Shown here: positions 1 to 64,000 of the stretch, piece by piece
How positions within the stretch are numbered: the first letter of the stretch is position 1
How the letters are laid out: each line of letters starts with the position of its first letter
Made by a program: the position numbers and the translations under genes
Notes under the pieces: generated by a model
Database searches by the model: none
What the model was told of the DNA's origin: nothing
Seen by the model: only the letters and a program-made list of their open reading frames with translations
Assembly: GCA_023898465.1 (NCBI GenBank)
Contig: CP060223.1
Coordinates: forward strand, 256,001-320,000
Source: Candidatus Nomurabacteria bacterium
Lineage (GTDB): Bacteria > Patescibacteriota > Patescibacteriia > HK-STAS-PATE-3
Length of the DNA: 64,000 nt
Reading direction: 5' to 3'

Positions 1-5
1 TAGTT

Positions 6-365
6 ATGAGCACACATTTAATGCACAAACAAGCAAAATTACAGCGACGAAAGCGCCGAGTTCGCGCGCGAGTTTCTGGCACTGCTGAACGACCTCGTTT
101 AAGCGTCAGCCGCAGCGTGAAACACGTGCTTGTTCAGTTAATTGATGACACTACGCATCGCACACTTTTAACTATGACTGATCGTGGAGCAAAAGATATC
201 ACCGGTACGAAGACCGAACGAGCTCGCGAATTAGGAAAGCGTTTTGCCAAGGCCGCCCAAGAAAAGGGTCTTACCCAAGCAGTTTTTGATCGAGGCGGAC
301 GACTTTATCACGGCCGTGTCCAAGCAATCGCTGAAGGCGCCCGAGAAGCCGGACTTAAATTATAA
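6..365 (+). CDS. rplR: 50S ribosomal protein L18 (uL18)
   Basis: 119-aa ORF with a basic N-terminus and a C-terminal FDRGGRLYHGRVQAIAEGAREAGLKL typical of uL18. It lies directly upstream of S5, as in the spc operon. Confidence 0.9.
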   Translation: MSTHLMHKQAKLQRRKRRVRARVSGTAERPRLSVSRSVKHVLVQLIDDTTHRTLLTMTDRGAKDITGTKTERARELGKRFAKAAQEKGLTQAVFDRGGRLYHGRVQAIAEGAREAGLKL

Positions 366-369
366 GACT

Positions 370-885
370 ATGAGCAATCAGCAACGACGATCTCGACGAG
401 ATGTAGAACAAAAAGACCGCGAATTTGAGCAGCGGGTTGTAGAAATTAGTCGTGTTACCCGTGTGGTAGCCGGCGGTAAGCGCATGCGATTTCGTGCTAC
501 GGTTGTGTTGGGTGATGCCAAGGGTCGGGTTGGTTACGGTACTCGGAAAGGTCTCGATGTCAGTGGTGCAGTCAGTAAGGCTTCTGCGGCAGCGCGTAAA
601 ACCATGATGCGAGTTCCGATGCAAGAGACTACCATTCCTCATGAAGTAAATACGCATTACGGTGCCGCTCATGTGCTTTTGAAGCCAGCTCCAGCCGGTC
701 GTGGTGTTATTGCTGGTGGTGCGGTCCGCATTGTCATGGAATTAGCAGGCGTTAAGGATGTGGTGGCAAAAATGTTTGGCTCACGTAATAAATTGAACAA
801 CATTAAGGCTACGTTCCGTGCCTTAGAGCAACTCCGTCCACCAAAGCCAAAGAAGACGGAAGAGAAGGAGAAGTCACATGACTAA
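370..885 (+). CDS. rpsE: 30S ribosomal protein S5 (uS5)
   Basis: The ORF track gives 244..885. The S5-like sequence starts at the ATG at 370 (MSNQQRRSRR..VVEISRVTRVVAGGKRMRFRATVVLGD..GYGTRKG), just after the L18 stop. The upstream extension overlaps rplR. Confidence 0.9.
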   Translation: MSNQQRRSRRDVEQKDREFEQRVVEISRVTRVVAGGKRMRFRATVVLGDAKGRVGYGTRKGLDVSGAVSKASAAARKTMMRVPMQETTIPHEVNTHYGAAHVLLKPAPAGRGVIAGGAVRIVMELAGVKDVVAKMFGSRNKLNNIKATFRALEQLRPPKPKKTEEKEKSHD

Positions 886-1357
886 AGGTTTGCACACACT
901 TCGCCAACCAAAAGGTGCTAAGTCTGGCAAGCGACGAGGTCGCGGTCATGGCAGCGGTTTAGGTACCTATTCCGGACGCGGTATGAAGGGTCAGCGAGCT
1001 CGTACTGGTGGACGCCAAGGAACCCTGCGACGTACCATGAAGCAGTTGATTGCTCGCATACCAAAGACGCGAGGTTTTTCCAGCGGCAAAAAAGCAGCAA
1101 CTGAAGTATACCTCAGTCAGCTCAATGTTTTTCCTGAGGGCAGTGAAGTATATCCTGGCTTATTGAAGAAACAGGGGATTATTCAGAGTGATCGACTCGT
1201 GAAGGTGATCGGCAACGCTGGATTGGAAAAAAGGCTTGATGTGAAGGCACATCGCTTTTCTGAAGGTGCTCGACGTGCTATAACTGAAAAAGGTGGCAAA
1301 GTTGTTCTCCTTCCTTTACCAATCGGTCCGCAACCAAAGCGACATCAAAGCTCATAG
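878..1357 (+). CDS. rplO: 50S ribosomal protein L15 (uL15)
   Basis: 159 aa with a glycine/arginine-rich N-terminus (GKRRGRGHGSGLGTYSGRGMKGQRAR) typical of uL15. Overlaps the S5 3' end by 8 nt. Confidence 0.9.
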   Translation: MTKGLHTLRQPKGAKSGKRRGRGHGSGLGTYSGRGMKGQRARTGGRQGTLRRTMKQLIARIPKTRGFSSGKKAATEVYLSQLNVFPEGSEVYPGLLKKQGIIQSDRLVKVIGNAGLEKRLDVKAHRFSEGARRAITEKGGKVVLLPLPIGPQPKRHQSS

Positions 1358-1360
1358 CCC

Positions 1361-2638
1361 ATGTGGGAAAAAATCTCACTCATCTGGCGAATTCCTGAAA
1401 TACGAAAAAAGATTCTGATTGTACTCGGACTCTTAGTTGTTTTTCGTGTCGCCGCACACATTCCAATTCCTGGCGTGAACACCTCTGAGTTGCAGAGTTT
1501 TTTTAATTCAAACCAATTCCTCGGACTCCTCAATATTTTTTCTGGAGGAGCCTTAGAGAATTTCTCCATTGTCATGTTGGGCGTAGGTCCATACATTACA
1601 GCTTCAATTATTTTCCAATTGTTGGTGATGATTATCCCTCGCTTAGAAGAGTTGCAAAAAGAAGGCGAGCGTGGACAGCAAAAAATCAACCAATGGACGC
1701 GTCTGCTTACTGTGCCGCTGGCCGTGTTGCAGGGCTATGCCACTATTACTTTTTTGAAACAGCAGCAGGGTGCCCAACTCATTGGCACACTCAGTAGCTT
1801 TGATCTCGTTGTTGCGCTTGTTACCGTTACTGCTGGTACTATTTTCTTAATGTGGATTGGTGAATTGATTTCTGAGCAGAAAGTAGGCAACGGTATTTCC
1901 TTACTTATTTTTGCCGGTATTGTTGCGCAAATTCCATTACAAATTCAACAACTCGCTGCCACCTTTGATGCAACCCAGATACTCAATGTTGGTGTCTTTG
2001 TCCTCATTGGACTTATCACCATCGCTGGGGTGGTCTATGTGACTGAAGCGCAACGAAACATTCCGGTGTCCTACGCTCGCCGCATTCGTGGTAATCGTAT
2101 GTTTGGTGGCGTCAATACCCATTTGCCTTTGCGCGTGAACCAGGCTGGTGTGATTCCAATCATCTTCGCAGTTTCGCTTGTGCTTTTTCCATCCTTGATT
2201 GCGCAGTTTTTTGTGAATTCAACTAATGCTACGGTGGCGGGTATTGCGCAATGGGTGACAACCGCTTTTCAAGGTGGATGGCTCTATGGCACTCTTTATT
2301 TCATCCTCGTGTTTGCCTTTACCTACTTCTACACCTCAGTAGTTTTCCATCCCAATCAGGTTGCAGAGAATTTGCAGAAGCAAGGCGGCTTTATTCCCGG
2401 CATCCGGCCTGGTCGACATACCGAAGAGTACCTAGGCTATGTTTCTAATCGCATCATTTTAGCCGGTGCGCTTTTCCTAGGTATCGTGGCAGTATTACCA
2501 ATTGCCCTCCAATCAGCCGCTCCATCTCAATCCCTCGTGATTGGTGGCACTAGCTTGCTGATTGTGGTAAGCGTGGTCATCGAAACCGTGCGACAAATTG
2601 AGTCCCAGTTGATTGTCCGGGACTACGAAGGATTTTAA
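1361..2638 (+). CDS. secY: Preprotein translocase subunit SecY
   Basis: 425-aa polytopic membrane protein. SecY motifs are present (GVNTSELQ, LGVGPYITASIIFQLL, GISLLIFAGI) and it holds the canonical position after rplO. Confidence 0.95.
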   Translation: MWEKISLIWRIPEIRKKILIVLGLLVVFRVAAHIPIPGVNTSELQSFFNSNQFLGLLNIFSGGALENFSIVMLGVGPYITASIIFQLLVMIIPRLEELQKEGERGQQKINQWTRLLTVPLAVLQGYATITFLKQQQGAQLIGTLSSFDLVVALVTVTAGTIFLMWIGELISEQKVGNGISLLIFAGIVAQIPLQIQQLAATFDATQILNVGVFVLIGLITIAGVVYVTEAQRNIPVSYARRIRGNRMFGGVNTHLPLRVNQAGVIPIIFAVSLVLFPSLIAQFFVNSTNATVAGIAQWVTTAFQGGWLYGTLYFILVFAFTYFYTSVVFHPNQVAENLQKQGGFIPGIRPGRHTEEYLGYVSNRIILAGALFLGIVAVLPIALQSAAPSQSLVIGGTSLLIVVSVVIETVRQIESQLIVRDYEGF

Positions 2639-2646
2639 CTACGCCT

Positions 2647-3246
2647 ATGGACACTACTTCAACGAGTGCGTCGTCTGAGCAGTCGAGTGCTTTGCATATT
2701 ATCATTTTAGGGCCGCAAGGTTCTGGCAAGGGCACCCAGGCTGAGGTGTTGGCGCAAAAGTATAACCTTTTTCACTTAGAAACAGGTAAATTAATGCGAG
2801 CAGCTGCTCAGGAAGAGAGCGACTTAGGTCGTCAGGTGAATGAATACATCAACGTGAAGGGAGAACTTGTGCCCTTCGATATTGTGATGGAAATTTTCCG
2901 GCGAGAAGTTGAACGTGTACCGCTCACTCAAGGAATTGTTTTTGATGGTACACCACGGCGAATGCCAGAAGTGGCATATTGGGATAAAGAGCTGCCCAAG
3001 TTGGGCCGGCGATTTACGCACATCTTTTCGCTGAGTTTATCCGAAGAGAAAACCATGGAGCGACTCATGCTGCGGAAACGAGAAGACGATACTGAGGAAA
3101 CTATTCGCAAGCGCTTGGATGAATACTATCGACAAACTGCTCCAGTATTAGCGCACTATAAAGAGGCAGGGGAGTTGATTGAAATTAACGGCGATCAAAG
3201 TATTGAAGAGGTATTTCGCGACCTTGAAAAGCATTTTCAAGTATGA
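2647..3246 (+). CDS. adk: Adenylate kinase
   Basis: P-loop ILGPQGSGKGTQ; 199 aa; canonical position after secY. There is no obvious zinc-binding lid. Confidence 0.9.
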   Translation: MDTTSTSASSEQSSALHIIILGPQGSGKGTQAEVLAQKYNLFHLETGKLMRAAAQEESDLGRQVNEYINVKGELVPFDIVMEIFRREVERVPLTQGIVFDGTPRRMPEVAYWDKELPKLGRRFTHIFSLSLSEEKTMERLMLRKREDDTEETIRKRLDEYYRQTAPVLAHYKEAGELIEINGDQSIEEVFRDLEKHFQV

Positions 3247-4016
3247 GTCAATTGAAGCAGCCAAATGAAATAAAGAAAATGGCTGCGTCTGGTCGTCAGC
3301 TGGCTGAGATATTAGACGAAGTCAAAAAGCATGTGCGGGTTGGGATAAGCACAGGCGAGCTTGATCGGATTGCCGCAAAACTGATGCAAGATGCCGGCGT
3401 GAAGCCAGCCTTCTTGGGATATCGCGGTTACCCCGGCGTATTGTGTACCTCACGCAATGAACAGGTGGTGCATGGAATTCCTTCAAACGATGAAATATTA
3501 CAGAACGGTGACTTACTGAGTATCGATATCGGCATAGTGAAAGAAGGTTGGTATGCTGACATGGCTGAAACGGTCGCAGTTGGGAACATAAGCTATGCGG
3601 CAGAGCGTTTAATGAGTACCACTCGCGAAGCGCTGCAACGTGGTATTGCCGCTTTAAAAATCGGTGAGCCATTAGGCAGGGTTGGTGCTGCGGTACAGAG
3701 CTTTAGCGAATCGCGTGGTTACGGAGTTGTGCGAGATCTTTGCGGACACGGCATTGGCCGAGCTATGCACGAGGATCCCATGGTGCCGAACTACGGTAGT
3801 GCGGAGAGTGGTCCTATTGTGCAGCCGGGTCTAGTTATTGCGATTGAGCCAATGATCACGGCAGGAAAATGGCAGGTAAAAACTTTAGCCGATGGATGGA
3901 CAGTGGTCACTGCCGATGGAGGCTTAAGCGCCCATTTTGAAAAAACAGTAGCGGTGACCGAACACGGTGTGGAGATATTAACCGGACTCAGCCATGGCAA
4001 GAATTCTCGCGCTTGA
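3243..4016 (+). CDS. map: Methionine aminopeptidase type I
   Basis: 257 aa. Metal-ligand context is present (DIGIVKEGWYADMA, GHGIGRAMHEDP, IEPMI). The start is an ATGA overlap with the adk stop. Confidence 0.9.
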   Translation: MSQLKQPNEIKKMAASGRQLAEILDEVKKHVRVGISTGELDRIAAKLMQDAGVKPAFLGYRGYPGVLCTSRNEQVVHGIPSNDEILQNGDLLSIDIGIVKEGWYADMAETVAVGNISYAAERLMSTTREALQRGIAALKIGEPLGRVGAAVQSFSESRGYGVVRDLCGHGIGRAMHEDPMVPNYGSAESGPIVQPGLVIAIEPMITAGKWQVKTLADGWTVVTADGGLSAHFEKTVAVTEHGVEILTGLSHGKNSRA

Positions 4017-4398
4017 TCTAGGTAAACAAAAGACCGGTCTTGCTTTATCAGACCCTGATCAGCGCTGGGCCTTTGGACGTGGTATCGTCAAGGGCAGTAT
4101 TGAAGATGTAGTAAAGGCGATTACTGACATTCGGACTACTGATGAGATTGAGCGCGTGGTAATTGGCTTACCGCTTTCTCTGCAAGGTACGGGTATAGGG
4201 GAGCAAGAGCAGTGGGTCCGCGAACAGGCTGAAAAGATTCGCCAAGGTGTGCAATTGCCCGTAGAGTTTATGGAAGAACGTTTTAGCAGCGAGATGGGGA
4301 GGCGTTTGCAGCAAGAGGCGGGCAAAAAAGGGGACGATGATGAGGCGGCAGCGAAAATTATTTTGCAGTCTTATTTAGATCAGCGTTTTCGCACATGA
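3994..4398 (+). CDS. ruvX: YqgF/RuvX-like putative pre-16S rRNA nuclease / Holliday junction resolvase
   Basis: 134 aa. The N-terminal ILALDLGKQKTGLALSD and later VIGLPLSLQG match the YqgF family pattern. Confidence 0.8.
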   Translation: MARILALDLGKQKTGLALSDPDQRWAFGRGIVKGSIEDVVKAITDIRTTDEIERVVIGLPLSLQGTGIGEQEQWVREQAEKIRQGVQLPVEFMEERFSSEMGRRLQQEAGKKGDDDEAAAKIILQSYLDQRFRT

Positions 4399-5495
4399 GT
4401 TTTTGGCTTGTCAACGGTATTTTTTTCCTAAGCAGTTTTGTGCTGGCTGCCTTGAGCACGCCGCTTTTTCGCCGGATCGCATATCGATTTCATTTACTTG
4501 ACACCCCGGCCAGCGCACCAGAACGAAAACTGCAGACTCAGCCAATTCCTTTACTTGGAGGTTGGGCGATTTTCTTTTCCTTTACCATGGTTATTCTTTT
4601 GGGTGCGTGGCTCGGCTGGTTTCAGGATGGAGTCATAAGCGCAAAAGCCTTGTATGGTGTGCTCCTCGGTGGTGGACTCATTATGGTTGGCGGTACAATA
4701 GATGATAAGTGGGGAGTAGGCCCGGCTAAGCAACTTATTTGGTCCTTCCTCGCTTGTGCTATTGTTGTGGTTTCAGGAATTGGCATCAGCTTCATTACCA
4801 ATCCATTTGGGGGTGAGTTACGCTTAGACACGCTTTCCTGGTCCGTGTTCACCATGAATGATATTTCTTATCAATTTGTGGTGTGGGCTGATCTGCTCAC
4901 TTTAGCTTGGCTCATGGGCATGATGTATACGACCAAGCTGCTTGATGGTTTAGATGGACTAGTGTCCGGAGTTGGTGCAATTGCCAGCCTTATTCTTTTT
5001 GGCGTCACCCAACTGCAAGATGTGCAGCAAGCGACCACGGGATATATTGCGCTCGCGCTGGCCGGGGCTTGTCTGGGTTTCCTTATATATAATTTTTCGC
5101 CAGCGAAGATATATTTGGGACAAGGTGGAAGTTTGCTTATCGGATTTTTCTTAGGTGTGCTTTCCATCGTGAGTGGAGGAAAAATTGCTACCGCACTTCT
5201 GGTGATGGGGATTCCGATACTGGATGTGGCGTGGGTGATTCTTCGTCGAGTGATTATCGAAAAGCGTTCGCCGCTCTCGGCAGATCGTAAGCATTTGCAT
5301 TTTCGTTTACTCGATGTTGGCTTTAGTCATCGCGGCGCCGTTCTTTTTCTCTATCTGCTCACAGCATTATTCGGTAGTGCGACATTATTCTTCCGAGGAG
5401 TGGCCAAGCTATACGCGCTCGGAGCGCTTCTCTTGGTTATGTGTGCCTTGGGTATCTGGCTCGTACGTCGATATCAAGGTTTCAATAAATCGTAG
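4395..5495 (+). CDS. Glycosyltransferase family 4 polyprenyl-phosphate HexNAc-1-phosphate transferase (WecA/MraY superfamily)
   Basis: 366-aa protein with about 10 TM helices. It has the DDKWG loop, TTKLLDGLDGL, and NFSPAKIYLGQGGSLLIG, characteristic of the MraY/WecA family. Confidence 0.75.
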   Translation: MSFWLVNGIFFLSSFVLAALSTPLFRRIAYRFHLLDTPASAPERKLQTQPIPLLGGWAIFFSFTMVILLGAWLGWFQDGVISAKALYGVLLGGGLIMVGGTIDDKWGVGPAKQLIWSFLACAIVVVSGIGISFITNPFGGELRLDTLSWSVFTMNDISYQFVVWADLLTLAWLMGMMYTTKLLDGLDGLVSGVGAIASLILFGVTQLQDVQQATTGYIALALAGACLGFLIYNFSPAKIYLGQGGSLLIGFFLGVLSIVSGGKIATALLVMGIPILDVAWVILRRVIIEKRSPLSADRKHLHFRLLDVGFSHRGAVLFLYLLTALFGSATLFFRGVAKLYALGALLLVMCALGIWLVRRYQGFNKS

Positions 5496-5498
5496 TCT

Positions 5499-5993
5499 AT
5501 GCAGCGACGTTTTTTCATTGGCCTCATTGTCGTGCTGCTAGGGCTGGCGGCCGGCATAGTTTGGTGGCTTTGGTTCGCGCCAGTGAGCACAAGCGGTACG
5601 CCGACGAGTGGCGATGGTCAGGCAAAGCTGACTATTCATGAACATGAGTTCCTTGTTGATCTAGCTATTCGATCAGAAACGCAAGCTACTGGCTTAGCCT
5701 ATCGTGATGATTTGGCGAGTGACAGGGGAATGTTGTTCCTTTTTACCGAGCCGCAGAGATTGAGTTTTTGGATGAAAGGTATGCGTTTTCCTCTTGATAT
5801 TATTTGGATACGAGATCAGCGGGTCATCGCTATTAGCCCTGAGGTCCCGCTAGCGCCTCGACGGGGCATTTTGCCAACCTATGCACCAAAAAGCCCAGCC
5901 GATGCCGTGCTTGAGGTCAGAGCGGGATTAGCAAAAAACCTAGGAATTTCGGTCGGTGACACAGTTTCTTGGGAGATATTGACGTCAGAGTGA
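5499..5993 (+). CDS. DUF192 domain protein (N-terminal membrane anchor)
   Basis: 164 aa with an N-terminal TM helix. It carries RGMLFLF..FWMKGMRFPLDIIWI, typical of DUF192. Confidence 0.7.
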   Translation: MQRRFFIGLIVVLLGLAAGIVWWLWFAPVSTSGTPTSGDGQAKLTIHEHEFLVDLAIRSETQATGLAYRDDLASDRGMLFLFTEPQRLSFWMKGMRFPLDIIWIRDQRVIAISPEVPLAPRRGILPTYAPKSPADAVLEVRAGLAKNLGISVGDTVSWEILTSE

Positions 5994-6016
5994 GTGCGTG
6001 CTAGCATACTGCCGTT

Positions 6017-6346
6017 ATGCCTAAAGAAGAAAACAAGCAACTCGCGGTTATTGCCCAGGGCGGACGTCAATATGTAGTTCGGCCAAACGCAAAAATTACG
6101 GTCAATTCTTTCACCCATGAAGGCGACACTGTCACGCTCGATAATGTGCTTTTAGTGCATGATGGAAAAACCACCAAGGTTGGTAAGCCTCAAGTGGAGG
6201 GTGCCACGGTTACCGCAAAAGTGCTGAAAGTAGGCAAAGGTAAAAAAGTAGTTATTCAAAAGTACAAGCCAAAGGTACGATACCGTCGCAAGACCGGTCA
6301 TCGCCAAGGTATTGTTGAATTGCAGATACAGGATATTCATTCCTAA
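6017..6346 (+). CDS. rplU: 50S ribosomal protein L21 (bL21)
   Basis: 109 aa. AVIAQGGRQYVV...KVLKVGKGKKVVIQKYKPKVRYRRKTGHRQ matches the bL21 pattern. Confidence 0.9.
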   Translation: MPKEENKQLAVIAQGGRQYVVRPNAKITVNSFTHEGDTVTLDNVLLVHDGKTTKVGKPQVEGATVTAKVLKVGKGKKVVIQKYKPKVRYRRKTGHRQGIVELQIQDIHS

Positions 6347-6382
6347 GCACGAAGTTCGAATTTCGAAACAATATTAAAACAC

Positions 6383-6407
6383 GAATGTTTCAAACATTCT
6401 GTTTTTT
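6383..6407. terminator. Bidirectional rho-independent terminator between rplU (+) and recR (-)
   Basis: GAATGTTT-C-AAACATTC hairpin flanked by a T-run on the plus strand (tgttttttg) and by a run of A residues on its 5' side (aaaac), which reads as a T-run downstream of the hairpin on the minus strand. Confidence 0.6.
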
Positions 6408-6434
6408 GTAATAAAGCTTGTTAGTATTTCGAGA

Positions 6435-7058
6435 TTAGGAATTTTGAGTTTGGTCAGCCTGCATGGCACTTCTCCCTTTTATCGCATTGGAGAGCGTTAC
6501 CTCGTCAGTGTATTCCAAATCGCTTCCCATTGGTAAGCCACGGGCCAGGCGGGTGACTTTTACATGCAGGGGTTTTAACTGCTGATGAAGATATAAGCCG
6601 GTTGCCTCACCCTCCATATCGGGGTTTGTAGCGATAATAAGTTCCTCGATAGATTCTTTCTGCACTCGATCAAGGAGTTGAGTCACGCGCAGTTGCTCAG
6701 GACCGATGCCGTCAATTGGATTGAGTACGCCGCCTAAAACATGATAGCGTCCCTGATACTCACCAGTACTCTCAATAGCCAGCATGTCAGCGCTGGTTGC
6801 TACTACACAGAGGGTATGCAAATCGCGTTGCGTGTCACGGCAAATGCGACAGGGAGAGGATTCAGTATAGGTTCCACAGATCTCGCAGCTGCGCACCTGC
6901 TCTTTAAGCACGCGCAAACTATCCACCAGATGTTCAATCTGTTCCGGGGGCCGAGTGAGGAGATAGAGCACATAGCGCTCGGCGGTTTTACGACCAACAC
7001 CGGGCAGACGAGCAAAATCCTCGATCAAATCATGAATCGGGGCGGGGAATTGCGTCAT
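6435..7058 (-). CDS. recR: Recombination protein RecR
   Basis: 207 aa with an HhH region (LPGVGRKTAERY), a C4 zinc finger (CEICGTYTESSPCRIC) and a Toprim region. Confidence 0.9.
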   Translation of the reverse strand: MTQFPAPIHDLIEDFARLPGVGRKTAERYVLYLLTRPPEQIEHLVDSLRVLKEQVRSCEICGTYTESSPCRICRDTQRDLHTLCVVATSADMLAIESTGEYQGRYHVLGGVLNPIDGIGPEQLRVTQLLDRVQKESIEELIIATNPDMEGEATGLYLHQQLKPLHVKVTRLARGLPMGSDLEYTDEVTLSNAIKGRSAMQADQTQNS

Positions 7059-7067
7059 ACACGTACG

Positions 7068-7364
7068 CTAGCCTAAGCCAGGGATCTGCATGCCTGAGGA
7101 ACGCATTTTCATTGCTACAGCTTTTTGTACTTTTTTTGTAGCCTCAGAAAAAAGTTCCTTGAGAGCCTTTTCCAGTTCATCCTTTTTCTCAGGATTGAGA
7201 AATTCCGGATCAATGGATAGGGAGAGCACTTCTTGATTTCCATCCATGACCAGGGAGATTTTTCCACCCTTTACGTCGTGGTGGATAGTTTCTTGTGCCA
7301 GCATATTTTGCAGCACTTTTGCTTGGTCTCGGAGGTCTTTGATTTGCTTGAGTTTGTTGAACAT
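7068..7364 (-). CDS. ybaB: YbaB/EbfC nucleoid-associated protein
   Basis: 98 aa; KQAKVLQNMLAQ...GGKISLVMDGNQEVLSLSIDPE. Shows the conserved pairing upstream of recR. Confidence 0.85.
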   Translation of the reverse strand: MFNKLKQIKDLRDQAKVLQNMLAQETIHHDVKGGKISLVMDGNQEVLSLSIDPEFLNPEKKDELEKALKELFSEATKKVQKAVAMKMRSSGMQIPGLG

Positions 7365-7436
7365 AGTATGGGAAGTTTAGCAAAAATACCCAATTCTGTC
7401 ACTCTGAAACAAGTTCAGGGTGACAACTGCTTGTGT

Positions 7437-8786
7437 TTAAAATGGTTCCTGAACTCGGGTTTCGAGGTTTTTGAAACTCACCGTGTTCTCATCGAAGAAC
7501 ATTTGCACGATGCCGGTAGGGCCATTACGGTGCTTGGCAATGTGAATTTCAGCCACATTGCGTCGGTCGGTCTCGGGCTTATAGAGTGCTTCACGATAGA
7601 TAAACATCACCACGTCGGCATCTTGCTCAATAGAACCGGATTCGCGCAGGTCGGCCAGCTTTGGTATCGGAGGAGTGCGGGATTCCACTGCACGAGAAAG
7701 CTGAGAAAGTGCTAAGACCGGCACATCGAGCTCTTTTGCAATACCCTTGAGTCCACGCGTGATTTCCGCAACCTGCTGCACACGGCTCTCTGAATCAACA
7801 CGTCCTTCCATTAACTGGAGGTAGTCGACAACAAGTAAGCCGAGGCCGTGTTCAGTTTTGAGGCGACGGGCCTTGGTGCGCATTTCCATGACCGAGGTCA
7901 CTGCTGAGTCATCGATGAAAATTTGTGCTTCGGATAGCGTACCAATCGCGTGGCCAATGCGAGGGAAGTCATCATCCTGTTCATCAGATGAGAGTTTACC
8001 AGTACGCATTTTCCAAAGGCTAACACCAGCTTCAGCACAGATCATACGATCGACCAATTGCTCCTTGGACATTTCTAAGCTGAAAATGCCAACCGGTTGC
8101 TTGCTCTTAATCGCCACATTACGGGCCAGGTCCATTGCCAGCGAAGTTTTACCAACTGATGGACGGGCAGCTAAAATAATGAGGTCAGAACGTTGTAAGC
8201 CCGCCAGGATATTATCAAGATCAGTGTAGCCAGTTGGTAAACCGCGCAGAGTACCACTTTGCTTATGCAGCTCGTCGATGCGTTCAAAAGCATCTGATAG
8301 GGCGCTTTGCAGACTGATAAACTGCTGGCGCATGTATTTTTGCGAGACCTCGAAGAGTCGCTGTTCAGCTTGGTCCAGCAGAATATCAACCTCGTCGGTT
8401 TCTTTATAGCCCAGCGCATTAATTTCCTGAGAAGCACCAATCAAGCGACGCAGCGTAGCCTTGCGTTGCACAATATTGGAATGATGCACGATATTTGAGG
8501 CAGTTGCTACGGCGTTAGAAAGTTCCGCCAAATAACTACGTCCGCCAATCATCTCGAGCTGTTTTCGCTCATTCAGGCGATTGGTGAGCGAGAGGATGTC
8601 GATAGGCTCCTGCTTGGCATAGAGCTCCAACATAGCCTCAAAAATCATTCGATGCGTGTCCTTATAAAAGTCCTCTGGCCGCAGCTGGTCCGCAATCTTA
8701 ATAATGGCGTCTTTATCTATAAGTAGACTGCCAAGAGTGGCCTGCTCTGCTTCGATATTCTGGGGTGGGATGATTTCCTGTGGCAT
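7437..8786 (-). CDS. dnaB: Replicative DNA helicase DnaB
   Basis: 449 aa with PQNIEAEQATLGSLL at the N-terminus, Walker A (ARPSVGKTS), and VVDYLQLM. No intein is present. Confidence 0.95.
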   Translation of the reverse strand: MPQEIIPPQNIEAEQATLGSLLIDKDAIIKIADQLRPEDFYKDTHRMIFEAMLELYAKQEPIDILSLTNRLNERKQLEMIGGRSYLAELSNAVATASNIVHHSNIVQRKATLRRLIGASQEINALGYKETDEVDILLDQAEQRLFEVSQKYMRQQFISLQSALSDAFERIDELHKQSGTLRGLPTGYTDLDNILAGLQRSDLIILAARPSVGKTSLAMDLARNVAIKSKQPVGIFSLEMSKEQLVDRMICAEAGVSLWKMRTGKLSSDEQDDDFPRIGHAIGTLSEAQIFIDDSAVTSVMEMRTKARRLKTEHGLGLLVVDYLQLMEGRVDSESRVQQVAEITRGLKGIAKELDVPVLALSQLSRAVESRTPPIPKLADLRESGSIEQDADVVMFIYREALYKPETDRRNVAEIHIAKHRNGPTGIVQMFFDENTVSFKNLETRVQEPF

Positions 8787-8914
8787 AGGCGTGGGTTGAT
8801 TGTAGGCTGAGCCGGCGGCAAAGGCAAGTCAGCGCTCCACAGCTTTTTCCCCATAATTTTCCCCTGTTTCTCCTGCTTGAAAAGGTGGGAGCTCTTCAGT
8901 ATAATGATCCGGTT

Positions 8915-9442
8915 ATGGGGCAAAATAATCTTGAACTCGTCGTCCTGGATGTAGAAACATCAGGCATGCGGCCAGAAGATGGTCATTGCGTGATTGAATT
9001 GGGCGCCCAACGCTTACGGGGCACCGAAATATTGGCGTCTTTTGATTATCTTATCAAGCCCTCACGTCCATTAGACCCTGAGTCGCAGGCCGTGCACGGT
9101 ATTACCGAAGCGGAATTGCTAGAAAAGGGGAGAGAGCCGGCCGAGGTCTTTGCAGAGTTTCGGGAATTTAGCAAGGATGCAGTTTTAGTGGGACACAATG
9201 TAGGTTTTGATCTTGCCTTCATAAATGCTGAATATCGCCGTTTAGGGCAGGAAGCCTTAACAAACGAAATTCTCGATACTATTGCCTTAGCACGACGTTA
9301 TCTTATTTTACCAAGCTACAGCTTAAAAAACGTCGCAGCATATTTGAAAGTGCCTCAACCAAGCGCCCACCGAGCCTTAGCCGACGTGCAAACAACAACC
9401 GAAGTGCTACTCAAATTGATTGAGCGGGCGAAGCAGCGTTGA
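8915..9442 (+). CDS. DnaQ-like DEDDh 3'-5' exonuclease (DNA polymerase III epsilon family)
   Basis: Exo motifs are present: VVLDVETSG, GHNVGFDLAFI, HRALADV. The ORF track starts at the GTG at 8885; the ATG at 8915 is preferred. Confidence 0.8.
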   Translation: MGQNNLELVVLDVETSGMRPEDGHCVIELGAQRLRGTEILASFDYLIKPSRPLDPESQAVHGITEAELLEKGREPAEVFAEFREFSKDAVLVGHNVGFDLAFINAEYRRLGQEALTNEILDTIALARRYLILPSYSLKNVAAYLKVPQPSAHRALADVQTTTEVLLKLIERAKQR

Positions 9443-9523
9443 GAGAGGTTTCCCTTGCTAGGACTTGAAAAAATATCAGCATTTTGCTATGTTCCCTACG
9501 ATTTAAGGGAAACATAAGAATCT

Positions 9524-9598
9524 GGGTCCATAGCTCAATGGTAGAGCAACTGCCTTTTAAGCAGTGGGTTGGTGGTTCGAGCCCACCTGGACCCACCA
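9524..9598 (+). tRNA. tRNA-Lys (anticodon UUU), CCA encoded
   Basis: Cloverleaf read by eye. Acceptor GGGTCCA/TGGACCC, anticodon stem ACTGC/GCAGT with loop CTTTTAA, T-arm GGTGG-TTCGAGC-CCACC, discriminator A plus CCA. Confidence 0.9.
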
Positions 9599-9662
9599 GT
9601 CATATCGCGCTTTTTGCATACCCAAGAAGCGAGACCCAGCATAGCGTGGGTCTCGTGTGAGT

Positions 9663-10079
9663 TCAGACGCCTTTGCGGGCGTGGGGATTGTGGCGATAGA
9701 TCGCCATTCCCGGCTTTGCGGTACTGGGAACCTCGATCAGGATATCTCCGCTAGCACCGAAGACGTTTCGCGTCGTTGCCCCGAGGTCAACACGCAGGGT
9801 TGTCAGAGGCGCTGCTCCGAGCGGATCCCCGAGACAAATAATGTCTCGATCATGCAGCGTCACTCCTTGTTTGAGGCTGGCCGTATGCGTTCGTTGGAAC
9901 TGCACACTGCCGAGTACGCCAATCTTGATCCAGTCGGTCTGCGTAGCCGCTTGCGTCGACATAGTACCCCCATTCTTCCAGTGAAAGGCACGCACGGATC
10001 TCATCCTGAGAATGTGCAAATCTTGCCACGGAGTGTAGCGCTGTGGATTTTCTTTGTCAAGCAAAACGGACACACTCAA
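9663..10079 (-). CDS. Hypothetical protein (GC-rich island)
   Basis: The 138-aa ORF starts at a TTG. An internal ATG at 9962 (MSTQAATQTDWIKIG...) has a G-rich Shine-Dalgarno-like sequence and may be the real start. A 9-bp hairpin at 9631-9657 lies downstream. I recognised no family. Confidence 0.4.
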   Translation of the reverse strand: MSVSVLLDKENPQRYTPWQDLHILRMRSVRAFHWKNGGTMSTQAATQTDWIKIGVLGSVQFQRTHTASLKQGVTLHDRDIICLGDPLGAAPLTTLRVDLGATTRNVFGASGDILIEVPSTAKPGMAIYRHNPHARKGV

Positions 10080-10100
10080 GTGAGGTGTCCGTAGTTGGGG

Positions 10101-10898
10101 TTAGTTGACGGAGGCGATCTCTTCATCAGGGATTGCGGCTATCAAGCGTCCGAGCGCCTTTTGCAGCGAAAGATTAGAGCGGGCTAAGCGTTCATCATAT
10201 CGGAAGAAGTGAAAGGGGATAGCAGAGGGGTCGGTCAACGCCATTTGTCCAAGCGCTCCAAGCTGCTGGAATACTGCCCCAAGATCGAGTTCGAGGTCGA
10301 ACAGGAGCTCCCAATCAATGCAAGATCGAAGCGCTTCCCAGGGTAGTGGCTCTTCCATGCAGCATGAGCGCCCGGCCAGCATTCTGACAAAGTGGCAGAG
10401 CCCAGGGTTGAAGAAGCTTTTTCTCCTTTGATCAGTCAGCAAGGTGCTTCTTGGGTCAAAGGGGTACACGGTGTCGTCCTCTCCCTGCATGAGCCATCCC
10501 TTGAGCAGCTCAAGATCAACCACGCTGGTGACCAAATCTTGGGTGGCGAGGGCCTTGCGATCAAAGCTCACGATGTCGCCCCAGGGGATCGGCAGACAGA
10601 TTGAGGCAACAAGTTCCACCCAAGCACCTAGTGTGTCTTGGCGATCCTCTGGGACAACCAAGAGAAAAGAATCAAGAGTTCTGGGAAGTGCCATAGCACC
10701 AAGGGCGGAGAGAAAGTTCCCGGCTTTTTTTCCTACAGCGTCGATGATGAGGCTTCGTATAGGCTCACCATCAGTATCTTCCAAGATGCTTTGAGAATCC
10801 TCAAGACTTGAGCAGACGGTGATGGTGTGGCAGTTGATCCGAGCTGCCAAATGGCGGGCTCGTTTCTGACTACCAGAAAAAACCAAGAGGTGTGCCAT
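10101..10898 (-). CDS. Hypothetical protein with receiver-like (CheY-fold-like) N-terminus
   Basis: 265 aa. The N-terminal pattern LLVFSG...ITVCSS...SLIIDAVG resembles the beta1/beta2/beta3 pattern of REC domains. The C-terminal 150 aa are unrecognised. Divergent from the CHAP lipoprotein gene. Confidence 0.5.
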   Translation of the reverse strand: MAHLLVFSGSQKRARHLAARINCHTITVCSSLEDSQSILEDTDGEPIRSLIIDAVGKKAGNFLSALGAMALPRTLDSFLLVVPEDRQDTLGAWVELVASICLPIPWGDIVSFDRKALATQDLVTSVVDLELLKGWLMQGEDDTVYPFDPRSTLLTDQRRKSFFNPGLCHFVRMLAGRSCCMEEPLPWEALRSCIDWELLFDLELDLGAVFQQLGALGQMALTDPSAIPFHFFRYDERLARSNLSLQKALGRLIAAIPDEEIASVN

Positions 10899-10972
10899 AC
10901 TCAGACCTCCGTTGAGTTATGAAGGTGCTTCCTCCTATAGAGAAGTGTAGACGCATTGCGCATCTTCGACAA

Positions 10973-11391
10973 TACTTGACAACCCACTTCACAGGAGTAC
11001 ACTAAATGCACAATTGGTGGCGATCTCTGCCTGGCACTGACCAGGTTGTCCGGAGACGCCATGTTTTTGTATGCGCGTGTTCTTCCTCCTTGCCGCAGGG
11101 TGTAGCTCGGCTCCGCTCGCTACCCATTTCTCGGCATCGGTCTCTTTGCGATGATCGAAACGAAGAGCGTCTTTTTCTACTCTCCTGCAGGGGCGGTGCG
11201 GGAGCGCGGAATAGTTCCGGGCTTCATTTCCTCACATGAGGAAAGCGGCTTTGTTGCCGTTTTGCACCTTGAAATGCATGGAGGTTCGCCATGACTTGGC
11301 GTTTCCGACTCTTCCTGCTCATGGCCATCGCGTTGACCATGACACCCCTCGCTTTCATGACCGGCTGCCAGGAGCTGCCGACGGAGGGGGA
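10973..11391 (+). repeat. Copy A of a duplicated promoter + leader + lipoprotein signal-peptide module
   Basis: Near-identical to 14570..14894, except for a block of about 94 nt present only in copy A and a few substitutions. It ends 33 codons into the downstream CDS. Confidence 0.9.
10976..11003 (+). promoter_or_regulatory. Sigma70-like promoter (TTGACA-N16-TACACT) of module copy A
   Basis: Consensus -35 hexamer and a near-consensus -10, conserved base for base in copy B (14573..14600). Confidence 0.5.
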
Positions 11392-12028
11392 TTCACAGGA
11401 TCAAGTGGTTGAGAGTCCGGAAGCTCAACCCGGTCCAGCGATTCAGTCTACTGGGCCCGAATGGTATAATCAGGTCGTAAGTGAAGCAAAGTACACATTG
11501 TGCCAGCTTCGAAACGGCACATCGCATGAGGTCTATCAGGGTAAGGCTATGGGTGATTGGCCCTACCCACATCAAGGGGATTGTTGTAACGCCCTTGGTG
11601 TAGTCCGTCAATATATGTACGGTGGTGGCTCTCCAGGACCGCTTGGCGAATGGAATGGCTTCCAGCAAGGCGGTTGGTGCAAGTTCTTTGTCAACTTGGT
11701 GCTCTACCGCTCTAGCTATGGCTACCCGGGCGGACATTTGCTCTTGCCCACTTCTACGTATCGTTACAATAATCCACGCCCGGTTTCCGAAGCACAACCT
11801 GGATGGATCTTGCAGTCAGAAACACTACCTCATACTGCGATCGTAGTAGAACGACTAGGCGGTGGCTTGGATGTAATCGATTCAAACTGGATCGGAACTT
11901 ACAAGCGTCCGGACGGAAGTTATTACTACTCATATGCCATCGCAAGGCATGAAATCACAAATACGGAGTTGGATCGCTACGATTTCATGGCATATCGTCC
12001 GCATGAGGCGTGCGTGCTGCATAACTAG
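11291..12028 (+). CDS. Lipoprotein, CHAP / NlpC-P60 superfamily peptidoglycan amidase/peptidase
   Basis: Signal peptide with lipobox (LAFMTGC). Candidate catalytic Cys in GGWCKFFVNLV and His in LPHTAIVVE...DVIDSNW, the CHAP-like Cys/His/polar arrangement. Shine-Dalgarno GGAGG lies 7 nt upstream. Confidence 0.75.
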   Translation: MTWRFRLFLLMAIALTMTPLAFMTGCQELPTEGDSQDQVVESPEAQPGPAIQSTGPEWYNQVVSEAKYTLCQLRNGTSHEVYQGKAMGDWPYPHQGDCCNALGVVRQYMYGGGSPGPLGEWNGFQQGGWCKFFVNLVLYRSSYGYPGGHLLLPTSTYRYNNPRPVSEAQPGWILQSETLPHTAIVVERLGGGLDVIDSNWIGTYKRPDGSYYYSYAIARHEITNTELDRYDFMAYRPHEACVLHN

Positions 12029-12101
12029 ATAGTGGGGGGTGCTGGAAAGTTTTTCAGTTCCCCCCACCTCCCACAAAGTCAATTATTTACTTCATAAGTA
12101 T

Positions 12102-12617
12102 ATGAAAAAAATCCAAATAGTCTTTCTCTTATTTTCAAGCATTGTTCTTGCGTCGGTGATTTTTTATTCCGGACATGCTATTTCATATAAAAATACAACC
12201 TACGGATATTCTTTTAGTACAATAAAAAAGTCTAATATTAAAGTTCTTGATCCAGCGCTTGTTCAAGTTTCAATTATAGGAGAAGAGGTTATTGAGGAGA
12301 GTCCAATAATAAACATATATGCTATTAAGTTGGAGCAAGATTCTTTGTCTGCAACCCAAGAACTTGAAACGTGGGTAGGGGAAGATCTTAATGGTTTCTC
12401 TGATATTAATATTCAGAGTACAACGACCGAAACAGAAAAAATAATTAACGTTACTTATACGGGAGGGGGGATGTCTGGAAGTATTAAATACGTCGGATTT
12501 TATGTTTTCAATCAGGAAGAAAAAACAATAATTAAGGTAGTAGCTTCTCAGTATAATGATAATATGGAATTGTTTGAGGCCTACAAAAAAATTCTTTCTT
12601 CCTTTCAGTTAATATAA
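12102..12617 (+). CDS. Hypothetical membrane-anchored/exported protein (AT-rich)
   Basis: The ORF track starts at the GTG at 12039. The ATG at 12102 gives MKKIQIVFLLFSSIVLASVIFYSG, a signal anchor. No family recognised. Confidence 0.55.
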   Translation: MKKIQIVFLLFSSIVLASVIFYSGHAISYKNTTYGYSFSTIKKSNIKVLDPALVQVSIIGEEVIEESPIINIYAIKLEQDSLSATQELETWVGEDLNGFSDINIQSTTTETEKIINVTYTGGGMSGSIKYVGFYVFNQEEKTIIKVVASQYNDNMELFEAYKKILSSFQLI

Positions 12618-13255
12618 TGACCACCACTCATCGTCTCCTCATATTACTCATTGTCGTAGTTGCCGCAGGCTTTCTCTATCTTGGATTAAGATCAGATTCC
12701 TCCGATGTAACAACGACGAACAAAACAGTCAACAAAGATTTCCGTGAACTTGAAATGCTCAGTTCAGCTGGTCACAAGGTGTTTCAATCAGAGAATTATG
12801 ATTTCACCTATACGATTGATCATGGTGTTGACTGGAGCGTTAGCGAGGCTGCAGAGCCGACTTTGCTCACCACTTGGTTTTCTTTACCAAATCCAAATAG
12901 TGAAGAGGAAGAAAGAGATGATATTCCGAATGGGTTTAATACCTTTGAAAAAAATAGTTTTCGACTTGATGTATATCCTAACTCAGGTTCAGTAAGTCCA
13001 AATGGAGAAGCGGAGCTAAAAGATTGGTTAAAAAATGATCTTAATAGTGAGTATATTCCTGGAAGCTTTTTAACCTTATCCATTGCAAGAAACCGTTTAT
13101 TCAAAGTAGTTGATTTTCAGGGGATTGATGTGCGAGAGGCGCATTATTATCTATTTGGCTCTGCATTTGTATATGTCTTTTCAAGCGGTGATTTCACTGA
13201 GCAAGAAATGCGCGAGTTTATTAGCGGTTTTACCTACGAAAGAGCGCCTTTATAA
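12617..13255 (+). CDS. Hypothetical membrane-anchored/exported protein (AT-rich)
   Basis: 212 aa with an N-terminal TM helix (LLILLIVVVAAGFLYLGL). The start is a TAATG overlap with the upstream gene. Confidence 0.55.
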   Translation: MTTTHRLLILLIVVVAAGFLYLGLRSDSSDVTTTNKTVNKDFRELEMLSSAGHKVFQSENYDFTYTIDHGVDWSVSEAAEPTLLTTWFSLPNPNSEEEERDDIPNGFNTFEKNSFRLDVYPNSGSVSPNGEAELKDWLKNDLNSEYIPGSFLTLSIARNRLFKVVDFQGIDVREAHYYLFGSAFVYVFSSGDFTEQEMREFISGFTYERAPL

Positions 13256-13462
13256 GCGCTTCATCTCATCTTTATTTCTTTACTTGACGCATCTCAGTAG
13301 TCCGAGCATAATCATTTTTGGGTAGTAACCCACGTTTTGATAAGCAGGAGAAGTACGGTAGATTCGATGGATGCGCCATGCGCACCCCATCTGCGTTGGA
13401 TTGTCACACTGAACCTCGGGTCAGGATAGCACCCTGACAAATCTGGAAAGAAAGGAGGCGTC

Positions 13463-14470
13463 ATGAACCGCCTGTTTGTCGTACTCGCGCTGATCACCAT
13501 CGGGGCTCTGGGTTTTGTTGGCTGCGGCGGTAAGGACGCCGCTACGAAGCCGGAAGAAATCCGCAGTCCAGATCAGATCGTGCAGTCTGAGATTGTCTAT
13601 ACCGTGAACCCAGACTACTCAGGGGTGAATGTTTCGTGGAAAACAAACATCCCGACAGTTGGAAGGGTGTACTATGGTAGGACTCCTCAACCAACTGACT
13701 ACGTCATCGAGGAGGTGAGCACTACTCAACATTTGTTGTGTGCACCTCGACTCAGGGGAGATGCGCTCTTCTACTTCCAAGTGCAATCATCCTTTTCCGA
13801 GGAAGTGATTAGCGCTCGGGAACCGAGCGAAGGCGATACACTTCGCACCCCACGATGGGTTGATTGGTCTCCACCTACCGTAAGATGGGTCGATCCTCGA
13901 GAAGGCGCAATAAAGGGCGGGACGATTGATCTCACTGTTTCGGCAAACGAATACGTTGTCAACGGGGTGGTAGAGGTGAAATTCTTTATCGATGGCAGGG
14001 TCATCGCTGTAGTGACTGAACCCGATGACGGTGATAAGATCTTCGTCGTGCATGACTTCAATACTACCCAGCTCACCGATGGCTTGCATAGCTTTCACGC
14101 GTTGGCAACAGATGTAAACGGTAACAGAGAGTCAAGGGGAATTACGGTCGACATCGACAACTCGAAGCCGGTCATCTATCGATGGGATGCTCCGAGAAAT
14201 CAGCGGGAGATCGGGAATTCTATCAATTTGCGAGTGGTGGCTCAGGACTTTCGTGGTGAACACGTCGATGATGTGTACATCACCCTCGATGGTCAACCAT
14301 TTGCGAGGCTTGAGGTGTGTGAACTGCGAGCTAGCGGCGTAGGAGATGTGTGGTGTAGAGACGTTGATACGTCGACGCTGTCACCCGGTCAGCACTACTT
14401 CGGTGCCGTTTCAGTAGATCATGCTGGCAACGAGTCAGATCCGGTCTACATCGGCGTCATCAAGCAGTAG
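13463..14470 (+). CDS. Lipoprotein with two tandem Ig-like (bacterial Ig / Big-like) domains
   Basis: Signal peptide with lipobox (LGFVGCGG). Two similar modules of about 90 aa (IDLTVSAN..VKFFIDG..TDGLHSFHALATDVNGN and INLRVVAQ..VYITLDG..SPGQHYFGAVSVDHAGN). Shine-Dalgarno AAGGAGG. Confidence 0.6.
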   Translation: MNRLFVVLALITIGALGFVGCGGKDAATKPEEIRSPDQIVQSEIVYTVNPDYSGVNVSWKTNIPTVGRVYYGRTPQPTDYVIEEVSTTQHLLCAPRLRGDALFYFQVQSSFSEEVISAREPSEGDTLRTPRWVDWSPPTVRWVDPREGAIKGGTIDLTVSANEYVVNGVVEVKFFIDGRVIAVVTEPDDGDKIFVVHDFNTTQLTDGLHSFHALATDVNGNRESRGITVDIDNSKPVIYRWDAPRNQREIGNSINLRVVAQDFRGEHVDDVYITLDGQPFARLEVCELRASGVGDVWCRDVDTSTLSPGQHYFGAVSVDHAGNESDPVYIGVIKQ

Positions 14471-14569
14471 CCTTTCCAGTCCGTCAGGAATCCAACAGAG
14501 CCTGGGATCATCGATCTCGGGCTCTTCTCTTTTTGATACGCTCCAGAATGAAAAAGTGAAGTTTACTAT

Positions 14570-14894
14570 TACTTGACAACCCACTTCACAGGAGTACACT
14601 AAATGCACAATTGGTGGCGATCTCTGCCTGGCACTGACCAGGATGTCTGGAGACGCCATGTTTTTGTATAGGCGTATTCCACCCTCCCTTGCCGTGGCGT
14701 TGGGGAGCGCGGAATAGTTCCGGGCTTCATTTCCTCACATGAGGAAAGCGGCTTTGTTGCCGTTTTGCACTTTGAAATGCATGGAGGTTCGCCATGACTT
14801 GGCGTTTCCGACTCTTCCTGCTCATGGCCATCGCGTTGACCATGACACCCCTCGCTTTCATGACCGGCTGTCAGGAGCTGCCGACGGAGGGGGA
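14570..14894 (+). repeat. Copy B of the duplicated promoter + leader + lipoprotein signal-peptide module
   Basis: See copy A. The two copies are offset by 3597 nt at the 5' end. The first 33 codons (MTWRFRLFLLMAIALTMTPLAFMTGCQELPTEG) are identical at protein level. Confidence 0.9.
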
Positions 14895-15492
14895 GACTTC
14901 GGTGATCTCTGATGAGTTGCCGGATGCTTCACCCTCAGCTCAGTCAAGCCCGATGACTTGGCCCTCTTCGATCCAGGATTTCAAACTCCCTTATGATGGG
15001 ATCCGGGATGCATGCGGGGGTCAGATTTGGAAGGTTGTTTGCGGGTACGGATGTGGTTATCATCACAACACAAACTACATGGCCGCCGCGTACCATTCGA
15101 TTGATCTTGTACGGCAGGATGCGCCGACCACTCATAGCGCAGTACTCGCTCCGGCGCGTGGCATCGTTTCGTTTGTCGGATGGAGGAATGGGTACGGTTG
15201 GTGCGTGGAGATGGATCATCGAAACGGCTGGAAGTCGCTTGTGGCCCATCTCGAAACGGATCCTTGGGAATTCGTCCATACCTATGACGACCTGCGGCAG
15301 GGGACTTTCCTGGGCTATGCAGGGAACAGCGGAGCGAGTACGACACCCCACATTCACTTCTCGGTGTGGCGGAACAACGTCACTCATACGCTCGATGGCG
15401 TATCGTTGATCAACCCGCGTCTAAATGGGCGATACAATTCCGGCAATGATTATGTTGCGCCACCGACGGGAAATCCGAACCCGATTCCTTAA
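14794..15492 (+). CDS. Lipoprotein, M23 (LytM/lysostaphin-type) metallopeptidase
   Basis: The N-terminal 33 aa are the same as in the CHAP protein. GNSGASTTPHIHFSV matches the M23 HxH motif. An upstream YHSIDL stands where HxxxD is expected, with spacing one residue short. Confidence 0.8.
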   Translation: MTWRFRLFLLMAIALTMTPLAFMTGCQELPTEGETSVISDELPDASPSAQSSPMTWPSSIQDFKLPYDGIRDACGGQIWKVVCGYGCGYHHNTNYMAAAYHSIDLVRQDAPTTHSAVLAPARGIVSFVGWRNGYGWCVEMDHRNGWKSLVAHLETDPWEFVHTYDDLRQGTFLGYAGNSGASTTPHIHFSVWRNNVTHTLDGVSLINPRLNGRYNSGNDYVAPPTGNPNPIP

Positions 15493-15498
15493 CACGAT

Positions 15499-15535
15499 AG
15501 CGGAGAAGGTTTTTCATTAGAAAGCCTTCTCCGCT
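15499..15535 (+). terminator. Hairpin terminator after the M23 gene
   Basis: 11-bp stem AGCGGAGAAGG/CCTTCTCCGCT with a weak T-rich tail. Confidence 0.45.
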
Positions 15536-15668
15536 GTCTCTCCTCTCTATGAATAGTCATGTTGCTATTCTTTCTGTTAGCGATCACCATCCTTTTAGTT
15601 GATTTAGGATTAAAACTATAATTACGTTATTCTGGAGCATTTTCTCATAATATCGTAATCTTACTACT

Positions 15669-16682
15669 ATGAATCGTTTTTCTATCTTCATCGCAGTGTT
15701 CGTTCTTATCAGCGCAGTGGTTTATGCTTTCTTTTTTGCTACATTATTTGGGGAAAAGAAAGCTATTGAAGGAGTGCAGGGACCTGCTTTTATGTTTGCA
15801 ACCCTGCCTGACTCAGATGCATCTGCCGCGATAAGCATTTTTGAGATTCCTACAATGTCGAAGCGAAAGGCTGAAGACACATCTTTGCCAATGCATTTTC
15901 TTAAAAAACTAGGAGATCCGAGAGAGTATTTTGATCCCATACTTTCTTCAAGTGGTGCATATTTGGCTTTTAATCGTAATATTGGGGAGCCGAAACAGGA
16001 TAAGACAAATTTAGTAATACTTGCAGCTGACGGAAAAGAAAGGAGCGTGGAGAGCGGCTCTGCTGGAGATATAGGAATAGGAATGCTCACGCCCTTGCAG
16101 TGGAGTGCTGATGAAAAAACGCTCTACGCTTTTTATACACACGCAACTGAAGGTAATATCGTAGGCCTGGTGGCAATTGATGTGGCAACTTTAAGCCAAC
16201 AACGAATTGAAAAAATTGATGATCTACGTGTAAGTAACTACGTCTTTGATGAAGTCGGAAATACCTACGGTTTTGAACCGCACTATCGATTCCGCCCTGA
16301 AGACGAGGCTCAAACAACCTTTTATCGAATTTCTTTGACTAGTGGCGAAACAAAAAGCTTTACACTCCAGCAATCGAGTTTGGACGATCTCTTGACCGTA
16401 GATCCAAGCGGGAGATACCTCGTGTACGCAAACGGAGATGATTTTAATTCTCGTAACATTTGGATGTATGACATGGAAACCGGTGAGGAGCGCGCGTTGA
16501 CTGAAAATGCTGTTGTTAATGAAATTTTGCCCTGGAAAGATGGATATTTGGTATTTCTGGAGGAAAGTGTAAACACCCCCGCAGAAAAAACACTTGTATC
16601 ATACGATGTAAATTCTGGCATTCGCAAAGTTCTTTTAGAAAATGTTACAGGGACGTTCCGGCTTCTTGGTTGGTATCCCTAA
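15669..16682 (+). CDS. Membrane-anchored beta-propeller-like protein (TolB/PD40-like repeats)
   Basis: 337 aa with an N-terminal TM helix. Repeated D-P-S-G-x-Y-L-(V/A)-(Y/F) type segments (LSSSGAYLAFN, DPSGRYLVYANGD...IWMYDMETGEERALT) resemble WD40-like/PD40 blades. Confidence 0.5.
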   Translation: MNRFSIFIAVFVLISAVVYAFFFATLFGEKKAIEGVQGPAFMFATLPDSDASAAISIFEIPTMSKRKAEDTSLPMHFLKKLGDPREYFDPILSSSGAYLAFNRNIGEPKQDKTNLVILAADGKERSVESGSAGDIGIGMLTPLQWSADEKTLYAFYTHATEGNIVGLVAIDVATLSQQRIEKIDDLRVSNYVFDEVGNTYGFEPHYRFRPEDEAQTTFYRISLTSGETKSFTLQQSSLDDLLTVDPSGRYLVYANGDDFNSRNIWMYDMETGEERALTENAVVNEILPWKDGYLVFLEESVNTPAEKTLVSYDVNSGIRKVLLENVTGTFRLLGWYP

Positions 16683-16940
16683 TTTCATATATCAGTTGGG
16701 AGGTTTTTATTAAACCTTGCCCCTCCCCTTAAAAAGTGGTATAGTCATTGAGCTATTCTGAATATCTCAATATTCTAGCAACCGCGTGAAAATGTCAGCA
16801 AAAACAGACATCGCGGAGGGGGAAATCACTCAAGAGCAGCACATACTCTTGTATACTCAAGCGTCCCTAGTAAAAAGGGATGTTTTTTGTGTGCAAAGTA
16901 GCCTCGTAGCTGCCACAAGTTCTGAAAGGAGCGAAGGCGC

Positions 16941-17600
16941 ATGTTAGGTTATCTTTTGCTCATTATATCGGTTGTAGAGTTTTTTATTGGCCTGTACCTT
17001 ATTTTTCGCTATGAAAAAAGCCAGGCAACAACATATTACGGTCTCTTTGCAATAAGTGTTGCGATCTATGTTGCCGCGAACGGTTTCGGATTTACCCGAG
17101 CTTCTGATAACGAGTTTATTTTTGAGCAACTTGCTTGGTTTGGCGGCTTACTTAGCGCCCCATTTATCCTTGGCTTCAGTTATAGCTTTCCTAGCCCTAA
17201 AAAATATCCCACTGAGCTATTTCCGTGGGTAATTTGGCCAGTAGTGTTATTTGGCGCAGGAATTTTTACTTCAAATATTTTCCTGGAGAAAACGTATATT
17301 TATTCCTTTGCCGAAGGCTACACTGCGCCAATCGGTGTCTTTTTCTGGTTCGCCATTGCAGTATTTGCGATGTATTGGATATGGGCAATACGAAACCTGC
17401 TGTATACGAGATTGCACACAAGCGGTTTTTATAGGAATTTTCTTACCATTGTGCTCATAGGGCTTTTTTCATCACTGCTTATTTCAGCAATTTTTGATAT
17501 TTACATTCCCTTAGTTTCAGTCACGCGCTACGGATATATTGGAGCATTATTCTCGTCTATTTGGCTGTTTACTACCGCGTATTTAATGGTGAGGAAGTAA
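16941..17600 (+). CDS. Stand-alone 7TM module, paralog 1 (histidine-kinase N-terminal 7TM-like)
   Basis: 219 aa with about 7 hydrophobic helices. Aligns by eye with the first 230 aa or so of the kinase at 23014. Ends ...TTAYLMVRK* where the kinase reads ...ISYAIIRHR and continues. Confidence 0.8.
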   Translation: MLGYLLLIISVVEFFIGLYLIFRYEKSQATTYYGLFAISVAIYVAANGFGFTRASDNEFIFEQLAWFGGLLSAPFILGFSYSFPSPKKYPTELFPWVIWPVVLFGAGIFTSNIFLEKTYIYSFAEGYTAPIGVFFWFAIAVFAMYWIWAIRNLLYTRLHTSGFYRNFLTIVLIGLFSSLLISAIFDIYIPLVSVTRYGYIGALFSSIWLFTTAYLMVRK

Positions 17601-17601
17601 G

Positions 17602-18261
17602 ATGATTGGATATATATTACTCATTATCTCAGTTGTTGAAGTAATACTCGGTTTTTATTTGATTTTTCGATATGTAAAAAGTCCAGCAACTATATATTAC
17701 GGCCTATTCGCGCTAAGTGTAGCACTCTATGTAGGTGCAAACGGGTATGGTTTTAGTCCGTTTTCAGAAAATGATATATGGCTGGAAATAATTGCCTGGA
17801 TTGGCGGGACCTTTACCGCTCCTTTTATTCTTGGCTTCAGTTACTCATTCCCTTATCCACGTAAGTCCAATAAGGAAATACTGTCTTTAGTTCTTAGTCC
17901 ACTCGTTTTTTTCTTCGTCGTAATACTTTTTTCTAATACTTTTGTAGATCATAATAGTGTTATCAGCTTTGATGAAGGATTTCAAAGACCTGTCGGGGAG
18001 TTACACTGGTTTGTATTATCAGTATTCTTTTTCTATTGGGTTTGGTCTTTTATTGAACTAGTAAAGAGTCGAAAAAAATCCGACGGCTTTAATAAGAATT
18101 TTCTTCTTATTTTAATTATAGGCTTAGTTTTTTCTTTGTTGGTTTCGGTATTTACTAACATCATTCATCCACTTGTCGATGTTTCAAAGTTAGGTTATAT
18201 GGGCCCCTTAGCCTCTTCAATCTGGCTATTTATTACTGGGTACTTGATATTGAGGAAGTAA
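17602..18261 (+). CDS. Stand-alone 7TM module, paralog 2
   Basis: 219 aa, collinear with paralog 1 (LLIISVVE..YLIFRY.KS.AT.YYGLFA, APFILGFSYSFP, SSIWLF). Starts 1 nt after the upstream stop. Confidence 0.8.
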   Translation: MIGYILLIISVVEVILGFYLIFRYVKSPATIYYGLFALSVALYVGANGYGFSPFSENDIWLEIIAWIGGTFTAPFILGFSYSFPYPRKSNKEILSLVLSPLVFFFVVILFSNTFVDHNSVISFDEGFQRPVGELHWFVLSVFFFYWVWSFIELVKSRKKSDGFNKNFLLILIIGLVFSLLVSVFTNIIHPLVDVSKLGYMGPLASSIWLFITGYLILRK

Positions 18262-18932
18262 TGAACACCTTTCATTTAGTTTTACTTTTTACACTTTTCT
18301 TTATTCACGCGACTCTCGCAATATGGATGTTGCGTAGATATGTGCAGACGCTATCCATTCGTTATTACTCAGGCTTTTTATTTGGACTAGCACTTATTGC
18401 ACTATTAAATGGTTTATTGCTGTTATTTGGCGGTCAGGAGAGTCAAACAGTCCTTCATAAGATCGGCTTTATCTCAGGCACCTTCACTTTTGTGATGTTC
18501 TTTATGTTTAGTAAGTACTTTCCAATTTCTACTGCAAGACCAAACTCCCGCGACATTCTTTTTTGGGTAATTCCGATTACATTTTTTATTCCATTCATAC
18601 TTTTTAATCAGCAGTTTATCCAGTCTGTGATTATAGAAAATGGAATAAGTAAGCCTACATTTGGAGTCTGGTATACACCATTTATGTTAGTTTTGGCCAC
18701 CTTTGTTCTGGGGGCTATCTATAATCTCATACAGAAATATAAAATAACCACTGAACTTGAAATTAGGAAGAACATTAGAGACATTACGGCAGTATTTTTC
18801 GTATCAGGACTCCTTGGCTTTTTGTTGGACGTTGTGTTGCCAAGGTTTAATGTTTATACGGCACATTACTTTGCCATTGAATCTTCACTTTTTGTTGCGC
18901 TAACTACTGCAATTATTATTGCAAAGAAGTAA
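18261..18932 (+). CDS. Stand-alone 7TM module, paralog 3 (divergent)
   Basis: 223 aa with the same helix layout. TAATG overlap with paralog 2. Ends ...AIIIAKK*. Confidence 0.75.
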   Translation: MNTFHLVLLFTLFFIHATLAIWMLRRYVQTLSIRYYSGFLFGLALIALLNGLLLLFGGQESQTVLHKIGFISGTFTFVMFFMFSKYFPISTARPNSRDILFWVIPITFFIPFILFNQQFIQSVIIENGISKPTFGVWYTPFMLVLATFVLGAIYNLIQKYKITTELEIRKNIRDITAVFFVSGLLGFLLDVVLPRFNVYTAHYFAIESSLFVALTTAIIIAKK

Positions 18933-18933
18933 G

Positions 18934-19605
18934 ATGAAAGAGTTTCTCATCATTGCAAATTATCTGGTTGGAATAGGGGAGTTGATGCTCGCTGGATATT
19001 TTTGGAAAACAAACAGCGGCAGCGCAATTCGGAAGGTGATGGTGTTGTTGGCGTTTTCGACTGGTATGTGGGTCATTTTTACCGGAACCTTTACCTACCG
19101 CTGGATTTTGCTTGATTACTTTGATCTCGGCATATCATTTGTATATTTCTTTGGAATTTTGTTCCTTACCGCCTTACTTCATTTAGTAATTCTCTTTCCT
19201 CACAAGATTTTCCCGTTTGATAGGCTACATACAGTTTTGTTGTATATTCCAACACTCATATTAGGTTTTGCCGCTTTTACTCCAGCGATAATTAAAGAAA
19301 ATATCACTCCGTCGAGCGGGTATACCACAAGTTATCCCGGACCAGCACATTGGATGTTTAATAGCTATCTTTTTCTCATGTATGCAATGGTGATAATCCT
19401 ACTCATTGTTAAGATCAAGCGTTTTGATGGATTTAGCAGAGATAACGCAAAAACTTTGCTTTGGGGTATTATTTTAGGCGGCCTACCCATCGTTTTCTTA
19501 GATTTGGTTTTGACAACTTTGGGCATCTACCCAAATGCTGCCGTTGCCAGCCTTTTCACAGTTGTCTGGCTTGGGTTTACTACTTACATAATTGTACGGA
19601 AATGA
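18934..19605 (+). CDS. Stand-alone 7TM module, paralog 4
   Basis: The ATG at 18934 lies 1 nt after the paralog 3 stop (ORF track start is 18919). Ends ...TTYIIVRK*. Confidence 0.75.
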   Translation: MKEFLIIANYLVGIGELMLAGYFWKTNSGSAIRKVMVLLAFSTGMWVIFTGTFTYRWILLDYFDLGISFVYFFGILFLTALLHLVILFPHKIFPFDRLHTVLLYIPTLILGFAAFTPAIIKENITPSSGYTTSYPGPAHWMFNSYLFLMYAMVIILLIVKIKRFDGFSRDNAKTLLWGIILGGLPIVFLDLVLTTLGIYPNAAVASLFTVVWLGFTTYIIVRK

Positions 19606-20288
19606 ACGGAGAAATAGTATTTTTTGATTTAATTTTACTTAGCGTTGTTGGATTATTAGAATTAGCCTTTGGGATTTATTTAATAGTCCGTTATGTGAGG
19701 ACAAGTTCGATAGTATTTTTTGCACTTTTCGTTTTCTTTCTTTCTTTGTGGGTGCTTACAAATGCGGCTGCTTTCGTAATACCAATACATAATGTCTTCT
19801 TTGATATTGATTCAAAGTTGAGTTTTGTTTTTGCAATATTACTTTTTCCAGCGCTATACTTATATGTAATTAATTTTCCCATCCCTACAATATTAATAAA
19901 TTGGCGTTTAATACTTTTTGTGTTTACTGCGCCAATACTTCTTAGTACAATGATTTTAGGGTCGGGAACGGTTGTATTTGGATTTGATAAATTGATAGAG
20001 AATCAGCCAACTATATTTGGAGAAGCTTTTTGGGCCTATTCTTTTTATATGTTGTTCATGTATGCAATTATTTTATTTGAATTAATAAGGCAGATTAATA
20101 AGTCCAAGGGTTCTCACAGATGGTATGCACAAATTTTATTTTTTGCTGTTTTCATTTCTGGCGCAATAGGGCTATTATTTAATCTTGTTCTGCCTTCGAT
20201 GTTCGATATTAGAATTGCTTATTGGATAGCCCCATCTAGTTCAATTATTTGGCTTGCTCTTGTTTGGTGGGCGACGCAGAGGAAATAA
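19602..20288 (+). CDS. Stand-alone 7TM module, paralog 5
   Basis: ATGA overlap with paralog 4. The ORF track start at 19461 runs inside paralog 4. Ends ...SSSIIWLALVWWATQRK*. Confidence 0.75.
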   Translation: MNGEIVFFDLILLSVVGLLELAFGIYLIVRYVRTSSIVFFALFVFFLSLWVLTNAAAFVIPIHNVFFDIDSKLSFVFAILLFPALYLYVINFPIPTILINWRLILFVFTAPILLSTMILGSGTVVFGFDKLIENQPTIFGEAFWAYSFYMLFMYAIILFELIRQINKSKGSHRWYAQILFFAVFISGAIGLLFNLVLPSMFDIRIAYWIAPSSSIIWLALVWWATQRK

Positions 20289-20290
20289 TT

Positions 20291-20959
20291 ATGGATTATG
20301 GTGTATACTTATTATTAGTTATTGCGGGCCTAGAACTTTGGTTGACAATATACATATTTACTCGCTACCAAAGAACAAAAGCTATTTTTTTCTTTGGACT
20401 CTTTACTGCTTGTGTGACTGGATGGGTGCTAACTAATTCTATTCCGCTTCTTTTTTCCTATTCAAGTTGGCAATCTGATTTTTTGCAACGCCTCTCGTTT
20501 TCTTTTGCTGCATTTATTTTTCCTTTTCTTTATTATTATATTCTTTTACATCCATTTCCAAGCATTGATATCAACAAGCGATTCATATTATTCACATCCC
20601 TCCCGGCCTTCTTTGTTTCTATTGCCACTCTCTTTGATAAAAACTTTGTTATAGGATTCTATGATACCTCAGTAAGGGCAACAATATACGGCGACTCTTT
20701 TTGGATGTATGCGGTAGTTATGTTGCTATTTGCAATTCTTATTCCTGTGGAAATAATTTTAAAAAGAAGAAGACTGGATGGATATTATCGCTACCAATTC
20801 AAATTATTATTCAGCGCCTATTTGTTTTCAGCGGCAGTAGGATTACTAATTAATTTAATATTGCCATATTTTTTCGACTTAAAAATTAACTATTGGCTTG
20901 GGCCCGCGTCATCGATTATTTGGGTGAGTATGGTTTGGTGGGTTATTAATAGAAGGTAA
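20291..20959 (+). CDS. Stand-alone 7TM module, paralog 6
   Basis: The ATG lies 2 nt after the paralog 5 stop. Closest to paralog 5 (..ASSIIWVSMVWWVINRR*). Confidence 0.75.
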   Translation: MDYGVYLLLVIAGLELWLTIYIFTRYQRTKAIFFFGLFTACVTGWVLTNSIPLLFSYSSWQSDFLQRLSFSFAAFIFPFLYYYILLHPFPSIDINKRFILFTSLPAFFVSIATLFDKNFVIGFYDTSVRATIYGDSFWMYAVVMLLFAILIPVEIILKRRRLDGYYRYQFKLLFSAYLFSAAVGLLINLILPYFFDLKINYWLGPASSIIWVSMVWWVINRR

Positions 20960-20981
20960 TGTTTAATTGCGATTTTCAAAA

Positions 20982-21641
20982 ATGACAATAGGACATGTAG
21001 TTGAAGAATTTAAAAGTCGGTATATTAAAAGACAACTAGATCATAATTTTATTGTTTTAGAGACTCAAAATAACAACCAACTAAATTTATCATATAGATT
21101 AAGATACGAAGTATATTGTCTAGAATGTAAATATTTAGACGTGAATAATTATCCCAATAGGTCTGAAAAGGATGAGTATGATGATTGTTCAATACATTTC
21201 ATCGCAATAAATAAAAAGACAAAAAATGTTGTTGGCACAATTCGACTTATTAAACGCACTAATAGGAATTTGCCAATAGAGCATGATTTTGGAATTTCTC
21301 TGAATGGATCAATTAGTTCTAAAAAAGTTGTGGAGATTTCTAGACTAGCGGTTGATAAAAAATTTAGGAAGTCGAGTTTAAAGCATCCAAGTATTATGTT
21401 AGGTTTATTAAAAGCATGCTATAGATACGCCGAAGAAAATGGAATTGCAATGTTTGTAGCGGCAATAGATCAAAATGTATATAATATGTTAAAAAAGTTT
21501 CGTTTTTCATTTAATTTATTAGGGGAACCAAAACATTATATGGGTTCAATCTCAGTACCCGTGTTAATTGATATCGAAAAAGAATCGCAGTGGTTAAAAA
21601 TAGTAAATCCTGGACTATGGACATTTCTTTCAAGCAATTAG
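20982..21641 (+). CDS. GNAT-fold N-acyl amino acid / acyl-homoserine-lactone-synthase-like acyltransferase (FeeM / PEP-CTERM-associated acyltransferase-like)
   Basis: LSYRLRYEVYCLECKYLD, IHFIAI...VVGTIRLI, VVEISRLAVDKKFR and MFVAAID follow the pattern I recall for the LuxI-related Acetyltransf_5/N-acyl amino acid synthase family. The ORF track starts at the TTG at 20967; the ATG at 20982 is preferred. Confidence 0.55.
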   Translation: MTIGHVVEEFKSRYIKRQLDHNFIVLETQNNNQLNLSYRLRYEVYCLECKYLDVNNYPNRSEKDEYDDCSIHFIAINKKTKNVVGTIRLIKRTNRNLPIEHDFGISLNGSISSKKVVEISRLAVDKKFRKSSLKHPSIMLGLLKACYRYAEENGIAMFVAAIDQNVYNMLKKFRFSFNLLGEPKHYMGSISVPVLIDIEKESQWLKIVNPGLWTFLSSN

Positions 21642-22276
21642 CTCATAAAATTGTATTATTCTATTTAAGACGGGCTAGCCACAAAAAATACCTAACATTT
21701 AGCTTTAGCGATCTTATTATACTCTGTCCCCCAAACGTGTTCCCGCCTAATTCGTTTACCACTGACCTAATGGCTAAGTGGCTAGTAAACGAAGAGATGG
21801 AAGGTAAACAGGTTTTAGAGATGGGTTGTGGAAGTGGATACATTTCGATTATTGCCGCACGAAAAGGGGCAAAAGTAATTGCAAGCGACATCAGCCCTAT
21901 CGCGGTTGATGCCGCAAAAATCAATACCATAATAAATAAGATAAAAAATGTCGAATGTTATTGCTCGGACTTATTTTCTAACTTAGAAGGAAAGTTTGAT
22001 TTAATTCTCTTCAACGCACCTTTTTTTCATGGAGAACCCACTTCTTTATTAGATAACAATTGGATGAGTAAGGATGGGGAGGTGGTCAGTAAATTTTTTA
22101 AAGACGCAAGAGAATATATTAATCCAATGGGGAAGGTAGTTATTACTAGTTCGACTCTAGTTAATCAAGATGCTCTGAAAATATTAATTAAAGAAAGCGG
22201 ATTTAATATTGAAAACGTGAAAACAAAAAATATTATTATTGAAAAATTTTTCTTGTATGAATGTAGAGCTTTTTAA
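21617..22276 (+). CDS. Class I SAM-dependent methyltransferase (HemK/PrmC-like amino-methyltransferase pattern)
   Basis: Motif I is VLEMGCGSGYISI, the acidic loop is ASDIS, and motif IV is FNAPFF (an NPPY-like variant). The start is ambiguous (GTG at 21590 or ATG at 21617) and overlaps the upstream gene. Confidence 0.7.
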   Translation: MDISFKQLAHKIVLFYLRRASHKKYLTFSFSDLIILCPPNVFPPNSFTTDLMAKWLVNEEMEGKQVLEMGCGSGYISIIAARKGAKVIASDISPIAVDAAKINTIINKIKNVECYCSDLFSNLEGKFDLILFNAPFFHGEPTSLLDNNWMSKDGEVVSKFFKDAREYINPMGKVVITSSTLVNQDALKILIKESGFNIENVKTKNIIIEKFFLYECRAF

Positions 22277-23021
22277 TAGAAATCAACCATTTATAACTAA
22301 AAAAGAACAAAAAATTCTCACAAAACAGAAAGTTTGTTTTATTGGATGTGGTCTTGCAAGTCAAGCCGCACTCCTTATTGCCAGGACAGGTATTGGAAAA
22401 ATAGTACTTTGTGATGGAGACAAGGTCGAGTTGAGTAATCTTAACAGGCAAGCATTTGACATTGGTGATATTGGAGAAAACAAAGCAGAAAGCTTAATGA
22501 GAAAGATATTAAGCATCAATTCAAATATTGAAGTGGAGCAGTATCCGGTTTTTTTAAAAAAATCGATTATTTCAAATGTAATAAAAGATTCAGATATTGT
22601 AGTGAGCACAGTTGATGCGGGTCCTTTATATTTTGAAATTCAGGAATATATTAATAAAAAAGGCATTATGGGAATATTCCCCATGAATATTGCCTTTGGA
22701 TCACTCGTATTCGTATCAAAAAATGGAAAGGGTGATTTTAAATCGTTATTTGGGGAGAAATTACCTGAAAATAATTCTGAATTTTTTTATCAACTTTACA
22801 ATAAACTTAAACAAAATGTACCAAGCTATTTATCTCCTCATATTGAAATCTTATTAAGTGGATTTAAAACAAACAGTCCAATTCCACAGCTAGGATTAAC
22901 GACTTTACTTACCGCATCTTTGATTACTGAGATAATACTGGCTGGGAACAGGGCTGAGCAATTATTGTTAACTCCAAGATTCTATTATTTTGATATTCGT
23001 GAATTCGTTCGAAATGGATAA
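22257..23021 (+). CDS. ThiF/MoeB/HesA-family E1-like adenylyltransferase
   Basis: KVCFIGCGLASQAALLIARTGIGKIVLCDGDKVELSNLNRQ carries the canonical ThiF nucleotide-binding signature. The protein is about 254 aa with no rhodanese or CxxC tail. It overlaps both neighbours. Confidence 0.75.
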   Translation: MNVELFNRNQPFITKKEQKILTKQKVCFIGCGLASQAALLIARTGIGKIVLCDGDKVELSNLNRQAFDIGDIGENKAESLMRKILSINSNIEVEQYPVFLKKSIISNVIKDSDIVVSTVDAGPLYFEIQEYINKKGIMGIFPMNIAFGSLVFVSKNGKGDFKSLFGEKLPENNSEFFYQLYNKLKQNVPSYLSPHIEILLSGFKTNSPIPQLGLTTLLTASLITEIILAGNRAEQLLLTPRFYYFDIREFVRNG

Positions 23022-25785
23022 ATTGCTAATCCCACAAAATTTAGCACTTATTATATTGCTCTTCGGATATTTAAGTCTGATAATTCTTCTTTTGAGACGC
23101 GAGAACACAAGTAGTAGATTATTTGGTGCTACCGTTATTACTCTCTCTCTTTGGATATTATCAATTTTACTTTTAAATATCAGCTCCTCAAAAGAAGAAA
23201 TTTTATTCTTTTCGCGATCGTCATTTATCGGGCCAATTATTCTCATACCAACATTCCTTCTTTTTTCTTGGTATTTTCCGAAAAAAACTATACATCTAAG
23301 GAAAAGTATTATTATTGTCGTTTCTTTAACGGCATGCTTCTTTTTAATTGCGACGTTTACGCCGTATGTAATTCAAGATGTCACAATAAAAGTAGGTGAA
23401 GGAGTCAGTCTAACCTATCAACTTGGAACACTATATTTTTTCCAATTTATTTTTTTAGCATTCTCATTACTTTATTCTTTTTTTATTCTTTATAAAAAAT
23501 ATAAAAAATCAAAAGGCCTAGAAAAATTACAAATTAGATATCTTTTTCTTGGCACCGTTATTACTGCAGTATTGACCTTGAGTACTAACGTAATTTTACC
23601 AATTTTTAATTTTTCATCTCTTGCTGGATTTGGCCCTCTTAGTACTCTATTTCTCTTATTTTTTATTTCATATGCCATCATCCGCCACCGCCTCCTCGAC
23701 ATCCGTCTTGTTATCACGCGTTCCTTAATTTATTTTTTCCTTATCCTGTTCGTCGCAGGATCATTTACTGGAATTACCTTACTCGCAAAGTTATTATTTG
23801 AAGAATTTGTTGGTGAAATAACCGCTACAATACTTGTTTCTCTCATCATCGTTATTGGTTTCGAGCCATTGAAGCGATGGGTCTCTCGTTCTACTGACTC
23901 GGTTTTTTATAAGGCAAAAATTGACTACGCTGATGTGTTGCGGGAAATCAGCGAAATTATTAACCGTGAAATTGTCCTGGATCCGCTCGTCACCTCCATC
24001 AGCGCCACGCTTGAGAGTAGGCTCAAGCTCAAGCACGCGGGCATTGCATTGAAAAGCGCCAAGGGGGATTTTGTTGAATACATAAACCACGATCACTTTG
24101 ATCCCAAAACCTTTTCCAGCCGATCCGGTATGATCGGATTCTTACGTTTCACATCTCGTATCACCATTTTAGAATCGCTCGAGCGCAAAATTCAGGACAC
24201 GAGCGAAGGGGACGAATTAAAAGAGTTGAAGCGATCGCGCGAGGAAATGGAAACGAACCACATTGCCTTAGCTGCTCCGATTGTGGCGCAAGGCAAATTC
24301 AACGCAGTCCTCATCCTGGGGCCGAAACTTTCCGGTGATAGCTTCTCGACCGAAGAGTTGAAGATGATTGAAACGTTGACTCCGCAGATCGGATCAGCGA
24401 TTGAGAAATCCATGCTCTTCGAAGAGGTGAAGAACTTCTCCAGTCAATTAAAGGTGAAAGTTGATGAGGCGACAAAGGAGTTGAAAGAGCGCAATCGTTT
24501 CCTTGGCGCTTTGCAGGATATCACGAGCACCATTACGCACTCTCTTGATTACAAAAAAGTAGGACAGGACATTGTGGACGGAGTAGCCAAGAAGCTCGGT
24601 TACATCGGTGCCGTGCTCCTGCTCTATGATCCAAAGACTGGCCAGTCATGGGCTGAGGCAATTACGCAAACGCCGGTTACTCGCGCGGCAATGAAATTAC
24701 TGCCCAAGCCGGTGAACGAATACCATGGGCACGTGGATGAGAATTCCATGACCGACCAAGTTATTTTGACTGGTGAAATGCGCGAAAGTGATTCACTAGC
24801 TGAATTCTTAGCACCGGCCGTGCCTAAAGCTTTTTGTTTCGCCATGCAGAAGTTGATTCGCGCAAAGTATATTGTGGCAGTGCCAATCTATGCCGAGGGT
24901 GAAATTCTCGGTGCCTTGGTTTTTGTGCTCGGGAAGAAGAAAGAGGAGATCAGTAGTCAGGAGCGGGCTATGATGATCGCTTTAGGTGACCAGGCCGGAA
25001 TCGTGCTGCACAATATTAAACTCTTTGATCGCATCCAGGATACGAATAAGCAGTTGGAGCAGGCGAATGAACACTTGAAGCAGCTTGATCAAGCTAAGTC
25101 GGAATTCGTCTCCATTGCCTCGCACCAATTACGCACGCCGATGACTGGCATTATGGGCTATCTTTCCATGATGGTGCAGGGGGATTTCGGTAAAATGGAG
25201 CCGGAGCACACCAAACTGCTGACTGAATTGTTGAGTGAGAGTCAGCGCATGATTCGTCTCATCAACCTCTTCTTGAACGTCTCAAAGATTGAGTCAGGTA
25301 AGATGACGATTAACAAGCAGCCGACGCAGATTAAGGATCTCATTGACCAACAGATTAAGGATCAGAAAAAGCCAGCCGAGGATAAAGGATTGGTGCTGAA
25401 AGTGGAAGTTGATAAAGAGCTGCCGATAATTGAAGCTGACGGTGATAAGCTCATGAACGTGGTGCAGAACCTGATTGATAACGCTATCAAATATACAGAG
25501 CGGGGAAGCGTGACTGTTCGCGCCTTTCAGACCGATGGCCATATCCAGGTAGAAATTCAAGACACTGGCGTTGGTATTAAGCGCGAAGATGTGCATGAAC
25601 TCTTTGGTAAGTTTGTGCGCGGGTCTGGCATTGCGCAGATCAATCCTGATGGCTCCGGTCTCGGACTCTTTATTGCCAAGTCAATTGTGGAAATGCACGG
25701 CGGTAAGATTTGGGTAGAATCAGAAGGTGAAGGGAAAGGTACTAAATTCGCATTCACGATACCAATTACACAGCCGAAAAAATGA
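23014..25785 (+). CDS. Sensor histidine kinase: N-terminal 7TM module + GAF-like regions + HisKA + HATPase_c
   Basis: About 230 aa of 7TM region, then long soluble GAF-like regions. H-box FVSIASHQLRTPMT, N-box NLIDNAIKYT, G-boxes DTGVGI and GSGLGL. The ATG at 23014 overlaps the ThiF stop by 8 nt. Confidence 0.9.
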   Translation: MDKLLIPQNLALIILLFGYLSLIILLLRRENTSSRLFGATVITLSLWILSILLLNISSSKEEILFFSRSSFIGPIILIPTFLLFSWYFPKKTIHLRKSIIIVVSLTACFFLIATFTPYVIQDVTIKVGEGVSLTYQLGTLYFFQFIFLAFSLLYSFFILYKKYKKSKGLEKLQIRYLFLGTVITAVLTLSTNVILPIFNFSSLAGFGPLSTLFLLFFISYAIIRHRLLDIRLVITRSLIYFFLILFVAGSFTGITLLAKLLFEEFVGEITATILVSLIIVIGFEPLKRWVSRSTDSVFYKAKIDYADVLREISEIINREIVLDPLVTSISATLESRLKLKHAGIALKSAKGDFVEYINHDHFDPKTFSSRSGMIGFLRFTSRITILESLERKIQDTSEGDELKELKRSREEMETNHIALAAPIVAQGKFNAVLILGPKLSGDSFSTEELKMIETLTPQIGSAIEKSMLFEEVKNFSSQLKVKVDEATKELKERNRFLGALQDITSTITHSLDYKKVGQDIVDGVAKKLGYIGAVLLLYDPKTGQSWAEAITQTPVTRAAMKLLPKPVNEYHGHVDENSMTDQVILTGEMRESDSLAEFLAPAVPKAFCFAMQKLIRAKYIVAVPIYAEGEILGALVFVLGKKKEEISSQERAMMIALGDQAGIVLHNIKLFDRIQDTNKQLEQANEHLKQLDQAKSEFVSIASHQLRTPMTGIMGYLSMMVQGDFGKMEPEHTKLLTELLSESQRMIRLINLFLNVSKIESGKMTINKQPTQIKDLIDQQIKDQKKPAEDKGLVLKVEVDKELPIIEADGDKLMNVVQNLIDNAIKYTERGSVTVRAFQTDGHIQVEIQDTGVGIKREDVHELFGKFVRGSGIAQINPDGSGLGLFIAKSIVEMHGGKIWVESEGEGKGTKFAFTIPITQPKK

Positions 25786-26216
25786 AACAGGTAAGGGGGA
25801 AACAACCAAAACGCATCCTACTTGTCGAGGACGAGCCGCTCTTAGCAACGATGTATATGTTGGCGTTGCAGCAACGAGTAAAGGCTGAGGTGTACGGGGC
25901 TAAGACACGCGAAGAAGCGGAGCGCATTATTGAGCGTGTGAAGCCGGATTTAGTGCTGCTTGATCTCATGATTCCCTCGATTACCATCCAAGACACGGAG
26001 CAGGATTTTCATCATCCAGTAGGGCTGCAATTCTTAGCCCAAATTCGGAAGAGTCCAAAGACGCGTTCAATCAAGGTAATGATTCTCTCCAACCTTGATG
26101 CGGATGAGCAACGCAAGCGGGCCATTGATTTAGGTGCCGAGGATTACCTATTAAAAGCCAGTCTGCAGCCGCACGCGATTGTGGAAAAGGTAAAGCATAG
26201 TTTAGGGATAAAATAA
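25782..26216 (+). CDS. Stand-alone response-regulator receiver (CheY-like) protein
   Basis: ILLVEDEP, DLVLLDLMIP and a lysine in ..LLKAS. There is no output domain. ATGA overlap with the kinase stop. Confidence 0.85.
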   Translation: MKQVRGKQPKRILLVEDEPLLATMYMLALQQRVKAEVYGAKTREEAERIIERVKPDLVLLDLMIPSITIQDTEQDFHHPVGLQFLAQIRKSPKTRSIKVMILSNLDADEQRKRAIDLGAEDYLLKASLQPHAIVEKVKHSLGIK

Positions 26217-26333
26217 GCCAGTCAATAATCTCATCCTTGACAGAGCCGGTGGTTTTTGTATACTTTCTGGCCCTGTTCTTTCCCATCGCGAATATCGGCA
26301 ACGGCCTCATTCTTAACATGTTTGGGAGGCCGT

Positions 26334-26531
26334 ATGTCGATTGCGTTTACTCCCACTGAGCTTATTCTCCTCGGAGGATTTCTCGTCTGGATCATGGCCC
26401 AAATCTATGCTCCAATGAAAGGTCGCCGCAAAGCTGTCAGCTTCGGCGCCATCGAGATTGTCTTCCTGCTCGTGGGTCTCGCGGTATTGCTCCTCGGAGC
26501 AATCACCCTTGCACAGAATCCTGCCTTCTAG
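26334..26531 (+). CDS. Small two-TM membrane protein, hypothetical
   Basis: 65 aa from an ATG with GGGAGG 5 nt upstream. Preceded by TTGACA-N16-TATACT (26236-26263). The ORF track start at 26256 is less likely. Confidence 0.5.
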   Translation: MSIAFTPTELILLGGFLVWIMAQIYAPMKGRRKAVSFGAIEIVFLLVGLAVLLLGAITLAQNPAF

Positions 26532-26547
26532 GCGGGATTCTTTTTTT
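26516..26547 (+). terminator. Rho-independent terminator
   Basis: GAATCCTGCC / GGCGGGATTC stem followed by TTTTTTT. Confidence 0.7.
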
Positions 26548-26568
26548 AAAAGATGCTAGAGTATAGCT

Positions 26569-27003
26569 ATGAAAAATATTTTTCCAAAAGGGGTCGAGGT
26601 AGTAGCGGGGGTAATAATATTCCATAAAGGGAAGATTCTGATTGCACGCTCACCGAAGTGGTCAGATAAATGGACATTGCCGGGCGGCCATATTGATCCC
26701 GGAGAAACAATTGCAGAGGCGGCTATGCGAGAAGCGGAAGAAGAGACGGGCTTAAAGGTTCATCCACTTGGTTTTGTGAAAGCAGGTGAACTTATTTATT
26801 CAAAGGATTTTCACCGGCCTGCGCATTTTCTCTATTTTGATTATGCTGTTGAAGCAGATGATGGTAATGCAACACTTGATAAGCGCGAATTAACGGAAAT
26901 GCAATGGTGTTCTCCAAAAGAAGCGCTCCAGATGGACTTAGCAGAAAGTTTTTCTGAATCAATCCAAGCTTTTTTAGAAAAGTTTCCGCAATACGCCGGG
27001 TAG
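26569..27003 (+). CDS. NUDIX hydrolase
   Basis: Nudix box GGHIDPGETIAEAAMREAEEETGL. Confidence 0.85.
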   Translation: MKNIFPKGVEVVAGVIIFHKGKILIARSPKWSDKWTLPGGHIDPGETIAEAAMREAEEETGLKVHPLGFVKAGELIYSKDFHRPAHFLYFDYAVEADDGNATLDKRELTEMQWCSPKEALQMDLAESFSESIQAFLEKFPQYAG

Positions 27004-27045
27004 TGCTGCTTTTCTGAAGCGCGAAAAAATGGTATAGTAGGGCGC

Positions 27046-29721
27046 ATGACAGGGGGGCAAACCTGGCACAAATACAGCACAAAAGACACAATACAAAAAC
27101 TGCGGGGGAGCCGACAGGGTCTTCGTTCTAAGCAAGCGCAGCAACGGCTCAAGCAGTACGGACCAAATGTGTTACCCGCGGCAGCTGGACGTACCGCGCT
27201 GCAAATTTGGGGTAGGCAATTTGCCAGTCCATTGATGTTGTTATTGATCGCGGCAGCTGGAGTGAGCTTTGCCCTGCGCGATACCATCGATGCACAAGTA
27301 ATTCTCGCCGCAGTTGTTTTAAATGTGGTGGTAGGATTTATCCAGGAGTATCGAGCCGAACGTACTTTGGAATCTTTGCGCAAGGTGGTTACTTTTGATG
27401 CGCTGGTGTTGCGCGATGGAGTAGAGCGGAGCGTGGCGGCGCAGGATATTGTGCCCGGTGATGTTTTGGTAGTGCGGGCCGGGATGCGAGTGGTGGCTGA
27501 TGCGCGTCTTCTCGAAGTAAATGATTTGCAGGTAAATGAAGCAAGTCTCACCGGTGAAAGCACGCCAGTAGAGAAAATACATAGTGCCCTCGACGGACAT
27601 TTGGGTTTAGGCGACCAGCACAACATGCTTTTTAACGGAACAACGGTTATTGCCGGTTCAGGTCAGGCAATAGTCGTAGCGACCGGCACCTCGACCGAGT
27701 TCGGTCAAATTGCTCAAACCGTGCAGAATGTAAAAGAGGATGCGACACCCTGGCAGCAGCGTTTGCAACGATTTAGCCGTTTTATTACCCTGGTCGTCCT
27801 GGGCGTTGCGGCAGCAATTTTCATATTAGGTGCTTTTACTGGCCGTTCCTTGCCTGAAATGTTTGCTGTGTCGGTAGCCATCGCTGTTGCCGCAATTCCG
27901 GAGGGTTTGGCTATTGGGGTAACTGTGGTGCTGGTGATTGGCATGCGACGTATTTTGCAGCAGCAAGCGCTGACTCGACAGCTGGTCGCCGTGGAAACGC
28001 TCGGTGCAATCAGTGTGCTGTGCTTTGATAAGACAGGCACGGTGACTGAAGGCAACATGGCTGTAGTGCGCGTGGTAACCGAAAACCATGATCTGCACGC
28101 CTCCTCCGACGAGCTGCACGCGCATAGTAAAGATGTGGCTTCAACCAAGAGCACTGTCCGACTTTTCAAAATCGCTCTGCTCTGCAATGACGCGCATATT
28201 GAAAATGAAGATAAAGCGCTGGAGCATCGCCTGGTCACGGGTAATCCCACTGAGCGCGCGCTCGTAAATGCAGCCCACGCTCTAGGATTGACTCGACATG
28301 CCCTCGAATCTGACGCGCCTCGAGTCGCCAGCATACCCTTTAGCTCAAATCGTAAATTCATGCTAACCGTGCATCATGATGCGCAAGGCGATGTGGCCTA
28401 TGCAAAAGGCGCGCCAGAGGTAATTTTACAGGCCACGCATGCTATAGATTTGGATGGGAAGGAAGTAAAGATACACAATGATCGTCGTCGTGAGCTTCTC
28501 CAACGCGCTGAGACTTTGAGTCGCGAAGGCCTCCGCGTCCTCGCTTTTGCCTATGCACGCTTGCCTGATCATAAGAATGACGAGCCAAGTGCGCTGCCGC
28601 AACTCACCTTTGTCGGATTTGCCGGCTTAAAAGATCCACTCCGCGCTGAGGCAAAAACAGCTGTGCAGGCGCTCCAACACGCTGGCATTCACGCTGCCAT
28701 GATTACCGGTGATCACAAATTTACTGCTCAGGCAATTGCGAAAGAGTTAGGCTTACCCATTGCGGCAAAACACATCCTAACTGGCCAGGACCTAGAGCGA
28801 CTCAGCGATGCGGACCTGCAAAAGAAAATTCGCGGCATCCATGTGTACGCTCGCGTGTCGGCAAAAGACAAGATACGCATTGTAAAAGCCTGGAAAGCCT
28901 TAGGCGAGGTGGTGGCTATGACCGGCGATGGTATCAACGACGCCGCAGCCTTGAAAGCAGCTGACGTTGGCATTGGTTTAGGGTCAGGTACTGAGGTAGC
29001 CAAAGAAGCTGCTAAGGTAATTCTGCTCAACGATAATATTCAAACGATTGAGTCAGCAGTGGAGCAGGGGAGGATAATTTTTGAAAATATTAAAAAGGTG
29101 ACGCTGTATTTACTTTCCGATGCCTTTTCCGCAGTTATTTTAGTCGCACTCAGTTTACTTGGCGGTTTACCACTGGCGCTTTCAGCTGCGCAGATACTCT
29201 GGATAAACCTTGTTACCGACGGCCTGCCAAACATGGCCCTGACTATTGAGCCAAAGGAGCGTAATGTGATGGCAGAAAAACCGCGTCCACGCAGCGAGCC
29301 ACTGCTTGATCAGACCGGTAAAATCTTTGTCGCCAGTATCAGTGCAGTTACGGGCGTGTTGTCTTTCATACTCTTCTTCATTGTGTTGCGGGAAAGTGGC
29401 AATGAAATTCTGGCTCGCTCGGTTGCCTATGCCGCCTTAGGCACTACGACTTTGCTATACGCCTTTAGCCTGCGTCATATCCGACAAGGCTTATTTAGTG
29501 GTAATCCATTTCAGAATCGTTGGCTCAATCTCGCGGTCGGTGTTGGACTCATTCTCCAAATCGGCGTGTTGTATTGGGCTCCTTTGCAGCATTTCCTTGG
29601 CACAACTGCGATTGACTGGACGCATTGGAAGTTAATTTTTGTTATGAATATCACGGTCTTGCTCTTTATTGAAGCGTTGAAGCTTTTTGTCCACAGTGGA
29701 AAGAAAAAGGCAGCTGCGTAG
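27046..29721 (+). CDS. P-type cation-transporting ATPase (type II, Ca2+/Mg2+-like)
   Basis: 891 aa with TGES, the phosphorylation site CFDKTGTVT, MITGDH and GDGINDAAALKAADVG. Confidence 0.9.
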   Translation: MTGGQTWHKYSTKDTIQKLRGSRQGLRSKQAQQRLKQYGPNVLPAAAGRTALQIWGRQFASPLMLLLIAAAGVSFALRDTIDAQVILAAVVLNVVVGFIQEYRAERTLESLRKVVTFDALVLRDGVERSVAAQDIVPGDVLVVRAGMRVVADARLLEVNDLQVNEASLTGESTPVEKIHSALDGHLGLGDQHNMLFNGTTVIAGSGQAIVVATGTSTEFGQIAQTVQNVKEDATPWQQRLQRFSRFITLVVLGVAAAIFILGAFTGRSLPEMFAVSVAIAVAAIPEGLAIGVTVVLVIGMRRILQQQALTRQLVAVETLGAISVLCFDKTGTVTEGNMAVVRVVTENHDLHASSDELHAHSKDVASTKSTVRLFKIALLCNDAHIENEDKALEHRLVTGNPTERALVNAAHALGLTRHALESDAPRVASIPFSSNRKFMLTVHHDAQGDVAYAKGAPEVILQATHAIDLDGKEVKIHNDRRRELLQRAETLSREGLRVLAFAYARLPDHKNDEPSALPQLTFVGFAGLKDPLRAEAKTAVQALQHAGIHAAMITGDHKFTAQAIAKELGLPIAAKHILTGQDLERLSDADLQKKIRGIHVYARVSAKDKIRIVKAWKALGEVVAMTGDGINDAAALKAADVGIGLGSGTEVAKEAAKVILLNDNIQTIESAVEQGRIIFENIKKVTLYLLSDAFSAVILVALSLLGGLPLALSAAQILWINLVTDGLPNMALTIEPKERNVMAEKPRPRSEPLLDQTGKIFVASISAVTGVLSFILFFIVLRESGNEILARSVAYAALGTTTLLYAFSLRHIRQGLFSGNPFQNRWLNLAVGVGLILQIGVLYWAPLQHFLGTTAIDWTHWKLIFVMNITVLLFIEALKLFVHSGKKKAAA

Positions 29722-29784
29722 TCATTAGGGTAAAGTTGACGTTTCGCTTCAGAATAAGTACAATTTTAAGGTATTTACTGAACT

Positions 29785-31077
29785 ATGCCGACACTTCGGA
29801 TATCGGATATTGCTGAGCGTACCGGAGAGGAAATCACGCTCAAGGGTTGGGTAGCGAACCTGCGTTCCTCAGGTTCCATACTTTTTGTGCAGTTTCGTGA
29901 CGGAAGCGGCTTATTGCAGGCAATAGTGAGCAAAGACGCAGTTGGCGAGGAGCTTTTTCAGCAGGCAAAAACACTTACCATAGAGTCGTCCCTTAGCTTA
30001 ACCGGCGTCGTGCAGCAGGATGATCGCGCTCCGGGCGGCTATGAAATGCAGGTAAGTGCCTTGCACATCGTGCAGGTAGGTCAGGAATACCCCATAGGTA
30101 AAAAGGAGCACGGCGTTGATTTCCTCATGGATCATCGCCATTTGTGGCTGCGTTCACCGCGTCAGACTGCGATTTTGCGTATTCGCGACGAGATTATTTG
30201 GCAGTTGCGCAAATGGATGAAGGAAAACGGTTTTGTGTTAACTGATACGCCGATTCTCACTCCAACCTCTTGCGAAGGAACTACTACGCTTTTTGAAACT
30301 GATTACTTTGGCGAACCAGCGTATCTCGCACAGTCAGGTCAACTCTATTTAGAGGCAACCACTGCGGCCTTTGGGCGCGCCTATGACTTTGGACCGACCT
30401 TCCGGGCAGAAAAATCCAAAACCCGTCGCCATTTAACCGAATTCTGGATGCTCGATGCTGAAGCGGCTTTTGTGGACTTTGCCGGCAACATGGAAATTCA
30501 AGAGCAAATGATTTCGGCGGTCGTGCAAAATGTGTTACGGGAGCGTCAAAGTGATTTTGCCTTACTTGAACGCGATACCAGCTTCCTCGAAAAAGTAAAA
30601 GCGCCATTTCCACGACTCCGTTACGACGATGCCGTGAAAAAACTTCAGGAATTAGGAAATCCCATTAAAGTTGGTGACGATATTGGGGCTGACGAGGAAA
30701 TGCTTTTAACTAAGGAGTACGACACACCTTTCTTCCTCACGCATTTCCCCGCAGCGATTAAGGGATTTTATTTCCAGCCTGAGGAGGGGAACCCAGAGCG
30801 CGTCTTGGGCAGTGATTTACTCGCTCCTGAGGGTTATGGAGAGATTATTGGCGGCGCCCAGCGTATTCATGATCTCGCTTTACTCGAACAAAAAATGAAG
30901 GAATATAAGTTGCCGGTCAAAGACTACCAATGGTATCTCGACCTGCGTCGCTATGGTTCTTTCCCACATTCCGGTTTTGGACTCGGCTTGGAGCGAGTTG
31001 TGGCCTGGATGTGTGGATTGGATCACGTGCGAGAGAGTATTCCTTTTCCTCGACTCTTAACCAGACTACGCCCATGA
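29785..31077 (+). CDS. asnS: Asparaginyl-tRNA synthetase
   Basis: 430-aa class IIb enzyme. [27 protein letters not shown] matches AsnRS rather than archaeal-type AspRS. Motif 3 is GFGLGLERV. Confidence 0.8.
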
Positions 31078-31487
31078 ACAAACAATGGATCATCTCCATC
31101 GTGAGTATTGCAGTTCTTTCTTTTGCTGCTGGCGTTTTCTTACTTGCTCGCGAGCAAAATAACTCTATCGATGCAGAAGTGCGCGGAGCAACCGATACGC
31201 GCGGTGTGTACAGTGTCTTAGTGCAAGCACATAGCCAAACAAGCGCTGATTTAAGCGGAATTCAGATTGAGGCGAGTCAATTAGGGACTGTGCAAGGTGA
31301 AAATCCTTTTTCTCAAATCTTAGCGATTGATACACAAAACGAGATTGTTTTTTCTCTTCCTGAAGGCAAATATTTACTGCATCCGGTGGATCAGGAATCC
31401 TATGCCGGTAGCACAGTTGTCGAGTTAAAGGGAAATACTACGGTTGATTTACGACTTGTTATGAAAACCCAAGAGGAAGCGCAATGA
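31074..31487 (+). CDS. Hypothetical membrane-anchored protein
   Basis: 137 aa from an ATG in an ATGA overlap with the asnS stop. N-terminal TM helix ([21 protein letters not shown]). Its own stop overlaps the aspS start, again as ATGA. Confidence 0.5.
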
Positions 31488-32893
31488 ATCGACGATTAAC
31501 TCGGGAAACGCCGGAACTTGTTGGCGAGGAAATAGTCTTAAAAGGATGGGTACATGCTCGCCGAAACATGGGTAAGCTTGTGTTTGTAGATTTGCGCGAC
31601 CGCTCTGGACTTGTACAGCTGGTTTTTTCGCAGGAAAACGCTGAGGTATACGCGATTGGTAAAAGTTTCCGCTCTGAGTTTGTGGTGAGCGTGCAAGGCA
31701 AGGTAGTGGAAAGAGAGGCAAATCGCGTTTCTGATGCGCCAAATGGTAAAGTTGAGGTGCTAGTGGAAAAAGCCGAGATTATCAGCCAATCTGAAACGCC
31801 TCCCTTTGAAATCGTGAATGAGGATCGCCAGGCAAATGACGAGCTGCGCTTGCAATATCGCTATCTAGATTTGCGACATGAACGCATGCAGCGAAATATC
31901 AAGAAGCGACATCAGATGGCACAGTTTGTTCGCCGCTATTTAAGCGAGCAGGATTTCACTGAAATTCACACGCCGATTTTATCGAAATCGACTCCAGAAG
32001 GCGCTCGTGACTTCCTGGTGCCGTCGCGATTACAAGCTGGTAAATTTTTTGCCCTACCGCAGTCTCCTCAACAGTATAAGCAGCTTTTGATGGTAGCCGG
32101 CTTTGAGCGCTATTTCCAAATCGCTCCATGCTTCCGCGATGAAGATGCTCGAGTCGATCGAGCGCCGGGCGACTTTTATCAAATTGATATGGAGTTGTCG
32201 TTTGTGACCCAGGATGAAATCCTTCGCTTGACTGAGGAAATGTTCACCAAGCTAATCGCTGAAGTATTTCCAGAAAAGAAAATCCTGCAATCGCCCTGGC
32301 CGCGGCTCACACACGCTGAGGTGATGGAGAAATACGGCACGGACAAACCTGATTTGCGTAAGAATAAAGACGACGATAATGAGCTGGCTTTTGCCTGGGT
32401 GCTTGATTTCCCGCTTTTTGTCACGCAGTCTGAGGAAGATTTCTTTCACGGTTCTGGGAAATCTCGTTACGCGCCTTCGCACCACATGTTCACCGCGCCC
32501 AAGGAAGAGGATATTCCTATGCTCGACAGCGATCCTGGCAAAGTGCGCTCATACCAGCATGATTTAGTGCTGAATGGCTTTGAAGTCGGTGGGGGAAGTA
32601 TGCGTATTCATCAACCAGAGATTCAGGAAAAAGTGTTTGACATCATTGGTTTTACCAAGGAGCAAAAAAAAGAATTCCGTCACTTACTCACTGCGTTTAA
32701 ATACGGCGTGCCTCCGCACGGTGGTATTGCTCCAGGCTTTGATCGCTTACTTTTCCGTTTATTGGGCGAGACAAGCATTCGGGAAATTATTCCTTTCCCG
32801 CTCACGTCAGATGGCCGTGATCCAATGATGGGATCGCCTTCAAAAGTCGCTCCAAATCAACTTCGCGATTTACATATTCGTGTAGAGAAGTAA
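31484..32893 (+). CDS. aspS: Aspartyl-tRNA synthetase, bacterial type lacking the GAD insertion domain
   Basis: QSPQQYKQLLMVAGFERYFQIAPCFRDEDARVDRAPGDFYQIDMELSF and GGIAPGFDRL are present. At 469 aa, the sequence runs from DKPDLR almost straight into FAWVLDFPLF. Confidence 0.9.
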   Translation: MNRRLTRETPELVGEEIVLKGWVHARRNMGKLVFVDLRDRSGLVQLVFSQENAEVYAIGKSFRSEFVVSVQGKVVEREANRVSDAPNGKVEVLVEKAEIISQSETPPFEIVNEDRQANDELRLQYRYLDLRHERMQRNIKKRHQMAQFVRRYLSEQDFTEIHTPILSKSTPEGARDFLVPSRLQAGKFFALPQSPQQYKQLLMVAGFERYFQIAPCFRDEDARVDRAPGDFYQIDMELSFVTQDEILRLTEEMFTKLIAEVFPEKKILQSPWPRLTHAEVMEKYGTDKPDLRKNKDDDNELAFAWVLDFPLFVTQSEEDFFHGSGKSRYAPSHHMFTAPKEEDIPMLDSDPGKVRSYQHDLVLNGFEVGGGSMRIHQPEIQEKVFDIIGFTKEQKKEFRHLLTAFKYGVPPHGGIAPGFDRLLFRLLGETSIREIIPFPLTSDGRDPMMGSPSKVAPNQLRDLHIRVEK

Positions 32894-32895
32894 GT

Positions 32896-33228
32896 ATGGG
32901 CCTCTCGCGCCTGCAGAAATATATCCTGAGGGAATTGGCGCAGACTCGACAAAAACAGGTGCCGAGCCAGCAGTTTCGTAAGTATTACACGAAGCAGTCA
33001 GCCAAGCCCAAGCAGAACGACATCGTTTCCATTGTCAGCACTTCCATTGAGCGTTTAATTGAGAGGGGGCTAGTCGTTGGCTACGGACGTCGCACCAAAG
33101 AGAAGTGGTTTATTGAAACGATTAGTCTGACTCCGAACGGTCGACATATCGCCAGAGCCTTACTCGGTCAACAACAGCGCTTGCCGCTCTTCCGCAGAAA
33201 AAAACATTCATCATCTTCCCATGCCTAA
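32896..33228 (+). CDS. Hypothetical basic protein (possible winged-helix)
   Basis: 110 aa, lysine/arginine/glutamine-rich. No family recognised. Confidence 0.4.
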   Translation: MGLSRLQKYILRELAQTRQKQVPSQQFRKYYTKQSAKPKQNDIVSIVSTSIERLIERGLVVGYGRRTKEKWFIETISLTPNGRHIARALLGQQQRLPLFRRKKHSSSSHA

Positions 33229-33814
33229 AAAAACTCCAAAGATTCCTCCCAAAGTAGATCGTTACCTTAGCCAAGCTGAATATCGCTTCGAGGCTTTTGT
33301 ACACCGAACGGTTTTTACGGCCTATGATTTAGCGCAGACCCTGAAATTTCCTTTAGAGAAAATCGCGAAAGTATTGCTGGTGCGGGCTGATAAGGACTTC
33401 GCGCTTATTGTGGTGGCAGCTAAGCGACGCCTGGACATGGCCAAAATCAAGAAGGCGCTCAAAGTAAAAAGCGTGAAAATTGCCAGCGAGAAAGATATGG
33501 TGAAGTACTTTAAGGTAAAAGCCGGTGCGATGACTGCCTTTGCCAAACTGCACGGCATTACCATGGCGCTGGATCGCGGATTAGCCAAAGAGTCGCAGGT
33601 GCTTTTCCCCAGTGGTGATTTTCAAATCGCCTTGCGGCTTTCTCCTAAGCAAGTGGTGAAGAATGAAGAGGCTATCCTGGCTGATTTGAGCGTTGCCACT
33701 AATCTGAAACTGCAGACACCCAAAAAGCCTCAGAAGAAATCCCGCCCAAAGAAAAAGGCGCGTCCCAGCAAAAAGAAAGTTTCATCGCCTAAACGGAAGA
33801 AGGGGAAGCGCTAG
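33221..33814 (+). CDS. YbaK/ProX-type aminoacyl-tRNA deacylase domain protein with polybasic C-terminal tail
   Basis: The core (KVLLVRADKDFALIVVAAKRRLDMAKIKKAL...GAMTAF) resembles the YbaK/EbsC family. The last 35 aa or so are PKKPQKKSRPKKKARPSKKKVSSPKRKKGKR. Confidence 0.65.
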   Translation: MPKKTPKIPPKVDRYLSQAEYRFEAFVHRTVFTAYDLAQTLKFPLEKIAKVLLVRADKDFALIVVAAKRRLDMAKIKKALKVKSVKIASEKDMVKYFKVKAGAMTAFAKLHGITMALDRGLAKESQVLFPSGDFQIALRLSPKQVVKNEEAILADLSVATNLKLQTPKKPQKKSRPKKKARPSKKKVSSPKRKKGKR

Positions 33815-34533
33815 TGTATCAAATCAAGCTGCAGCAATTTGAAGGGCCGCTTGATCTGCTTTTGCGTTTGATTGAGCAGAATCAGCTGGATATTTCTCAA
33901 TTAGCCCTGGCGGAAGTCACCGAGCAGTTTATTGCAGAGATTGAAGCGGCTGAGTATATGAGTCCGGAGGAGCTGGCTGACTTCTTAGTCGTGGCTGCTA
34001 AACTGCTCTACATCAAGTCAAAAATACTCTTACCGCGTGATGAAGAGGATGAGGAAGAAGACCCGGGCATTTCCTTAGAGCAGCAGCTACGTCTTTACCG
34101 AGCCTACATTGATGCAGCCAAGCATATTGCCGAGCGCTGGCAAAAAGGCGATCGTATGTTTGTGCGCGAGCAGGCTAGTTTGCCTGAATCAATTTTCTTA
34201 CCACCACCGGGTGTGACACCAACCTTGCTCCAAGAGTTACTCTTGCACGTGATTGCCGGTATTGAGCCGATTGTGAATGTGAACGAAGGTGTGGTGCGCG
34301 CCACCGTAAACATCCGCGAAAAAATTACGCAAATTCGCGACATGCTGACTGCACAGCCCGACATTCGCTTCAATTCCTTGCTCGAAAAAATTACCACCAA
34401 GACTGAACTCGTTGTTACCTTCTTAGCCATGCTGGAGTTGGTCAAGCAGCGTTCAGTATTGCTGCACCAAGAAGATAATTTTTCCGACATTGTTATTTCC
34501 AGTTATAATGAAAGTCCTAACGAAAACGTATGA
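33814..34533 (+). CDS. scpA: Segregation and condensation protein A
   Basis: GTG start. FEGPLDLLLRLIEQNQLDISQLALAEVTEQF is the typical ScpA N-terminus. Confidence 0.85.
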   Translation: MYQIKLQQFEGPLDLLLRLIEQNQLDISQLALAEVTEQFIAEIEAAEYMSPEELADFLVVAAKLLYIKSKILLPRDEEDEEEDPGISLEQQLRLYRAYIDAAKHIAERWQKGDRMFVREQASLPESIFLPPPGVTPTLLQELLLHVIAGIEPIVNVNEGVVRATVNIREKITQIRDMLTAQPDIRFNSLLEKITTKTELVVTFLAMLELVKQRSVLLHQEDNFSDIVISSYNESPNENV

Positions 34534-35237
34534 CACTTGAAGCCCAAATCGAAGCATTACTTTTTGCCAGCGCCCGATCTATCAGCCTGAAAAAAATCAG
34601 CGAGCTTACGCAGCAAGACACTGAGAAGGTGCAAAGCGCGGTAGAGCAGCTTATTGAAAAATATCGCAGCGAAGAGCGAGGGATTCGACTTATTCGTCAG
34701 GCGCAATCCGTCCAAATGGCCACCAGCGCTGAGGCCAGCGACATTGTCACCGCTCTGGTAAAGGATGATCAGCGGGCTGAGCTGACCAAACCGGCCCTGG
34801 AAACACTCACCATCATTGCTTACCGTGGACCGATTACCAAGGCAGAGCTCGACACTATCCGTGGTGTGAACTGCAGTTTGATTCTCCGCAACCTGATGAT
34901 TAAGGGCTTGGTGGAAACAGCGGAACGCGGACAAAAAATAATGACGAGCTATCAAGTGACCAATGATTTTCTGAGCTTCCTTGGATTGGAAAATATTGAT
35001 CAACTGCCTGACTATGCTACCTTGCATAGTGAAGAGCACATGAATAAGCTCCTGGAAAACGACGCAAAAGCCGCTACAGAAGCAGAAAAGACTGCTGAGG
35101 AAGGCGAGGACAAGCCTCAGGAGCAGTCTGAAGAGCCGACTCAAGCTATAGAGGACGAGACAAGCTCCAGTGAACATGCTTCATCAGATGGAAACGATGA
35201 GGCGAGCGAAGGGGAACATGATCAAAACACCAACTGA
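34530..35237 (+). CDS. scpB: Segregation and condensation protein B with acidic C-terminal tail
   Basis: IEALLFAS, LETLTIIAYRGPITKAELDTIRGV. The C-terminal region is glutamate/aspartate/serine-rich. Confidence 0.85.
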   Translation: MTLEAQIEALLFASARSISLKKISELTQQDTEKVQSAVEQLIEKYRSEERGIRLIRQAQSVQMATSAEASDIVTALVKDDQRAELTKPALETLTIIAYRGPITKAELDTIRGVNCSLILRNLMIKGLVETAERGQKIMTSYQVTNDFLSFLGLENIDQLPDYATLHSEEHMNKLLENDAKAATEAEKTAEEGEDKPQEQSEEPTQAIEDETSSSEHASSDGNDEASEGEHDQNTN

Positions 35238-36051
35238 ATTTACCAAGCGCAATGAGCCCTTCTTTGTGTTGGGCAATTGGAAAATGCATTTACGCGCCAG
35301 TGAGAGTGCGCGCATAGCCAAGGGTTTGGTGAGCACGGCCAAGCGCGTGCAGGGCAAGGTGACGACGGTGGTCTTCCCTAGCTTTCCCGCATTAGAGAAG
35401 GTCCACACCCAGGTAAAAAAGAGCGCGGTGCAGCTGGGAGCGCAAAATATGTCTTGGGAACTAGATGCCAGTGATACTGGTGAGGTTTCGGCTGAGCAGA
35501 TTAAGGAATTTGGTGCGTCCTGGGTTATTATTGGCCATTCTGAACGGCGCTTAAAACTGGCTGAGTCAGATGAAATGATAGAGCGTAAATTGGCTGCAGC
35601 GCTTTTGCGCGGGTTGCAGCCGGTCTTATGCGTGGGCGAGTCTGCACTTGAGCGTAACCAAGGCAGGGGATTATTGCATATCATGCATCAAGTTGAATCA
35701 GCCATGCGTTACGTGCAGCCGCAAAAAGATCAGGTGATTACCATTGCCTATGAGCCAATCTGGGCTATTTCACCTGGTAAACCCTGCGAGCCGGCTGATG
35801 CTGATGAAATGACGCAAAATATCCGACAAGTTCTCATTGACCGCTACGGGGTAAAACCAGCCTACCAACATTTCCGGATTCTCTATGGCGGGAGCGTCGA
35901 TGCCAACAATATTGCCTCGTATTTACGCTTAGATGAAGTTTCCGGCGTACTTGTCGGCAGCGCCTCGCTGAAAATTCCTTCATTTCGTGCTATGCTAGTG
36001 AAAGCTGCTCAGCTTCGGCAGTCGTTAGTAAAGAAGCGCACTCATTCCTAA
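35218..36051 (+). CDS. tpiA: Triosephosphate isomerase
   Basis: GNWKMH, IIGHSERR, YEPIWAI, YGGSV. The ATG at 35218 has GAAGGGGA upstream; the ORF track starts at 35170. Confidence 0.85.
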   Translation: MIKTPTEFTKRNEPFFVLGNWKMHLRASESARIAKGLVSTAKRVQGKVTTVVFPSFPALEKVHTQVKKSAVQLGAQNMSWELDASDTGEVSAEQIKEFGASWVIIGHSERRLKLAESDEMIERKLAAALLRGLQPVLCVGESALERNQGRGLLHIMHQVESAMRYVQPQKDQVITIAYEPIWAISPGKPCEPADADEMTQNIRQVLIDRYGVKPAYQHFRILYGGSVDANNIASYLRLDEVSGVLVGSASLKIPSFRAMLVKAAQLRQSLVKKRTHS

Positions 36052-36064
36052 TACTCCCGTATCC

Positions 36065-37090
36065 ATGCCACGTAAGACTTCTGCAAAACGACGACTCGCC
36101 ATTAACGGATTTGGCCGAATTGGACGAGCTGCTTTTAAAATTGCTTTAGAAAGTAAAAAGTTTGATATTGTCGCGATTAACGACCTGACTGATACCGAAA
36201 GTCTGGCCATGCTCCTGAAGCATGATTCGGTGTATCGCAACTTCAATCACAAGGTTGGCTTTACCAAGGATTCCCTTATTGTGGATGGTAAAAAAATTCG
36301 CATTCTGGCTGAAAAAGATCCGGCTATGTTGCCTTGGAAGCGTCTGAAGATTGACGTGGTGCTCGAATGTACTGGCCGCTTTGTGAAGGATGGCGCTGCC
36401 CGGGCCCATATCAAAGCAGGTGCCAAAGCAGCTGTCGTTTCTGCGCCAACCAAGGGCGGAGACATCCCAACAGCCTTACTCGGTGTGCGTCAACCAAAGC
36501 CCGGCGAGCAGGTCGTTTCTAACGCTTCTTGCACTACGAATAACGTCGCACCGGTCACTCGAGTGATTATGGAGAATTTCGGCGTGTTGCGAGCAGCCAT
36601 GACCACGATTCACTCCTACACGGCTGAGCAAAACTTGGTTGACGGCCCACCGCCACCATTGCACCGCGATTTACGACGTATGCGAGCTGCTGCGGTTAAC
36701 CTCGTACCAACCACTTCTGGCGCGGCTATTGCCACGACCGAGGTGATTCCTGAGCTTAAGGGCTCCTTTGATGGTTTTGCTATTCGCGTGCCAACACCAG
36801 TGGTGTCCTTGTCTGACTTCACTTTCCTGGTAAAGAAAAAGACCACTATCGAAGAAGTAAACCGAGCCATGAAAAAGGCGGCTGAGGATCCTTCCTACAA
36901 AAATGTGCTGGCCGTAAATGAAGAACCACGCGTCTCTAGCGACTTTATTGGCGACCCACATTCTGCAATAGTTGACTTACCGCTCACGAATGTGATAGGT
37001 GGCGACCTTGTCAAAATCGTGGCTTGGTATGATAATGAATGGGGATATTCAACGCGGCTGGTAGAGATGGCACAGAAAGTGCATATCTAA
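36065..37090 (+). CDS. gap: Glyceraldehyde-3-phosphate dehydrogenase
   Basis: INGFGRIGR, the active site SNASCTTN, and WYDNEWGYS. Confidence 0.95.
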   Translation: MPRKTSAKRRLAINGFGRIGRAAFKIALESKKFDIVAINDLTDTESLAMLLKHDSVYRNFNHKVGFTKDSLIVDGKKIRILAEKDPAMLPWKRLKIDVVLECTGRFVKDGAARAHIKAGAKAAVVSAPTKGGDIPTALLGVRQPKPGEQVVSNASCTTNNVAPVTRVIMENFGVLRAAMTTIHSYTAEQNLVDGPPPPLHRDLRRMRAAAVNLVPTTSGAAIATTEVIPELKGSFDGFAIRVPTPVVSLSDFTFLVKKKTTIEEVNRAMKKAAEDPSYKNVLAVNEEPRVSSDFIGDPHSAIVDLPLTNVIGGDLVKIVAWYDNEWGYSTRLVEMAQKVHI

Positions 37091-37126
37091 AAGCACGCAA
37101 AAAACGAAAGGGGGTGTATTCCGTAC

Positions 37127-37312
37127 ATGTTACAGCTTAATTCATCAATGCTCGCCAGAGCCTTTCTCTGGTTCGGCCTCGTTTGTGGGTTGTTTGCCGT
37201 ATTAACCCAGCTGTCTGGTAAGACTTTCTTTGCCAGCTCGTTTTTCTATCTACAGGCCGGTATTTTAGGCGTCTTAGCCAGCATTGCCGTCCGAATGGAT
37301 AAGAATAAGTAG
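37127..37312 (+). CDS. Small two-TM membrane protein, hypothetical
   Basis: 61-aa hydrophobic ORF. Confidence 0.35.
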   Translation: MLQLNSSMLARAFLWFGLVCGLFAVLTQLSGKTFFASSFFYLQAGILGVLASIAVRMDKNK

Positions 37313-37381
37313 TTTGAGCAGGGCCATAATGAAGGGCTTGGCGAATTGCGTAGTTTTTGTTACCCTACGCTGGTATTTCGG

Positions 37382-37456
37382 GGCCCTATCGTCTAGTGGC
37401 TAGGACGCATGGTTCTCATCCATGTAACAGGGGTTCGATTCCCCTTAGGGCTACCA
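37382..37456 (+). tRNA. tRNA-Glu (anticodon CUC), CCA encoded
   Basis: Acceptor GGCCCTA/TAGGGCT (G1-U72), D-stem GTCT/GGAC, anticodon stem CATGG/CCATG with loop TTCTCAT, T-arm AGGGG-TTCGATT-CCCCT, and ACCA. Confidence 0.85.
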
Positions 37457-37522
37457 GCCCGCTTAGCGGGCTCTGCTGATAAGGATAGAAGAAAGTAAAA
37501 GTGGAATGTTTAGCATGTTGTT

Positions 37523-37860
37523 TTATAAGTTAAGGAATCGAACGGGCGAGGACGTCTGCCAGCGGCAGGCGACCGCAAGCCCCGGCCTGAAGTCCCGATA
37601 GGGACGGAATGGTCGATTCCCCTTAGGGCTACCACGGGCCATTGCGCCGTGCGGACTGCGTCCGACCAGGTCGGACTCCGCCCTTACGGCGCATGTCCCT
37701 TTCCCCATTGCAAACAGTCCCTCTCGGCAGCCTCGAGGTCCTTGGTTTGCAACGGGGGCCCCGATAAGAGTGCGGGCCCAAGTGCTCGGCATTACAAAGC
37801 GTCCCAGAAAAAATGCCAGACACAAGTCTTCGGCATTTAATGAGAAGAAGACGTAGGTCA
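37523..37860 (+). other. GC-rich, hairpin-dense noncoding segment (candidate structured RNA or remnant of foreign DNA)
   Basis: Only overlapping, low-complexity ORFs on both strands. Successive strong hairpins include GTCCC-GATA-GGGAC and a stem of about 19 bp at 37642-37690. Strand assignment is tentative. Confidence 0.3.
37613..37634 (+). repeat. Exact 22-nt direct repeat of the tRNA-Glu 3' end (att-like)
   Basis: TCGATTCCCCTTAGGGCTACCA occurs at 37435-37456 (inside the tRNA) and again at 37613-37634. The second copy has no upstream tRNA body. Confidence 0.85.
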
Positions 37861-37927
37861 ACTTCAGAGTGAGTCACCACAAACATCGTCGCTGCGCTAG
37901 AGGCAGCATAATTCAGGAGGAAAAAAT

Positions 37928-38467
37928 ATGTCACGTAGCGTACTCATTTTCATCGTACTCCTCGTTATCCTCGCAGTAGGCGGTGGAATTGTTTGGTGGA
38001 TGGTCACCAACCCAAGCGAAAATAGCAACACAAATAATGCCGTTGTCGCGAATACCAACACTGAGGTGAATGCAAATGCTGCACCGAATATTGATGTACA
38101 GGCCGGTGCGGTGGATGTAGGACGAGAAGCCTTGCTGACCAGTGCGAACTTCCGCGCCAGCTCAGCTTCATTGCTCAGCGAATTTGACGGCCTAAGCGCC
38201 GCTGAAGATAAAAGCTACCTGGTTGTCTATTACATGTTGACGCCTTACGAAGGATCAAGCGAAAACGTGCCAAATCTGAACGATCAAAACGTTTCAGTCA
38301 GCAGCGGTGACACTTCCTATACACTGCAAGCAATTGGCACCACCCAGAGCGAAACTGATGGCGAAGAACTTGGCTATCTGCGTTTCGAAGTGCCTGTTGA
38401 CGCAAGCGGATTTGTCCTAACGATTTTAGACGGCGACATAGAGCAGACGATTGATCTGGGCTTTTAA
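37928..38467 (+). CDS. Hypothetical membrane-anchored exported protein
   Basis: 179 aa with an N-terminal TM helix and an asparagine/threonine-rich linker. Shine-Dalgarno AGGAGG. Confidence 0.55.
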   Translation: MSRSVLIFIVLLVILAVGGGIVWWMVTNPSENSNTNNAVVANTNTEVNANAAPNIDVQAGAVDVGREALLTSANFRASSASLLSEFDGLSAAEDKSYLVVYYMLTPYEGSSENVPNLNDQNVSVSSGDTSYTLQAIGTTQSETDGEELGYLRFEVPVDASGFVLTILDGDIEQTIDLGF

Positions 38468-38520
38468 CCTATTGAGTGCCGGGTGAGTAACGGGGGATTG
38501 GCATTAGCGCAGGAGATGGC

Positions 38521-39633
38521 ATGAAGATTGGCATAGTTACGCAGAGCTTTTTCCCCATTCGCGGAGGTGTCGCAGAACACGTCTATCATACAGCGCATGC
38601 TTTAGAGCGGCGCGGACACGAGGTCGTTATTATTACGGCCAATTTTAGTCGTTTTGATGAGGATAGGGGATGTCGGGTCGAGCGCATCGGCCGCGATTTA
38701 ACCATTCCCTTTAATCAGGCTTTTGTAAACCTGACCATTAGCTGGAATATCCCGCAGGAGTTACGCCACCTAGAGCGCAAGTACGGCTTCGACGTGGTGC
38801 ATATTCACGGACCCTACGAACCATTTTTACCTGCCCTGGCGCTGAAGAATATCGAGTGCCCAAAGGTTGGCACTTTTCATGCCTTTAACGCGCATCCCTC
38901 GTTGGGCTATCGCGTGTTTGAAAATTACATCCGAACCTTTAAGGATCGTTTGTCAGCCCGCATCGCGGTTTCGCAAGCCGCTAAGGACTTTATCTCGCAT
39001 CATTTCCCGGATGATTATGAAATCATCCCAAACGGCGTGGATGTGCAGCGCTTTAGTCCGCAGGTCAAACCCTTCCCTTGGTATAACCCAGAGAAATTCA
39101 CCATCCTCTTTGTCGGTCGTATGGATCCGCGCAAAGGTTTGAAATATCTCTTACGCGCCTTCACCATGATCGCGTCCGAGTTCCCGCAGGCCGAGGTGGT
39201 GGTTGTCGGCAATGGTATATTGCGTCGCTATTACGAAACCTTTTTAGAGCCGAGCCTGAAAGATCGCGTGCGTTTCGAGGGCTTTGTCTCGGCTGCAGAT
39301 TTACCGCGCTACTATGCCTCCAGCGATGTGTATGTGTCGCCAGCCACCGGCAATGAGAGTTTCGGCATTGTCTTGCTCGAGGGTATGGCCAGCGGCAAGC
39401 CGGTGATTGCGTCGGATATTGACGGGTATCGGGATGTGATTCGCCATGGCCAGGATGGGATTTTGGTGCCAAAATCTGACCCAGCCGCCCTAGCCCAGGC
39501 TCTCCGCACCCTGGCCCGTGACCCGCAAGAAAGAGCAAAATACCAGCAGGCCGGCCGTCAGCGGGCTGAGGAATTCTCCTGGGAGTCTATTACTGACCGC
39601 TTGGAGGAGGTGTATAGGAGGGTGGTGTATTGA
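38521..39633 (+). CDS. Glycosyltransferase family 4 (GT-B, PimA-like)
   Basis: GGVAEHVYHTAHAL at the N-terminus. The C-terminal E-x7-E region is PATGNESFGIVLLEGMASGKPVIASD. Confidence 0.85.
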   Translation: MKIGIVTQSFFPIRGGVAEHVYHTAHALERRGHEVVIITANFSRFDEDRGCRVERIGRDLTIPFNQAFVNLTISWNIPQELRHLERKYGFDVVHIHGPYEPFLPALALKNIECPKVGTFHAFNAHPSLGYRVFENYIRTFKDRLSARIAVSQAAKDFISHHFPDDYEIIPNGVDVQRFSPQVKPFPWYNPEKFTILFVGRMDPRKGLKYLLRAFTMIASEFPQAEVVVVGNGILRRYYETFLEPSLKDRVRFEGFVSAADLPRYYASSDVYVSPATGNESFGIVLLEGMASGKPVIASDIDGYRDVIRHGQDGILVPKSDPAALAQALRTLARDPQERAKYQQAGRQRAEEFSWESITDRLEEVYRRVVY

Positions 39634-39666
39634 ACGTAGCAATGGAAGAATTATTAAAGTAAAAGA

Positions 39667-42600
39667 ATGGACTCTGCCCCATTAACACTACAAACGAAGA
39701 CACTGCAGAGGTCTTCCGATCTAAATAATTACAGACTCTATCGCGCAGCTCTTGAATGGGAGTTGATTGATCCTATTGTCATAGAAGACCGGGATGACAT
39801 GCATTCCGAAAGTAGTTGGCGTGATCGTCTTGAGCCGTATCATCATCAAGTAACTAACCTAATAACTTTTTGTCGTCGCCTACCTGTTACTTTACTGGCG
39901 GATGATGTCGGGTTAGGAAAAACAATTAGTGCTGGCCTAGTTTTAAGCGAGTTAATTTCGCGCGGGAGAATTTCAAAAATATTAATAGTTTGCCCAAAAA
40001 TACTTCGAGATCAGTGGAAAGAAGAATTGGAAATAAAGTTCCGAATTCCGTCCACAATTGTGACAGGAAGAGAATTAATTACGGCAAAGCCTCCTGAAGA
40101 ACCAGGAGCGGTAATTACCACATACAATACGGCCAGACTGTATTTAGATAGAATTGACCAGAATGGTTTTGAAATATTGATACTTGATGAGGCGCATAAA
40201 TTGCGGAATCTATATGGTGTTGACCCAACACCTCAAGTTGCAATTAAATTCCGTAAAGCTCTGGCTGACCGGATGTTTAAGTACGTATTAATGTTAACTG
40301 CAACGCCGATCCAGAACAGACTATGGGATCTCTACTCGTTGGTTGACTTATTAACCGTTGCACGCGGCCATGAAAATCCCTTTGGAACGCCAGGTATTTT
40401 TGCGAGAAAATTTATTGCAGATAGTCGCACACAAGCGCGTCAGCTTAATCCGGAGATGCGGGATGAGTTTCGCTCAATTATTTACGGTTATATGTCTCGG
40501 GTTCGTCGTGGAGATGCAAAACTCCACTTCCCAGAGCGGGTAGTACAGTTGCATAAAGTTGACCCAACACCAGAAGAATTGCAGTTGATCGGTGTGGTCG
40601 GAAAATCTATACAACAACTGAATGCGCTTACACAAATTGTAATCCTCCAAGCTTTGGTGAGTAGTCCAGAAGCGCTAATAAAGATGTTAGAAGGAATGGC
40701 TAAAAAAGGAACCGTACCGCGTGAGGTGTTGGCGAACGTTAAGGAATCAGCCAAAGAAATTCAAATCACTACAAAACTAAAAGGTTTGGGCGCGTTAGTT
40801 GAAAAACTTAGAAAGGAGCAACCCAATACTTGGCGGGTGGTAGTTTTTACAAGATGGCGAGAAACTCAAACAACTATCGAAACTTTTCTTGAAAAGCAAG
40901 GAGTAAAATGCGGCTTGATAAATGGCGATTCAAGTAAGCGAAATCAGGAAACAATCCAAAGATTTAAAAAAGACTTACCAGACATTAATGTAATTATTTC
41001 TACTGAAGCAGGTTCGGAGGGCGTTAACCTTCAGGCCGCTAATGTTTTGGTTAATTACGATCTCCCCTGGAATCCAATGATAGTGGAACAAAGAATAGGT
41101 CGTATTCAAAGACTTGCTTCTAATTATGCAAATGTTTCTATTTTTAATATTGTTTTGCAAAATACCTTTGAAGAATATATTGTAGGGCGCTTGATGGAAA
41201 AGTTGCAGATGGCTTCTCATGCAATTGGGGATATTGAAGCACTATTGGAAGCATCCGGCATTGATGAAGGTGAAGAAAATGGCTCAAGTGGTTTTGAAGA
41301 AAAAATTCGCCAGTTAGTAGTTGCATCTTTAGCTGGAAAAGATGTTGAGCAGGCAACTCGTAAAGCTGAACAGAGTATTTCAGAAGCTAAAACAGAATTA
41401 GACCATGAAGAAAAGAACATTAATGCTTTACTTGGGGGGATGAGTGATTCTCTAGATTCTGGTCCAAGATGTCCGAAGCTTCCTCAAACTACTAAGTCGA
41501 TGGATGTCCGTGATTTTACTACGGCTGCTCTTATGAGCTTAGGCGCGGAACTACATCCAAAAAAGGATGGTTTATTAGTTTCACAACTTGCTGGGAAAAA
41601 AGAATTAATCCGATTTGATAATAACACTCTGAGCAGTGAAGAGGAGAGTGTCTTATATGCACCGGGAACTTCAACTTTTGAACGCTTAGTCCATAAAGTT
41701 GCAAATGTAGGAAAACACATTGTTGAAGACCTTGATAAAAACCCCCAACAGCAAATTGAGAAAGTAAGTCGTCAATGGGTCGAAAGTTTTGGCGGAGACT
41801 TCGAAAATGTAACGGTAGAGGACGTTTCTCGATGTTTTGCAGGAGTAGCAATAATTCGTGCAAGATCAACAGTAGCTCACGATAGTTATGAGCGTCTCAT
41901 TGAGGTTTCGTGCGCTCCCACTGAGCATTTCAGTTTTGTGACAAGAACGGGATTGGAACCCATCGGAGACTATATTGAAAATCCGACATCTGTTGGTGCG
42001 CTTTCAGAAAAATTAATTGAAAAAGCCAGCCAAGACTCGAGTATTCTTGAGTTCTGTAGATTTTATTTAGAACGAAGATCTCAAGAAATTGCCTCCGCAG
42101 GAAATGACGAAAGAAAAAAGAAAAAGCTTGAGGATGAGTTTACGCCCCGTCTTGAATTTTCCCTAGTCGGTCTTGAGGGCAAGGTTCATCGGATAGTTAA
42201 AAATCAGGTCTCTTATAGAATTGAACGTGAGGGCCAATACAAAAGTACCCTCATGATAACCCCCTCTTCTGGGCAAGTTGATATGCCGGGGATGGGACAA
42301 TGCATGAAAACAGGTAAGACTGTACCGAGCGATTGCTTAGCAAAGTGCGAAATAAGCGGACTTATAGTATTGCGGCATTTTCTTGATCAATCAGAGATCA
42401 GTAATCGACTGGCGCTCCCTGAGCACATCGTTTTATGTACGTTAAGCAACAAGCGAGTGCTAGCGGACGAAGCTATAAAATCAGATGTTACGGGCAAACT
42501 AGTCGCAAAGAAGTTTTTAAAAACATCTTCTCTGAGTGGCAAATTCGCTGAACCACAGTTCATTAACACTTGTGAGTTTACAAAAACAGAAGTTCTGGAA

Positions 42601-43194
42601 AGCGAAATTGCGGTCAGCCAGATTTCAGGAAAAAGATATCGCATTGATGAGCAACTTAAATCCGCAGTTTCAGGAAAACTAGGCCATCGACAAGAATTTG
42701 TAGCAAGTAGTATTTCATCAGCCCCACTTCTTGAAGAAGAAGCCATTCGTTCGGTCACTGGAAAATTTTGTGCACCAATGGAAGCGAGGCCCTGCACTTG
42801 GAGTGGTCGAAAGTGTCACCCCGAAGACCTTAGGACTTGCGAGTTGACCGGAGTCCAAATTCATTCAGAGTACGTAACGCTCGAACCACCAATTCGTTTA
42901 GAAACCCTAAATAATCTTTTGAATGGCACGAGGAGCAAATCTGACAAATTGGAAGTATGGCCTTCACTTTCAAATAGCGTTACAGCTTTATTAAAAGCAA
43001 AACGTTGTAAAATTGAAACAGCAGAAGTTTCACCTAGTGACGATATTTTGGCCGCTTCTATAGAGCTTCGAACTTTTCTAGGCCTGCGCGTGAGTCACAT
43101 TGGCGTACTTTATTCAATAAAGGATGGATCCGTAGTCGGGCGTGTTGCTAGAGGCAAGCGTGGTGATAAGGGCTGGAATCAAACTAAGAACTAA
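39667..43194 (+). CDS. SNF2-family helicase/translocase with a long C-terminal extension containing 15-residue repeats
   Basis: Motif I LADDVGLGKT, motif II LILDEAHKLRN, motif III LMLTATPIQN, helicase-C STEAGSEGVNLQ and QRIGRIQRL. About 650 further aa follow. AT-rich relative to the flanks. Confidence 0.85.
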   Translation: MDSAPLTLQTKTLQRSSDLNNYRLYRAALEWELIDPIVIEDRDDMHSESSWRDRLEPYHHQVTNLITFCRRLPVTLLADDVGLGKTISAGLVLSELISRGRISKILIVCPKILRDQWKEELEIKFRIPSTIVTGRELITAKPPEEPGAVITTYNTARLYLDRIDQNGFEILILDEAHKLRNLYGVDPTPQVAIKFRKALADRMFKYVLMLTATPIQNRLWDLYSLVDLLTVARGHENPFGTPGIFARKFIADSRTQARQLNPEMRDEFRSIIYGYMSRVRRGDAKLHFPERVVQLHKVDPTPEELQLIGVVGKSIQQLNALTQIVILQALVSSPEALIKMLEGMAKKGTVPREVLANVKESAKEIQITTKLKGLGALVEKLRKEQPNTWRVVVFTRWRETQTTIETFLEKQGVKCGLINGDSSKRNQETIQRFKKDLPDINVIISTEAGSEGVNLQAANVLVNYDLPWNPMIVEQRIGRIQRLASNYANVSIFNIVLQNTFEEYIVGRLMEKLQMASHAIGDIEALLEASGIDEGEENGSSGFEEKIRQLVVASLAGKDVEQATRKAEQSISEAKTELDHEEKNINALLGGMSDSLDSGPRCPKLPQTTKSMDVRDFTTAALMSLGAELHPKKDGLLVSQLAGKKELIRFDNNTLSSEEESVLYAPGTSTFERLVHKVANVGKHIVEDLDKNPQQQIEKVSRQWVESFGGDFENVTVEDVSRCFAGVAIIRARSTVAHDSYERLIEVSCAPTEHFSFVTRTGLEPIGDYIENPTSVGALSEKLIEKASQDSSILEFCRFYLERRSQEIASAGNDERKKKKLEDEFTPRLEFSLVGLEGKVHRIVKNQVSYRIEREGQYKSTLMITPSSGQVDMPGMGQCMKTGKTVPSDCLAKCEISGLIVLRHFLDQSEISNRLALPEHIVLCTLSNKRVLADEAIKSDVTGKLVAKKFLKTSSLSGKFAEPQFINTCEFTKTEVLESEIAVSQISGKRYRIDEQLKSAVSGKLGHRQEFVASSISSAPLLEEEAIRSVTGKFCAPMEARPCTWSGRKCHPEDLRTCELTGVQIHSEYVTLEPPIRLETLNNLLNGTRSKSDKLEVWPSLSNSVTALLKAKRCKIETAEVSPSDDILAASIELRTFLGLRVSHIGVLYSIKDGSVVGRVARGKRGDKGWNQTKN

Positions 43195-43195
43195 T

Positions 43196-44686
43196 ATGAA
43201 CCCTCTACTTACAAAAACCGATTATCTTCTTTACCGGGAATGCCCAAAGAATGTTTGGTATAAAATCCAAAAACCTGAATTGTATGCTACATCGGAGCTA
43301 ACAGAGTTTGAAAAATCGATAATGGAAACAGGTAATGAGGTTGAAAAGATTGCAAGGCAACTTTTTCCAAACGGGGTGTTAGTAACTTATCGTGATGCGC
43401 GCGGTCAAGCTGAGACACAAAAGCTATTGGCGGAGAACAAGGATGTGATTTTTCAGCCAGTTTTTGTCAAAAATAACTTTTTGGCTGCTATTGATGTTCT
43501 ACAAAAAGAAAAGAATGGCAAGGGCTACAATGTTTACGAAATAAAATCGACTAGTGATGTAGATAAGAAAACACATTTTCACGACCTAGCATTTCAAGTA
43601 AACGTTCTCAGAATGACAGGCCTGGGAATTAATAAATCATTTGTCATTCATCTAAACTCTGAATATATTCGAAAGGGAGAAATTGAGCTGGATCAGTTAT
43701 TTAAAGTATCAGATGTGACGGATGAAGTAGAAAGTCTTTTACCGGATGTTGCGACTGAGGCGGAAGAAGCATTGAAGTATATTAGCCAAACTTCTGAACC
43801 AGAGGGGTACTGCTGCTGTATTTATAAAGGTCGATCAAGGCATTGTTCAACCTTTCAGCTAGCGAACCCCGAAGTACCCGAATATAGTGTCCACGATATT
43901 TCTAGGATAGGGGTAAGCAAGGCTAAATTAAAAGAGCTAATTGACGGAAGTATTTTTCACCTGGACAAGATTCCGCCACACATTAAATTAAGCGAAATTC
44001 AACAAGGTCAAGTTGAAACCTATAAATTGAATAAGGTATTAGTAGATAAGGAAAGAATTGCGGAAGAATTTAGTGGTCTCACATTCCCACTTTATTTTCT
44101 TGATTATGAAACATTTCCATCAGCAATACCAAGATATGATGGCTTTTCACCATATAAACAAATTCCGTTCCAGTATTCTGTTTACAAACTAGATTCAGTC
44201 GAGAGTGAGCCAACTCATTTTGATTTTTTGTACTCTGGTCCCGAAGACCCCAGCAAGCACTTTGCCGAGTCTTTAAGGGAACATATCGGGGATAAAGGCT
44301 CGATCATCGTTTGGCATAAAGACTTCGAGTGTGGCAGAAATAATGAAATAGGTAGTCGAATTCCTACTTCGAAGGCTTTTTTTGACTCTGTTAATCAGCG
44401 AGTATACGATCTCGAAGACATTTTCAAGAAACAATACCACGTTCATCGAGATTATAAGGGAAGCACATCTATTAAAAACGTATTGCCTGTTTTAGTGCCA
44501 GAATTAACGTATAAAGACCTTGAAATTCGTGATGGTGGCAGTGCAGCGGATAGTTGGGACAAAATAATTAGTGGTGTATATAACGAGACAGAGAAAGAAA
44601 AGGTAATAAAAGATTTAAAGATTTATTGTGGTCTTGATACATTTGCAATGTATGCTATTTGGAATTGCTTGAACAAGCTACTCTAA
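43196..44686 (+). CDS. DUF2779-like dual nuclease (N-terminal Cas4/RecB-like PD-(D/E)XK with Cys cluster + C-terminal DEDD-type exonuclease-like half)
   Basis: The ATG lies 1 nt after the SNF2 stop. YRECPKNVW ... AAIDVL ... VYEIKS ... GYCCCIYKGRSRHC gives a D..ExK motif plus four Cys. The C-terminal half has YFLDYET, WHKDFE, and YCGLDTFAMY. Confidence 0.65.
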   Translation: MNPLLTKTDYLLYRECPKNVWYKIQKPELYATSELTEFEKSIMETGNEVEKIARQLFPNGVLVTYRDARGQAETQKLLAENKDVIFQPVFVKNNFLAAIDVLQKEKNGKGYNVYEIKSTSDVDKKTHFHDLAFQVNVLRMTGLGINKSFVIHLNSEYIRKGEIELDQLFKVSDVTDEVESLLPDVATEAEEALKYISQTSEPEGYCCCIYKGRSRHCSTFQLANPEVPEYSVHDISRIGVSKAKLKELIDGSIFHLDKIPPHIKLSEIQQGQVETYKLNKVLVDKERIAEEFSGLTFPLYFLDYETFPSAIPRYDGFSPYKQIPFQYSVYKLDSVESEPTHFDFLYSGPEDPSKHFAESLREHIGDKGSIIVWHKDFECGRNNEIGSRIPTSKAFFDSVNQRVYDLEDIFKKQYHVHRDYKGSTSIKNVLPVLVPELTYKDLEIRDGGSAADSWDKIISGVYNETEKEKVIKDLKIYCGLDTFAMYAIWNCLNKLL

Positions 44687-44690
44687 ACCT

Positions 44691-45392
44691 ATGAGCTTTC
44701 TTAAGATTTTTAGTGATGATTCTAAAGACAAGCCAAAAGAAAATGATAGTCGGAAACCTGAATGTCCATACTGTCAGGGCGTTTTAGTTAAAATTCCTGC
44801 TAGAAAAACAAAATGTTTTCACTGTGGGAAATATATTTTTGTACGAACACAGACAAAGGACAGAAAGCTCGTTTTGGTTACTGAAGAAAATTCGGCCGCG
44901 ATAGACTCTGAATGGGAGTCAAAACAAGCCGCTACGATCACTTCATTGGTGGAGAAAGTAGATTTTACAAAGAAAAAAGAAGGTCTGCGCGAAGGGTTTG
45001 GGGACAAGGAACCCTCCGTTAGTGACATAAAGTGGGGCTTGTGGAACAAGAGGCTTCAGGAAGCAATGAAACGCAATGATTTTTCAGAACTTTCAGGAAT
45101 ATATTTTCAAATGGCTCTGCGCTTGCACGAAAGTGGAAAAGACAGCTTTAAACTTCAGGGCCAGGCTCAAAAAATGTTTTTGTTTAAAGAAAAGCAAAGC
45201 GGTGTTGTTTCTAGCGTAGAGGTTTTTTCTAGAGATGGCTGTGAAGAATGTAAGAAAATAAACGGAAAGAAATTTGTTATTTTTGAAGCACTAAAACTCA
45301 TGCCACTACCCGTTCAATCCTGCACAAACAAACTGAATAAGAATGCGCCCAATGGTTGGTGTCGATGCACTTTTCTTCCTTTTATAGATTAA
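44691..45392 (+). CDS. Hypothetical protein with N- and C-terminal zinc-ribbon-like Cys motifs
   Basis: CPYCQG-x17-CFHCGK at the N-terminus. CEECKK ... SCTN ... GWCRCTF at the C-terminus. The middle is predicted helical. Confidence 0.5.
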   Translation: MSFLKIFSDDSKDKPKENDSRKPECPYCQGVLVKIPARKTKCFHCGKYIFVRTQTKDRKLVLVTEENSAAIDSEWESKQAATITSLVEKVDFTKKKEGLREGFGDKEPSVSDIKWGLWNKRLQEAMKRNDFSELSGIYFQMALRLHESGKDSFKLQGQAQKMFLFKEKQSGVVSSVEVFSRDGCEECKKINGKKFVIFEALKLMPLPVQSCTNKLNKNAPNGWCRCTFLPFID

Positions 45393-45546
45393 GACTTTGC
45401 CACCAATACTTTTGTTTCGGTCGCTGAGCATCCACCCTTTTTATCCCCCTCTGCCGATCTTCTAAAAAGAAACGGGAATTTAATCACGTAAAAAATAAAG
45501 AGGACCCATTATAACCCCTTGCCTCCGTCATTCGCGAACGACGGGG

Positions 45547-45575
45547 TTGACAGGGCTTTTTTGTTATACTATTCT
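45547..45575 (+). promoter_or_regulatory. Putative sigma70-type promoter of the hrcA operon (TTGACA-N17-TATTCT)
   Basis: A consensus -35 sits 17 nt from TATTCT. CIRCE begins 5 nt downstream. Confidence 0.4.
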
Positions 45576-45579
45576 TGTT

Positions 45580-45606
45580 TTAGCACTCAAATATTGAGAG
45601 TGCTAA
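45580..45606 (+). promoter_or_regulatory. CIRCE operator (HrcA binding site)
   Basis: A perfect TTAGCACTC-N9-GAGTGCTAA inverted repeat lies 10 nt upstream of the hrcA start. Confidence 0.9.
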
Positions 45607-45615
45607 TTCAAGCCC

Positions 45616-46341
45616 ATGAAGCTCTCAGAACGACAACAACACATATTACAGGCCGTGATTCAAGAACACCTGGTGCAGGGGAAGCCGGTTGGTTCGCAGC
45701 AACTGGTGACGGCCGGTGGATTCGACGTGTCGAGCGCGACTATGCGCAATGAAATGGCTGAATTAGAGGAAAAGGGCTTTTTAACGCATCCCCACACCTC
45801 AGCCGGTCGGATTCCGACGGAGCAGGGTTGGCGCTACTACCTCGACCATATCATTGAAAAAAAAGAGCTAAGTAAAAAGGAAGAAAGCTATCTGCAGCAG
45901 CAAGTGAAAAGCAGCGAGCCAGCTGGTCCGCAAAAAGTGAAAACCTTAGCCAAAGCACTGGCTGAGCTGTCAGAAGAAGCCATCATGATCGGTTTCGCGC
46001 CAAATGATGTGTACTACACCGGCTTGCGTAACCTTTTCTCTAAACCGGAATTCCAGGATTTTGCCGTGGTGACGCAGTTGTCTGAAGTGATTGACCATTT
46101 GGACGAGGCCTTGTCTCGCTTATTTCTACGAAAAGAAAAGTCCCAGCAGGATGTAACAGTATTAGTGGGACAGGAGCATCCTTTTGGCGCTGACTGCAGT
46201 GTCATTATGACGCAGATTCCGGTGGCCAAGGGGAATGCGACCGGTATACTCGGTATCCTGGGCCCGATGCGGCAGCAATATGCAGACAACATTGCTCGAT
46301 TAGATTATTCTCGTCATTTACTTACTGAATTATTTTCCTAA
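45616..46341 (+). CDS. hrcA: Heat-inducible transcription repressor HrcA (short form, 241 aa)
   Basis: LSERQQHILQAVIQEHLVQGKPVGSQ...SSATMRNEMAELEEKGFLTHPHTSAGRIPT is the canonical HrcA N-terminus. It is about 100 aa shorter than typical HrcA. Confidence 0.85.
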   Translation: MKLSERQQHILQAVIQEHLVQGKPVGSQQLVTAGGFDVSSATMRNEMAELEEKGFLTHPHTSAGRIPTEQGWRYYLDHIIEKKELSKKEESYLQQQVKSSEPAGPQKVKTLAKALAELSEEAIMIGFAPNDVYYTGLRNLFSKPEFQDFAVVTQLSEVIDHLDEALSRLFLRKEKSQQDVTVLVGQEHPFGADCSVIMTQIPVAKGNATGILGILGPMRQQYADNIARLDYSRHLLTELFS

Positions 46342-46344
46342 AGC

Positions 46345-46848
46345 ATGAGCACGAACGAAAACGAAGTCCAAGAAGACACTTCACCTGAAATGAGCACCCT
46401 GCAAAAGAAGGCGGAAGAGTACCTAGCCGGCTGGCAGCGCGCCAAGGCAGACTATCAAAACCTGAAGCGTCAGAATGAAAAAGAGCGCGAAGAGCTCATG
46501 AGTATGACCACTGGTGCGCTCATCCTCGACCTCCTGCCCGTGAAAACCAACTTTGACCTAGCCTGGCAACATCTGCCAGAGGATCTGAAAGACCACGCCT
46601 GGGTAAAGGGCATGGAACACGTGCAAAAGCAGTTTACCGAATTTTTACAAACCCTGGGTATTAGTTCCTATCAACCATCACATGAAGCCTTTGACCCCAG
46701 TAGCATGGAAGCGATCGAGCACACGGCTGACGCAGAAGTGCCCGAGGGTCAGGTGATCCGCACCACTGAGCCAGGCTATCGGATGCGCGACAAAGTCATC
46801 CGTCCGGCCAAAGTGGTGGTCAGCTCAGGTCCTAGTCAAGAATCGTAA
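46345..46848 (+). CDS. grpE: Nucleotide exchange factor GrpE
   Basis: RAKADYQNLKRQNEKE and the C-terminal beta domain GYRMRDKVIRPAKVVV. Confidence 0.9.
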   Translation: MSTNENEVQEDTSPEMSTLQKKAEEYLAGWQRAKADYQNLKRQNEKEREELMSMTTGALILDLLPVKTNFDLAWQHLPEDLKDHAWVKGMEHVQKQFTEFLQTLGISSYQPSHEAFDPSSMEAIEHTADAEVPEGQVIRTTEPGYRMRDKVIRPAKVVVSSGPSQES

Positions 46849-46883
46849 TCTTCTCTCAACATTAACCCTTAAGGAGAAACACT

Positions 46884-47294
46884 ATGGCAATTATCAAATG
46901 GAGTCCTTTTGCAGACATGCTTGGCGAAGATTTCTTCGAAGACATGCCGCTGGCTCGTAATTATCGCTTTGTCCCGGCCCTCGACATTTATGAGGATAAG
47001 GACAACATCGTAGTAGAAACCCCACTCTCGGGCATTGATCCAAACAAAGTAAATATTGAGATCGAGGACAACATCCTCAAAATCTCTGGATCAACCGAAA
47101 AGAAATCCGAAGTGGATGAAAAAAACTACTACCGCAAAGAAGTCCGCAGTGGACAATTCTTCCGCTCGGTTGCCCTGCCAAAAGCAGTGGATGCAGATAA
47201 GGCTGATGCGCAATATCACGACGGTATCCTGAAAATCACCGTGCCAAAGCGCGAAGAAGCCAAGCCAAAGACTATTTCCGTTCAAGTAAAGTAA
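46884..47294 (+). CDS. Hsp20/alpha-crystallin family small heat-shock protein
   Basis: PALDIYEDKDNIVVETPLSGIDP...FFRSVALP...A.YHDGILKITVPK. Confidence 0.9.
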   Translation: MAIIKWSPFADMLGEDFFEDMPLARNYRFVPALDIYEDKDNIVVETPLSGIDPNKVNIEIEDNILKISGSTEKKSEVDEKNYYRKEVRSGQFFRSVALPKAVDADKADAQYHDGILKITVPKREEAKPKTISVQVK

Positions 47295-47358
47295 ATTCGC
47301 CGTTTGAGCAGCCCCGCCTACGCTAAAAGCTTTGGCGGGGAACTGAGACGAGGAACCT

Positions 47359-47715
47359 ATGTCACAACAACGTATACCAGCCCCGCAATTTAATAACCCG
47401 CTCCTGCGGATGAATGGTCGCTGTCCGGTCTGCAATAGTTTGTACGACGTTCAGCAGCTGCGCATCCTGGCTGAAAAAGAGCAGTCTATCCTGGCGCACC
47501 TCGAGTGCAGCAACTGCTCAACCGCGGTGCTGTCTTATCTGCAGTTGAGCGGCATGGGCTTATCCAATCACGCATTGATTACGGATTTAACTCCGGATGA
47601 GGTGCACGATCGGATGGGAAGCTCGCCGCCTATTTCCAGCGATGACATCATTCTCTTCCACAGCTATCTGGAGAATGAGGTCAAGGCGACTGATCTCTAC
47701 AGTGAAGATAGCTAA
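47359..47715 (+). CDS. Hypothetical zinc-ribbon protein inside the heat-shock cluster
   Basis: 118 aa with CPVCNS...CSNCST. Confidence 0.45.
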   Translation: MSQQRIPAPQFNNPLLRMNGRCPVCNSLYDVQQLRILAEKEQSILAHLECSNCSTAVLSYLQLSGMGLSNHALITDLTPDEVHDRMGSSPPISSDDIILFHSYLENEVKATDLYSEDS

Positions 47716-47751
47716 CACTTATTTGTAAATCTCTTTAATCTCAACACACCT

Positions 47752-49686
47752 ATGGCAAAAATTCTCGGAATCGATCTCGGTACGACCAACTCAGCAATGG
47801 CTGTAGTGGAGGGTGGTGAACCGAAAATCATTGAAAACAACGAAGGCAATCGCACGACACCTTCTATGGTGGCGATGGCCAAAAACGGCGAGCGCTTAGC
47901 TGGACAGCTGGCCAAGCGACAAGCGGTTACCAATCCAGAAAACACAATTTTCTCGGTCAAGCGTTTAATTGGACGCCACTGGGATGATGCAGAAGTGCAG
48001 CGTGATGTAAAAACCATGCCCTACAAGATTACTCAGGGCGGTGAAGGCGTGAAAGTGAAGCTGGGTGATAAGGAATACACCCCGCAGGAAATTTCCGCCA
48101 TGATCCTGCAGAAGTTAAAGGCAGACGCTGAGGAGCGCTTGGGCGAAAAAATCACTGAAGCGGTCATTACGGTTCCAGCCTACTTTGATGACAGTCAGCG
48201 CCAAGCTACCAAAGACGCGGGTCGCATTGCCGGCTTTGACGTGAAGCGCATTATTAACGAGCCAACTGCTGCAGCCTTGGCCTATGGCTTTAACAAGAAA
48301 AAGGATGAGAAGATCGCCGTGTATGACCTTGGCGGCGGTACTTTTGACATCTCTATTCTCGAAGTGTCAGCTGACACGGTGGAAGTGAAATCCACCAATG
48401 GTGACACGCACTTGGGCGGTGATGACTTTGACCAAGTGATTATTCACTGGATCATTGATGAGTTTAAGAAACTGGAAGGCATTGATCTGTCTAAGGACAC
48501 CCAAGCGCTCCAACGCTTAAAGGATTCAGCAGAAAAAGCCAAGCATGAGCTTTCCACTGCTATGGAAACAGAAATCAGTCAGCCTTTCATCACCACTGAT
48601 GCCAGCGGTCCAAAGCACTTGAGCTTGAAATTGACCCGGGCCAAACTCGAAGGCCTGGTAGGCGAGCTGGTTGAAAAAACCCTGGTGCCGGTCAAGCAGG
48701 CGCTGAAGGATGCCGGCCTAGAAGCCAGCGATATCAATGAAGTCATTATGGTTGGTGGACAGACACGCATGCCTTTGGTGCAAAAAACCGTTGAGCAATT
48801 CTTTGGCAAGAAACCACACCTGGGCGTGAACCCTGACGAAGTGGTCGCCCTCGGTGCTGCAGTGCAGGCCGGCGTGCTCCAAGGTGATGTGAAAGACGTG
48901 CTGCTACTCGACGTCACACCTTTGACCCTTGGCTTAGAAACCCTGGGCGGTGTAGCGACTCCTTTAATCGAGCGTAACACGACTGTGCCGACCTCGAAGT
49001 CGCAAACCTTCTCCACCGCAGCTGATAATCAGACCTCAGTGGAAATCCATGTGCTGCAGGGTGAGCGACCAATGGCCAGCGATAACAAGACCTTAGGCAA
49101 ATTTATCCTCTCTGGTATTCCACCAGCTCCTCGAGGTGTGCCGCAGGTTGAAGTGACCTTTGATATTGACGCCAATGGTATCCTGAACGTGAAGGCAAAA
49201 GATAAGGCCTCGGGCAAAGAGCAGTCGATTACCATTACTGCTTCCACGCAGCTCTCCAAAGATGAAATTGAGCGCATGCGTACCGAAGCTGAGTCACATG
49301 CGGAAGAGGATAAGAAAAAGCGCGAGTCAATTGAGCTGAAGAACCAGGCTGAAACCCTTATCTACACGGCTGAGAAAGCGCTCAAAGACGCTGGCGATAA
49401 AGTTACTGATGATGTGAAAAAAGAAGTGCAAGAGAAGATTGATGCCCTGAAGAAGGCGCAAGAAAGTGATGACGCCGCGCAAATCCAGCCAGCCCTTGAT
49501 GTGCTCAATCAAAGCATGCAAAAAATCGGCCAAGCCATGTACGGCCAGCAGCAGCCAGGTCAGCCCGGCGCTGAACAAGCTGGTCAAGATGCTGGAGCAG
49601 CCGGTCAGGCCTCTGAAGAACCCAAAACTGATAACGCCAAAGATAGCGATACGGTAGAGGGGAACTACGAGGAAGTAAAAAAATAA
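47752..49686 (+). CDS. dnaK: Chaperone DnaK (Hsp70)
   Basis: [25 protein letters not shown]; 644 aa. Confidence 0.97.
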
Positions 49687-49755
49687 GCGCACTAACCCCG
49701 CCGTGTCTGCAAAGGCACGGCGGGATCGCAAATAATCTTCATAACTAGGAATACT

Positions 49756-50085
49756 ATGGCCAACAATTACAATATGCCCCCACAACAACAACGCCCGCAG
49801 ATTCAGATTAAGATTGCTGATGAGCAATTAAAAGGTGCTTACACCAACTCGGTGGCAGTTTTTCACTCCAAAGAGGAGTTTGTGCTTGATTTCATGAACG
49901 TGTATCCACCGCAAGGCATGGGCACGGTTGTCAGTCGCGTGATCACCAGCCCGGGACACATGAAGCGCCTCCTGGCAGCTCTGCAGGACAATATTGCCAA
50001 ATATGAGAAGCAACATGGTAAAATAGAAGAGGCAAAAACGCCTGACGCATCATTTGGCTTTAATACCGAAGAAAAGGATAAATAA
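49756..50085 (+). CDS. DUF3467-like protein
   Basis: 109 aa. GAYTNSVAVFHSKEEFVLDFMNV matches my recollection of the DUF3467 core. Confidence 0.6.
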   Translation: MANNYNMPPQQQRPQIQIKIADEQLKGAYTNSVAVFHSKEEFVLDFMNVYPPQGMGTVVSRVITSPGHMKRLLAALQDNIAKYEKQHGKIEEAKTPDASFGFNTEEKDK

Positions 50086-50337
50086 ATGGAAGAAGATAGT
50101 GAAAATAAATTAGTAAGCTGGAAAATAAAATTTATTTTTGGAGCCGTGATCGTGTCACTTTTTGCGGTTGAGGTAGGTGCTTTGTATGAACATGCGCCGA
50201 TGAATGATCATACAGGACCATGTAAGGTTATTGATTGCCATCAGGATCATACTGAAGAGTCTATATTTAACGGGGCAGTAAGTGGTATTTCTCCGTCAGG
50301 AACCATGGATTATACTGACCTTAACATTCCAAGCTAG
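50086..50337 (+). CDS. Small membrane-anchored hypothetical protein
   Basis: 83 aa with one TM helix. Its start abuts the upstream stop. Confidence 0.4.
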   Translation: MEEDSENKLVSWKIKFIFGAVIVSLFAVEVGALYEHAPMNDHTGPCKVIDCHQDHTEESIFNGAVSGISPSGTMDYTDLNIPS

Positions 50338-50351
50338 TAGTTATAGTTATT

Positions 50352-51419
50352 ATGGCCTCGAAGCAAAACAAAAAAAAGAAAGAAGAGCCAGTCGCGCCTT
50401 TGCAATACCATCAGCGTAATCGTTTGATAGGGATATACGCCTTTGCGATTCTTGCTTGGGCAGGCTTTTGGTGGCTCATCCGGACGGCCTTTGCTGCAGA
50501 GATGCTACTTAGCGCAGAAACGCTTTGGCTCGTCAGTGGTGCTTTTGTGCTGTTTGGGCTTTCCCTTGGACTCTTTGGCTTGATGGCGGCAGTTGTTCGC
50601 ATACCGCGTTGGGGCGTTCTCTATGCCGCCGGAGCTGGGCTATTGCCGATCGCGTTTTTCCCTTTGAACCTTTTTACTTTGGCCGGAGCTTTACTGCTCA
50701 TGGCAGTGTGGTTTCGCTATTGGGCCATGGTAACGGAGGAGTCTGAGCATCGCATTCGCTTCAATCTAGTAAAAAGTGTTACCCACGGACTTGGTACGAT
50801 AATTTACCTGACCGTATTAAGTGTGGCCGTGTTTTATCTGGCCGTGACCAGTCAGTCGAATCAAACAAGCACGACATTTATTGATAACGTAACAAACTCC
50901 GCCTCTGATGCCGTCTTAGCAGTGCTGGATAATCAGCTGCCGGAATTTGATGCACAAATGACTTTGGATGCATTTATTACGCAGTATAGCGACCAGGATA
51001 TCACCGCCCTTTTACCTGAAAACTTTTTACCGGAAGACGTAAATAAATCCTTATTGGAAGAAAACACGCAGCAGAATATTGAAAACCTGGACGAAACCGC
51101 GCGGCAAGCAGCTATTGAAGAAGCGCGTACGCAGTTATTGCAAGCCTTGAATATTCACGCTGAGGGTAGTGACAGTATGGAAACGGTGGTGCGTCGCTTA
51201 GTGGAAGATAAACTGCAGCCGTTACTTGAGCGTTATGATACTGTTATCCCGCCAGTGCTCGCCTTAGCACTTTTCTCAGTCCTTTCCATCCTGGGCCTGG
51301 TGTATTTCTGGTGGATCGTGTTGTGGGCTTTCATTTGCTATGGTATCCTGCGAATTCTTCGCTGGGTGGAATTTGTTGAACATACGCAGACCGTCACCCG
51401 CGCGGAAATAAAGAACTGA
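50352..51419 (+). CDS. Hypothetical polytopic membrane protein
   Basis: 355 aa with several TM helices flanking an acidic soluble loop. Confidence 0.55.
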
Positions 51420-51423
51420 AGCT

Positions 51424-52530
51424 ATGGCTAGAGATTATTACGAAATCCTCGGCGTCAGCCGCAACGCCTCGCAGGATGATATTAAAAAAGCATATCGCAA
51501 ATTAGCGCATCAACACCACCCAGATAAAAAGGGCGGGGATGAGGCAAAGTTTAAAGAGGTAAACGAGGCCTACCAGGTATTAGGCAACGCGGACAAACGG
51601 GCCAAGTACGATCAATTTGGCAGTGCTGTGTTCCAAGGTGGCGGAGCAGGCCCGGGCGGCGCCCAGTGGTCTGATTTCGCGCGCGGTGGTGGTTTCGGCG
51701 GCGGACAAGCCTATGGCAATGTTGATTTTGGTGACCTGGGAGATATTTTTGGCGACATTTTTGGTTTTGGTGGGCAGCGAGGCGGCCGCGGGAGTCGTCA
51801 GCAGCGCGGGAATGACGTGGAAACTGAAGTCCATATCTCCTTGAAAGACGCTGCTTTTGGTGTAAGTAAGTCTTTAGAGCTGACACAAGATTTGCCTTGC
51901 AGCACCTGTAAAGGAAACGGCGCTAAGCCAGGCTCAAAAGTGGATACCTGCTCGACCTGCGGAGGCAGCGGGCAAGTCGCTCAAGTGCGTAACACCTTAT
52001 TCGGTGCTATGCAGACCGTGGGTGCCTGTCCAAATTGCCAGGGCGAGGGGACTATCGTGAAAGAAGCCTGTACCACCTGCCGAGGCAGTGGAGTTGAGCG
52101 ACGGAAGCGCACACTAAAAGTACAGATCCCGGCCGGAATCGCTGATGGGCAGAGTATACGTTTGAACGGCGAAGGACAGGCAGGCAAGCGGGGAGTCGCA
52201 CCTGGAGATTTATATGTCCGAGTACGCGTTGATATGGATGCGAGTTTCGAGCGACAAGGCGATGATCTCTACATGCGCGTTCCCGTGTCGGTTTCCCAAG
52301 CTGCCTTAGGCGATAGCATTCAGATTGCCACCATCGATGGAGAAGTGAAGCTTGATATCCCGTCCGGTACGCAGCCAAATAGCAAGATACGCCTGAAGGG
52401 TAAGGGTATGACTCATCTGCGCTCCCGCGGCCGCGGCGATCTTTACGTTGTGGTGAAAGTGGAGATTCCAAAGAAGCTGAGCAAGGAAGCGAAAAAGGCG
52501 CTGGAGGTGTTGCGCGGCGAGGGGGTTTAG
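51424..52530 (+). CDS. dnaJ: Chaperone DnaJ (Hsp40), type I
   Basis: J-domain with HPD, a G/F region, and four CxxCxGxG zinc motifs. Confidence 0.95.
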
Positions 52531-52757
52531 TTTCATAGACAAGGCGTCCCGGCCTTGTCGTAGTTTTTTGTTATTCCATCCCGCCCTCACCGTGTTGTTA
52601 TAAGTAACTGCTCAAAGTACCACCTTTGAGCAGTAGTAGCGCTCCTCCCTGAACGTGGTAGTTCATGGAGTTGGGTAGTTCTTGCGTGAAGGTATGCGCT
52701 CTGCTACCATACGGGCGTTTTCACGTTCCTTAGGAGTGAATCAAGAGGAGGGAGCAC

Positions 52758-53081
52758 ATGTCCTGCACTTTTACCTTTCCCGTACCCAAGGGCGTCACGG
52801 AGTTTCGGATCACCACACCCAATTCTGAGAAACTGGCCGGCACCGGACCTCGCTGGGTGGAGGTCAAGGAAGGCTGGACCAGATCCTACAAGCCGATCGA
52901 GGGTGGGCCTGGTACCATCAGAGTGACCAAGGTTGGTCAGGTGCGAGGCGGACACCGTATGGTGACCGTCGAGCTGGTCGACATGACCGCCACCTACGAG
53001 GCGGTGCTGCACTGCAAGCCGGCACCGAGCCAGGCAGTGCAGGAGGCCAGACAGGAGGTCCCGGTCGCCCAAGCATCCTAG
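52758..53081 (+). CDS. Hypothetical protein in a GC-rich micro-island
   Basis: 107 aa. Shine-Dalgarno AGGAGGGAG upstream. A terminator-like hairpin (AACGGCC/GGCCGTT plus T-run) lies at about 53106-53140. Confidence 0.45.
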   Translation: MSCTFTFPVPKGVTEFRITTPNSEKLAGTGPRWVEVKEGWTRSYKPIEGGPGTIRVTKVGQVRGGHRMVTVELVDMTATYEAVLHCKPAPSQAVQEARQEVPVAQAS

Positions 53082-53199
53082 CTTCTCGACGCGCATAGTC
53101 CACAACGGCCTAGTATTGCACTGGGCCGTTTTCTTTTACGCGTTCATTGCAGCAGATTCGCGATTGTGGTATAATGCAAATAGATAAACACATACACAC

Positions 53200-53745
53200 A
53201 TGGGGGAAGCACAACAATTTGTCGCAAATATTGACTGGGCCACGCCTACTTGGGATTTATTCATCATCCTCTTCTTTGTGGTGGCTGGTTTGCTCTATGG
53301 TTTGAGTCTTGGTCGCGATCGCATTGTGGTTATCTTGGTGTCGATTTATATGGCTATGGCAGTGGCAACTACCGCGCCCTATATTGGCGAGTTAAATGCG
53401 CAAATCGGCATTCAGAATGTGTTTGTGTTCCAAATCTCCGCCTTCCTCGTTGCCTTTATTGCGCTTTTTCTGCTCTTGTCGCGCTCAGCCTTGCTCAAAA
53501 CAATTGCTGTTGGTGATGCGCAAGGCAGCTGGTGGCAGGTGCTGGTCTTCAGCATTCTCCATGTTGGCTTATTGGTGAGCATTACTTTGTCCTTTTTGCC
53601 GCCTGAAGCAGCTGAGGGTCTGTCACCACTCACACGTCAAATGTTTGCCTCCGAGGGCGCTCGCTTTGGCTGGATTATTGCGCCGATTATCTTAATGGTG
53701 CTCTTGCGCACGGATAACAAAAAGAAGTTTAAGTACGATATGTAG
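53200..53745 (+). CDS. Hypothetical 4-5 TM membrane protein (weak CvpA-like look)
   Basis: 181-aa hydrophobic ORF. Confidence 0.5.
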   Translation: MGEAQQFVANIDWATPTWDLFIILFFVVAGLLYGLSLGRDRIVVILVSIYMAMAVATTAPYIGELNAQIGIQNVFVFQISAFLVAFIALFLLLSRSALLKTIAVGDAQGSWWQVLVFSILHVGLLVSITLSFLPPEAAEGLSPLTRQMFASEGARFGWIIAPIILMVLLRTDNKKKFKYDM

Positions 53746-53829
53746 GAGAAATTCGAAATACTAATTTCGAAAATCAAAACAAATACTAAATCCGAATAAT
53801 ACAGAAGGAGGAATTGAGTCCCTAGAAAT

Positions 53830-54828
53830 TTATTTTTCCACTGCTGTGACCTCCTGCGGGAGGATTTTTTCTATTTGCTCAACTGATTCCACTTGTACGA
53901 GTTTTTGACGCAAGGCAGAGGCGCCTTCGATTCCGCGGATGTACCAGGTGAGATGCTTGCGAATTTCAAACATGCCGCGGCGTCCTTTTCGTTCATAGAG
54001 TAGTTCAGCATGTCGGAGCATGAGCGCGCGGATTTCCGGCCAGCTGATTGGATCGTAGGATCCACTTTCTAAATACTGACGCGTTTGACGGAAAATCCAC
54101 GCCTGTCCCTGGCTGCCACGGGCAATACCCACTCCATCAGCACCAGTTTGCTCGAGCATGCGTTTTGTATCCTCAGGTGTTTTAATACCCCCGTTCGCGA
54201 GTACTAATCCTTTGAAACGCTGCTTCACTGCTTGAATCATTTCAGTGTCTACTTCGCCACTATGACCCATTTCATATGAACGTCCGTGGATCATGATAGT
54301 GCTGACCGGGAGATCTTCAATTGCCTCGACGAGATCTAGGGCAGTATAACGCTCTTGGCATCCCGGGTCTTCTTCCTTACTTCGCTTGCGTATACTCGAA
54401 CGCACTTTAATAGAGAGGGGGATGGATACGCTGCCTAAAACAGATTCAATAAGCGCACGACAATAGGCTGGTTTGCGAAGCAGTGCCGCGCCAGAGCCGT
54501 GGCCCACCACCTTACGAGCCGGGCAGCCAAAGTTAATATCAATGCCGGAAAATCCGCGCGCCTCCACCTCTTTAGCTGCTTTTGCAAAAGCCTCGATGTC
54601 GTGTCCAAAGATTTGACAGACCACCGGTTGCTCAGCCGGATCAAAATCCATTTTCGCCAAAGCGGTGCGACCGCGATGTGCGATTGCGTCAGAAGAAATA
54701 AATTCGGTATATGCAACGGCAGCTCCTTGTTCGCGACAAAGCTGACGAAATGCCGAATCAGTCACGCCCTCCATGGGTGCCAGGGCGATAATCGGCTGCT
54801 TGAGTTGTGTCCAAAAGTTAGTAGCCAT
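53830..54828 (-). CDS. dusB: tRNA-dihydrouridine synthase
   Basis: LAPMEGVTDSAFR, DINFGCPARKV, and IMIHGR. Confidence 0.9.
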   Translation of the reverse strand: MATNFWTQLKQPIIALAPMEGVTDSAFRQLCREQGAAVAYTEFISSDAIAHRGRTALAKMDFDPAEQPVVCQIFGHDIEAFAKAAKEVEARGFSGIDINFGCPARKVVGHGSGAALLRKPAYCRALIESVLGSVSIPLSIKVRSSIRKRSKEEDPGCQERYTALDLVEAIEDLPVSTIMIHGRSYEMGHSGEVDTEMIQAVKQRFKGLVLANGGIKTPEDTKRMLEQTGADGVGIARGSQGQAWIFRQTRQYLESGSYDPISWPEIRALMLRHAELLYERKGRRGMFEIRKHLTWYIRGIEGASALRQKLVQVESVEQIEKILPQEVTAVEK

Positions 54829-54949
54829 ACGCAGATGCCCACTTTTCCTACCACGTTTTTGCTCTGCCGGTCAATACAAAGCGTGTGTGTCATTGACTTT
54901 TCGCTTGAGGCGAGTTAGCGTTTTGTTAGACCTTTACAGGGAGGGAAGT

Positions 54950-55216
54950 ATGGCTTCACTGCAGGTTTTTGTGCAAGAGGGCTCCAGGAAGCTCGTGCCT
55001 TTGGAAATCGTACTGGACGGAGGGCGTTTGACCTTCCGGGTGATTACCTCGCTCGGAGAAATGGGGGATACTGAGGCGCGCAGTGTGCTTGCCTCCTTGG
55101 TGGAGACCTGCCAAGGCGAGGGCTTGGCGTATACTCCAGAGTGCATTCGGGATGGAGATCGGCATGTGATCGACATGCTCTTTTTTACCCTGAATGCAAA
55201 GCCCACCACCTCGTGA
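54950..55216 (+). CDS. Hypothetical small protein in a GC-rich micro-island
   Basis: 88 aa from an ATG with AGGGAGGGA upstream. The longer ORF-track start at 54773 overlaps the dus 5' end. Confidence 0.4.
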   Translation: MASLQVFVQEGSRKLVPLEIVLDGGRLTFRVITSLGEMGDTEARSVLASLVETCQGEGLAYTPECIRDGDRHVIDMLFFTLNAKPTTS

Positions 55217-55264
55217 GTGGAGGAGATGATCAGAAACGTCTCGGTTATACCGGGGCGTTTTCCT

Positions 55265-56362
55265 TTAGACGTCGCGTACTCGGAATGACTTCCAGGCCAG
55301 TAAGAAGGACAGGAGAATCCAGCCACCCAGGATGCTGAACTCATAACCGAAGTCACTTATTGGGCTGCCATTTACTGCTACGCCACGTAAGACCTTGAGC
55401 AGTGAAGTGAGTGGCAAGAAGTCAACAATCCGTTCCACAGCTGGTGGTAACATGTCAGGCGAGAAAAAGACGCCAGACAAGAACATCATCGGCGTGGTGA
55501 AAGCATTAGACATTGCCTCAGCAGTATTCACTGTTTTTGCTTGTCCAGCCACAAAGAATCCGATGTTGAGGAAGACGATTGTGCCAATAAGTGTAACCAG
55601 AGTAAGCAGTAACAAGCTGCCGTGAATTTCGACACCAAAGACTAAGCGGGCCACGCTGAGAATTACCGTGATCTGCATTAAAGACAGCACGAGATAAGAT
55701 CCAACCTCAGCCACTAAGAAATTTCGTACCTTAATCGGCGTAGCTAATAAACGCTTGAGGATTTTTCGTTCACGATAGCGCGTAATGCCCACAGCAATAC
55801 CAATGATGGCCGAGAACATGATAGCCATGCCCAGGATGCCCGGGGTAAGGAAATCGAGGTATTTCACATCTTGACCCTGCACACCCTCGGTTGCCACGGT
55901 GAAAATAGGTTGGGCGCCCGCGATTTGCAGATTTACCTTATTTAAAAAGTCATTAAGCACGCTGACGATAATACCGCTCTGCTGATTTGTTTCATCCAGT
56001 ATAACGGTGAAGTTGAGCGGCTCAGTTACTTCATTTTGGGGGACTTGGCCATAGGCGTCTGGGATAACAATAATCCCATCGAGCTCACCATCTTTCATGC
56101 TTTGCACCGCCTCATCCTTATTCGTAATATCGGATTCAGTGAAAATTTCTAAGGAGAACATTTGCTCGCGCAGCATTTGAGAGGATTCAGTTTGTGCCTC
56201 ATCAATCACTGCAATATCAAAGGAGGCTGGAGCATCAAAATTAAATAAGCCAAAAATAACTAGGAAGAGCAGGGGAAAGACCAGCGACCAAAAGAGAGAC
56301 TGCCGGTCGCGAAACAGCATTTTGAGGTTGGAAAGGAAAAGCCTCCAGGTAGGGTTATTCAC
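55265..56362 (-). CDS. ABC-2 type transporter permease
   Basis: 365 aa: one N-terminal TM helix, a large external loop, then a C-terminal bundle of 5 TM helices. Overlaps the ATPase gene. Confidence 0.8.
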   Translation of the reverse strand: MNNPTWRLFLSNLKMLFRDRQSLFWSLVFPLLFLVIFGLFNFDAPASFDIAVIDEAQTESSQMLREQMFSLEIFTESDITNKDEAVQSMKDGELDGIIVIPDAYGQVPQNEVTEPLNFTVILDETNQQSGIIVSVLNDFLNKVNLQIAGAQPIFTVATEGVQGQDVKYLDFLTPGILGMAIMFSAIIGIAVGITRYRERKILKRLLATPIKVRNFLVAEVGSYLVLSLMQITVILSVARLVFGVEIHGSLLLLTLVTLIGTIVFLNIGFFVAGQAKTVNTAEAMSNAFTTPMMFLSGVFFSPDMLPPAVERIVDFLPLTSLLKVLRGVAVNGSPISDFGYEFSILGGWILLSFLLAWKSFRVRDV

Positions 56363-57296
56363 GGAGTTTGCTCCCGGTTAAGTGCAAGAAGACATCCTCC
56401 AAGGTTGCTCGAGTGACTTCAATATCTTCCAAGTGCATTTGATGCTGCTCAGCCCAACGGATGAGTGGAGGGAGTACGGCTGAGGCGTGAGTTATTTGTA
56501 ATCGGTATGAGTTTGGCTCACCGTTCATTTCAGCTTTGATGACACCTTCCATGTTAGTGAATTCACTCACTTCTACAGCCTGCGGTGTTTTAAAAGCAAG
56601 ATGGGCAGACGCGTCCAGCTGATCAATCAGTGCCTTAGGCGTATCCAAAGCTACAATCTTACCGTGATCTATGACGCCAATACGATCACAAAGCTCCTCA
56701 GCTTCTTCCATATAGTGGGTGGTGAGGACGACGGTCTTGCCTTGTTCCTTAATCTTGCGAATGAATTGCCACATATGCCGACGCGCCTGTGGGTCCAGAC
56801 CAGTGGTCGGCTCATCCAAGAATACAATCTCCGGATCATTCACTAGGCTAACGGCAATTGAGAAACGTTGCTGCTGACCGCCGGATAATTCCTTTACCAG
56901 TGCTTTTCGCTTTTCGTAGAGGTCAACAATCTTCAGTAGCTCCTCAGCATTTTTTTGCTTTGGGTAAAAAGTGCCAAACAGTTTCAAAATTTCTTCCAGT
57001 GACAGGTAATCGTAAAAAGATGATGACTGTAGTTGGATACCAATGCGTTGCTTTACTTTTTCTACCTCGTGATGAGAATCAAAGCCAAGCACCTTGGCTG
57101 AGCCTCGGGTGGGTACTTGCAGGCCTTCAATTATTTCCAGTGTGGTGGTTTTCCCGGCGCCATTAGGACCCAGGAAGCCAAAAATTTCACCTTGGGCCAC
57201 TTGGAAACTAATGCCGTCCACTGCAGTAAGTTTGCCTGAGCCTTTACCCGGGAGAGGAAATTCTTTGACTAGTTCTTGTACTTCGATGACAGACAT
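56355..57296 (-). CDS. ABC transporter ATP-binding protein
   Basis: Walker A GPNGAGKTT, signature LSGGQQQR, Walker B VFLDEP. The start is either the ATG at 57296 or the one at 57320. Confidence 0.9.
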   Translation of the reverse strand: MSVIEVQELVKEFPLPGKGSGKLTAVDGISFQVAQGEIFGFLGPNGAGKTTTLEIIEGLQVPTRGSAKVLGFDSHHEVEKVKQRIGIQLQSSSFYDYLSLEEILKLFGTFYPKQKNAEELLKIVDLYEKRKALVKELSGGQQQRFSIAVSLVNDPEIVFLDEPTTGLDPQARRHMWQFIRKIKEQGKTVVLTTHYMEEAEELCDRIGVIDHGKIVALDTPKALIDQLDASAHLAFKTPQAVEVSEFTNMEGVIKAEMNGEPNSYRLQITHASAVLPPLIRWAEQHQMHLEDIEVTRATLEDVFLHLTGSKLRE

Positions 57297-57409
57297 AAAG
57301 CAAAGGGGAGTGTAGTACATTCAAATGTGGGTGTAAAGGGAGCATTTGACATATTTTCATATTGTTTTATCCTTAGTCAGGATCTTTCGAAGAAATCAAT
57401 AGAGATGGC

Positions 57410-57818
57410 CTAACCCGCTCTTGGGGTTGAAGTCAACGTTGTTGCATTTCTCGGGTCCCTTTGGGACTCATGCAACCGATCGACAAACTGTTCTTCGGAA
57501 CAGGGGTCTGAGCCAAAACCAGTGTCGTGTACGTTGTACGACGTTGCGACTCTGGGGTTGTGGGGCATGCAGTAGAGTTCCGTACAGAAACTCATCGAGT
57601 AAGAAAATCGAGGGTTGAGAAGCCCCACGATCTCGACTAGCATGTACCCTGGACTTCGGTCCGCTGGGTGTTCGTCCCTTCGTGGTATATCGGCCTTCAT
57701 GGTCGAGCGCACATCCATGGCTAAACAATAGAAAGATCCTTTTGACCAGGACCTAGTCCTGTGCTCTCGAGGGGTGACACCACGTGTGCTCACCCCTCTC
57801 TTTCTTGCTTGTTTTCTG
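57410..57818 (+). ncRNA. Candidate structured RNA of unknown class ending in an intrinsic terminator
   Basis: Two UUCG-tetraloop hairpins on the plus strand (57488-57503 CTGTTC-TTCG-GAACAG; 57651-57662 GGAC-TTCG-GTCC). Nested helices (GTGGGGC 57560 / GCCCCAC 57622). A terminal 9-bp stem GAGGGGTGA/TCACCCCTC plus a T-rich tail. Only implausible ORFs overlap it. Confidence 0.35.
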
Positions 57819-57871
57819 CTTCTCGCCTAGACTGACCATAGCTCTTTTGTTTCGTCGATCGAGGAGGGACC

Positions 57872-58051
57872 ATGAGGTTGTTTCTTCTTTGTGTCACCAT
57901 CGTCGCCCTGCCAAGCATGTTTGGCTATGCGGTGCTATGGGCGAGTGCTCGAGGAGCAAAGGCCATCGAGGATGAGCTCCCTGACGACAGGGAAGGGCGG
58001 CGGGCAGCTCATTTGGCCAGATCGCTTGATCCACCTTTTCCTGACTACTAA
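57872..58051 (+). CDS. Unlisted 59-aa ORF, putative small membrane-anchored protein
   Basis: MRLFLLCVTIVALPSMFGYAVLWA... with GAGGAGGGA 2 nt upstream. A hairpin terminator (AGACGACT/AGTCGTCT plus TTTT) lies at about 58070-58098. It is below the 60-aa cutoff of the ORF track. Confidence 0.35.
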   Translation: MRLFLLCVTIVALPSMFGYAVLWASARGAKAIEDELPDDREGRRAAHLARSLDPPFPDY

Positions 58052-58147
58052 GTCAGGTGCATTCCATTGAGACGACTTTGCCCGGAGTCGTCTTTTCATA
58101 GCGTCTTTTCGAGAAAATTGCTATAGTGGAAGCTGAATTACGGGGGT

Positions 58148-59980
58148 ATGACGCAAAAATTTTCTTCATTAGAAAAAATAGCTGCCCAGCTTCGTTATGA
58201 TGTGCTCACCATGACGTCGCGGGCCGGATCAGGTCATCCATCATCTTGCTTATCCGCAGTCGAGATAATGACTGCTTTGTTTTTTGGAGGAGTATTTCAC
58301 GCTGATCTGACGAAGCCGGAGTATGCGAATAACGACCGACTTATTTTTTCAAAAGGTCATGCTGCTCCATTGCTCTATGCGCTCTACGCAAGTGCAGGTC
58401 AAGTAACGGAAAAAGAGCTGCTGAGTTTGCGTGCGTTCCAAAGTCCGCTGGAGGGGCACCCTAGTCGCGCTTTTCCTTACACTGAGGTGCCGACCGGATC
58501 GCTAGGACAAGGTTTATCCAATGGCATAGGTATGGCTGAGTACGCACACCGTCATCGTTTGTCGTATCACACCTATGTGCTTCTTGGTGACAGTGAAATG
58601 AGTGAAGGTTCAAACTGGGAGGCAATGGAGTATGCGGCCTCGCATAAGTTGAGTGCACTCGTGGCGCTTATTGACCTGAATGATTTAGGTCAAAGCATGC
58701 GCACTCTGCCACTCGCTAAGGCGGAACAATTAGCTGCTCGGATAAAGTCATTTGGATGGCAAGTCTATGTTGTTGATGGGCATACTATCCCACAACTCTT
58801 GTCCGTGTTGAGTAAGGCAAAAAAGAGTCTCCAAAAACCCGTAGCGATTATTGCTCGGACGGTAAAAGGGAAAGGCGTCTCTTTTATCGAGGGGCGTCAA
58901 GGCTGGCATGGAAAAGCGCTGAGCAATGAAGAGCTGGAAAAAGCTTTAAAAGAAATTCCGTATCCAAAAAATAGAGTGCGAGGAAAGCTAGCCCAGCCGC
59001 AGAAAAAATCCCTGCCAGAATCAACAGCACGTCCAGTGCCGAATTGCCAGTACCGTAAGAGCACTTCAGTTTCCACTCGACGGGCGGCTGCCCATGCACT
59101 TGTCCGATTGGCGCCAAAGTATCCGGAGCTGCTTGTCCTAGACACTGAGGTAGGAAACTCAACGCATACGGAAGACTTTGCCGAAGTGTATCCTGAGCGT
59201 TTTTTGCAGTGTGGCATAGCTGAACAAAATGCCGTTGGCATGGTTAATGGCTTAGCGCGTCGCGGCGCTTTACCAGTCTACGCTACCTTTAGCGCCTTTC
59301 TCACACGAGCCTTTGATCAGCTGCGCATGAATCAATACAGCGACACGCGTCAGGTGTATATTGGTACGCATTCGGGTGTTTCTATTGGCGCGGATGGTCC
59401 ATCGCAAATGGGTCTGCAGGACATTGCCATGTTTCGTTCGCTGGAAAAAAGCGTGGTGCTTTATCCATCTGATGCCTTTGCAGCTGAGCGCTTAGTTGAG
59501 GAGGCTATGAAGCAGAGCGGTATGGTCTATATCCGCGCGACCCGGCCTCGAGTACCTATACTGTACAGCGCAGGGACAAAGTTTATTGTCGGCGGCAGTC
59601 AGACTTTGCGTCAAAGTACAAATGATAAACTCACCATTCTCGCCGCTGGCATCACTGTGTTTGAGGCATTAAAAGCTGCTGATGCATTAGCTGGCAGGGG
59701 CGTTAAGGTGCGAGTGATCGACCTCTATAGTGTGAAGCCGCTTGATGTGTCAACCTTACGCAAGGCGGCTAAGCAAACGAAAGCCTTCATCGTTGTAGAG
59801 GATCATAACCCTGAGGGCGGTATTGCCGAAGCAGTGCGTAGTGCTTTTATCCAATGCCCAGTACCCATCTATAGCCTAGCGGTGCAAAAACGACCCAAGA
59901 GCGGAACGCCAGAAGAACTTTTAAAATATTGCAATATTGATGCCAGTGCCATACTTCGTAAAGCGCAGACACTCATATGA
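58148..59980 (+). CDS. tkt: Transketolase (single-chain)
   Basis: 610 aa with GHPSSCLS, SKGHAAP, GDSEMSEGSNWEA, and a C-terminal pyrimidine-binding region. Confidence 0.9.
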   Translation: MTQKFSSLEKIAAQLRYDVLTMTSRAGSGHPSSCLSAVEIMTALFFGGVFHADLTKPEYANNDRLIFSKGHAAPLLYALYASAGQVTEKELLSLRAFQSPLEGHPSRAFPYTEVPTGSLGQGLSNGIGMAEYAHRHRLSYHTYVLLGDSEMSEGSNWEAMEYAASHKLSALVALIDLNDLGQSMRTLPLAKAEQLAARIKSFGWQVYVVDGHTIPQLLSVLSKAKKSLQKPVAIIARTVKGKGVSFIEGRQGWHGKALSNEELEKALKEIPYPKNRVRGKLAQPQKKSLPESTARPVPNCQYRKSTSVSTRRAAAHALVRLAPKYPELLVLDTEVGNSTHTEDFAEVYPERFLQCGIAEQNAVGMVNGLARRGALPVYATFSAFLTRAFDQLRMNQYSDTRQVYIGTHSGVSIGADGPSQMGLQDIAMFRSLEKSVVLYPSDAFAAERLVEEAMKQSGMVYIRATRPRVPILYSAGTKFIVGGSQTLRQSTNDKLTILAAGITVFEALKAADALAGRGVKVRVIDLYSVKPLDVSTLRKAAKQTKAFIVVEDHNPEGGIAEAVRSAFIQCPVPIYSLAVQKRPKSGTPEELLKYCNIDASAILRKAQTLI

Positions 59981-60807
59981 ATATAGTTTTTGACATTGGT
60001 GGTACAAACATTCGCATTGCGCGAGTAAAAGGCACTCGCCTTGATCGAATTGAGAAATTTTCCACTCCCTCAAAGCCACAAGCTGCATTTACCTTGATGG
60101 TAAAGCACATTGATGCGCTTCGAGGTGAGGAAAAAGTCACACGGATTATCGGTGGCGTACCCGGGTCAGTGGATAGTACACGTCAACAGTTAGTCCGGGC
60201 AGCTAATTTAACGCAATGGAAAAAATTCGCCCTGGGAAAAAAACTTGCCCAGCATTATTCCGCTCGTGTACAACTTTATAATGATGCTGATCTCGCAGGA
60301 TTAGGTGAAGCATATTATGGCGCGGGAAAAGGCAAAGAAGTGTTTGCTTACCTTACCCTGAGCACCGGCATCGGCGGCACGAGAATCGTGAAAGGGAAAA
60401 TTGACCAGGCAAGTGGAACATTTGAACCTGGACACCACGTGATAGATGCTGCAACTGTCCTTCGGAAGGGCCCACGGTCAGAAGGCTATTGGGAAAAATT
60501 CGTTTCTGGTTCAGCTCTGCAGCGCCGCTTCCATAACCCAGCTGAAAAAATACATGATGCCAAAGTGTGGCAGGAATTTCATGCATATATTGCCCTGGGT
60601 TTGGTCAACGTCAGTATTTTTTGGTCACCGGAGGCCATAGTCTTAGGTGGCGCGCTTATGCAGAATACGCACGTTTCCATATCCCGTTTGCAAAAACTTT
60701 TACAAAAGTATTATTACATTTCCAGTCCTACACCCAAGCTCATCCGAGGCAAGTTAGGGGATAGAGCGGGCTTGTATGGCGCAATGAGTTTACTTCGTCA
60801 TATTTAA
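59977..60807 (+). CDS. ROK-family sugar kinase (glucokinase-like)
   Basis: FDIGGTNIRIA, NDADLAGLGE, and LSTGIGG. Confidence 0.75.
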   Translation: MNIVFDIGGTNIRIARVKGTRLDRIEKFSTPSKPQAAFTLMVKHIDALRGEEKVTRIIGGVPGSVDSTRQQLVRAANLTQWKKFALGKKLAQHYSARVQLYNDADLAGLGEAYYGAGKGKEVFAYLTLSTGIGGTRIVKGKIDQASGTFEPGHHVIDAATVLRKGPRSEGYWEKFVSGSALQRRFHNPAEKIHDAKVWQEFHAYIALGLVNVSIFWSPEAIVLGGALMQNTHVSISRLQKLLQKYYYISSPTPKLIRGKLGDRAGLYGAMSLLRHI

Positions 60808-60816
60808 GGAGCGTAT

Positions 60817-61251
60817 ATGCTTTATCTCGCATCCGACCACGGTGGATATCAACTCAAAGAGAAGTTAAAAAAACAATTAGGCAAGGCAAATATTTCTTTT
60901 GTCGACTTGGGTGCAAAAACAGTGAAGCCGGATGATGATTATCCCATCATTACCAAGCAGCTGGCCGAGGCGGTGGCAAAGTCCTCGAAGCATCAGGGCA
61001 TACTGGTCTGTCGATCTGGTACTGGGGTGTGCATTGCCGCGAATAAGATGAAAAAGATTCGAGCAGTGGCAGCGGGCGATGCGTGGACAGCCAGACGCGG
61101 CAAACGCGATGAAAATGCAAACGTGCTTTGTCTAGGATCTGAGCATCCTAATGCGGCCCAGAGCTGGAGCATTGTCCAGGCTTGGTTAAAGCAAGCATTT
61201 CGTAATAGCACTCGGGATAAGCGTCGCCTCATTCAGATAAGTACTTTGTAA
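60817..61251 (+). CDS. rpiB: Ribose-5-phosphate isomerase B
   Basis: ASDHGGYQLKEKL and GILVCRSGTGVCIAANK. Confidence 0.9.
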   Translation: MLYLASDHGGYQLKEKLKKQLGKANISFVDLGAKTVKPDDDYPIITKQLAEAVAKSSKHQGILVCRSGTGVCIAANKMKKIRAVAAGDAWTARRGKRDENANVLCLGSEHPNAAQSWSIVQAWLKQAFRNSTRDKRRLIQISTL

Positions 61252-61890
61252 ATGGCGAAGGTCCTGCTTACTCCATCAATTCTCACTGCCTCGATCGCGG
61301 TTGCGCAAAAGCAAGTAAAACTTTTTCATAGCTTTTGCCCTCGACTGCACTTGGATTTAATGGACGGCGTCTTTGTTGCGCAGCGATCATTCAGTCCGAA
61401 GCAGCTCATGAAGCTGCGTTTGCCGCGGCAGACAAGTGCGCATTTAATGGTGCATGATCCCAGCGAATGGATGAGCCAAGGGGTGCAGGCGGGGATTCGT
61501 AGTTTTATCTTACATACCAGCTCTGACTTCACTCCAGTCTTGTTACGCGAGTTGTCTGCGCAATATACATTGCGTCTGGCTGTCCGGCCGGGCGTTTCCT
61601 TGAGCGAGGTGAAGAAGCTGGCCAAGTATGCAAAAGGTCTACATGTGATGACAGTTGAGCCGGGCCGTCAGGGTGGACCCTTTTTGCCTGCTCAGATAAG
61701 CGTGCTGAGGCGTTTGCGTAAGCTTTATCCGCGCATGTCGATCAGCGTAGATGGACACATGAATGCTGATACCATACCACTCGCCGTTGAGGCAGGGGCA
61801 AACGAGATCATTTTAGGTTCAGTATTGACTCGGTCTCGTGAGCCAAAGAAAGTGTTTCACGCTTTGCAAAAAATAGCCCAGGCAGTTTAG
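61252..61890 (+). CDS. rpe: Ribulose-phosphate 3-epimerase (divergent)
   Basis: PSILTAS...HLDLMDG.F....F, HLMV, and the VDG.. pattern; 212 aa. Confidence 0.7.
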   Translation: MAKVLLTPSILTASIAVAQKQVKLFHSFCPRLHLDLMDGVFVAQRSFSPKQLMKLRLPRQTSAHLMVHDPSEWMSQGVQAGIRSFILHTSSDFTPVLLRELSAQYTLRLAVRPGVSLSEVKKLAKYAKGLHVMTVEPGRQGGPFLPAQISVLRRLRKLYPRMSISVDGHMNADTIPLAVEAGANEIILGSVLTRSREPKKVFHALQKIAQAV

Positions 61891-61932
61891 GAGATTGCGC
61901 CGCCGGCAGACTTCCAGTATAGTAGCCACTGT

Positions 61933-63807
61933 ATGAACGCCCAGTCTATTCGTAAGGAATTTCTAGAATATTTTGCGTCCAAAGGTCACGCGGTAGTGCC
62001 CTCATCTTCGCTCATACCAGATAATGATGCGTCAGTATTGCTGACCACGGCTGGAATGCAACAGTTTAAGCCATACTTCTTAGGGCAGCGTGATCCTAAA
62101 GAAGACTTTGGTGCGAATCGTCTTTGCTCGGTACAGAAGTGTTATCGCACGAGTGATATTGAGCCGGTCGGCGATGCCTCGCATCACACCTTTTTTGAAA
62201 TGCTGGGTAACTTCGCCATGCATGATTATTTTAAACCCGAAGCAATTGCTTTTGCCTGGGAGTTTCTGACCAAGAAAATGCACCTCCACAAGGATCGACT
62301 TTGGGCAACCTATTATGCCGGAGACGAGTTGGTGGGTGAGGATAGTGAGGCGGCAAAGCTATGGGAAGAGTATTTACCAAAAGAACGCATCCAGGGCTTT
62401 GGTCGCGATGCCAACTGGTGGGGTCCACCAGGTAATACCGGGTCTTGCGGTCCTTGCGCTGAGCTGCACTATGACATGACGGAAAAGGCCTGTGCCCTGG
62501 GAGAACAGTGTAAGCCAAACTGTGCCTGCGGTCGTTTCGTAGAGCTCTGGAATCTTGTGTTCACGGAGTACGAAAAAAATGAGAAAGGCGAATTCACTCC
62601 TTTGCCAACCAAGAATATTGATACCGGCATGGGTTTAGAGCGCCTGGCGACCGTTGTCCAAAAAAAGCAGAGCAACTACGAAACAGATTTATTTGCACCA
62701 ATTTTCGAGTTTCTAGAAAAAGACGAACACTTTGGTCAATTGGAATTTGCTTCAGAGAATTTGAAGCGCATGCGTATTGTGGCTGATCATATTCGAGGCG
62801 CGGTTTTCTTATTAGCTGATGGTGTGCGCTTTAGTAATAAGGATCGGGGATATGTGTTGCGTCGTGTGGTCCGTCGAGCAATTGATCAGTATGCATCGCT
62901 TGAACTTACTTTTGCCGGCATTGTTGAAACGATAGTGAGCATGTACGAAATGCCATATCCGTACTTGCGAGAGCATCAGTCAGAAATAGTGAGCTTGTTG
63001 GAAAAAGAGCTCGAAGGCTACCGTCGAGTATTAAAAGCTGATGTCACGGTGGTGTATAAGAAAGTGCAGAAGCAGCTTGGGTCGCAAGAGCTTGAAGAAA
63101 TGACAGAGCGGACACCGAGCGAACGGGACATAAGTGCTGAAGAAGCTTTTCGACTATTTACTAGCTACGGCTTTTCACCTGATCGATTAAAGAAAGAGGG
63201 CTATCGTTTTGATGAGGCAGCCTTCCAAGAGTTTCTCAAGCAGCATCAGGATGTTTCACGATCGCAGTCAGGGAAGGTGACTGGATTCCATGGAGGTTTA
63301 GCAGACACCAAGCCAAACACTGTGCGCGGGCATACTGCAACACACTTACTCCAAGCGGCTTTGCGTGAAGTGCTGGGGAATCATGTGGCACAAAAGGGAA
63401 GTAATATCACTACTGAACGCGTGCGTTTTGACTTCCTGCATCCTGATAAAATGACACCTGAGCAGATTCAGCAAGTTGAGCAGATTGTGAATGAAAAGAT
63501 CAAGGCGGATTTACCGGTCTATAAGAAGTGGTACACGGTAGCTGAAGCCAAAGAGATTGGCGCCTTAGGTTTATTTGAAGAGCGCTACGGCGATAAGGTG
63601 TCAGTATATTTAATGGGAAGTGAAGATCCGGCAAAAGTTTTTTCAAAAGAGTTTTGTGGAGGCCCTCACGTTGCGCACACCGGCTTAATCGGCAGCTTTA
63701 AAATAAGCAAGGAAGAATCTTCTAGTGCTGGGGTGCGCCGTATTAAAGCCTTGGTGGGGGAGAGTCTTGACCCTTCTTTGGCTGGAAAAGAAATCGAAAC
63801 GCTCTAA
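61933..63807 (+). CDS. alaS: Alanyl-tRNA synthetase, short form lacking the C-terminal C-Ala/DHHA1 region
   Basis: FFEMLGNF, WGPPGNTGSCGPCAELHYD, and the editing-domain motifs HTATHLL and CGGPHV. It ends at 624 aa. Confidence 0.9.
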   Translation: MNAQSIRKEFLEYFASKGHAVVPSSSLIPDNDASVLLTTAGMQQFKPYFLGQRDPKEDFGANRLCSVQKCYRTSDIEPVGDASHHTFFEMLGNFAMHDYFKPEAIAFAWEFLTKKMHLHKDRLWATYYAGDELVGEDSEAAKLWEEYLPKERIQGFGRDANWWGPPGNTGSCGPCAELHYDMTEKACALGEQCKPNCACGRFVELWNLVFTEYEKNEKGEFTPLPTKNIDTGMGLERLATVVQKKQSNYETDLFAPIFEFLEKDEHFGQLEFASENLKRMRIVADHIRGAVFLLADGVRFSNKDRGYVLRRVVRRAIDQYASLELTFAGIVETIVSMYEMPYPYLREHQSEIVSLLEKELEGYRRVLKADVTVVYKKVQKQLGSQELEEMTERTPSERDISAEEAFRLFTSYGFSPDRLKKEGYRFDEAAFQEFLKQHQDVSRSQSGKVTGFHGGLADTKPNTVRGHTATHLLQAALREVLGNHVAQKGSNITTERVRFDFLHPDKMTPEQIQQVEQIVNEKIKADLPVYKKWYTVAEAKEIGALGLFEERYGDKVSVYLMGSEDPAKVFSKEFCGGPHVAHTGLIGSFKISKEESSSAGVRRIKALVGESLDPSLAGKEIETL

Positions 63808-63827
63808 ATTTTTTCTTAAGAAAAAGT

Positions 63828-63850
63828 AAGCCCTCCCAAGGGCTTTTTTG
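63828..63850 (+). terminator. Rho-independent terminator after alaS
   Basis: AAGCCCT-CCCA-AGGGCTT followed by TTTT. Confidence 0.65.
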
Positions 63851-64000
63851 TATTGACGAAACCATTTTAAGTGATAAAATACTTGCGTAATAAGCCGTCG
63901 CATATAAAGCGCGACGGCGCACAAAAAAGAAATATTCGCTCTCTTACAAAGTTCTCAAAACATTTATTACAAAATCCGCGCCGTCGCAATGTGAGCGCCG

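Follow-up and report, generated by a model that had tools for sequence, protein, structure and literature searches.

The window, i.e., the whole stretch of 64,000 nucleotides of DNA that was analysed, comes from a Candidatus Nomurabacteria genome (MAG). Five open reading frames, g1 to g5, had been described within it by an earlier note, and all five are found on a single strand with exactly those coordinates; the first two are annotated by NCBI as H6760_01260 and H6760_01265. A further gene, g6, lies beyond the region which that note covered. In order, the features of the locus are these:

10973-11391 (419 nt), forward strand: repeat copy A, consisting of promoter, leader, ribosome-binding site (GGAGG) and codons 1-33 of g1
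10976-11003, forward strand: promoter of copy A, sigma-70-like, TTGACA-16-TACACT
11291-12028, forward strand: g1, 245 aa, a predicted lipoprotein (Cys26); a disordered linker leads into an NlpC/P60-CHAP-like papain-fold domain
12102-12617, forward strand: g2, 171 aa, AT-rich, membrane helix at the N-terminus; 1 base is shared between its stop and the start of g3
12617-13255, forward strand: g3, 212 aa, AT-rich; an N-terminal membrane helix (residues 4-24) is joined by a short linker to an extracytoplasmic domain of PsbP/Mog1 fold
13284-13312: a promoter-like site of g4's own, g4 having its own ribosome-binding site as well
13463-14470, forward strand: g4, 335 aa, a predicted lipoprotein (FVGC) with Ig-like domains
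14497-14525, forward strand: an intrinsic-terminator-like hairpin, 13-bp stem with a T tail, closing the g4 unit just upstream of repeat copy B
14570-14894 (325 nt), forward strand: repeat copy B, carrying promoter and ribosome-binding site as in copy A, a leader, and codons 1-33 of g5
14573-14600, forward strand: promoter of copy B, the same as that of copy A
14794-15492, forward strand: g5, 232 aa, a predicted lipoprotein whose domain is that of an M23 metallopeptidase
15669-16682, forward strand: g6, 337 aa, AT-rich (GC3 0.36), membrane helix at the N-terminus

A tRNA-Lys gene is found 1.4 kb upstream of this locus, which adjoins as well a 7TM sensor array, a HisKA_7TM-GAF-HisKA kinase and a receiver protein.

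The description of g2 and g3 as AT-rich, signal-anchored proteins is borne out, both by their composition (GC of 0.32 and 0.39, GC3 of 0.27 and 0.32, respectively, versus 0.52-0.56 for g1, g4 and g5) and by their N-terminal membrane helices, a feature which g6 shares. As read by eye, the hydrophobic N-terminus instead closes with MTGC (Cys26) in g1 and g5 and with FVGC in g4. The strict lipobox pattern, [LVI][ASTVI][GAS]C, is unmatched at position -3 in all three (M-T-G-C26 in g1 and g5, F-V-G-C in g4), Met at -3 being a non-classical lipobox residue. A G-C at the g1 lipobox position is kept, however, in most homologues of g1.

The direct repeat, from which g1 and g5 obtain their shared promoter, leader and signal peptide, is absent from the earlier note. 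The two copies are 95-99% identical apart from one 93-nt indel, and both start exactly at the promoter and end at codon 33/34. The leader of copy A is about 280 nt long, including the 93-nt insertion that copy B lacks, with a fold z-score of -2.8, and that of copy B is about 187 nt long with a fold z-score of -4.0. No RNA family was matched by the leader in Rfam, nor was its conservation found outside of near relatives. At the protein level, the g1 and g5 N-termini are identical over 33 aa, i.e., over the predicted lipoprotein signal peptide and the CQELPTEG linker.

As g1 and g5 owe promoter, leader and their opening 33 codons to this repeat, the region is organised as two parallel operons, that is, a hydrolase and then its companion or companions, twice over, rather than an island. 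The two hydrolases had previously been viewed as ‘bracketing’ the genes between them, which is a misreading, as the strong terminator at 14497-14525 along with the duplicated promoters give rise instead to separate transcription units.

The product of g1 had been called a CHAP lipoprotein, a claim that holds at the level of fold and superfamily but not at that of Pfam sequence matching. No Pfam family is matched by g1 at E<=0.1, including CHAP (PF05257) and NLPC_P60 (PF00877), and the sole NCBIfam match is to TIGR02594 (E 0.07); sub-threshold CHAP matches (E about 0.008) are seen only with the distant family members L034 and L035. The AF2 model of g1 (pLDDT 86) nevertheless has a papain-like alpha+beta fold, in which a helix begins at C130, a strand (181-189) begins at H181, and D197 and N199 fall at the end of or just past a further strand (192-198). 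These four residues, along with H220, are invariant across 29 sequences. Given this modelled fold and the placement of its catalytic Cys, His and polar residues, g1 would belong to the NlpC/P60-CHAP superfamily (clan CA wall hydrolases), and may be described as a predicted NlpC/P60-CHAP-like cysteine peptidase. Its family is small: of 5.8 billion proteins, about 36 are homologues.

The identification of g5 as an M23 peptidase is borne out, with a match to Peptidase_M23 (PF01551) of 66.8 bits versus a cut-off of 28.7 (E 2e-18), agreement from NCBIfam, and PDB relatives that include TagE, Csd3 and LytM. The unusual first metal motif that had been pointed out, YHSIDL, is indeed present, H101-S-I-D104 reading as H-x2-D; upon alignment with Csd3 it is Tyr100 that occupies the place of the canonical HxxxD histidine, the g5 histidine being displaced by +1. 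The other M23 residues are present (D104, His152 within AHL, and H186-I-H188), and candidate zinc ligands are H101 or else the upstream H90/H91. As judged from the sequence, this shifted first histidine makes the activity of g5 uncertain. Matches to phage endolysin and peptidase PHROGs are seen with g5 as well. The proposal of two lytic enzymes of different kinds is supported, with g1 and g5 both credible as exported peptidoglycan hydrolases, of different classes. For g6, which follows g5, no family was detected in Pfam or NCBIfam and no relatives were detectable; its position, and the pattern at other loci, suggest that it is a candidate companion of g5.

Of the two proteins that had been assigned to no known family, g2 remains so, having no detectable relatives, though its position is equivalent to that of a diverged g3-family paralogue in a related locus (L009, 823-1410), and g2 itself could be such a paralogue. 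By contrast, g3 can be placed, i.e., within a family of PsbP/Mog1-fold proteins that recurs after papain-fold hydrolase lipoproteins. Its AF2 model (pLDDT 89) is an alpha-beta-alpha sandwich of PsbP/Mog1 fold, and Foldseek matches it with PsbP (E 1.7e-4, probability 1.00). The family carries the motif NRDTPNGFNT. No Pfam PsbP or PsbP_2 match is seen with g3 itself, and such matches are only faint in family members and neighbours. On its modelled fold, g3 is a member of an otherwise undescribed family of membrane-anchored PsbP/Mog1-fold proteins. That fold resembles the one of Tsi3, a muramidase-neutralising protein. In the Foldseek comparison of g3, a check that the earlier note had proposed, PsbP nevertheless ranked above any immunity protein, and Tsi3 was not among the best matches. 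As a scaffold for binding, the PsbP/Mog1 fold is generic, and many of its users, such as PsbP, Mog1, DcrB, LpqN and Eag chaperones, are not immunity proteins. The predicted Ig-like-domain lipoprotein, g4, is as had been described (Pfam Big_7, E 5e-10; FVGC N-terminus). An adhesin-like role for g4, on the other hand, lacks comparative support, as g4 was not found in any related locus.

Across the related CPR loci, hydrolase and companion recur together. All 11 independent loci of the g1 family possess a same-strand gene for an exported or membrane-anchored protein 13-121 nt downstream, though these loci are mostly from related CPR lineages, such that part of the synteny may reflect common descent and not selection. 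The companion matches the g3-family HMM in six of the 11 (the window, L001, L034, L035, L039 and L042), with companions of other, unrelated types, about 380-510 aa in length, found in the remaining five. Further g3-family genes come after C39_2 lipoproteins (L009, L011 and L038). At every locus the GC3 of the companion is lower than that of its hydrolase.

N-terminal modules in several genomes are common to otherwise unrelated catalytic domains, as seen between the window's g5 and an L009 C39_2 protein (44% over 45 aa) and between the g1-type P0025 and the L042 C39_2 protein (61% over 57 aa, E 9e-20). There are tandem duplications as well with identical 5' ends but diverged bodies: the two C39_2 genes of L009 share a near-identical 118-nt 5' repeat (97%), their N-terminal 34 aa differing at one residue, and two g1-like genes of L004 are identical over at least 300 nt. 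The type of hydrolase found at the equivalent place varies among relatives, i.e., g1-type, C39_2, M23 or NlpC/P60. The chromosomal neighbours, by contrast, are kept across genomes (7TM array, kinase and cation ATPase), with the 7TM kinase and receiver protein adjoining the locus in the window and in L003, L007, L008, L011 and L039. The nearby response regulator is receiver-only, without a DNA-binding domain. Upstream of the g1 homologue in L008 is a Phage_holin_4_2 gene.

The reading favoured here, to which a probability of roughly one half may be given, is of polymorphic hydrolases with binding or neutralising partner modules, built upon one duplicated 5' module. One unit would consist of g1, g2 and g3 and a second of g5, probably then g6, with g4 transcribed independently between the two. 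The hydrolases would leave the cytoplasm by the Sec route and be anchored on the outer side of the cell membrane by a lipidated Cys plus flexible linker, with the AT-rich downstream products held at the same surface by their N-terminal helices. There, as immunity or inhibitor-like partners, these companions may bind their cognate hydrolase, either keeping it inactive or directing it upon the producer's own wall, the clearest case being g3, with its modelled domain of the kind used by Tsi3. Through the shared 5' module, g1 and g5 would come under one expression control and one route of export. As near-identical DNA, the module could serve also as a ‘handle’ for recombination by which cassettes, each a catalytic domain plus its companion, are exchanged or homogenised, with different hydrolase types therefore found at the equivalent place in relatives.

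To view g1 and g3 as an effector-immunity pair is to argue from gene adjacency and from fold likeness to Tsi3, g2 and g6 being given their roles by position. Against this reading as well, a lipid-tethered enzyme is not obviously able to reach the wall of another cell, nor is a dedicated delivery system found in the vicinity. The wall acted upon could, so far as sequence can say, be either that of a host or the producer's own. Of the traits of polymorphic toxin systems (sensu Zhang et al. 2012), shared N-terminal modules and variable companions are seen, the conserved portion being only a signal peptide plus short linker. A bolder version, unlikely as it stands, is that of a CPR Sec/lipoprotein polymorphic surface-hydrolase system. 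There the module of promoter, leader, signal peptide, lipobox and linker would be both export address and recombination handle, and NlpC/P60-like, C39-like and M23 domains would be swapped along with cognate membrane-anchored PsbP-fold immunity proteins. Wired to the 7TM sensor array, such a system would open host or competitor walls while protecting its producer.

If g1 and g5 are instead housekeeping autolysins, then they would remodel the cell's own wall during growth or division, with the anchored companions acting as activators, scaffolds or brakes, as IseA does on LytE/CwlO or EnvC/NlpD on amidases, and with the adjacent 7TM array, kinase and response regulator exerting WalRK-like control. 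CPR cells make peptidoglycan and require autolysins, and the enzymes here are predicted to be lipid-tethered to the producer's own membrane. The adjoining kinase and receiver protein, recurring at six loci, fit such a view, and the common promoter and leader of g1 and g5 are compatible with co-regulation. The receiver, however, is without a DNA-binding domain. The earlier note had looked for conservation of the hydrolases with division genes in relatives as the mark of ordinary autolysins, but neither division nor wall-synthesis genes adjoin them in any of about 12 related loci. Hydrolase type is not constant by place, the families are small and patchy, the companions are compositionally distinct and have diverged to the point of no detectable relatives, and tandem duplications retain identical 5' ends with diverged bodies. 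An autolysin role is possible, though on balance doubtful.

Decidedly improbable is a host-attack toolkit lacking immunity, in which the hydrolases and Ig-like protein would serve to break through and attach to the wall of a host bacterium, the small anchored ones being unrelated surface proteins. CPR bacteria studied so far are episymbionts, and two enzyme classes plus an Ig-like lipoprotein would suit such a role, but Nomurabacteria have no known host. In Vampirococcus, degradation of the host wall is a proposed role of secreted hydrolases (PMC8080830). The recurrent hydrolase-to-companion operon structure nonetheless argues for a functional tie between companions and enzymes, g4 is missing from all related loci, and no mechanism of release or delivery is evident. 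A phage or mobile-element lysis cassette inserted beside tRNA-Lys, with endolysin-like enzymes and holin- or spanin-like membrane proteins, would draw on that tRNA gene, the PHROG matches of g5, the L008 holin gene and the AT-richness of the companions, but is far-fetched given that Pfam finds no integrase, capsid, tail or other phage family among g0-g6 or in the flanks (window 4395-7058 and 16941-29721), that the enzymes carry predicted lipoprotein signal peptides, that the companions do not have the topology of holins but a large, folded domain outside the cytoplasm, that the same chromosomal neighbours occur across genomes, and that low companion GC3 is found at all loci, i.e., is not an island specific to the window.

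How ultra-small CPR bacteria handle walls, both their own and those of host cells, is largely unknown, and hardly any of their surface proteins have assigned roles. Two uncharacterised families without a Pfam model at gathering score, that is, CPR NlpC/P60-CHAP-like lipoproteins and membrane-anchored PsbP-fold proteins, are seen here to be genetically coupled, and export modules to be shuffled between different types of hydrolase. This bears on whether episymbionts carry enzyme-plus-immunity weaponry without an injection machine. Should regulated autolysis be true instead, then the companions are a candidate new class of autolysin partner.

Among known systems, the hydrolase-partner modules favoured above resemble T6SS pairs (Tae/Tai amidases and the Tse3-Tsi3 muramidase) in that a wall hydrolase gene is directly followed by one for a small extracytoplasmic protein, and in that the companions are highly divergent. 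They differ in that there is no T6SS or other injection apparatus here, the enzymes are predicted Sec lipoproteins of a monoderm-type CPR cell, and the companions, as putative neutralisers, lack sequence homology to Tai or Tsi families. A second likeness is to the LytE/CwlO D,L-endopeptidases of Bacillus subtilis, NlpC/P60 autolysins which are checked by a secreted protein inhibitor, IseA, as may be the case here with companions, and which are under WalRK, a two-component system being a candidate regulator here as well. IseA, though, is not known to be PsbP-like or to be encoded beside lytE, and the genes here are not conserved housekeeping ones, nor does the nearby response regulator possess an output domain. 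Predatory DD-endopeptidases of Bdellovibrio are accompanied by an ankyrin self-protection protein, Bd3460 (as cited in PMC8080830). Going by that citation, there too a bacterium-dependent bacterium secretes wall hydrolases along with a dedicated self-protection binder, as companions might be here, though enzyme classes and protector fold differ, the Bdellovibrio producer is Gram-negative and periplasmic, and its self-protection was shown experimentally whereas the present system is known from sequence and models. Comparable as well are APD1/APD2 of Amoebophilus asiaticus, which combine a lipobox and conserved N-terminus with polymorphic effector C-termini (Zhang et al. 2012, PMC3482391), and Neisseria MafB (PMC3482391). 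In these as here, interchangeable C-terminal effector domains follow an N-terminus that is conserved (signal peptide, lipobox and short module), with surface anchoring predicted in a host-dependent bacterium. Here, by contrast, the shared module is very short, i.e., a signal peptide plus about 8 residues, covers in this genome promoter and leader DNA as well, and is joined to effector domains all of which are wall hydrolases, each then followed by membrane-anchored companions.

Two predicted, exported wall hydrolases of different classes, here g1 and g5, are driven within this stretch by a duplicated promoter-leader-signal module. The genes involved, along with g6 as the next one downstream, come from a MAG assigned to Candidatus Nomurabacteria (CPR/Patescibacteria), on a contig 1.08 Mb long, the existing annotation of which gives g1 as H6760_01260 and g2 as H6760_01265, both of them hypothetical proteins. 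The first five are located exactly where the earlier note placed them, all on the plus strand.

11291-12028, plus strand: g1, predicted wall hydrolase, 245 aa
12102-12617, plus strand: g2, AT-rich, 171 aa
12617-13255, plus strand: g3, AT-rich, 212 aa
13463-14470, plus strand: g4, Ig-like, 335 aa
14794-15492, plus strand: g5, M23 peptidase, 232 aa
15669-16682, plus strand: g6, with N-terminal membrane helix

Ribosome-binding sites of the GGAGG type precede g1, g4, and g5, with none of that type before g2 and g3, which overlap by one base. The AT-richness ascribed to the unknowns holds, GC being 0.32 in g2 (GC3 0.27) and 0.39 in g3 (GC3 0.32) versus 0.52-0.56 in g1, g4, and g5. A further AT-rich island is seen at 40000-45000, with GC of 0.37-0.42, where the window otherwise averages about 0.48-0.52. 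The g1 and g5 products begin with a hydrophobic stretch that runs up to MTGC (Cys26), the g4 product has FVGC, and g2 and g3, as with g6, possess an N-terminal membrane helix. With such starts every product is, as read from sequence, plausibly extracytoplasmic, just as had been proposed, with the lipobox of g1, g4, and g5 departing from classical form at position -3.

The module itself is a direct repeat linking g1 and g5, with copy A found at 10973-11391 and copy B at 14570-14894, the two being 95-99% identical save for a 93-nt segment that is present in copy A only. Each copy opens exactly at TTGACA-16-TACACT (10976 in A, 14573 in B), predicted to be a strong, sigma-70-like promoter, continues through a leader of ~280 nt in copy A or ~187 nt in copy B, includes the ribosome-binding site, and then stops after codon 33, at ...C26-Q-E-L-P-T-E-G, past which g1 and g5 are unrelated. 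A terminator with a 13-bp stem (14497-14525) ends the g4 unit just 5' of copy B, and g4 has a promoter-like site of its own. Given the duplicated module, this terminator, and that g4 site, the locus therefore is not one bracketed island. The ‘bracketing’ of three exported unknowns by two hydrolases, that is, was a misreading, and the layout is instead one of two parallel units, P-leader-signal::g1-g2-g3 and P-leader-signal::g5(-g6), with g4 in between.

Folding of the leader is more stable than that of shuffled controls, with z of -2.8 (copy A) and -4.0 (copy B), which is suggestive only. As to a riboswitch or other known RNA, Rfam yields nothing for the shared leader, whether at gathering score or at E<=10. 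Compared across 16 related hydrolase genes, upstream sequences have nothing in common except for within-genome duplicates and one 33-nt stretch, 88% identical, which the window shares with L009, a contig carrying a related locus; leader conservation is not found beyond close relatives. A third copy of the promoter hexamers, TTGACA-17-TACACT, is on the minus strand at 10060-10032, near tRNA-Lys (9524-9598), and the 500-nt stretch around it, 9600-10100, holds only a doubtful 138-aa ORF and has no Rfam match at E<=1.

Exactly where signal module meets variable domain, DNA identity runs for 24 nt (AGCTGCCGACGGAGGGGGAGACT-like, encoding LPTEGE) between the window and L009, two different genomes whose signal peptides otherwise are only about 45% identical.

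Window 11368-11394: junction run
Window 14871-14897: junction run
L009 113-139: junction run
L009 2313-2339: junction run

As a candidate widespread site, the 19-nt junction motif AGCTGCCGACGGAGGGGGA was rejected, i.e., among 185,579 GTDB species genomes it is found only on the L009 contig and as chance matches in high-GC genomes.

The g5 product is an M23 peptidase, as first called (Pfam 66.8 bits, E 2e-18), with TagE, Csd3, and LytM as PDB relatives and with no record returned upon look-up of its exact sequence. The peculiarity of its first metal motif is real: this is H101-S-I-D104, with alignment to Csd3 putting the canonical HxxxD histidine on Tyr100 and the histidine one position later. 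His152 and H186-I-H188 are in place, and candidates for the zinc ligand would be H101 or instead upstream H90/H91. For g1, the designation ‘CHAP’ is good at the level of the NlpC/P60-CHAP superfamily but not at the level of family, as g1 matches no Pfam family. Its homologues number about 36, nearly all of them unnamed metagenomic proteins. Residues C130, H181, D197, N199, and H220 are invariant in a 29-sequence alignment, and in the AlphaFold model (pLDDT 86) a helix begins at C130 and a strand at H181. On the basis of those residues, their modeled placement, and that set of homologues, g1 is a new, CPR-restricted branch of this superfamily.

By word-indexed search g3 seemed an orphan; an exhaustive HMMER search yields 35 distant homologues, a family whose members, ~210 aa in length, carry a membrane helix along with the conserved motif NRDTPNGFNT. 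The g3 model (pLDDT 89) displays a PsbP/Mog1 fold, with 3hlz and PsbP in agreement by Foldseek and Tsi3 not near the top of the matches. The Tsi3 structure paper gives these same structural neighbours, i.e., 3hlz, Mog1, and PsbP (PMC3792639). The modeled fold, with neighbours in common with Tsi3, thus fits a role in immunity or inhibition, though it does not establish one. For g2 there are no relatives beyond itself, comparison with the g3 family giving an hhalign E of 0.012 at 3.6% probability, with HMM and jackhmmer searches negative. No signal relates g6 to the long companions of two other contigs, L003 and L007. The Ig-like domain of g4 is upheld, as Big_7 (Pfam), and no g4 counterpart is found at any related locus.

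Contexts of g1- and g3-family genes were scanned, using HMMs from the two family alignments, on about 15 independent contigs, with a metagenome scan using alignment A5 giving 5 loci. A ‘companion’, meaning an exported or membrane-anchored protein encoded just 3' of a hydrolase gene, is present at 11/11 g1-family loci, on the same strand, 13-121 nt downstream, and signal- or helix-bearing; no Pfam model reaches gathering score for these. The companion is g3-like, by HMM scan, in the window, L001, L034, L035, L039, and L042, that of L008 is related to that of L001, and g3-family genes are seen also 3' of Peptidase_C39_2 lipoproteins in L009, L011, and L038. Pairing of papain-fold hydrolase lipoproteins with membrane-anchored PsbP-fold proteins, that is, is recurrent. 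At every locus, whatever the genome composition, GC3 is lower in the companion than in its hydrolase (e.g., 0.19 vs 0.52, 0.31 vs 0.63, and 0.54 vs 0.87), and AT-richness therefore belongs to these genes rather than to a window-specific insertion.

L009 3073-3642: low-GC3 companion gene
L003 8806-10128: low-GC3 companion gene
L042 6197-6751: low-GC3 companion gene

L009 mirrors the window, consisting of a C39_2 lipoprotein, a g3 paralogue, a g3 homologue (36% identity, with overlapping start), a second C39_2 lipoprotein, and an AT-rich anchored protein. Both C39_2 genes have in common a 118-nt 5' repeat (97% identical), their N-terminal 34 aa differ at one residue, MWRKLRFVMFAMAVVA.PLLLVNGCAEKLPTEGE, and this N-terminal module is homologous to that of the window (44% over 45 aa). 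In L004 (5599-9763) a g1-like gene plus ~400-aa companion is duplicated in tandem, with 100% identity over the 5'-most 300 nt or more, enzyme bodies 34% identical, and an internal 300-nt block of the companions 97% identical, a mosaic pattern which suggests gene conversion. L042 (785-8067) holds, as a single array, three different papain-fold lipoproteins (C39_2, g1-type, and NlpC/P60) interleaved with small exported proteins of 170-190 aa, and the 57-aa N-terminal module of its C39_2 protein recurs, at 61% identity (E 9e-20), in P0025, which is of g1 type and comes from a different sample. Short N-terminal export modules are repeatedly common to unrelated catalytic domains.

An AT-rich stretch (GC 0.35) at 16941-23021 encodes nine tandem paralogues, membrane proteins of ~220-275 aa, and a direct scan of one of them, at 16941-17600, shows it to be HisKA_7TM-like. 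After these come:

22990-25785: HisKA_7TM-GAF-HisKA-HATPase kinase, 931 aa
25782-26216: receiver-only protein

This same combination (16941-26216 in the window) adjoins g1- or g3-family genes also in L003, L007, L008, L011, and L039. A sensor kinase in the neighbourhood, together with predicted lipid tethering of the hydrolases, speaks for the main rival explanation, which is regulated autolysis of the bacterium's own wall with companions serving as regulators. That rival fits poorly with a patchy distribution, with changes in hydrolase type between relatives, with tandem mosaics, and with extreme companion divergence. Nor are the hydrolases kept with division genes in relatives, as the earlier note had raised, since no cell-division genes are found beside any locus; no wall-synthesis or phage genes adjoin any locus examined. 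A prophage is rejected, the only PHROG matches being to the M23 domain. In L008 a Phage_holin_4_2 gene (7414-7785) lies directly 5' of the g1 homologue, with no other phage genes in that locus.

The effector/immunity reading, as also originally offered, is partly supported, that is, by the comparative and fold evidence, with the neutralising role itself being putative. Most economically, companions would bind their cognate hydrolases at the producer's surface, thereby neutralising or gating them. Near-identical 5' modules could equalise expression and export of both enzymes, and may let enzyme-plus-companion cassettes be swapped by recombination. Companion binding and enzyme activity are what we infer, as are the wall that is targeted, any shared regulation, and recombination.

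A literature search, not exhaustive, found no description of these families nor of their pairing in CPR. Predatory hydrolases of Bdellovibrio have known self-protection partners, as cited in PMC8080830. The arrangement is built from two undescribed CPR families, and is kin both to effector-immunity pairs, in its combining of a hydrolase with a putative neutralising companion, and to the lipobox-anchored polymorphic effectors of Amoebophilus (PMC3482391), which the arrangement in the window resembles.

What the first reader, a model, noticed from the sequence alone, without database searches (positions are those of the whole stretch)
16941..20959. Six tandem stand-alone copies of a histidine-kinase 7TM sensor module
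Six consecutive genes of 219-228 codons are packed with junctions of -4 to +2 nt. Each encodes about seven hydrophobic helices. They are collinear with one another and with the first 230 residues or so of the kinase at 23014. Pairs 1/2 and 5/6 are clearly the closest. Each free module stops two residues after the arginine that ends TM7 (..AYLMVRK*, ..GYLILRK*, ..TYIIVRK*, ..WWATQRK*, ..WVINRR*). The kinase reads ..SYAIIRHRLLD at that point and continues into its cytoplasmic domains. There is no space for decayed kinase remnants between them, so this is not a row of broken kinases. It is a maintained array of detached sensor modules, an arrangement I do not know to be described.
Basis: partly seen in the sequence, partly recalled or inferred. 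Interest (0 to 1): 0.8.

Follow-up and report, generated by a model that had tools for sequence, protein, structure and literature searches.

The report
Detached sensor modules beside a kinase
Six adjacent genes in an uncultured, tiny-genome bacterium each encode only the seven-helix membrane "antenna" of the sensor kinase encoded 2 kb downstream; they belong to an unnamed protein family that in related bacteria always sits with that kinase and a swappable set of lipid-type signal-making enzymes, so they probably help the kinase sense.

Summary
Six tightly packed genes (16941-20959, 219-228 codons) each encode a 7-helix protein. Each is collinear over its full length with the HisKA_7TM module of the kinase at 23014 and stops at the cytoplasmic end of TM7.

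All six are detected by a profile built only from kinase N-termini (E 2e-9 to 5e-22). Family-versus-kinase hhalign gives 99.9%.

They are not kinase debris:
- They form their own clade with four old subfamilies, in the order A,A,B,C,D,D.
- Each subfamily has orthologues elsewhere.
- Synonymous sites between the paralogues are saturated.
- More than 100 clusters (at 50% identity) of about 220-aa stand-alone relatives exist.

In 15 other Patescibacteria loci, arrays of 1-4 modules sit upstream of swappable enzyme genes, the orthologous 7TM-GAF kinase and a REC-only regulator. The enzymes are a FeeM/LuxI-like N-acyl amino acid synthase with ThiF or a methyltransferase, a BioF/CqsA-family synthase, or others.

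The enzymes plus the kinase's own 7TM module form a low-GC3 block, and the boundary lies inside the kinase gene in all 10 loci. Sensor modules track enzyme type, not kinase backbone (90% versus 62% identity in one pair).

Best reading (inferred): accessory in-trans receptor subunits of a lipid-signal sensing cassette. The synthase-kinase pairing in CPR is published; the free-module arrays are apparently not.

The parts
15669..16682 (+). Upstream 337-aa protein with an N-terminal TM helix; a possible conserved neighbour of the array (membership uncertain)
   Evidence: No Pfam hit. A 340-450 aa gene without a confident Pfam family occupies the same position in L005, L007, L012, L014, L015, L016 and L017. 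The L005 one has a sub-threshold PD40 hit (no stretch passing on its own) and shares a weak 40-aa match with the window protein (E 5e-4).
16717..16885 (+). Intergenic region before M1, with a promoter-like site (16717-16745, TG-extended) and a hairpin plus T-run (16859-16885)
   Evidence: Consensus scan only; the number of sites is not above the shuffled expectation.
16941..17600 (+). M1, free 7TM module, subfamily A
   Evidence: Pfam HisKA_7TM 34.6 bits, above the 28.6 cut-off; kinase-N-term HMM E 2e-9; tree.
17602..18261 (+). M2, free 7TM module, subfamily A (53% identical to M1)
18261..18932 (+). M3, free 7TM module, subfamily B
   Evidence: No Pfam hit, but kinase HMM E 6.3e-11 over the full length; clusters with L004_free1 and L007_free1.
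18934..19605 (+). M4, free 7TM module, subfamily C
   Evidence: HisKA_7TM 22.4 bits, sub-threshold; kinase HMM E 4.2e-11; 61% identical to P0005 from another metagenome.
19602..20288 (+). M5, free 7TM module, subfamily D
   Evidence: HisKA_7TM 15.1 bits; kinase HMM E 4.6e-12; orthologue P0013, which lies in a C-D-D order in L010.
20291..20959 (+). M6, free 7TM module, subfamily D (40% identical to M5)
   Evidence: No Pfam hit; kinase HMM E 5.3e-11; orthologue P0004.
20967..21641 (+). FeeM/LuxI-like N-acyl amino acid synthase (GNAT fold)
   Evidence: NCBIfam TIGR03694 139.6 bits, above the 111.95 cut-off; Pfam FeeM 58 bits, Autoind_synth 47.3 bits; the same enzyme type lies before the kinase in L006, L014, L016, L017 and L018.
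21617..22276 (+). SAM-dependent methyltransferase (HemK2/MTS type)
   Evidence: Pfam MTS 70.9 bits; NCBIfam TIGR00537 108.8 bits, above the 87 cut-off; the start follows the public gene call.
22257..23021 (+). ThiF/E1-like adenylyltransferase
   Evidence: Pfam ThiF 102 bits; FeeM+ThiF pairs recur in L014, L016 and L018.
23014..25785 (+). Sensor histidine kinase: HisKA_7TM module (about 23047-23685), two further TM helices, two GAF-type regions, HisKA, HATPase_c
   Evidence: Pfam; module mapped by HMM; orthologues are widespread in Patescibacteria, with 283 hits at E<=1e-50.
23820..23915 (+). Compositional breakpoint inside the kinase gene, where the low-GC3 cassette meets host-like GC3
   Evidence: GC3 is 0.12-0.38 for codons 1-300, 0.48 for the 271-330 window and 0.47-0.68 from codon 301 on; the same break occurs in nine other loci.
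25782..26216 (+). REC-only response regulator (144 aa), overlapping the kinase stop by 4 nt
   Evidence: Pfam Response_reg 59.7 bits; a REC-only gene follows the kinase directly in L002, L003, L012, L017 and L018.

Best explanation
SHOWN. The six genes encode stand-alone members of an unnamed family of about 220-aa proteins with a GPCR-like fold and N-out/C-in topology. The family is homologous end to end to the HisKA_7TM sensor module of histidine kinases. They are old paralogues (subfamilies A,A,B,C,D,D). They form the first part of a conserved Patescibacteria operon: [1-6 free 7TM modules] - [1-4 small-molecule or aminolipid enzymes] - [7TM-GAF-GAF-HisKA-HATPase kinase] - [REC-only regulator]. 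The enzyme genes together with the kinase's own 7TM module form a low-GC3, fast-diverging block whose boundary lies inside the kinase gene. That block has been exchanged between kinase backbones.

INFERRED. The enzymes make an amphiphilic acyl-amino compound; here that would be an N-acyl amino acid, further processed by the methyltransferase and the E1-like adenylating enzyme. This compound partitions into the membrane and is read by the matching 7TM module of the kinase, as a self-made signal or a membrane-state cue. The free modules would sit in the same membrane as accessory receptor subunits that associate laterally with the kinase's 7TM bundle. They would tune or widen what the kinase responds to. 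They keep the cytoplasmic-face loop motifs of the kinase module (FP-x-basic; K-x4-D-G-x2-R). They add a family-specific mid-TM1 glutamate.
For: Homology and fold:
- Pfam HisKA_7TM hits; kinase-only HMM finds all six; hhalign 99.9%.

Maintained family:
- 4680 library hits at E<=1e-3, 108 at E<=1e-30; 107 of the best 156 are 200-240 aa.
- Separate clade with orthologous subfamilies.
- Synonymous saturation with protein conservation.

Obligate linkage:
- Every locus with enough sequence shows free modules, then enzymes, then the orthologous kinase on one strand: L002, L003, L005, L006, L007, L012, L014, L015.
- So do three loci reached through the kinase C-terminus only: L016, L017, L018.
- Junctions of -4 to +2 nt in the window indicate co-transcription or translational coupling.

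Multi-module sensors work in cis elsewhere:
- Kinases exist with 2 or 4 complete tandem 7TM modules (P0096, P0084, P0009, P0029, P0100).
- An extra hydrophobic helix in the linker keeps all modules in one orientation.

Lipid-type ligand theme:
- FeeM/TIGR03694 in the window, L006, L014, L016, L017 and L018.
- BioF/Kbl/SPT/CqsA-family acyltransferases in L002 and L003, with an OleD/HpnA-like reductase in L003; L007 has a class I/II aminotransferase (PF00155) that was not tested against the BioF/Kbl models.
- An LPG_synthase_C aminoacyl-lipid enzyme in L012.

Cassette behaviour:
- GC3 break inside the kinase in 10 of 10 loci.
- Sensor modules cluster by enzyme type. L005 versus L015 are 90% identical in the 7TM module but 62% in the kinase body. 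L006 versus L015 are 70% in the body but 32% in the module.
- Nucleotide identity peaks at 0.78-0.81 over the last enzyme gene plus the kinase 5' end, then falls to 0.46-0.55 just after the TM region.

Shared cytoplasmic motifs and the free-family-specific Glu13 (77% E).
Against: - No physical interaction between a free module and the kinase has been tested; the association rests on gene linkage only.
- In the rough NJ tree, the fused tandem modules cluster with kinase-attached modules, not with free ones. The fusions therefore show that multi-module sensors exist, not that free modules fuse to kinases.
- The free modules lie largely outside the most recently exchanged block: L005 versus L015 are 0.55-0.58 nt identical there, against 0.8 in the sensor.
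- The number and types of free modules do not map one-to-one on enzyme type, so they are not obviously matched to the product.
- The product of the enzymes is unknown. The FeeM-like protein fails LuxI/TraI equivalog cut-offs, and the BioF-like proteins fail all equivalog cut-offs, including the CqsA type.
- The output of the REC-only regulator is unknown.
- Low GC3 could partly reflect a local mutational regime rather than transfer.
Confidence: 0.4

Rival explanations
1. Ligand sinks, decoys or immunity proteins. The free modules bind the membrane-active acyl-amino product (FeeM-type products include antibacterial N-acyl amino acids; my own knowledge). Alternatively they form non-productive hetero-oligomers with the kinase. 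Either way they buffer, antagonise or protect rather than transmit a signal.
For: They retain the ligand-facing 7TM bundle but have no output domain. Several copies would raise capacity. They lie in the same operon as the synthase. Some cassettes carry their own candidate exporters (EamA in L012; a weak small-multidrug-export hit in L014), so export is not the missing function.
Against: Conservation of the cytoplasmic-face loop motifs shared with the kinase module is not expected for a pure sink. Four old, distinct subfamilies kept in a fixed order argue for differentiated roles rather than mere dosage. The modules are not co-exchanged with the enzymes.
Confidence: 0.2
2. Lipid handling independent of the kinase. 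The free 7TM proteins would act as flippases, exporters, scramblases or membrane scaffolds for the aminolipid or lipoamino acid made by the neighbouring enzymes.
For: There is a constant association with acyl-amino and aminolipid enzymes. The window operon has no other obvious exporter.
Against: No transporter family is hit in Pfam or NCBIfam. The fold matches receptor-type 7TM bundles. The only detectable homologues are sensor modules of kinases. The modules also occur with cassettes that have no recognisable lipid enzyme (L005 and L015: methyltransferase plus two unknowns).
Confidence: 0.15
3. Autonomous receptors that signal through some other partner, for example directly to the REC-only regulator or to unlinked proteins, and not through the neighbouring kinase.
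For: They form a clade separate from all kinase-attached modules. In L012 the kinase lacks a HisKA_7TM module altogether, yet three free modules are present.
Against: They have almost no cytoplasmic mass (C-terminus ends at R-K, short loops) with which to engage a soluble partner. Linkage to this kinase orthogroup is invariant in the 12 loci with enough sequence downstream of the modules.
Confidence: 0.1
4. Decayed remnants of duplicated kinases, or a gene-calling artefact.
For: None beyond the homology to a kinase domain.
Against: There is no spare DNA between the genes. All end at the same aligned position. More than 100 clusters of intact stand-alone relatives exist. Orthologous subfamilies occur across genomes. 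Synonymous sites are saturated while the protein is conserved.
Confidence: 0.02

Closest known systems
HisKA_7TM (Pfam PF16927) and 7TMR-DISM_7TM (PF07695) sensor domains of histidine kinases
   Same: Same domain by sequence: Pfam hits for M1, M2, M4 and M5, and profile-profile 99.9%. Seven helices, and a GPCR-like fold as reported for archaeal and bacterial 7TM kinases (PMC13581589).
   Different: By definition these are N-terminal regions of signalling proteins. Here the domain is the whole protein, in a separate clade, with a family-specific mid-TM1 Glu, and arranged in tandem arrays. In the searchable literature the family is mentioned only as a kinase sensor (PMC5847659).
Candidate CPR quorum-sensing pairs (CqsA-like or LuxI-like synthase next to a sensor kinase), Bernard et al. 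2020, PMC7567580
   Same: The same kind of synthase-kinase adjacency in CPR genomes: 51 CqsA-homologue/kinase and 18 LuxI-homologue/kinase pairs. My loci show FeeM/LuxI-like or BioF/CqsA-family genes directly before the kinase.
   Different: A term search of that paper for '7TM' and five other terms found nothing on free 7TM modules. It found nothing on the cassette boundary inside the kinase gene either; I did not read the paper in full. Here the enzymes fail the LuxI/TraI and CqsA equivalog cut-offs.
Staphylococcal agr specificity groups (hypervariable agrB-agrD-agrC sensor half with a conserved kinase half); my own knowledge
   Same: The variable block spans the signal-making genes and the sensor half of the kinase gene, with the boundary inside that gene. 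Sensor and synthase type co-vary, and the block is discordant with the kinase backbone.
   Different: Different chemistry (acyl-amino compounds, not peptides) and a different sensor fold. Divergence is between genera rather than between strains, and agr has no free sensor paralogues. Within-species alleles were not testable here.
Obligate 7TM heteromers such as the GABA-B receptor GB1/GB2 (structural analogy only)
   Different: 6-11% identity and no evidence of common descent. Heteromerisation of the bacterial modules is untested.
Accessory membrane proteins of histidine kinases (e.g. LiaF-LiaS, MgrB-PhoQ, BceAB-BceS); my own knowledge
   Same: Separate membrane proteins, encoded next to a kinase, that modulate it through TM contacts.
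   Different: Those accessories are not homologous to the kinase's own sensor domain and do not occur as arrays of paralogues.

Membership tests
HisKA_7TM (PF16927) | Score above the Pfam gathering cut-off (28.6 bits) | tested here: inconclusive
   M1 34.6 and M2 41.1 bits pass. M4 22.4 and M5 15.1 bits fall below. M3 and M6 give no hit.
HisKA_7TM (PF16927) | Full-length collinear homology to kinase N-terminal 7TM modules | tested here: met
HisKA_7TM (PF16927) | Seven TM helices | tested here: met
   AF2 model of M2: helices 2-23, 28-50, 58-82, 90-110, 135-159, 162-192 and 200-217; pLDDT 94.8. Basic residues in loops 1, 3, 5 and the C-terminus indicate N-out/C-in (read from the sequence).
HisKA_7TM (PF16927) | Located at the N-terminus of a histidine kinase (the family's description) | tested here: not met
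   Each free protein stops at R-K (K-K or R-R in M3 and M6) right after TM7, with no kinase domain and no spare DNA. They share the domain but are a distinct stand-alone architecture.
TIGR03694 PEP-CTERM/exosortase-associated acyltransferase (gene 20967-21641) | Score above the NCBIfam cut-off | tested here: met
   139.6 bits against a cut-off of 111.95.
TIGR03694 PEP-CTERM/exosortase-associated acyltransferase (gene 20967-21641) | Genomic association with an exosortase/PEP-CTERM system | not tested
   None of the genes I scanned in or next to the operon is an exosortase. The rest of the window and genome was not scanned.
LuxI-type acyl-homoserine-lactone synthase | Equivalog-level match to AHL synthases | tested here: not met
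   Pfam Autoind_synth 47.3 bits is above its domain cut-off of 24, but NCBIfam TraI-type models score 44.3 against 250 and 40.3 against 292. FeeM and TIGR03694 score higher.
CqsA/CqsS-type alpha-hydroxyketone quorum sensing (related loci L002, L003) | Synthase reaching the CqsA-type equivalog cut-off | tested here: not met
   175-179 bits against a cut-off of 428. These proteins are closer to BioF/Kbl (350-392 bits), but below those cut-offs too.
agr-like specificity cassette | Variable block covering the signal synthesis genes plus the sensor half of the kinase, with its boundary inside the kinase gene | tested here: met
   GC3 break inside the kinase in 10 of 10 loci. Module/backbone discordance of 90% versus 62% and 32% versus 70%. 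The nucleotide identity profile agrees.
agr-like specificity cassette | Alternative alleles within one species with cross-specific signal and receptor | not testable with these tools
   The closest kinase relative is only 65% identical in the C-terminal part. There are no strain-level data and no signal chemistry.
Microbial rhodopsin / heliorhodopsin | Conserved retinal-binding lysine in TM7 | tested here: not met
   Conserved TM7 positions are G201, S/T205, W208, L209, G210, T212, Y214 and I215. The only conserved basic residues are at the cytoplasmic end.
Eukaryotic-type GPCR | Shared 7TM fold | tested here: met
Eukaryotic-type GPCR | Sequence homology and G-protein coupling | not testable with these tools
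   No sequence-level signal was obtained, and coupling partners are absent from bacteria.

The most novel reading that the evidence does not exclude
Patescibacteria build a modular, hetero-oligomeric receptor from GPCR-fold subunits. One 7TM module is covalently tied to a kinase and is matched to a self-made acyl-amino signal. Up to six free 7TM subunits of four old types plug into it, giving combinatorial sensing, for example of non-self variants of the signal or of host lipids. The synthase-plus-sensor cassette is swapped between lineages like a pherotype. This would be a bacterial counterpart of receptor heteromerisation and a previously unrecognised cell-cell or symbiont-host signalling system in CPR bacteria.
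Probability: 0.2. Interest if true: 0.85.

Novelty: new variant of a known kind. Interest (0 to 1): 0.62.

Why it matters
- CPR/Patescibacteria have tiny genomes and depend on hosts, and almost nothing is known about how they sense. An operon that spends about 4 kb of a 1.08-Mb genome on six copies of a kinase-less sensor module is likely to be important to them.
- The family gives a concrete, testable case of a sensor domain working, or being antagonised, in trans.
- It links GPCR-fold bacterial receptors to lipid-type ligands through conserved gene context.
- It shows a specificity-cassette architecture in which synthase and sensor half are exchanged together, outside the peptide systems where that pattern is known.
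- It provides a clean annotation rule for several hundred 'hypothetical proteins'.

Tried and rejected
- Transporter or other 7TM family: rejected. Pfam and NCBIfam give only HisKA_7TM/7TMR-DISM, plus negligible hits: LIC10906 family at 15-17 bits against a cut-off of 200, and TgpA_N at 19.9 bits.
- Rhodopsin: rejected, as there is no TM7 lysine.
- Recent tandem duplication or gene conversion: rejected. The closest pair has 59% nucleotide identity and third-position identity of 0.41-0.48 at conserved residues.
- Rosetta-stone argument: only partly holds. Kinases with 2 or 4 tandem modules are real, but their modules cluster with kinase-attached modules. The 482-aa protein in L018 has only one weak module hit, so it is not a clear fusion of two free modules.
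- The search for related loci with the 11-sequence alignment failed because there was no conserved stretch. With the M4-type alignment it gave only 3 genome loci and 2 short metagenome loci.
- The afdb50 fold library was unavailable.
- A strain-level 'same backbone, different cassette' test was not possible, because the nearest kinase is 65% identical.
- The second structure job was not used. The tool returns no inter-domain contacts or complexes, so it could not test the interaction hypothesis.
- Promoter and terminator scans are at background level and were not relied on.

Full report
**1. What is there.**

The window comes from a MAG labelled Candidatus Nomurabacteria (tags H6760_01290 onward, contig 1,082,586 bp). 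The same locus is on a Logan contig from SRR12358676.

Between 16941 and 20959 lie six same-strand ORFs of 219, 219, 223, 223 (228 from an upstream TTG), 228 and 222 codons. The junctions are +1, -1, +1, -4 and +2 nt. Seven nucleotides after M6 the same strand continues with five more genes:
- a FeeM/LuxI-like N-acyl amino acid synthase (20967-21641; TIGR03694 139.6 bits, cut-off 111.95);
- a HemK2/MTS-type methyltransferase;
- a ThiF/E1-like enzyme;
- a 923-aa kinase (23014-25785: HisKA_7TM, two more TM helices, two GAF-type regions, HisKA, HATPase_c);
- a REC-only regulator (25782-26216).

**2.

The six proteins and the first roughly 235 residues of the kinase align collinearly. Each free protein ends R-K, K-K or R-R exactly where the kinase reads ..IIRHRLLD and goes on. 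Identities are 53% (M1/M2), 40% (M5/M6) and 16-28% for all other pairs.

Pfam HisKA_7TM is above its gathering cut-off for M1 and M2, below it for M4 and M5, and silent for M3 and M6. An independent test settles the matter. A profile built only from eight kinase N-termini finds all six over the full length, with E 2e-9 to 5e-22 for a nominal database of 1e6. A profile-profile comparison of the free family with the kinase modules gives 99.9% probability over 222 columns.

**3. Not broken kinases, and not a local oddity.**

A profile of the free modules searched against 1.84 billion representative proteins gave 4680 hits at E<=1e-3 and 108 at E<=1e-30. Of the best 156, 107 are 200-240 aa. Every source calls them 'hypothetical protein'.

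In a rough distance-based NJ tree, the free modules form a clade apart from kinase-attached modules. They split into four subfamilies, and the window carries A,A,B,C,D,D. Each subfamily has closer relatives in other genomes than within the array. Part of the order recurs, for example C-D-D in L010.

Between the closest paralogues, third-codon positions at conserved residues are only 41-48% identical. The duplications are therefore old and the proteins have been kept by selection.

**4. The conserved operon.**

I mapped modules with an HMM in 15 further loci. Wherever enough sequence is present, the layout is the same: free modules, then 1-4 enzyme genes, then the orthologous kinase, usually then a REC-only regulator.

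| Modules | Loci |
|---|---|
| 6 | window |
| 4 | L007, L016, L018 |
| 3 | L006, L012/L013, L017 |
| at least 3 (contig end) | L004, L010 |
| 2 | L005, L014 |
| at least 2 (contig end) | L003, L008 |
| 1 | L002, L015 |

L016, L017 and L018 were reached through the kinase's cytoplasmic half, not through the modules. All three have arrays, so the linkage is not a sampling artefact. Labels on these records are Nomurabacteria, Kerfeldbacteria, Parcubacteria, Uhrbacteria or 'Patescibacteria group'.

**5. The enzymes vary, with a theme.**

| Type | Enzymes | Loci |
|---|---|---|
| I | FeeM-like synthase with ThiF and/or a methyltransferase | window, L006, L014, L016, L017, L018 |
| II | BioF/Kbl/SPT/CqsA-family PLP acyltransferase, alone or with an OleD/HpnA-like reductase; L007 has class IV and class I/II aminotransferases | L002, L003, L007 |
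| III | methyltransferase plus two unknown proteins | L005, L015 |
| IV | AdoMet decarboxylase, EamA exporter, LPG_synthase_C | L012/L013 |

The L007 class I/II enzyme was not tested against the BioF/Kbl models, so its placement in type II is provisional.

Types I, II and IV all contain an enzyme that joins an acyl or lipid group to an amino acid. That points to an amphiphilic, membrane-partitioning product. This is an inference, because no product is known.

The synthase-kinase adjacency in CPR genomes has been published as candidate quorum sensing (51 CqsA-like and 18 LuxI-like cases; PMC7567580). In a term search that paper has no mention of '7TM', and I found no description of the free modules there.

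**6. A cassette with its boundary inside the kinase gene.**

In the window, GC3 by gene is as follows:
- M1-M6: 0.28-0.43;
- FeeM 0.22, ThiF 0.23, methyltransferase 0.33;
- kinase codons 1-290: 0.28;
- kinase codons 291-923: 0.56;
- the regulator: 0.54;
- the two nearest upstream genes with host-like composition: 0.56-0.62.

The change is at codon level, so it is not caused by membrane-protein amino-acid content. The same step inside the kinase gene is present in all nine other loci tested. GC3 is lowest in the enzymes and the kinase's sensor, and often rises through the free modules away from them.

The kinase's 7TM module diverges about twice as fast as its body: median 31% versus 50% identity to the window kinase, with 23 of 95 orthologues not alignable over 150 aa. 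Conservation resumes at the juxtamembrane motif YAI(V/I)RHRLLDIRLVITRSL.

Most tellingly, the module follows the enzyme type rather than the kinase backbone. L005 and L015 (both type III) are 90% identical in the module but 62% in the body. L006 and L015 are 70% identical in the body but 32% in the module. The three type II sensors cluster together.

Along L005/L015, nucleotide identity climbs to 0.78-0.81 over the last enzyme gene and the kinase 5' end. It falls to 0.46-0.55 just after the TM region. It is only 0.55-0.58 over the free module.

The exchanged unit is therefore the enzymes plus the kinase's sensor half. This is the architecture known from agr specificity groups (my own knowledge). 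The free modules are older residents beside that unit.

**7. How it most likely works.**

Shown:
- the homology, the fold and the maintained family;
- the invariant operon;
- the cassette structure.

Inferred:
- The kinase's 7TM module reads the cassette's product within the membrane.
- The free modules are accessory subunits that associate with the kinase's TM bundle and modulate or broaden sensing.

Three points favour a signalling role over a passive one:
- The modules keep the cytoplasmic-face motifs shared with the kinase module (..FP-x-basic after TM3; K-x4-D-G-x2-R between TM5 and TM6).
- Four differentiated subfamilies are kept in order.
- Kinases that carry 2 or 4 complete tandem modules exist, with an extra linker helix preserving orientation. 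This shows that multi-module sensors of this fold are functional designs.

A free-family-specific glutamate in the middle of TM1 (77% E, absent from kinase modules) is a candidate contact for a cationic head group or a partner helix. That is speculative.

Three points count against:
- Nothing tests a physical interaction.
- The fused modules are not of the free clade.
- The free modules are not matched to enzyme type.

I put this reading at 0.4. The rivals are decoy/sink/immunity (0.2), lipid handling (0.15), autonomous receptors (0.1) and debris or artefact (0.02).

**8. Novelty.**

The domain is known, and so is the CPR synthase-kinase pairing. Three things appear undescribed in the literature I could search:
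- the stand-alone family;
- its tandem arrays and obligate linkage to one kinase orthogroup;
- the intragenic cassette boundary with sensor-enzyme co-exchange.

I class the finding as a new variant of a known kind. Interest is moderate to high, at 0.62.

Noticed in passing
window 23820-23915 (inside the kinase gene); also L002, L003, L005, L006, L007, L016, L017, L018: GC3 jumps from about 0.3 to about 0.55-0.75 within the kinase ORF, at the junction between the membrane sensor and the cytoplasmic part, in every locus examined. The enzymes and the sensor half form one low-GC3 block.
   Followed up: yes
L005 13347-16154 versus L015 5522-8353: The two kinases are 90% identical in the 7TM module but only 62% identical in the kinase body. 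This is the reverse of the usual pattern and indicates exchange of the cassette plus the sensor half.
   Followed up: yes
L011 8001-12488 (P0009, 1495 aa); also P0029, P0100 (4 modules) and P0084, P0096, P0112 etc. (2 modules): Histidine kinases with two or four complete tandem HisKA_7TM modules (14 or 28+ TM helices) before PAS/GAF-HisKA-HATPase. In L011 the next gene also starts with a 7TM module.
   Followed up: partly
L012 13078-15736: Here the kinase is a soluble 498-aa GAF-HisKA-HATPase protein. It is preceded by an unrelated 275-aa multi-TM protein and a 93-aa protein, yet three free 7TM modules are still present upstream. The cassette holds AdoMet decarboxylase, EamA and LPG_synthase_C.
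   Followed up: partly
window 39667-45392: A second lower-GC stretch (about 0.41 against about 0.49). It encodes a 1175-aa SNF2-family helicase, a 514-aa DUF2779 protein and a 233-aa protein with no family, and may be a mobile or defence island.
   Followed up: no
window 14794-15492 and 15669-16682: An M23 peptidase and a 337-aa membrane-anchored protein with no Pfam family precede the array. M23 peptidases and a 340-450 aa gene without a confident family sit in the same positions in several related loci (L002, L014, L017; L005, L007, L012, L015, L016).
   Followed up: partly
window 18934-19605: The public gene call for M4 (P0003, 206 aa, start 18985) looks truncated. Homologues align from the ATG at 18934 (223 aa), which leaves a +1 junction with M3.
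   Followed up: yes
L006 (CAYGGC010000002.1): A MAG labelled 'uncultured Gammaproteobacteria' carries this otherwise Patescibacteria-type operon (3 free modules, FeeM, kinase). This may be a binning or labelling error. Two further unannotated 220-231 aa ORFs lie just upstream (7108-8462).
   Followed up: no
M1-M6, residue 13 of M2 numbering (e.g. window 17638-17640): A glutamate in the middle of TM1 is conserved in 77% of free modules (plus 6% D) but is absent from the kinase-attached modules.
   Followed up: partly
L018 5016-6464: A 482-aa protein at the head of the array has one weak 7TM-module match (32 bits) plus about 250 extra residues of unknown nature.
   Followed up: no

What the first reader, a model, noticed from the sequence alone, without database searches (positions are those of the whole stretch)
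16941..26216. Candidate novel signalling system: sensor-module array + signal-synthesis enzymes + 7TM-GAF kinase + receiver in one operon
Eleven co-directional, translationally coupled genes are preceded by a single promoter-like element and end before a separate promoter at 26236. The parts recall the acyltransferase plus multi-TM/GAF kinase plus regulator trio that accompanies PEP-CTERM/exosortase loci. Here there is no exosortase, no PEP-CTERM substrate and no DNA-binding output domain, and six free sensor modules are added. A working hypothesis is a quorum-like or host-sensing circuit. The free 7TM modules would heteromerise with, compete with, or diversify the ligand range of the single kinase. 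In a reduced-genome organism, nine kilobases devoted to this implies strong selection.
Basis: inference. Interest (0 to 1): 0.85.

Follow-up and report, generated by a model that had tools for sequence, protein, structure and literature searches.

The report
Swappable enzyme-plus-sensor kinase cassette
A small-genome (CPR) bacterium has an 11-gene operon in which enzymes for a lipid-like molecule and the matching membrane sensor of a kinase behave as one exchangeable unit beside six stand-alone GPCR-shaped sensor proteins; the layout recurs across related species and looks like an undescribed signalling system.

Summary

The linkage recurs. The kinase family is found in at least 125 Patescibacteria species representatives. 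Free 7TM genes lie upstream in 39 of 45 loci with enough flank.

The main new result is a cassette. The enzyme genes and the kinase's own 7TM domain are replaced together. Sister kinases with 97% identical cores have 27% identical 7TM domains and different enzymes. The DNA breakpoints fall after the last conserved upstream gene and between about codons 205 and 370 of the kinase. A kinase's nearest 7TM relative has the same enzyme class in 47 of 54 cases (chance about 11). The cassette is AT-rich at third codon positions in 62 of 63 loci.

Best reading: a plug-in cassette that pairs the synthesis of a ligand with its receptor, analogous to comQXP or agr. Here the ligand would be an N-acyl amino acid derivative made by OxzAB/Tyz-type chemistry. 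No ligand or output has been tested, and I found no published description.

The parts
16717..16745 (+). Promoter-like site (TTGCCC-17-TATAGT, TG-extended) upstream of the first module.
   Evidence: It is a 9 of 12 consensus match, and such sites are not enriched over shuffles, so the evidence is weak.
16859..16885 (+). Hairpin followed by a U-run in the roughly 190-nt leader. It may be an attenuator, or the terminator of the upstream gene.
   Evidence: leader fold z = -2.8. No Rfam family matches.
16941..17600 (+). Free 7TM module 1 (219 aa).
   Evidence: HisKA_7TM scores 34.6 bits, above the 28.6 cut-off. It is 53% identical to module 2. Its best match in another genome is 50% identical.
17602..18261 (+). 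Free 7TM module 2 (219 aa).
18261..18932 (+). Free 7TM module 3 (223 aa).
   Evidence: It aligns with its paralogues. The family HMM scores it at 217 bits. Pfam finds no significant match.
18934..19605 (+). Free 7TM module 4 (223 aa from the ATG; an alternative TTG start lies at 18919).
   Evidence: HisKA_7TM scores 22.4 bits, below the cut-off. See also the alignment and the junctions.
19602..20288 (+). Free 7TM module 5 (228 aa). Its start overlaps the end of module 4 in an ATGA.
20291..20959 (+). Free 7TM module 6 (222 aa).
   Evidence: The family HMM scores it at 237 bits. Its best match in another genome is 41% identical.
20982..21641 (+). N-acyl amino acid synthase-type GNAT (FeeM / TIGR03694 family).
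   Evidence: TIGR03694 scores 139.6 bits, above the 111.95 cut-off. FeeM matches at 1e-15 and Autoind_synth at 2e-12. GC3 is 0.22. GNAT-ThiF and methyltransferase-GNAT fusion proteins exist elsewhere.
21617..22276 (+). SAM-dependent N-methyltransferase (MTS / HemK2-like, with an NAPF motif).
   Evidence: TIGR00537 scores 108.8 bits, above the 87 cut-off, and MTS matches at 1e-19. The nearest solved structures are N-methyltransferases: a gentamicin N-methyltransferase, RsmC and PrmA. This methyltransferase family was seen only in the window among the 80+ loci examined.
22257..23021 (+). ThiF/E1-like adenylyltransferase (about 254 aa, no CxxC pair).
   Evidence: PF00899 matches at 4e-29. The DGDxVExSNLNRQ adenylation motif and the downstream Asp are conserved. 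The nearest solved structures are 9egb/9egc over the full length, then MccB and PaaA. GC3 is 0.24.
20960..23660 (+). Exchangeable cassette: the three enzyme genes plus the first 216 or so codons (the 7TM bundle) of the kinase.
   Evidence: GC3 is 0.22-0.33 here, against 0.55 for the rest of the kinase and 0.51 +/- 0.05 for the window background. Nucleotide homology to the nearest relatives (L001, L002) begins only at 23659-23662. The same breakpoints appear in the sister pairs L007/L008, L079/L074 and L064/L077. The left edge in the window is inferred from composition only.
23014..25785 (+). Sensor histidine kinase (923 aa). It has a 7TM bundle (codons 1 to about 223), two further TM helices, two GAF domains, and HisKA and HATPase_c domains.
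   Evidence: Pfam, hydropathy and family-wide alignments. The H-box and the N, G1, F and G2 boxes are readable in the translation.
25782..26216 (+). Single-domain response regulator (receiver only, 144 aa). Its start overlaps the kinase stop in an ATGA.
   Evidence: Response_reg scores 59.7 bits over residues 12-137, and there is no output domain. GC3 is 0.54, typical of the host genome.

Best explanation
The locus is a two-part signalling device.

Part 1: a conserved, vertically inherited chassis. It consists of the six free GPCR-fold 7TM proteins, the kinase from its eighth TM helix onward (a 2-TM hairpin, GAF-GAF, HisKA-HATPase), and the receiver-only regulator.

Part 2: a horizontally exchangeable plug-in cassette (about 20960-23660). 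It carries small-molecule enzymes plus, fused in frame, the kinase's own 7TM sensor bundle.

Proposed steps in this genome:
1. The GNAT makes an N-acyl amino acid from an acyl thioester and an amino acid.
2. The ThiF enzyme adenylates the carboxylate of that product. The outcome would be cyclisation to an oxazolone, as in OxzB, TyzB and TrzS, or some other ATP-dependent derivatisation.
3. The methyltransferase adds an N-methyl group.
4. The amphiphilic product partitions into or crosses the membrane and is recognised by the co-inherited 7TM bundle.
5. The signal passes through the 2-TM hairpin and the GAF domains to the kinase, which phosphorylates the stand-alone receiver.
6. The free 7TM proteins are proposed to act as extra receptors or modulators of the same conserved core.

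What is shown: the gene content, the recurrence, the co-replacement of enzymes and sensor domain with defined breakpoints, the compositional anomaly, purifying selection on the free modules, and the fold.

What is inferred: the product, that the 7TM bundle binds it, whether it acts between cells (as in pherotype-specific quorum sensing or kin recognition) or only reports the cell's own membrane state, the role of the free modules, and the output.
For: Recurrence:
- The kinase family occurs in at least 125 GTDB species representatives.
- Free 7TM genes lie upstream of the kinase in 39 of 45 loci with at least 8.5 kb of flank.
- In the same 45 loci the genes upstream of the kinase include NAS-type GNAT (12), ThiF (8), alpha-oxoamine synthase (7), class I methyltransferase (14) and PlsC (6).

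Co-variation of enzymes and sensor domain:
- A kinase's nearest neighbour by 7TM identity has the same enzyme class in 47 of 54 cases. The figures are 12 of 54 for GAF1, 8 of 54 for GAF2, 17 of 54 for the HK domain and 11 of 54 for the whole core.
- Permuting the class labels gives a mean of 10.7 and a maximum of 25 in 20,000 trials.
- L007 and L008 have cores 97% identical, 7TM domains 27% identical, and different enzymes. All 15 pairs with the largest core-over-7TM identity excess differ in enzyme class. All 25 pairs with the largest 7TM-over-core excess share a class.

Breakpoints:
- In L007/L008, about 90% nucleotide identity stops at the end of the last free module and resumes at kinase codon 226 or so.
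- The pairs L079/L074 and L064/L077 show the same pattern, and so does the window against L001 and L002.

Composition:
- GC3 of the kinase's 7TM part is below that of the rest of the same gene in 62 of 63 loci. The enzymes are below the core in 61 of 63.
- Enzyme GC3 tracks 7TM GC3 (r = 0.86).
- In genomes whose core GC3 exceeds 0.5, the free 7TM genes average 0.43 against 0.29 for the kinase 7TM part. Membrane-protein composition therefore does not explain the anomaly.

Enzyme coupling: GNAT-ThiF and methyltransferase-GNAT fusion proteins exist.

Chemistry precedent: NAS plus a ThiF-like ATP-dependent cyclase makes N-acyl oxazolones (bioRxiv 10.1101/2020.06.11.147165; PMC10404671; PMC12856293).

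Free modules:
- dN/dS is 0.07-0.26.
- They have their own Shine-Dalgarno sites.
- They fold like GPCRs.
- Their best matches in other genomes follow the core phylogeny.

Analogy: in ComQXPA the N-terminal membrane domain of ComP is variable, the cytoplasmic part is conserved, and strains fall into pherotypes (PMC4008528).
Against: - No ligand, binding or phosphotransfer has been tested.
- In some related loci the genes just upstream of the kinase look like housekeeping genes: CoaBC, NAD synthase, PlsC, and MetRS further upstream. Not every occupant of the slot is an obvious signal synthase.
- The flavin oxidase that completes the known oxazolone pathways is absent from the window.
- The ThiF does not reach the cut-off of any curated family, including the Rv1355c/TrzS model (56.7 bits against 476).
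- The window's own cassette has no close relative. The best 7TM identity is 36%, so its transfer is inferred from composition and from its sister loci.
- The regulator has no output domain and lies next to the kinase in only 7 of 45 loci.
- Enzyme classes were assigned with custom HMMs and BLAST clusters, and identity matrices were used in place of proper phylogenetic tests.
Confidence: 0.55

Rival explanations
1. Linkage without a ligand relationship. The segment between the free modules and the kinase core would be a recombination hot spot that collects unrelated metabolic genes. The kinase's 7TM domain would be swapped along with them only because it is adjacent. The kinase would then sense something else, such as a host-derived cue or envelope stress.
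For: Housekeeping-type genes (CoaBC, NadE, PlsC) occupy the slot in some loci. Mobile-element genes (resolvase/recombinase, IS200 transposase, GIY-YIG) occur among the singleton genes within 4 kb upstream of kinases. The low GC3 is typical of any recently acquired DNA.
Against: The right-hand junction falls repeatedly in frame within the kinase's N-terminal region. It lies at the end of the 7TM bundle in most pairs and at about codon 370, in the linker/GAF1, in L079/L074. The kinase stays intact in every case. The 7TM type predicts the enzyme class in 47 of 54 cases. The recurrent occupants come from a narrow chemical theme: acyl transfer to amino acids, carboxylate activation and methylation. 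The enzymes are translationally coupled to the kinase.
Confidence: 0.2
2. The enzyme acts as a co-sensor or membrane-lipid effector. The cassette enzymes would make structural aminolipids or remodel scavenged lipids. The 7TM domain would either dock physically to the enzymes or monitor the resulting bilayer composition. This would be a cell-autonomous homeostatic loop with no communication between cells.
For: The GNAT has weak similarity to the ornithine-lipid acyltransferase OlsB. The L002-type alpha-oxoamine synthase scores well against serine palmitoyltransferase models. PlsC, an AMP-binding acyl-activating enzyme and an alpha/beta hydrolase recur in the neighbourhood. My own background knowledge is that CPR bacteria are thought to depend on scavenged lipids.
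Against: Lipid homeostasis would not obviously call for frequent wholesale replacement of the sensor and enzymes between sister species. NAS and ThiF products described so far are minor, labile specialised metabolites rather than bulk lipids (bioRxiv 10.1101/2020.06.11.147165; PMC12856293). This rival overlaps with the best explanation and differs only in whether the molecule acts between cells.
Confidence: 0.17
3. A PEP-CTERM/exosortase-type regulatory module (TIGR03694 acyltransferase with PrsK and PrsR) that has lost its sorting system.
For: The GNAT passes the TIGR03694 cut-off. PrsK is likewise a transmembrane kinase whose sensor domain has no known ligand (PMC1569441).
Against: The first 689 residues of the kinase give no PrsK (TIGR02916) hit at E <= 0.01. 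The regulator scores 28.8 bits against a cut-off of 502.6 for PrsR and has no sigma-54 or DNA-binding domain. The cluster holds no exosortase or PEP-CTERM gene.
Confidence: 0.03
4. The free 7TM genes are silent donor cassettes, or retired sensor domains, that recombine into the kinase gene as in antigenic-variation systems.
For: An array of partial paralogues lies directly upstream of the full-length gene. The free modules end exactly at the domain boundary where the kinase cassette junction lies.
Against: Each module has its own start codon, stop codon and Shine-Dalgarno site. Orthologues are under purifying selection at the protein level. Free short modules, free long modules and kinase 7TM domains form three separate sequence groups: the best cross-locus hit is of the same type in 78 of 82, 37 of 38 and 68 of 69 cases. 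The free modules follow the core phylogeny, not the cassette.
Confidence: 0.02

Closest known systems
ComQXPA (Bacillus) and agrBDCA (Staphylococcus) pherotype quorum-sensing loci
   Same: The signal-making gene or genes sit directly upstream of a polytopic membrane histidine kinase and its regulator, all on one strand. The variable segment covers the signal-making genes and the kinase's N-terminal membrane sensor, while the cytoplasmic transmitter is conserved (PMC4008528 for ComP; for agr this is from my own knowledge). Here the same pattern is seen between sister species.
   Different: Those systems use ribosomal peptide pheromones, keep one enzyme family with allelic variation, and have DNA-binding regulators. 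Here whole enzyme families are exchanged (NAS+ThiF, alpha-oxoamine synthase, methyltransferases, PlsC and others). No peptide precursor is evident. The sensor is a GPCR-fold 7TM bundle and the regulator is receiver-only. Polymorphism is shown between species, not within a species.
N-acyl oxazolone pathways: OxzAB (Pseudoalteromonas), TyzACB and TrzAS (Mycobacterium)
   Same: [quoted passage not shown] GNAT-ThiF fusion proteins among relatives of the window's GNAT point to the same coupling.
   Different: The window has no nitroreductase-superfamily flavin oxidase, so the stabilised unsaturated oxazolone is not expected. An N-methyltransferase is added. The ThiF is not placed in the TrzS/Rv1355c family. 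None of the published pathways is described as linked to a sensor kinase.
PEP-CTERM/exosortase-associated acyltransferase (TIGR03694) with PrsK/PrsR
   Same: The GNAT meets the TIGR03694 cut-off. In both settings this acyltransferase family accompanies a multi-TM histidine kinase (Haft et al. 2006, PMC1569441, for PrsK/PrsR; Craig et al. 2011, as cited in PMC7293339, for the link between N-acyl amino acid synthases and PEP-CTERM systems).
   Different: The kinase is not PrsK, the regulator is not PrsR, and there is no exosortase, PEP-CTERM or EPS context.
7TM receptor kinases (HisKA_7TM, 7TMR-DISM, and LytS-type BtsS)
   Same: A seven-helix membrane bundle serves as the input domain of a histidine kinase. 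BtsS was shown to be a 7TM receptor that binds a small molecule (PMC10653868).
   Different: Here the same bundle also exists as 1-6 stand-alone genes per locus, either short (about 220 aa) or 7TM-GAF (about 470 aa). The kinase's own copy is modular and exchangeable.
Sensory rhodopsin with a 2-TM transducer (SRII-HtrII), and class C GPCR heterodimers
   Different: No retinal-binding lysine or other cofactor signature was looked for or seen. No interaction was tested. Sequence identity to GPCRs is 6-13%.

Membership tests
PEP-CTERM/exosortase regulatory set | TIGR03694 exosortase-associated acyltransferase | tested here: met
   139.6 bits against a cut-off of 111.95.
PEP-CTERM/exosortase regulatory set | PrsK histidine kinase (TIGR02916) | tested here: not met
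   Residues 1-689 of the kinase give no hit at E <= 0.01. PrsK is not among the 25 best families for the full protein.
PEP-CTERM/exosortase regulatory set | PrsR sigma-54-dependent response regulator (TIGR02915) | tested here: not met
   28.8 bits against a cut-off of 502.6. The protein is a receiver domain only.
PEP-CTERM/exosortase regulatory set | Exosortase (EpsH) and PEP-CTERM substrates in the genome | not tested
   None among the 11 cluster proteins or the five flanking ORFs that were scanned. The rest of the window was scanned only with custom HMMs for the locus families, and the rest of the genome was not available.
N-acyl oxazolone biosynthesis (OxzAB/TyzACB/TrzAS) | N-acyl amino acid synthase (Acetyltransf_5/FeeM-type) | tested here: met
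   FeeM matches at 1.3e-15 and Acetyltransf_5 at 9.8e-15.
N-acyl oxazolone biosynthesis (OxzAB/TyzACB/TrzAS) | Adjacent ThiF-like ATP-dependent cyclase with an intact adenylation motif | tested here: inconclusive
   A ThiF domain and the DGDxVExSNLNRQ motif are present. The Rv1355c/TrzS family model scores only 56.7 bits against 476. Cyclase activity cannot be tested here.
N-acyl oxazolone biosynthesis (OxzAB/TyzACB/TrzAS) | Flavin-dependent oxidase of the nitroreductase superfamily | tested here: not met
   No nitroreductase domain occurs in any of the 11 proteins. Only one weak TM1586_NiRdase hit was found among 43 unassigned genes within 4 kb upstream of kinases in related loci.
Pherotype-type quorum-sensing loci (comQXPA/agrBDCA) | The variable block spans the signal-making genes and the kinase sensor domain, with a conserved transmitter | tested here: met
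   This was shown between species representatives, not within a species.
Pherotype-type quorum-sensing loci (comQXPA/agrBDCA) | Ribosomal peptide pheromone precursor and its processing enzyme | tested here: not met
   The enzymes are small-molecule types. The only small ORF at the locus (16786-16947) overlaps the leader and has no support.
Pherotype-type quorum-sensing loci (comQXPA/agrBDCA) | Signal specificity groups: a cognate signal activates and a non-cognate signal does not | not testable with these tools
   This needs biochemistry or genetics.
LuxI-type acyl-homoserine-lactone synthases | Match to curated AHL synthase models, and a LuxR partner | tested here: not met
   Pfam Autoind_synth scores 47.3 bits, but the NCBIfam AHL synthase models score 40-44 bits against cut-offs of 250-292. 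There is no LuxR-type gene in the cluster.
HisKA_7TM (PF16927) sensor domain | Match above Pfam's gathering score | tested here: met
   The kinase scores 59.2 bits, module 1 34.6 and module 2 41.1, against a cut-off of 28.6. Modules 4 and 5 are sub-threshold. Modules 3 and 6 are detected only by alignment and the family HMM.

The most novel reading that the evidence does not exclude
Patescibacteria (CPR) of the Parcubacteria-type lineages would share a chemical-language system built from interchangeable plug-ins. Each plug-in carries the enzymes for a lipid-like autoinducer, fused in frame to its own GPCR-fold receptor domain. Plug-ins would move horizontally between species and give each lineage a private signal (a pherotype). 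Stand-alone GPCR-fold proteins would act in trans on the kinase's 2-TM hairpin, in the manner of sensory rhodopsin and its transducer. This would be the first endogenous quorum-sensing or kin-recognition system described in CPR. It would also be a bacterial case of free 7TM receptors coupling to a histidine kinase.
Probability: 0.3. Interest if true: 0.9.

Novelty: new variant of a known kind. Interest (0 to 1): 0.78.

Why it matters
CPR/Patescibacteria are very abundant, have small genomes and are mostly uncultured. They are often episymbionts, and how they perceive partners and kin is largely unknown. I found no paper describing this locus.

What is new here:
- A conserved signalling chassis is present in more than a hundred species.
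- Its sensor domain is exchanged together with small-molecule enzymes.

Direct experiments this allows:
- Express a 2.7-kb cassette and identify the molecule.
- Ask whether the molecule switches the cognate kinase on or off, but not a sister kinase.

Wider points:
- This appears to be a natural case of modular rewiring of histidine-kinase input at a defined junction, which is useful for sensor engineering.
- It extends NAS+ThiF (oxazolone-type) chemistry, whose biological role is still an open question in Mycobacterium and in marine bacteria, to a setting where a dedicated receptor is genetically attached.

Tried and rejected
- Exact look-ups of the window's ThiF and GNAT in the contig index found nothing.
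- Word-indexed homologue searches returned only self-matches for the GNAT and for a free module. The GNAT family was therefore sized with the full HMMER library. Gene contexts were reached through the kinase.
- The metagenome scan seeded with the L007 kinase core, meant to find within-species cassette polymorphism, returned only distant kinases of 44% identity or less. Polymorphism is therefore shown only between species.
- The cluster look-up of the closest GNATs and of the fusion proteins gave no names or taxa.
- The PDB entries 9egb, 9egc and 9egd, the closest solved ThiF relatives, could not be traced to a paper.
- The AlphaFold-database fold library was unavailable.
- Rfam found nothing in the leader.
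- My first GC3 regression used an out-of-frame slice (GC3 lines only). It was redone in frame.
- Rejected ideas: free modules as retired or donor sensor cassettes; membrane-protein codon bias as the cause of the low GC3; membership of the PEP-CTERM PrsK/PrsR set; and a LuxI-type AHL synthase.

Full report
**What is in the window.**
- Positions 16941-26216 carry eleven + strand ORFs with junctions from a 52-nt overlap to a 22-nt gap.
- Six ORFs encode 219-228-aa proteins with seven hydrophobic helices. They are mutual paralogues (16-53% identity).
- Pfam's HisKA_7TM model passes its cut-off for modules 1 and 2. It is sub-threshold for modules 4 and 5 and misses modules 3 and 6. All six match free modules of other genomes at 35-50% identity.
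- Next comes a GNAT that passes NCBIfam TIGR03694 (139.6 bits against 111.95). It also matches FeeM and Autoind_synth.
- Then comes an MTS/HemK2-type methyltransferase (TIGR00537, 108.8 against 87). Its nearest solved relatives are N-methyltransferases.
- Then comes a roughly 254-aa ThiF-family adenylyltransferase with an intact DGDxVExSNLNRQ motif. Its nearest solved relatives are an uncharacterised 265-aa ThiF protein (9egb), then MccB and PaaA.
- The 923-aa kinase has a HisKA_7TM bundle, two further TM helices, two GAF domains, and HisKA and HATPase_c domains.
- The 144-aa regulator is a receiver domain only.
Such matches are not enriched over shuffles, however.
- The source is a Candidatus Nomurabacteria MAG.

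**Recurrence.**
- The kinase has full-length relatives (39-58% identity) in many Patescibacteria.
- Three gene contexts looked up directly all show arrays of free HisKA_7TM genes upstream of the kinase. Two have GNAT plus ThiF. One has an alpha-oxoamine synthase of the KBL/BioF/SPT/CqsA family instead.
- A scan of one genome per GTDB species, using the kinase's linker-GAF-GAF region, found 125 species. I kept 80 loci.
- Every record title that names a lineage names a CPR group. Many TPA records carry generic titles such as 'uncultured Gammaproteobacteria bacterium', and one 2.6-kb contig is binned elsewhere.
- I annotated the loci with HMMs built from the window and the first contexts. Recurrent unassigned neighbours were identified with Pfam.
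- Of 45 loci with at least 8.5 kb upstream of the kinase, 39 have one or more free 7TM genes on the same strand. Two or three is typical and four is the maximum. The window's six is the largest array seen.
- Of the same 45 loci, 24 have a longer 7TM-GAF version of about 470 aa that lacks a kinase domain.
- Genes upstream of the kinase in the 45 loci include GNAT in 12, ThiF in 8, alpha-oxoamine synthase in 7, a class I methyltransferase in 14 and PlsC acyltransferases in 6. A receiver gene is adjacent in 7.

**The key finding: a cassette.**
- Composition. GC falls from about 0.48 to 0.27-0.40 across the locus and rises again inside the kinase gene.
  - Third-position GC is 0.22 (GNAT), 0.33 (methyltransferase), 0.24 (ThiF) and 0.23 (kinase codons 1-216).
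  - It is 0.55 for the rest of the kinase, 0.54 for the receiver and 0.51 +/- 0.05 for 25 other long ORFs of the window.
- The same anomaly holds across the family.
  - The 7TM part of the kinase has lower GC3 than the rest of the same gene in 62 of 63 loci. The upstream enzymes are lower than the core in 61 of 63.
  - Enzyme GC3 tracks 7TM GC3 (r = 0.86).
  - In genomes with core GC3 above 0.5, the means are 0.61 (core), 0.29 (kinase 7TM), 0.30 (enzymes) and 0.43 (free modules). Membrane-protein composition is therefore not the cause.
- Evolution. Pairwise identity of the 7TM domain is only weakly tied to that of the HK domain (r = 0.34). GAF1 and GAF2 are tightly tied to it (0.83 and 0.81).
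- Co-variation. A kinase's nearest neighbour by 7TM identity has the same class of upstream enzymes in 47 of 54 cases.
  - The figures are 12, 8, 17 and 11 of 54 for GAF1, GAF2, HK and the whole core.
  - Label permutation gives 10.7 +/- 3.4, with a maximum of 25 in 20,000 trials.
- Sister pairs. L007 and L008 have cores 97% identical, 7TM domains 27% identical, and different enzymes. All 15 pairs with the largest core-over-7TM excess differ in enzyme class. All 25 pairs with the largest 7TM-over-core excess share a class.
- DNA breakpoints.
  - L007 and L008 are about 90% identical up to the end of the last free module. They have no detectable similarity across the enzymes and the first 226 or so kinase codons. 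They are then 91.5% identical to the end of the kinase.
  - L079/L074 and L064/L077 show the same pattern.
  - The window's nucleotide homology to its nearest relatives begins at 23659-23662, at kinase codon 216 or so.
- Conclusion. The exchangeable unit is the enzyme genes plus the seven-helix bundle. That bundle is the same structural unit the free modules represent.

**The free modules are a different, stable component.**
- Their best matches in other genomes lie in loci that are close by HK identity (median rank 2). They share the enzyme class in only 37 of 103 cases.
- Short free modules, long free modules and kinase 7TM domains form three separate sequence groups.
- Orthologous pairs give dN/dS of 0.07-0.26, with a median of 0.12.
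- Each module has its own start, stop and, mostly, a Shine-Dalgarno site. That site is embedded in the conserved C-terminal R-K codons of the previous gene.
- No polar residue is invariant among the window's seven copies. That argues for binding or scaffolding rather than catalysis.
- The modules are expressed, selected proteins. They are neither decaying duplicates nor donor cassettes.
- Their partner is unknown. Their co-inheritance with the kinase core, and the conserved 2-TM hairpin that follows the exchangeable bundle, make action in trans on that core a reasonable but untested idea.

**What the enzymes probably make.**
- TIGR03694/FeeM-type enzymes are N-acyl amino acid synthases. Their link to PEP-CTERM loci is documented (Craig et al. 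2011, as cited in PMC7293339 and PMC11072679).
[quoted passage not shown] There the ThiF part performs ATP-dependent cyclisation of the N-acyl amino acid to an oxazolone (bioRxiv 10.1101/2020.06.11.147165; PMC10404671; PMC12856293).
- Among 2,411 representative relatives of the window's GNAT, there is a GNAT-ThiF fusion and there are several methyltransferase-GNAT fusions. This supports one pathway for the three window enzymes.
- The flavin oxidase of the known pathways is missing, and the ThiF is not assignable to the TrzS family. The end product is therefore inferred only in outline: an N-acyl amino acid, activated or cyclised at its carboxylate and N-methylated.
- Other cassettes carry alpha-oxoamine synthases, a second GNAT type with a methyltransferase, PaaK-like adenylating enzymes, or PlsC. 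Most of these fit a theme of acyl and amino-acid chemistry.
- A few loci have housekeeping-looking genes (CoaBC, NadE) at that position. This is the main weakness of a general 'signal synthase slot' reading.

**How it most likely works.**
- I commit, at about 0.55, to a plug-in model. The cassette supplies both a lipid-like molecule and the 7TM domain that recognises it. The conserved hairpin-GAF-GAF-kinase core and the receiver carry the signal onward. The free 7TM proteins are stable accessory inputs.
- The closest functional analogues are the comQXP and agr pherotype loci. In those, the signal-making genes and the kinase's membrane sensor vary together while the transmitter is conserved (PMC4008528).
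- Sequence cannot tell whether the molecule acts between cells or only reports the cell's own membrane.
- Rivals: linkage in a recombination hot spot without a ligand relationship (0.2); an aminolipid or co-sensor loop acting within one cell (0.17); a degenerate PEP-CTERM regulatory set (0.03; the kinase is not PrsK and the regulator is not PrsR); and donor cassettes (0.02).

**Novelty and limits.**
- Searches of the paper library for HisKA_7TM, 7TMR-DISM, Patescibacteria or CPR signalling, and NAS with PEP-CTERM or ThiF found no description of this locus.
- I rate it a new variant of a known kind: a polymorphic synthase/receptor two-component locus. Its unusual features are exchange of whole enzyme families, a GPCR-fold sensor unit that exists both fused and free, and occurrence across many CPR species.
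- Limits:
  - Enzyme classes rest on custom HMMs and BLAST clusters.
  - Histories were compared through identity matrices rather than trees.
  - Polymorphism is shown between species only, because the within-species test failed for lack of close sequences.
  - The window's own cassette has no close relative.
  - Nothing about ligand, binding, partners or output has been measured.

Noticed in passing
window 39667-45392: A second low-GC stretch (0.41 against about 0.49). It encodes a 1175-aa SNF2/helicase protein, a 514-aa DUF2779 protein and a 233-aa protein with no significant Pfam match. It may be a defence or mobile island.
   Followed up: partly
window 16750-16940: The leader in front of the first module folds more stably than shuffles (z = -2.8). 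It contains a hairpin plus U-run at 16859-16885, which may be an attenuator or the terminator of the upstream gene. No Rfam family matches.
   Followed up: partly
window 14794-15492 and 15669-16682: A Peptidase_M23 gene and a 337-aa gene with no Pfam match lie just upstream of the array. An M23 gene recurs upstream of the arrays in 8 of 45 related loci. A published 7TM receptor (RgsP) works with a peptidoglycan metallopeptidase (PMC6107284). No link was tested here.
   Followed up: no
window 24544-25011 (GAF2 of the kinase): The kinase core is itself mosaic. GAF2 is closest (56-58%) to kinases P0007, P0016 and P0018, whose HK and GAF1 regions are more distant. The relatives nearest by HK and GAF1 (P0003-P0006) are only 42-46% identical in GAF2.
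   Followed up: partly
window 17590-17601, 18249-18260, 20279-20290: The Shine-Dalgarno sequence of the next gene (GAGGAAGTAAG-ATG) is encoded by the conserved C-terminal Arg-Lys codons and the stop codon of the preceding free module. Protein sequence and translational coupling are therefore constrained together.
   Followed up: yes
related loci, e.g. L011:4206-5666, L025:5225-6652, L064:1115-2479: 24 of 45 related loci carry 450-490-aa '7TM-GAF' proteins. These have the sensor bundle plus a GAF-like region but no kinase domain. The window has none.
   Followed up: partly
related loci, e.g. L064:4845-5432, L079:2242-2823: A 190-aa protein recurs between the free modules and the kinase in 20 of 45 loci. 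By eye, its C-terminus looks like a ribbon-helix-helix DNA-binding motif, but it has no Pfam match. It could be the missing transcriptional output in those genomes. The window lacks it.
   Followed up: no
related loci, e.g. L007:5848-6201: Mobile-element genes (GIY-YIG nuclease, serine resolvase/recombinase, IS200-type transposase) occur among the singleton genes within 4 kb upstream of kinases in several loci.
   Followed up: no
related loci L014, L015, L037 (between GNAT and ThiF); L024, L047 (between GNAT and kinase): Small multi-TM proteins of about 155 aa and about 105 aa, with no family match, are inserted in some GNAT cassettes. They could be exporters or immunity proteins.
   Followed up: no
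window 17602-18261: A 129-aa fragment 99% identical to free module 2 lies on a 556-bp ENA contig (P0272). The same organism or a very close strain has therefore been sampled in another data set.
   Followed up: no
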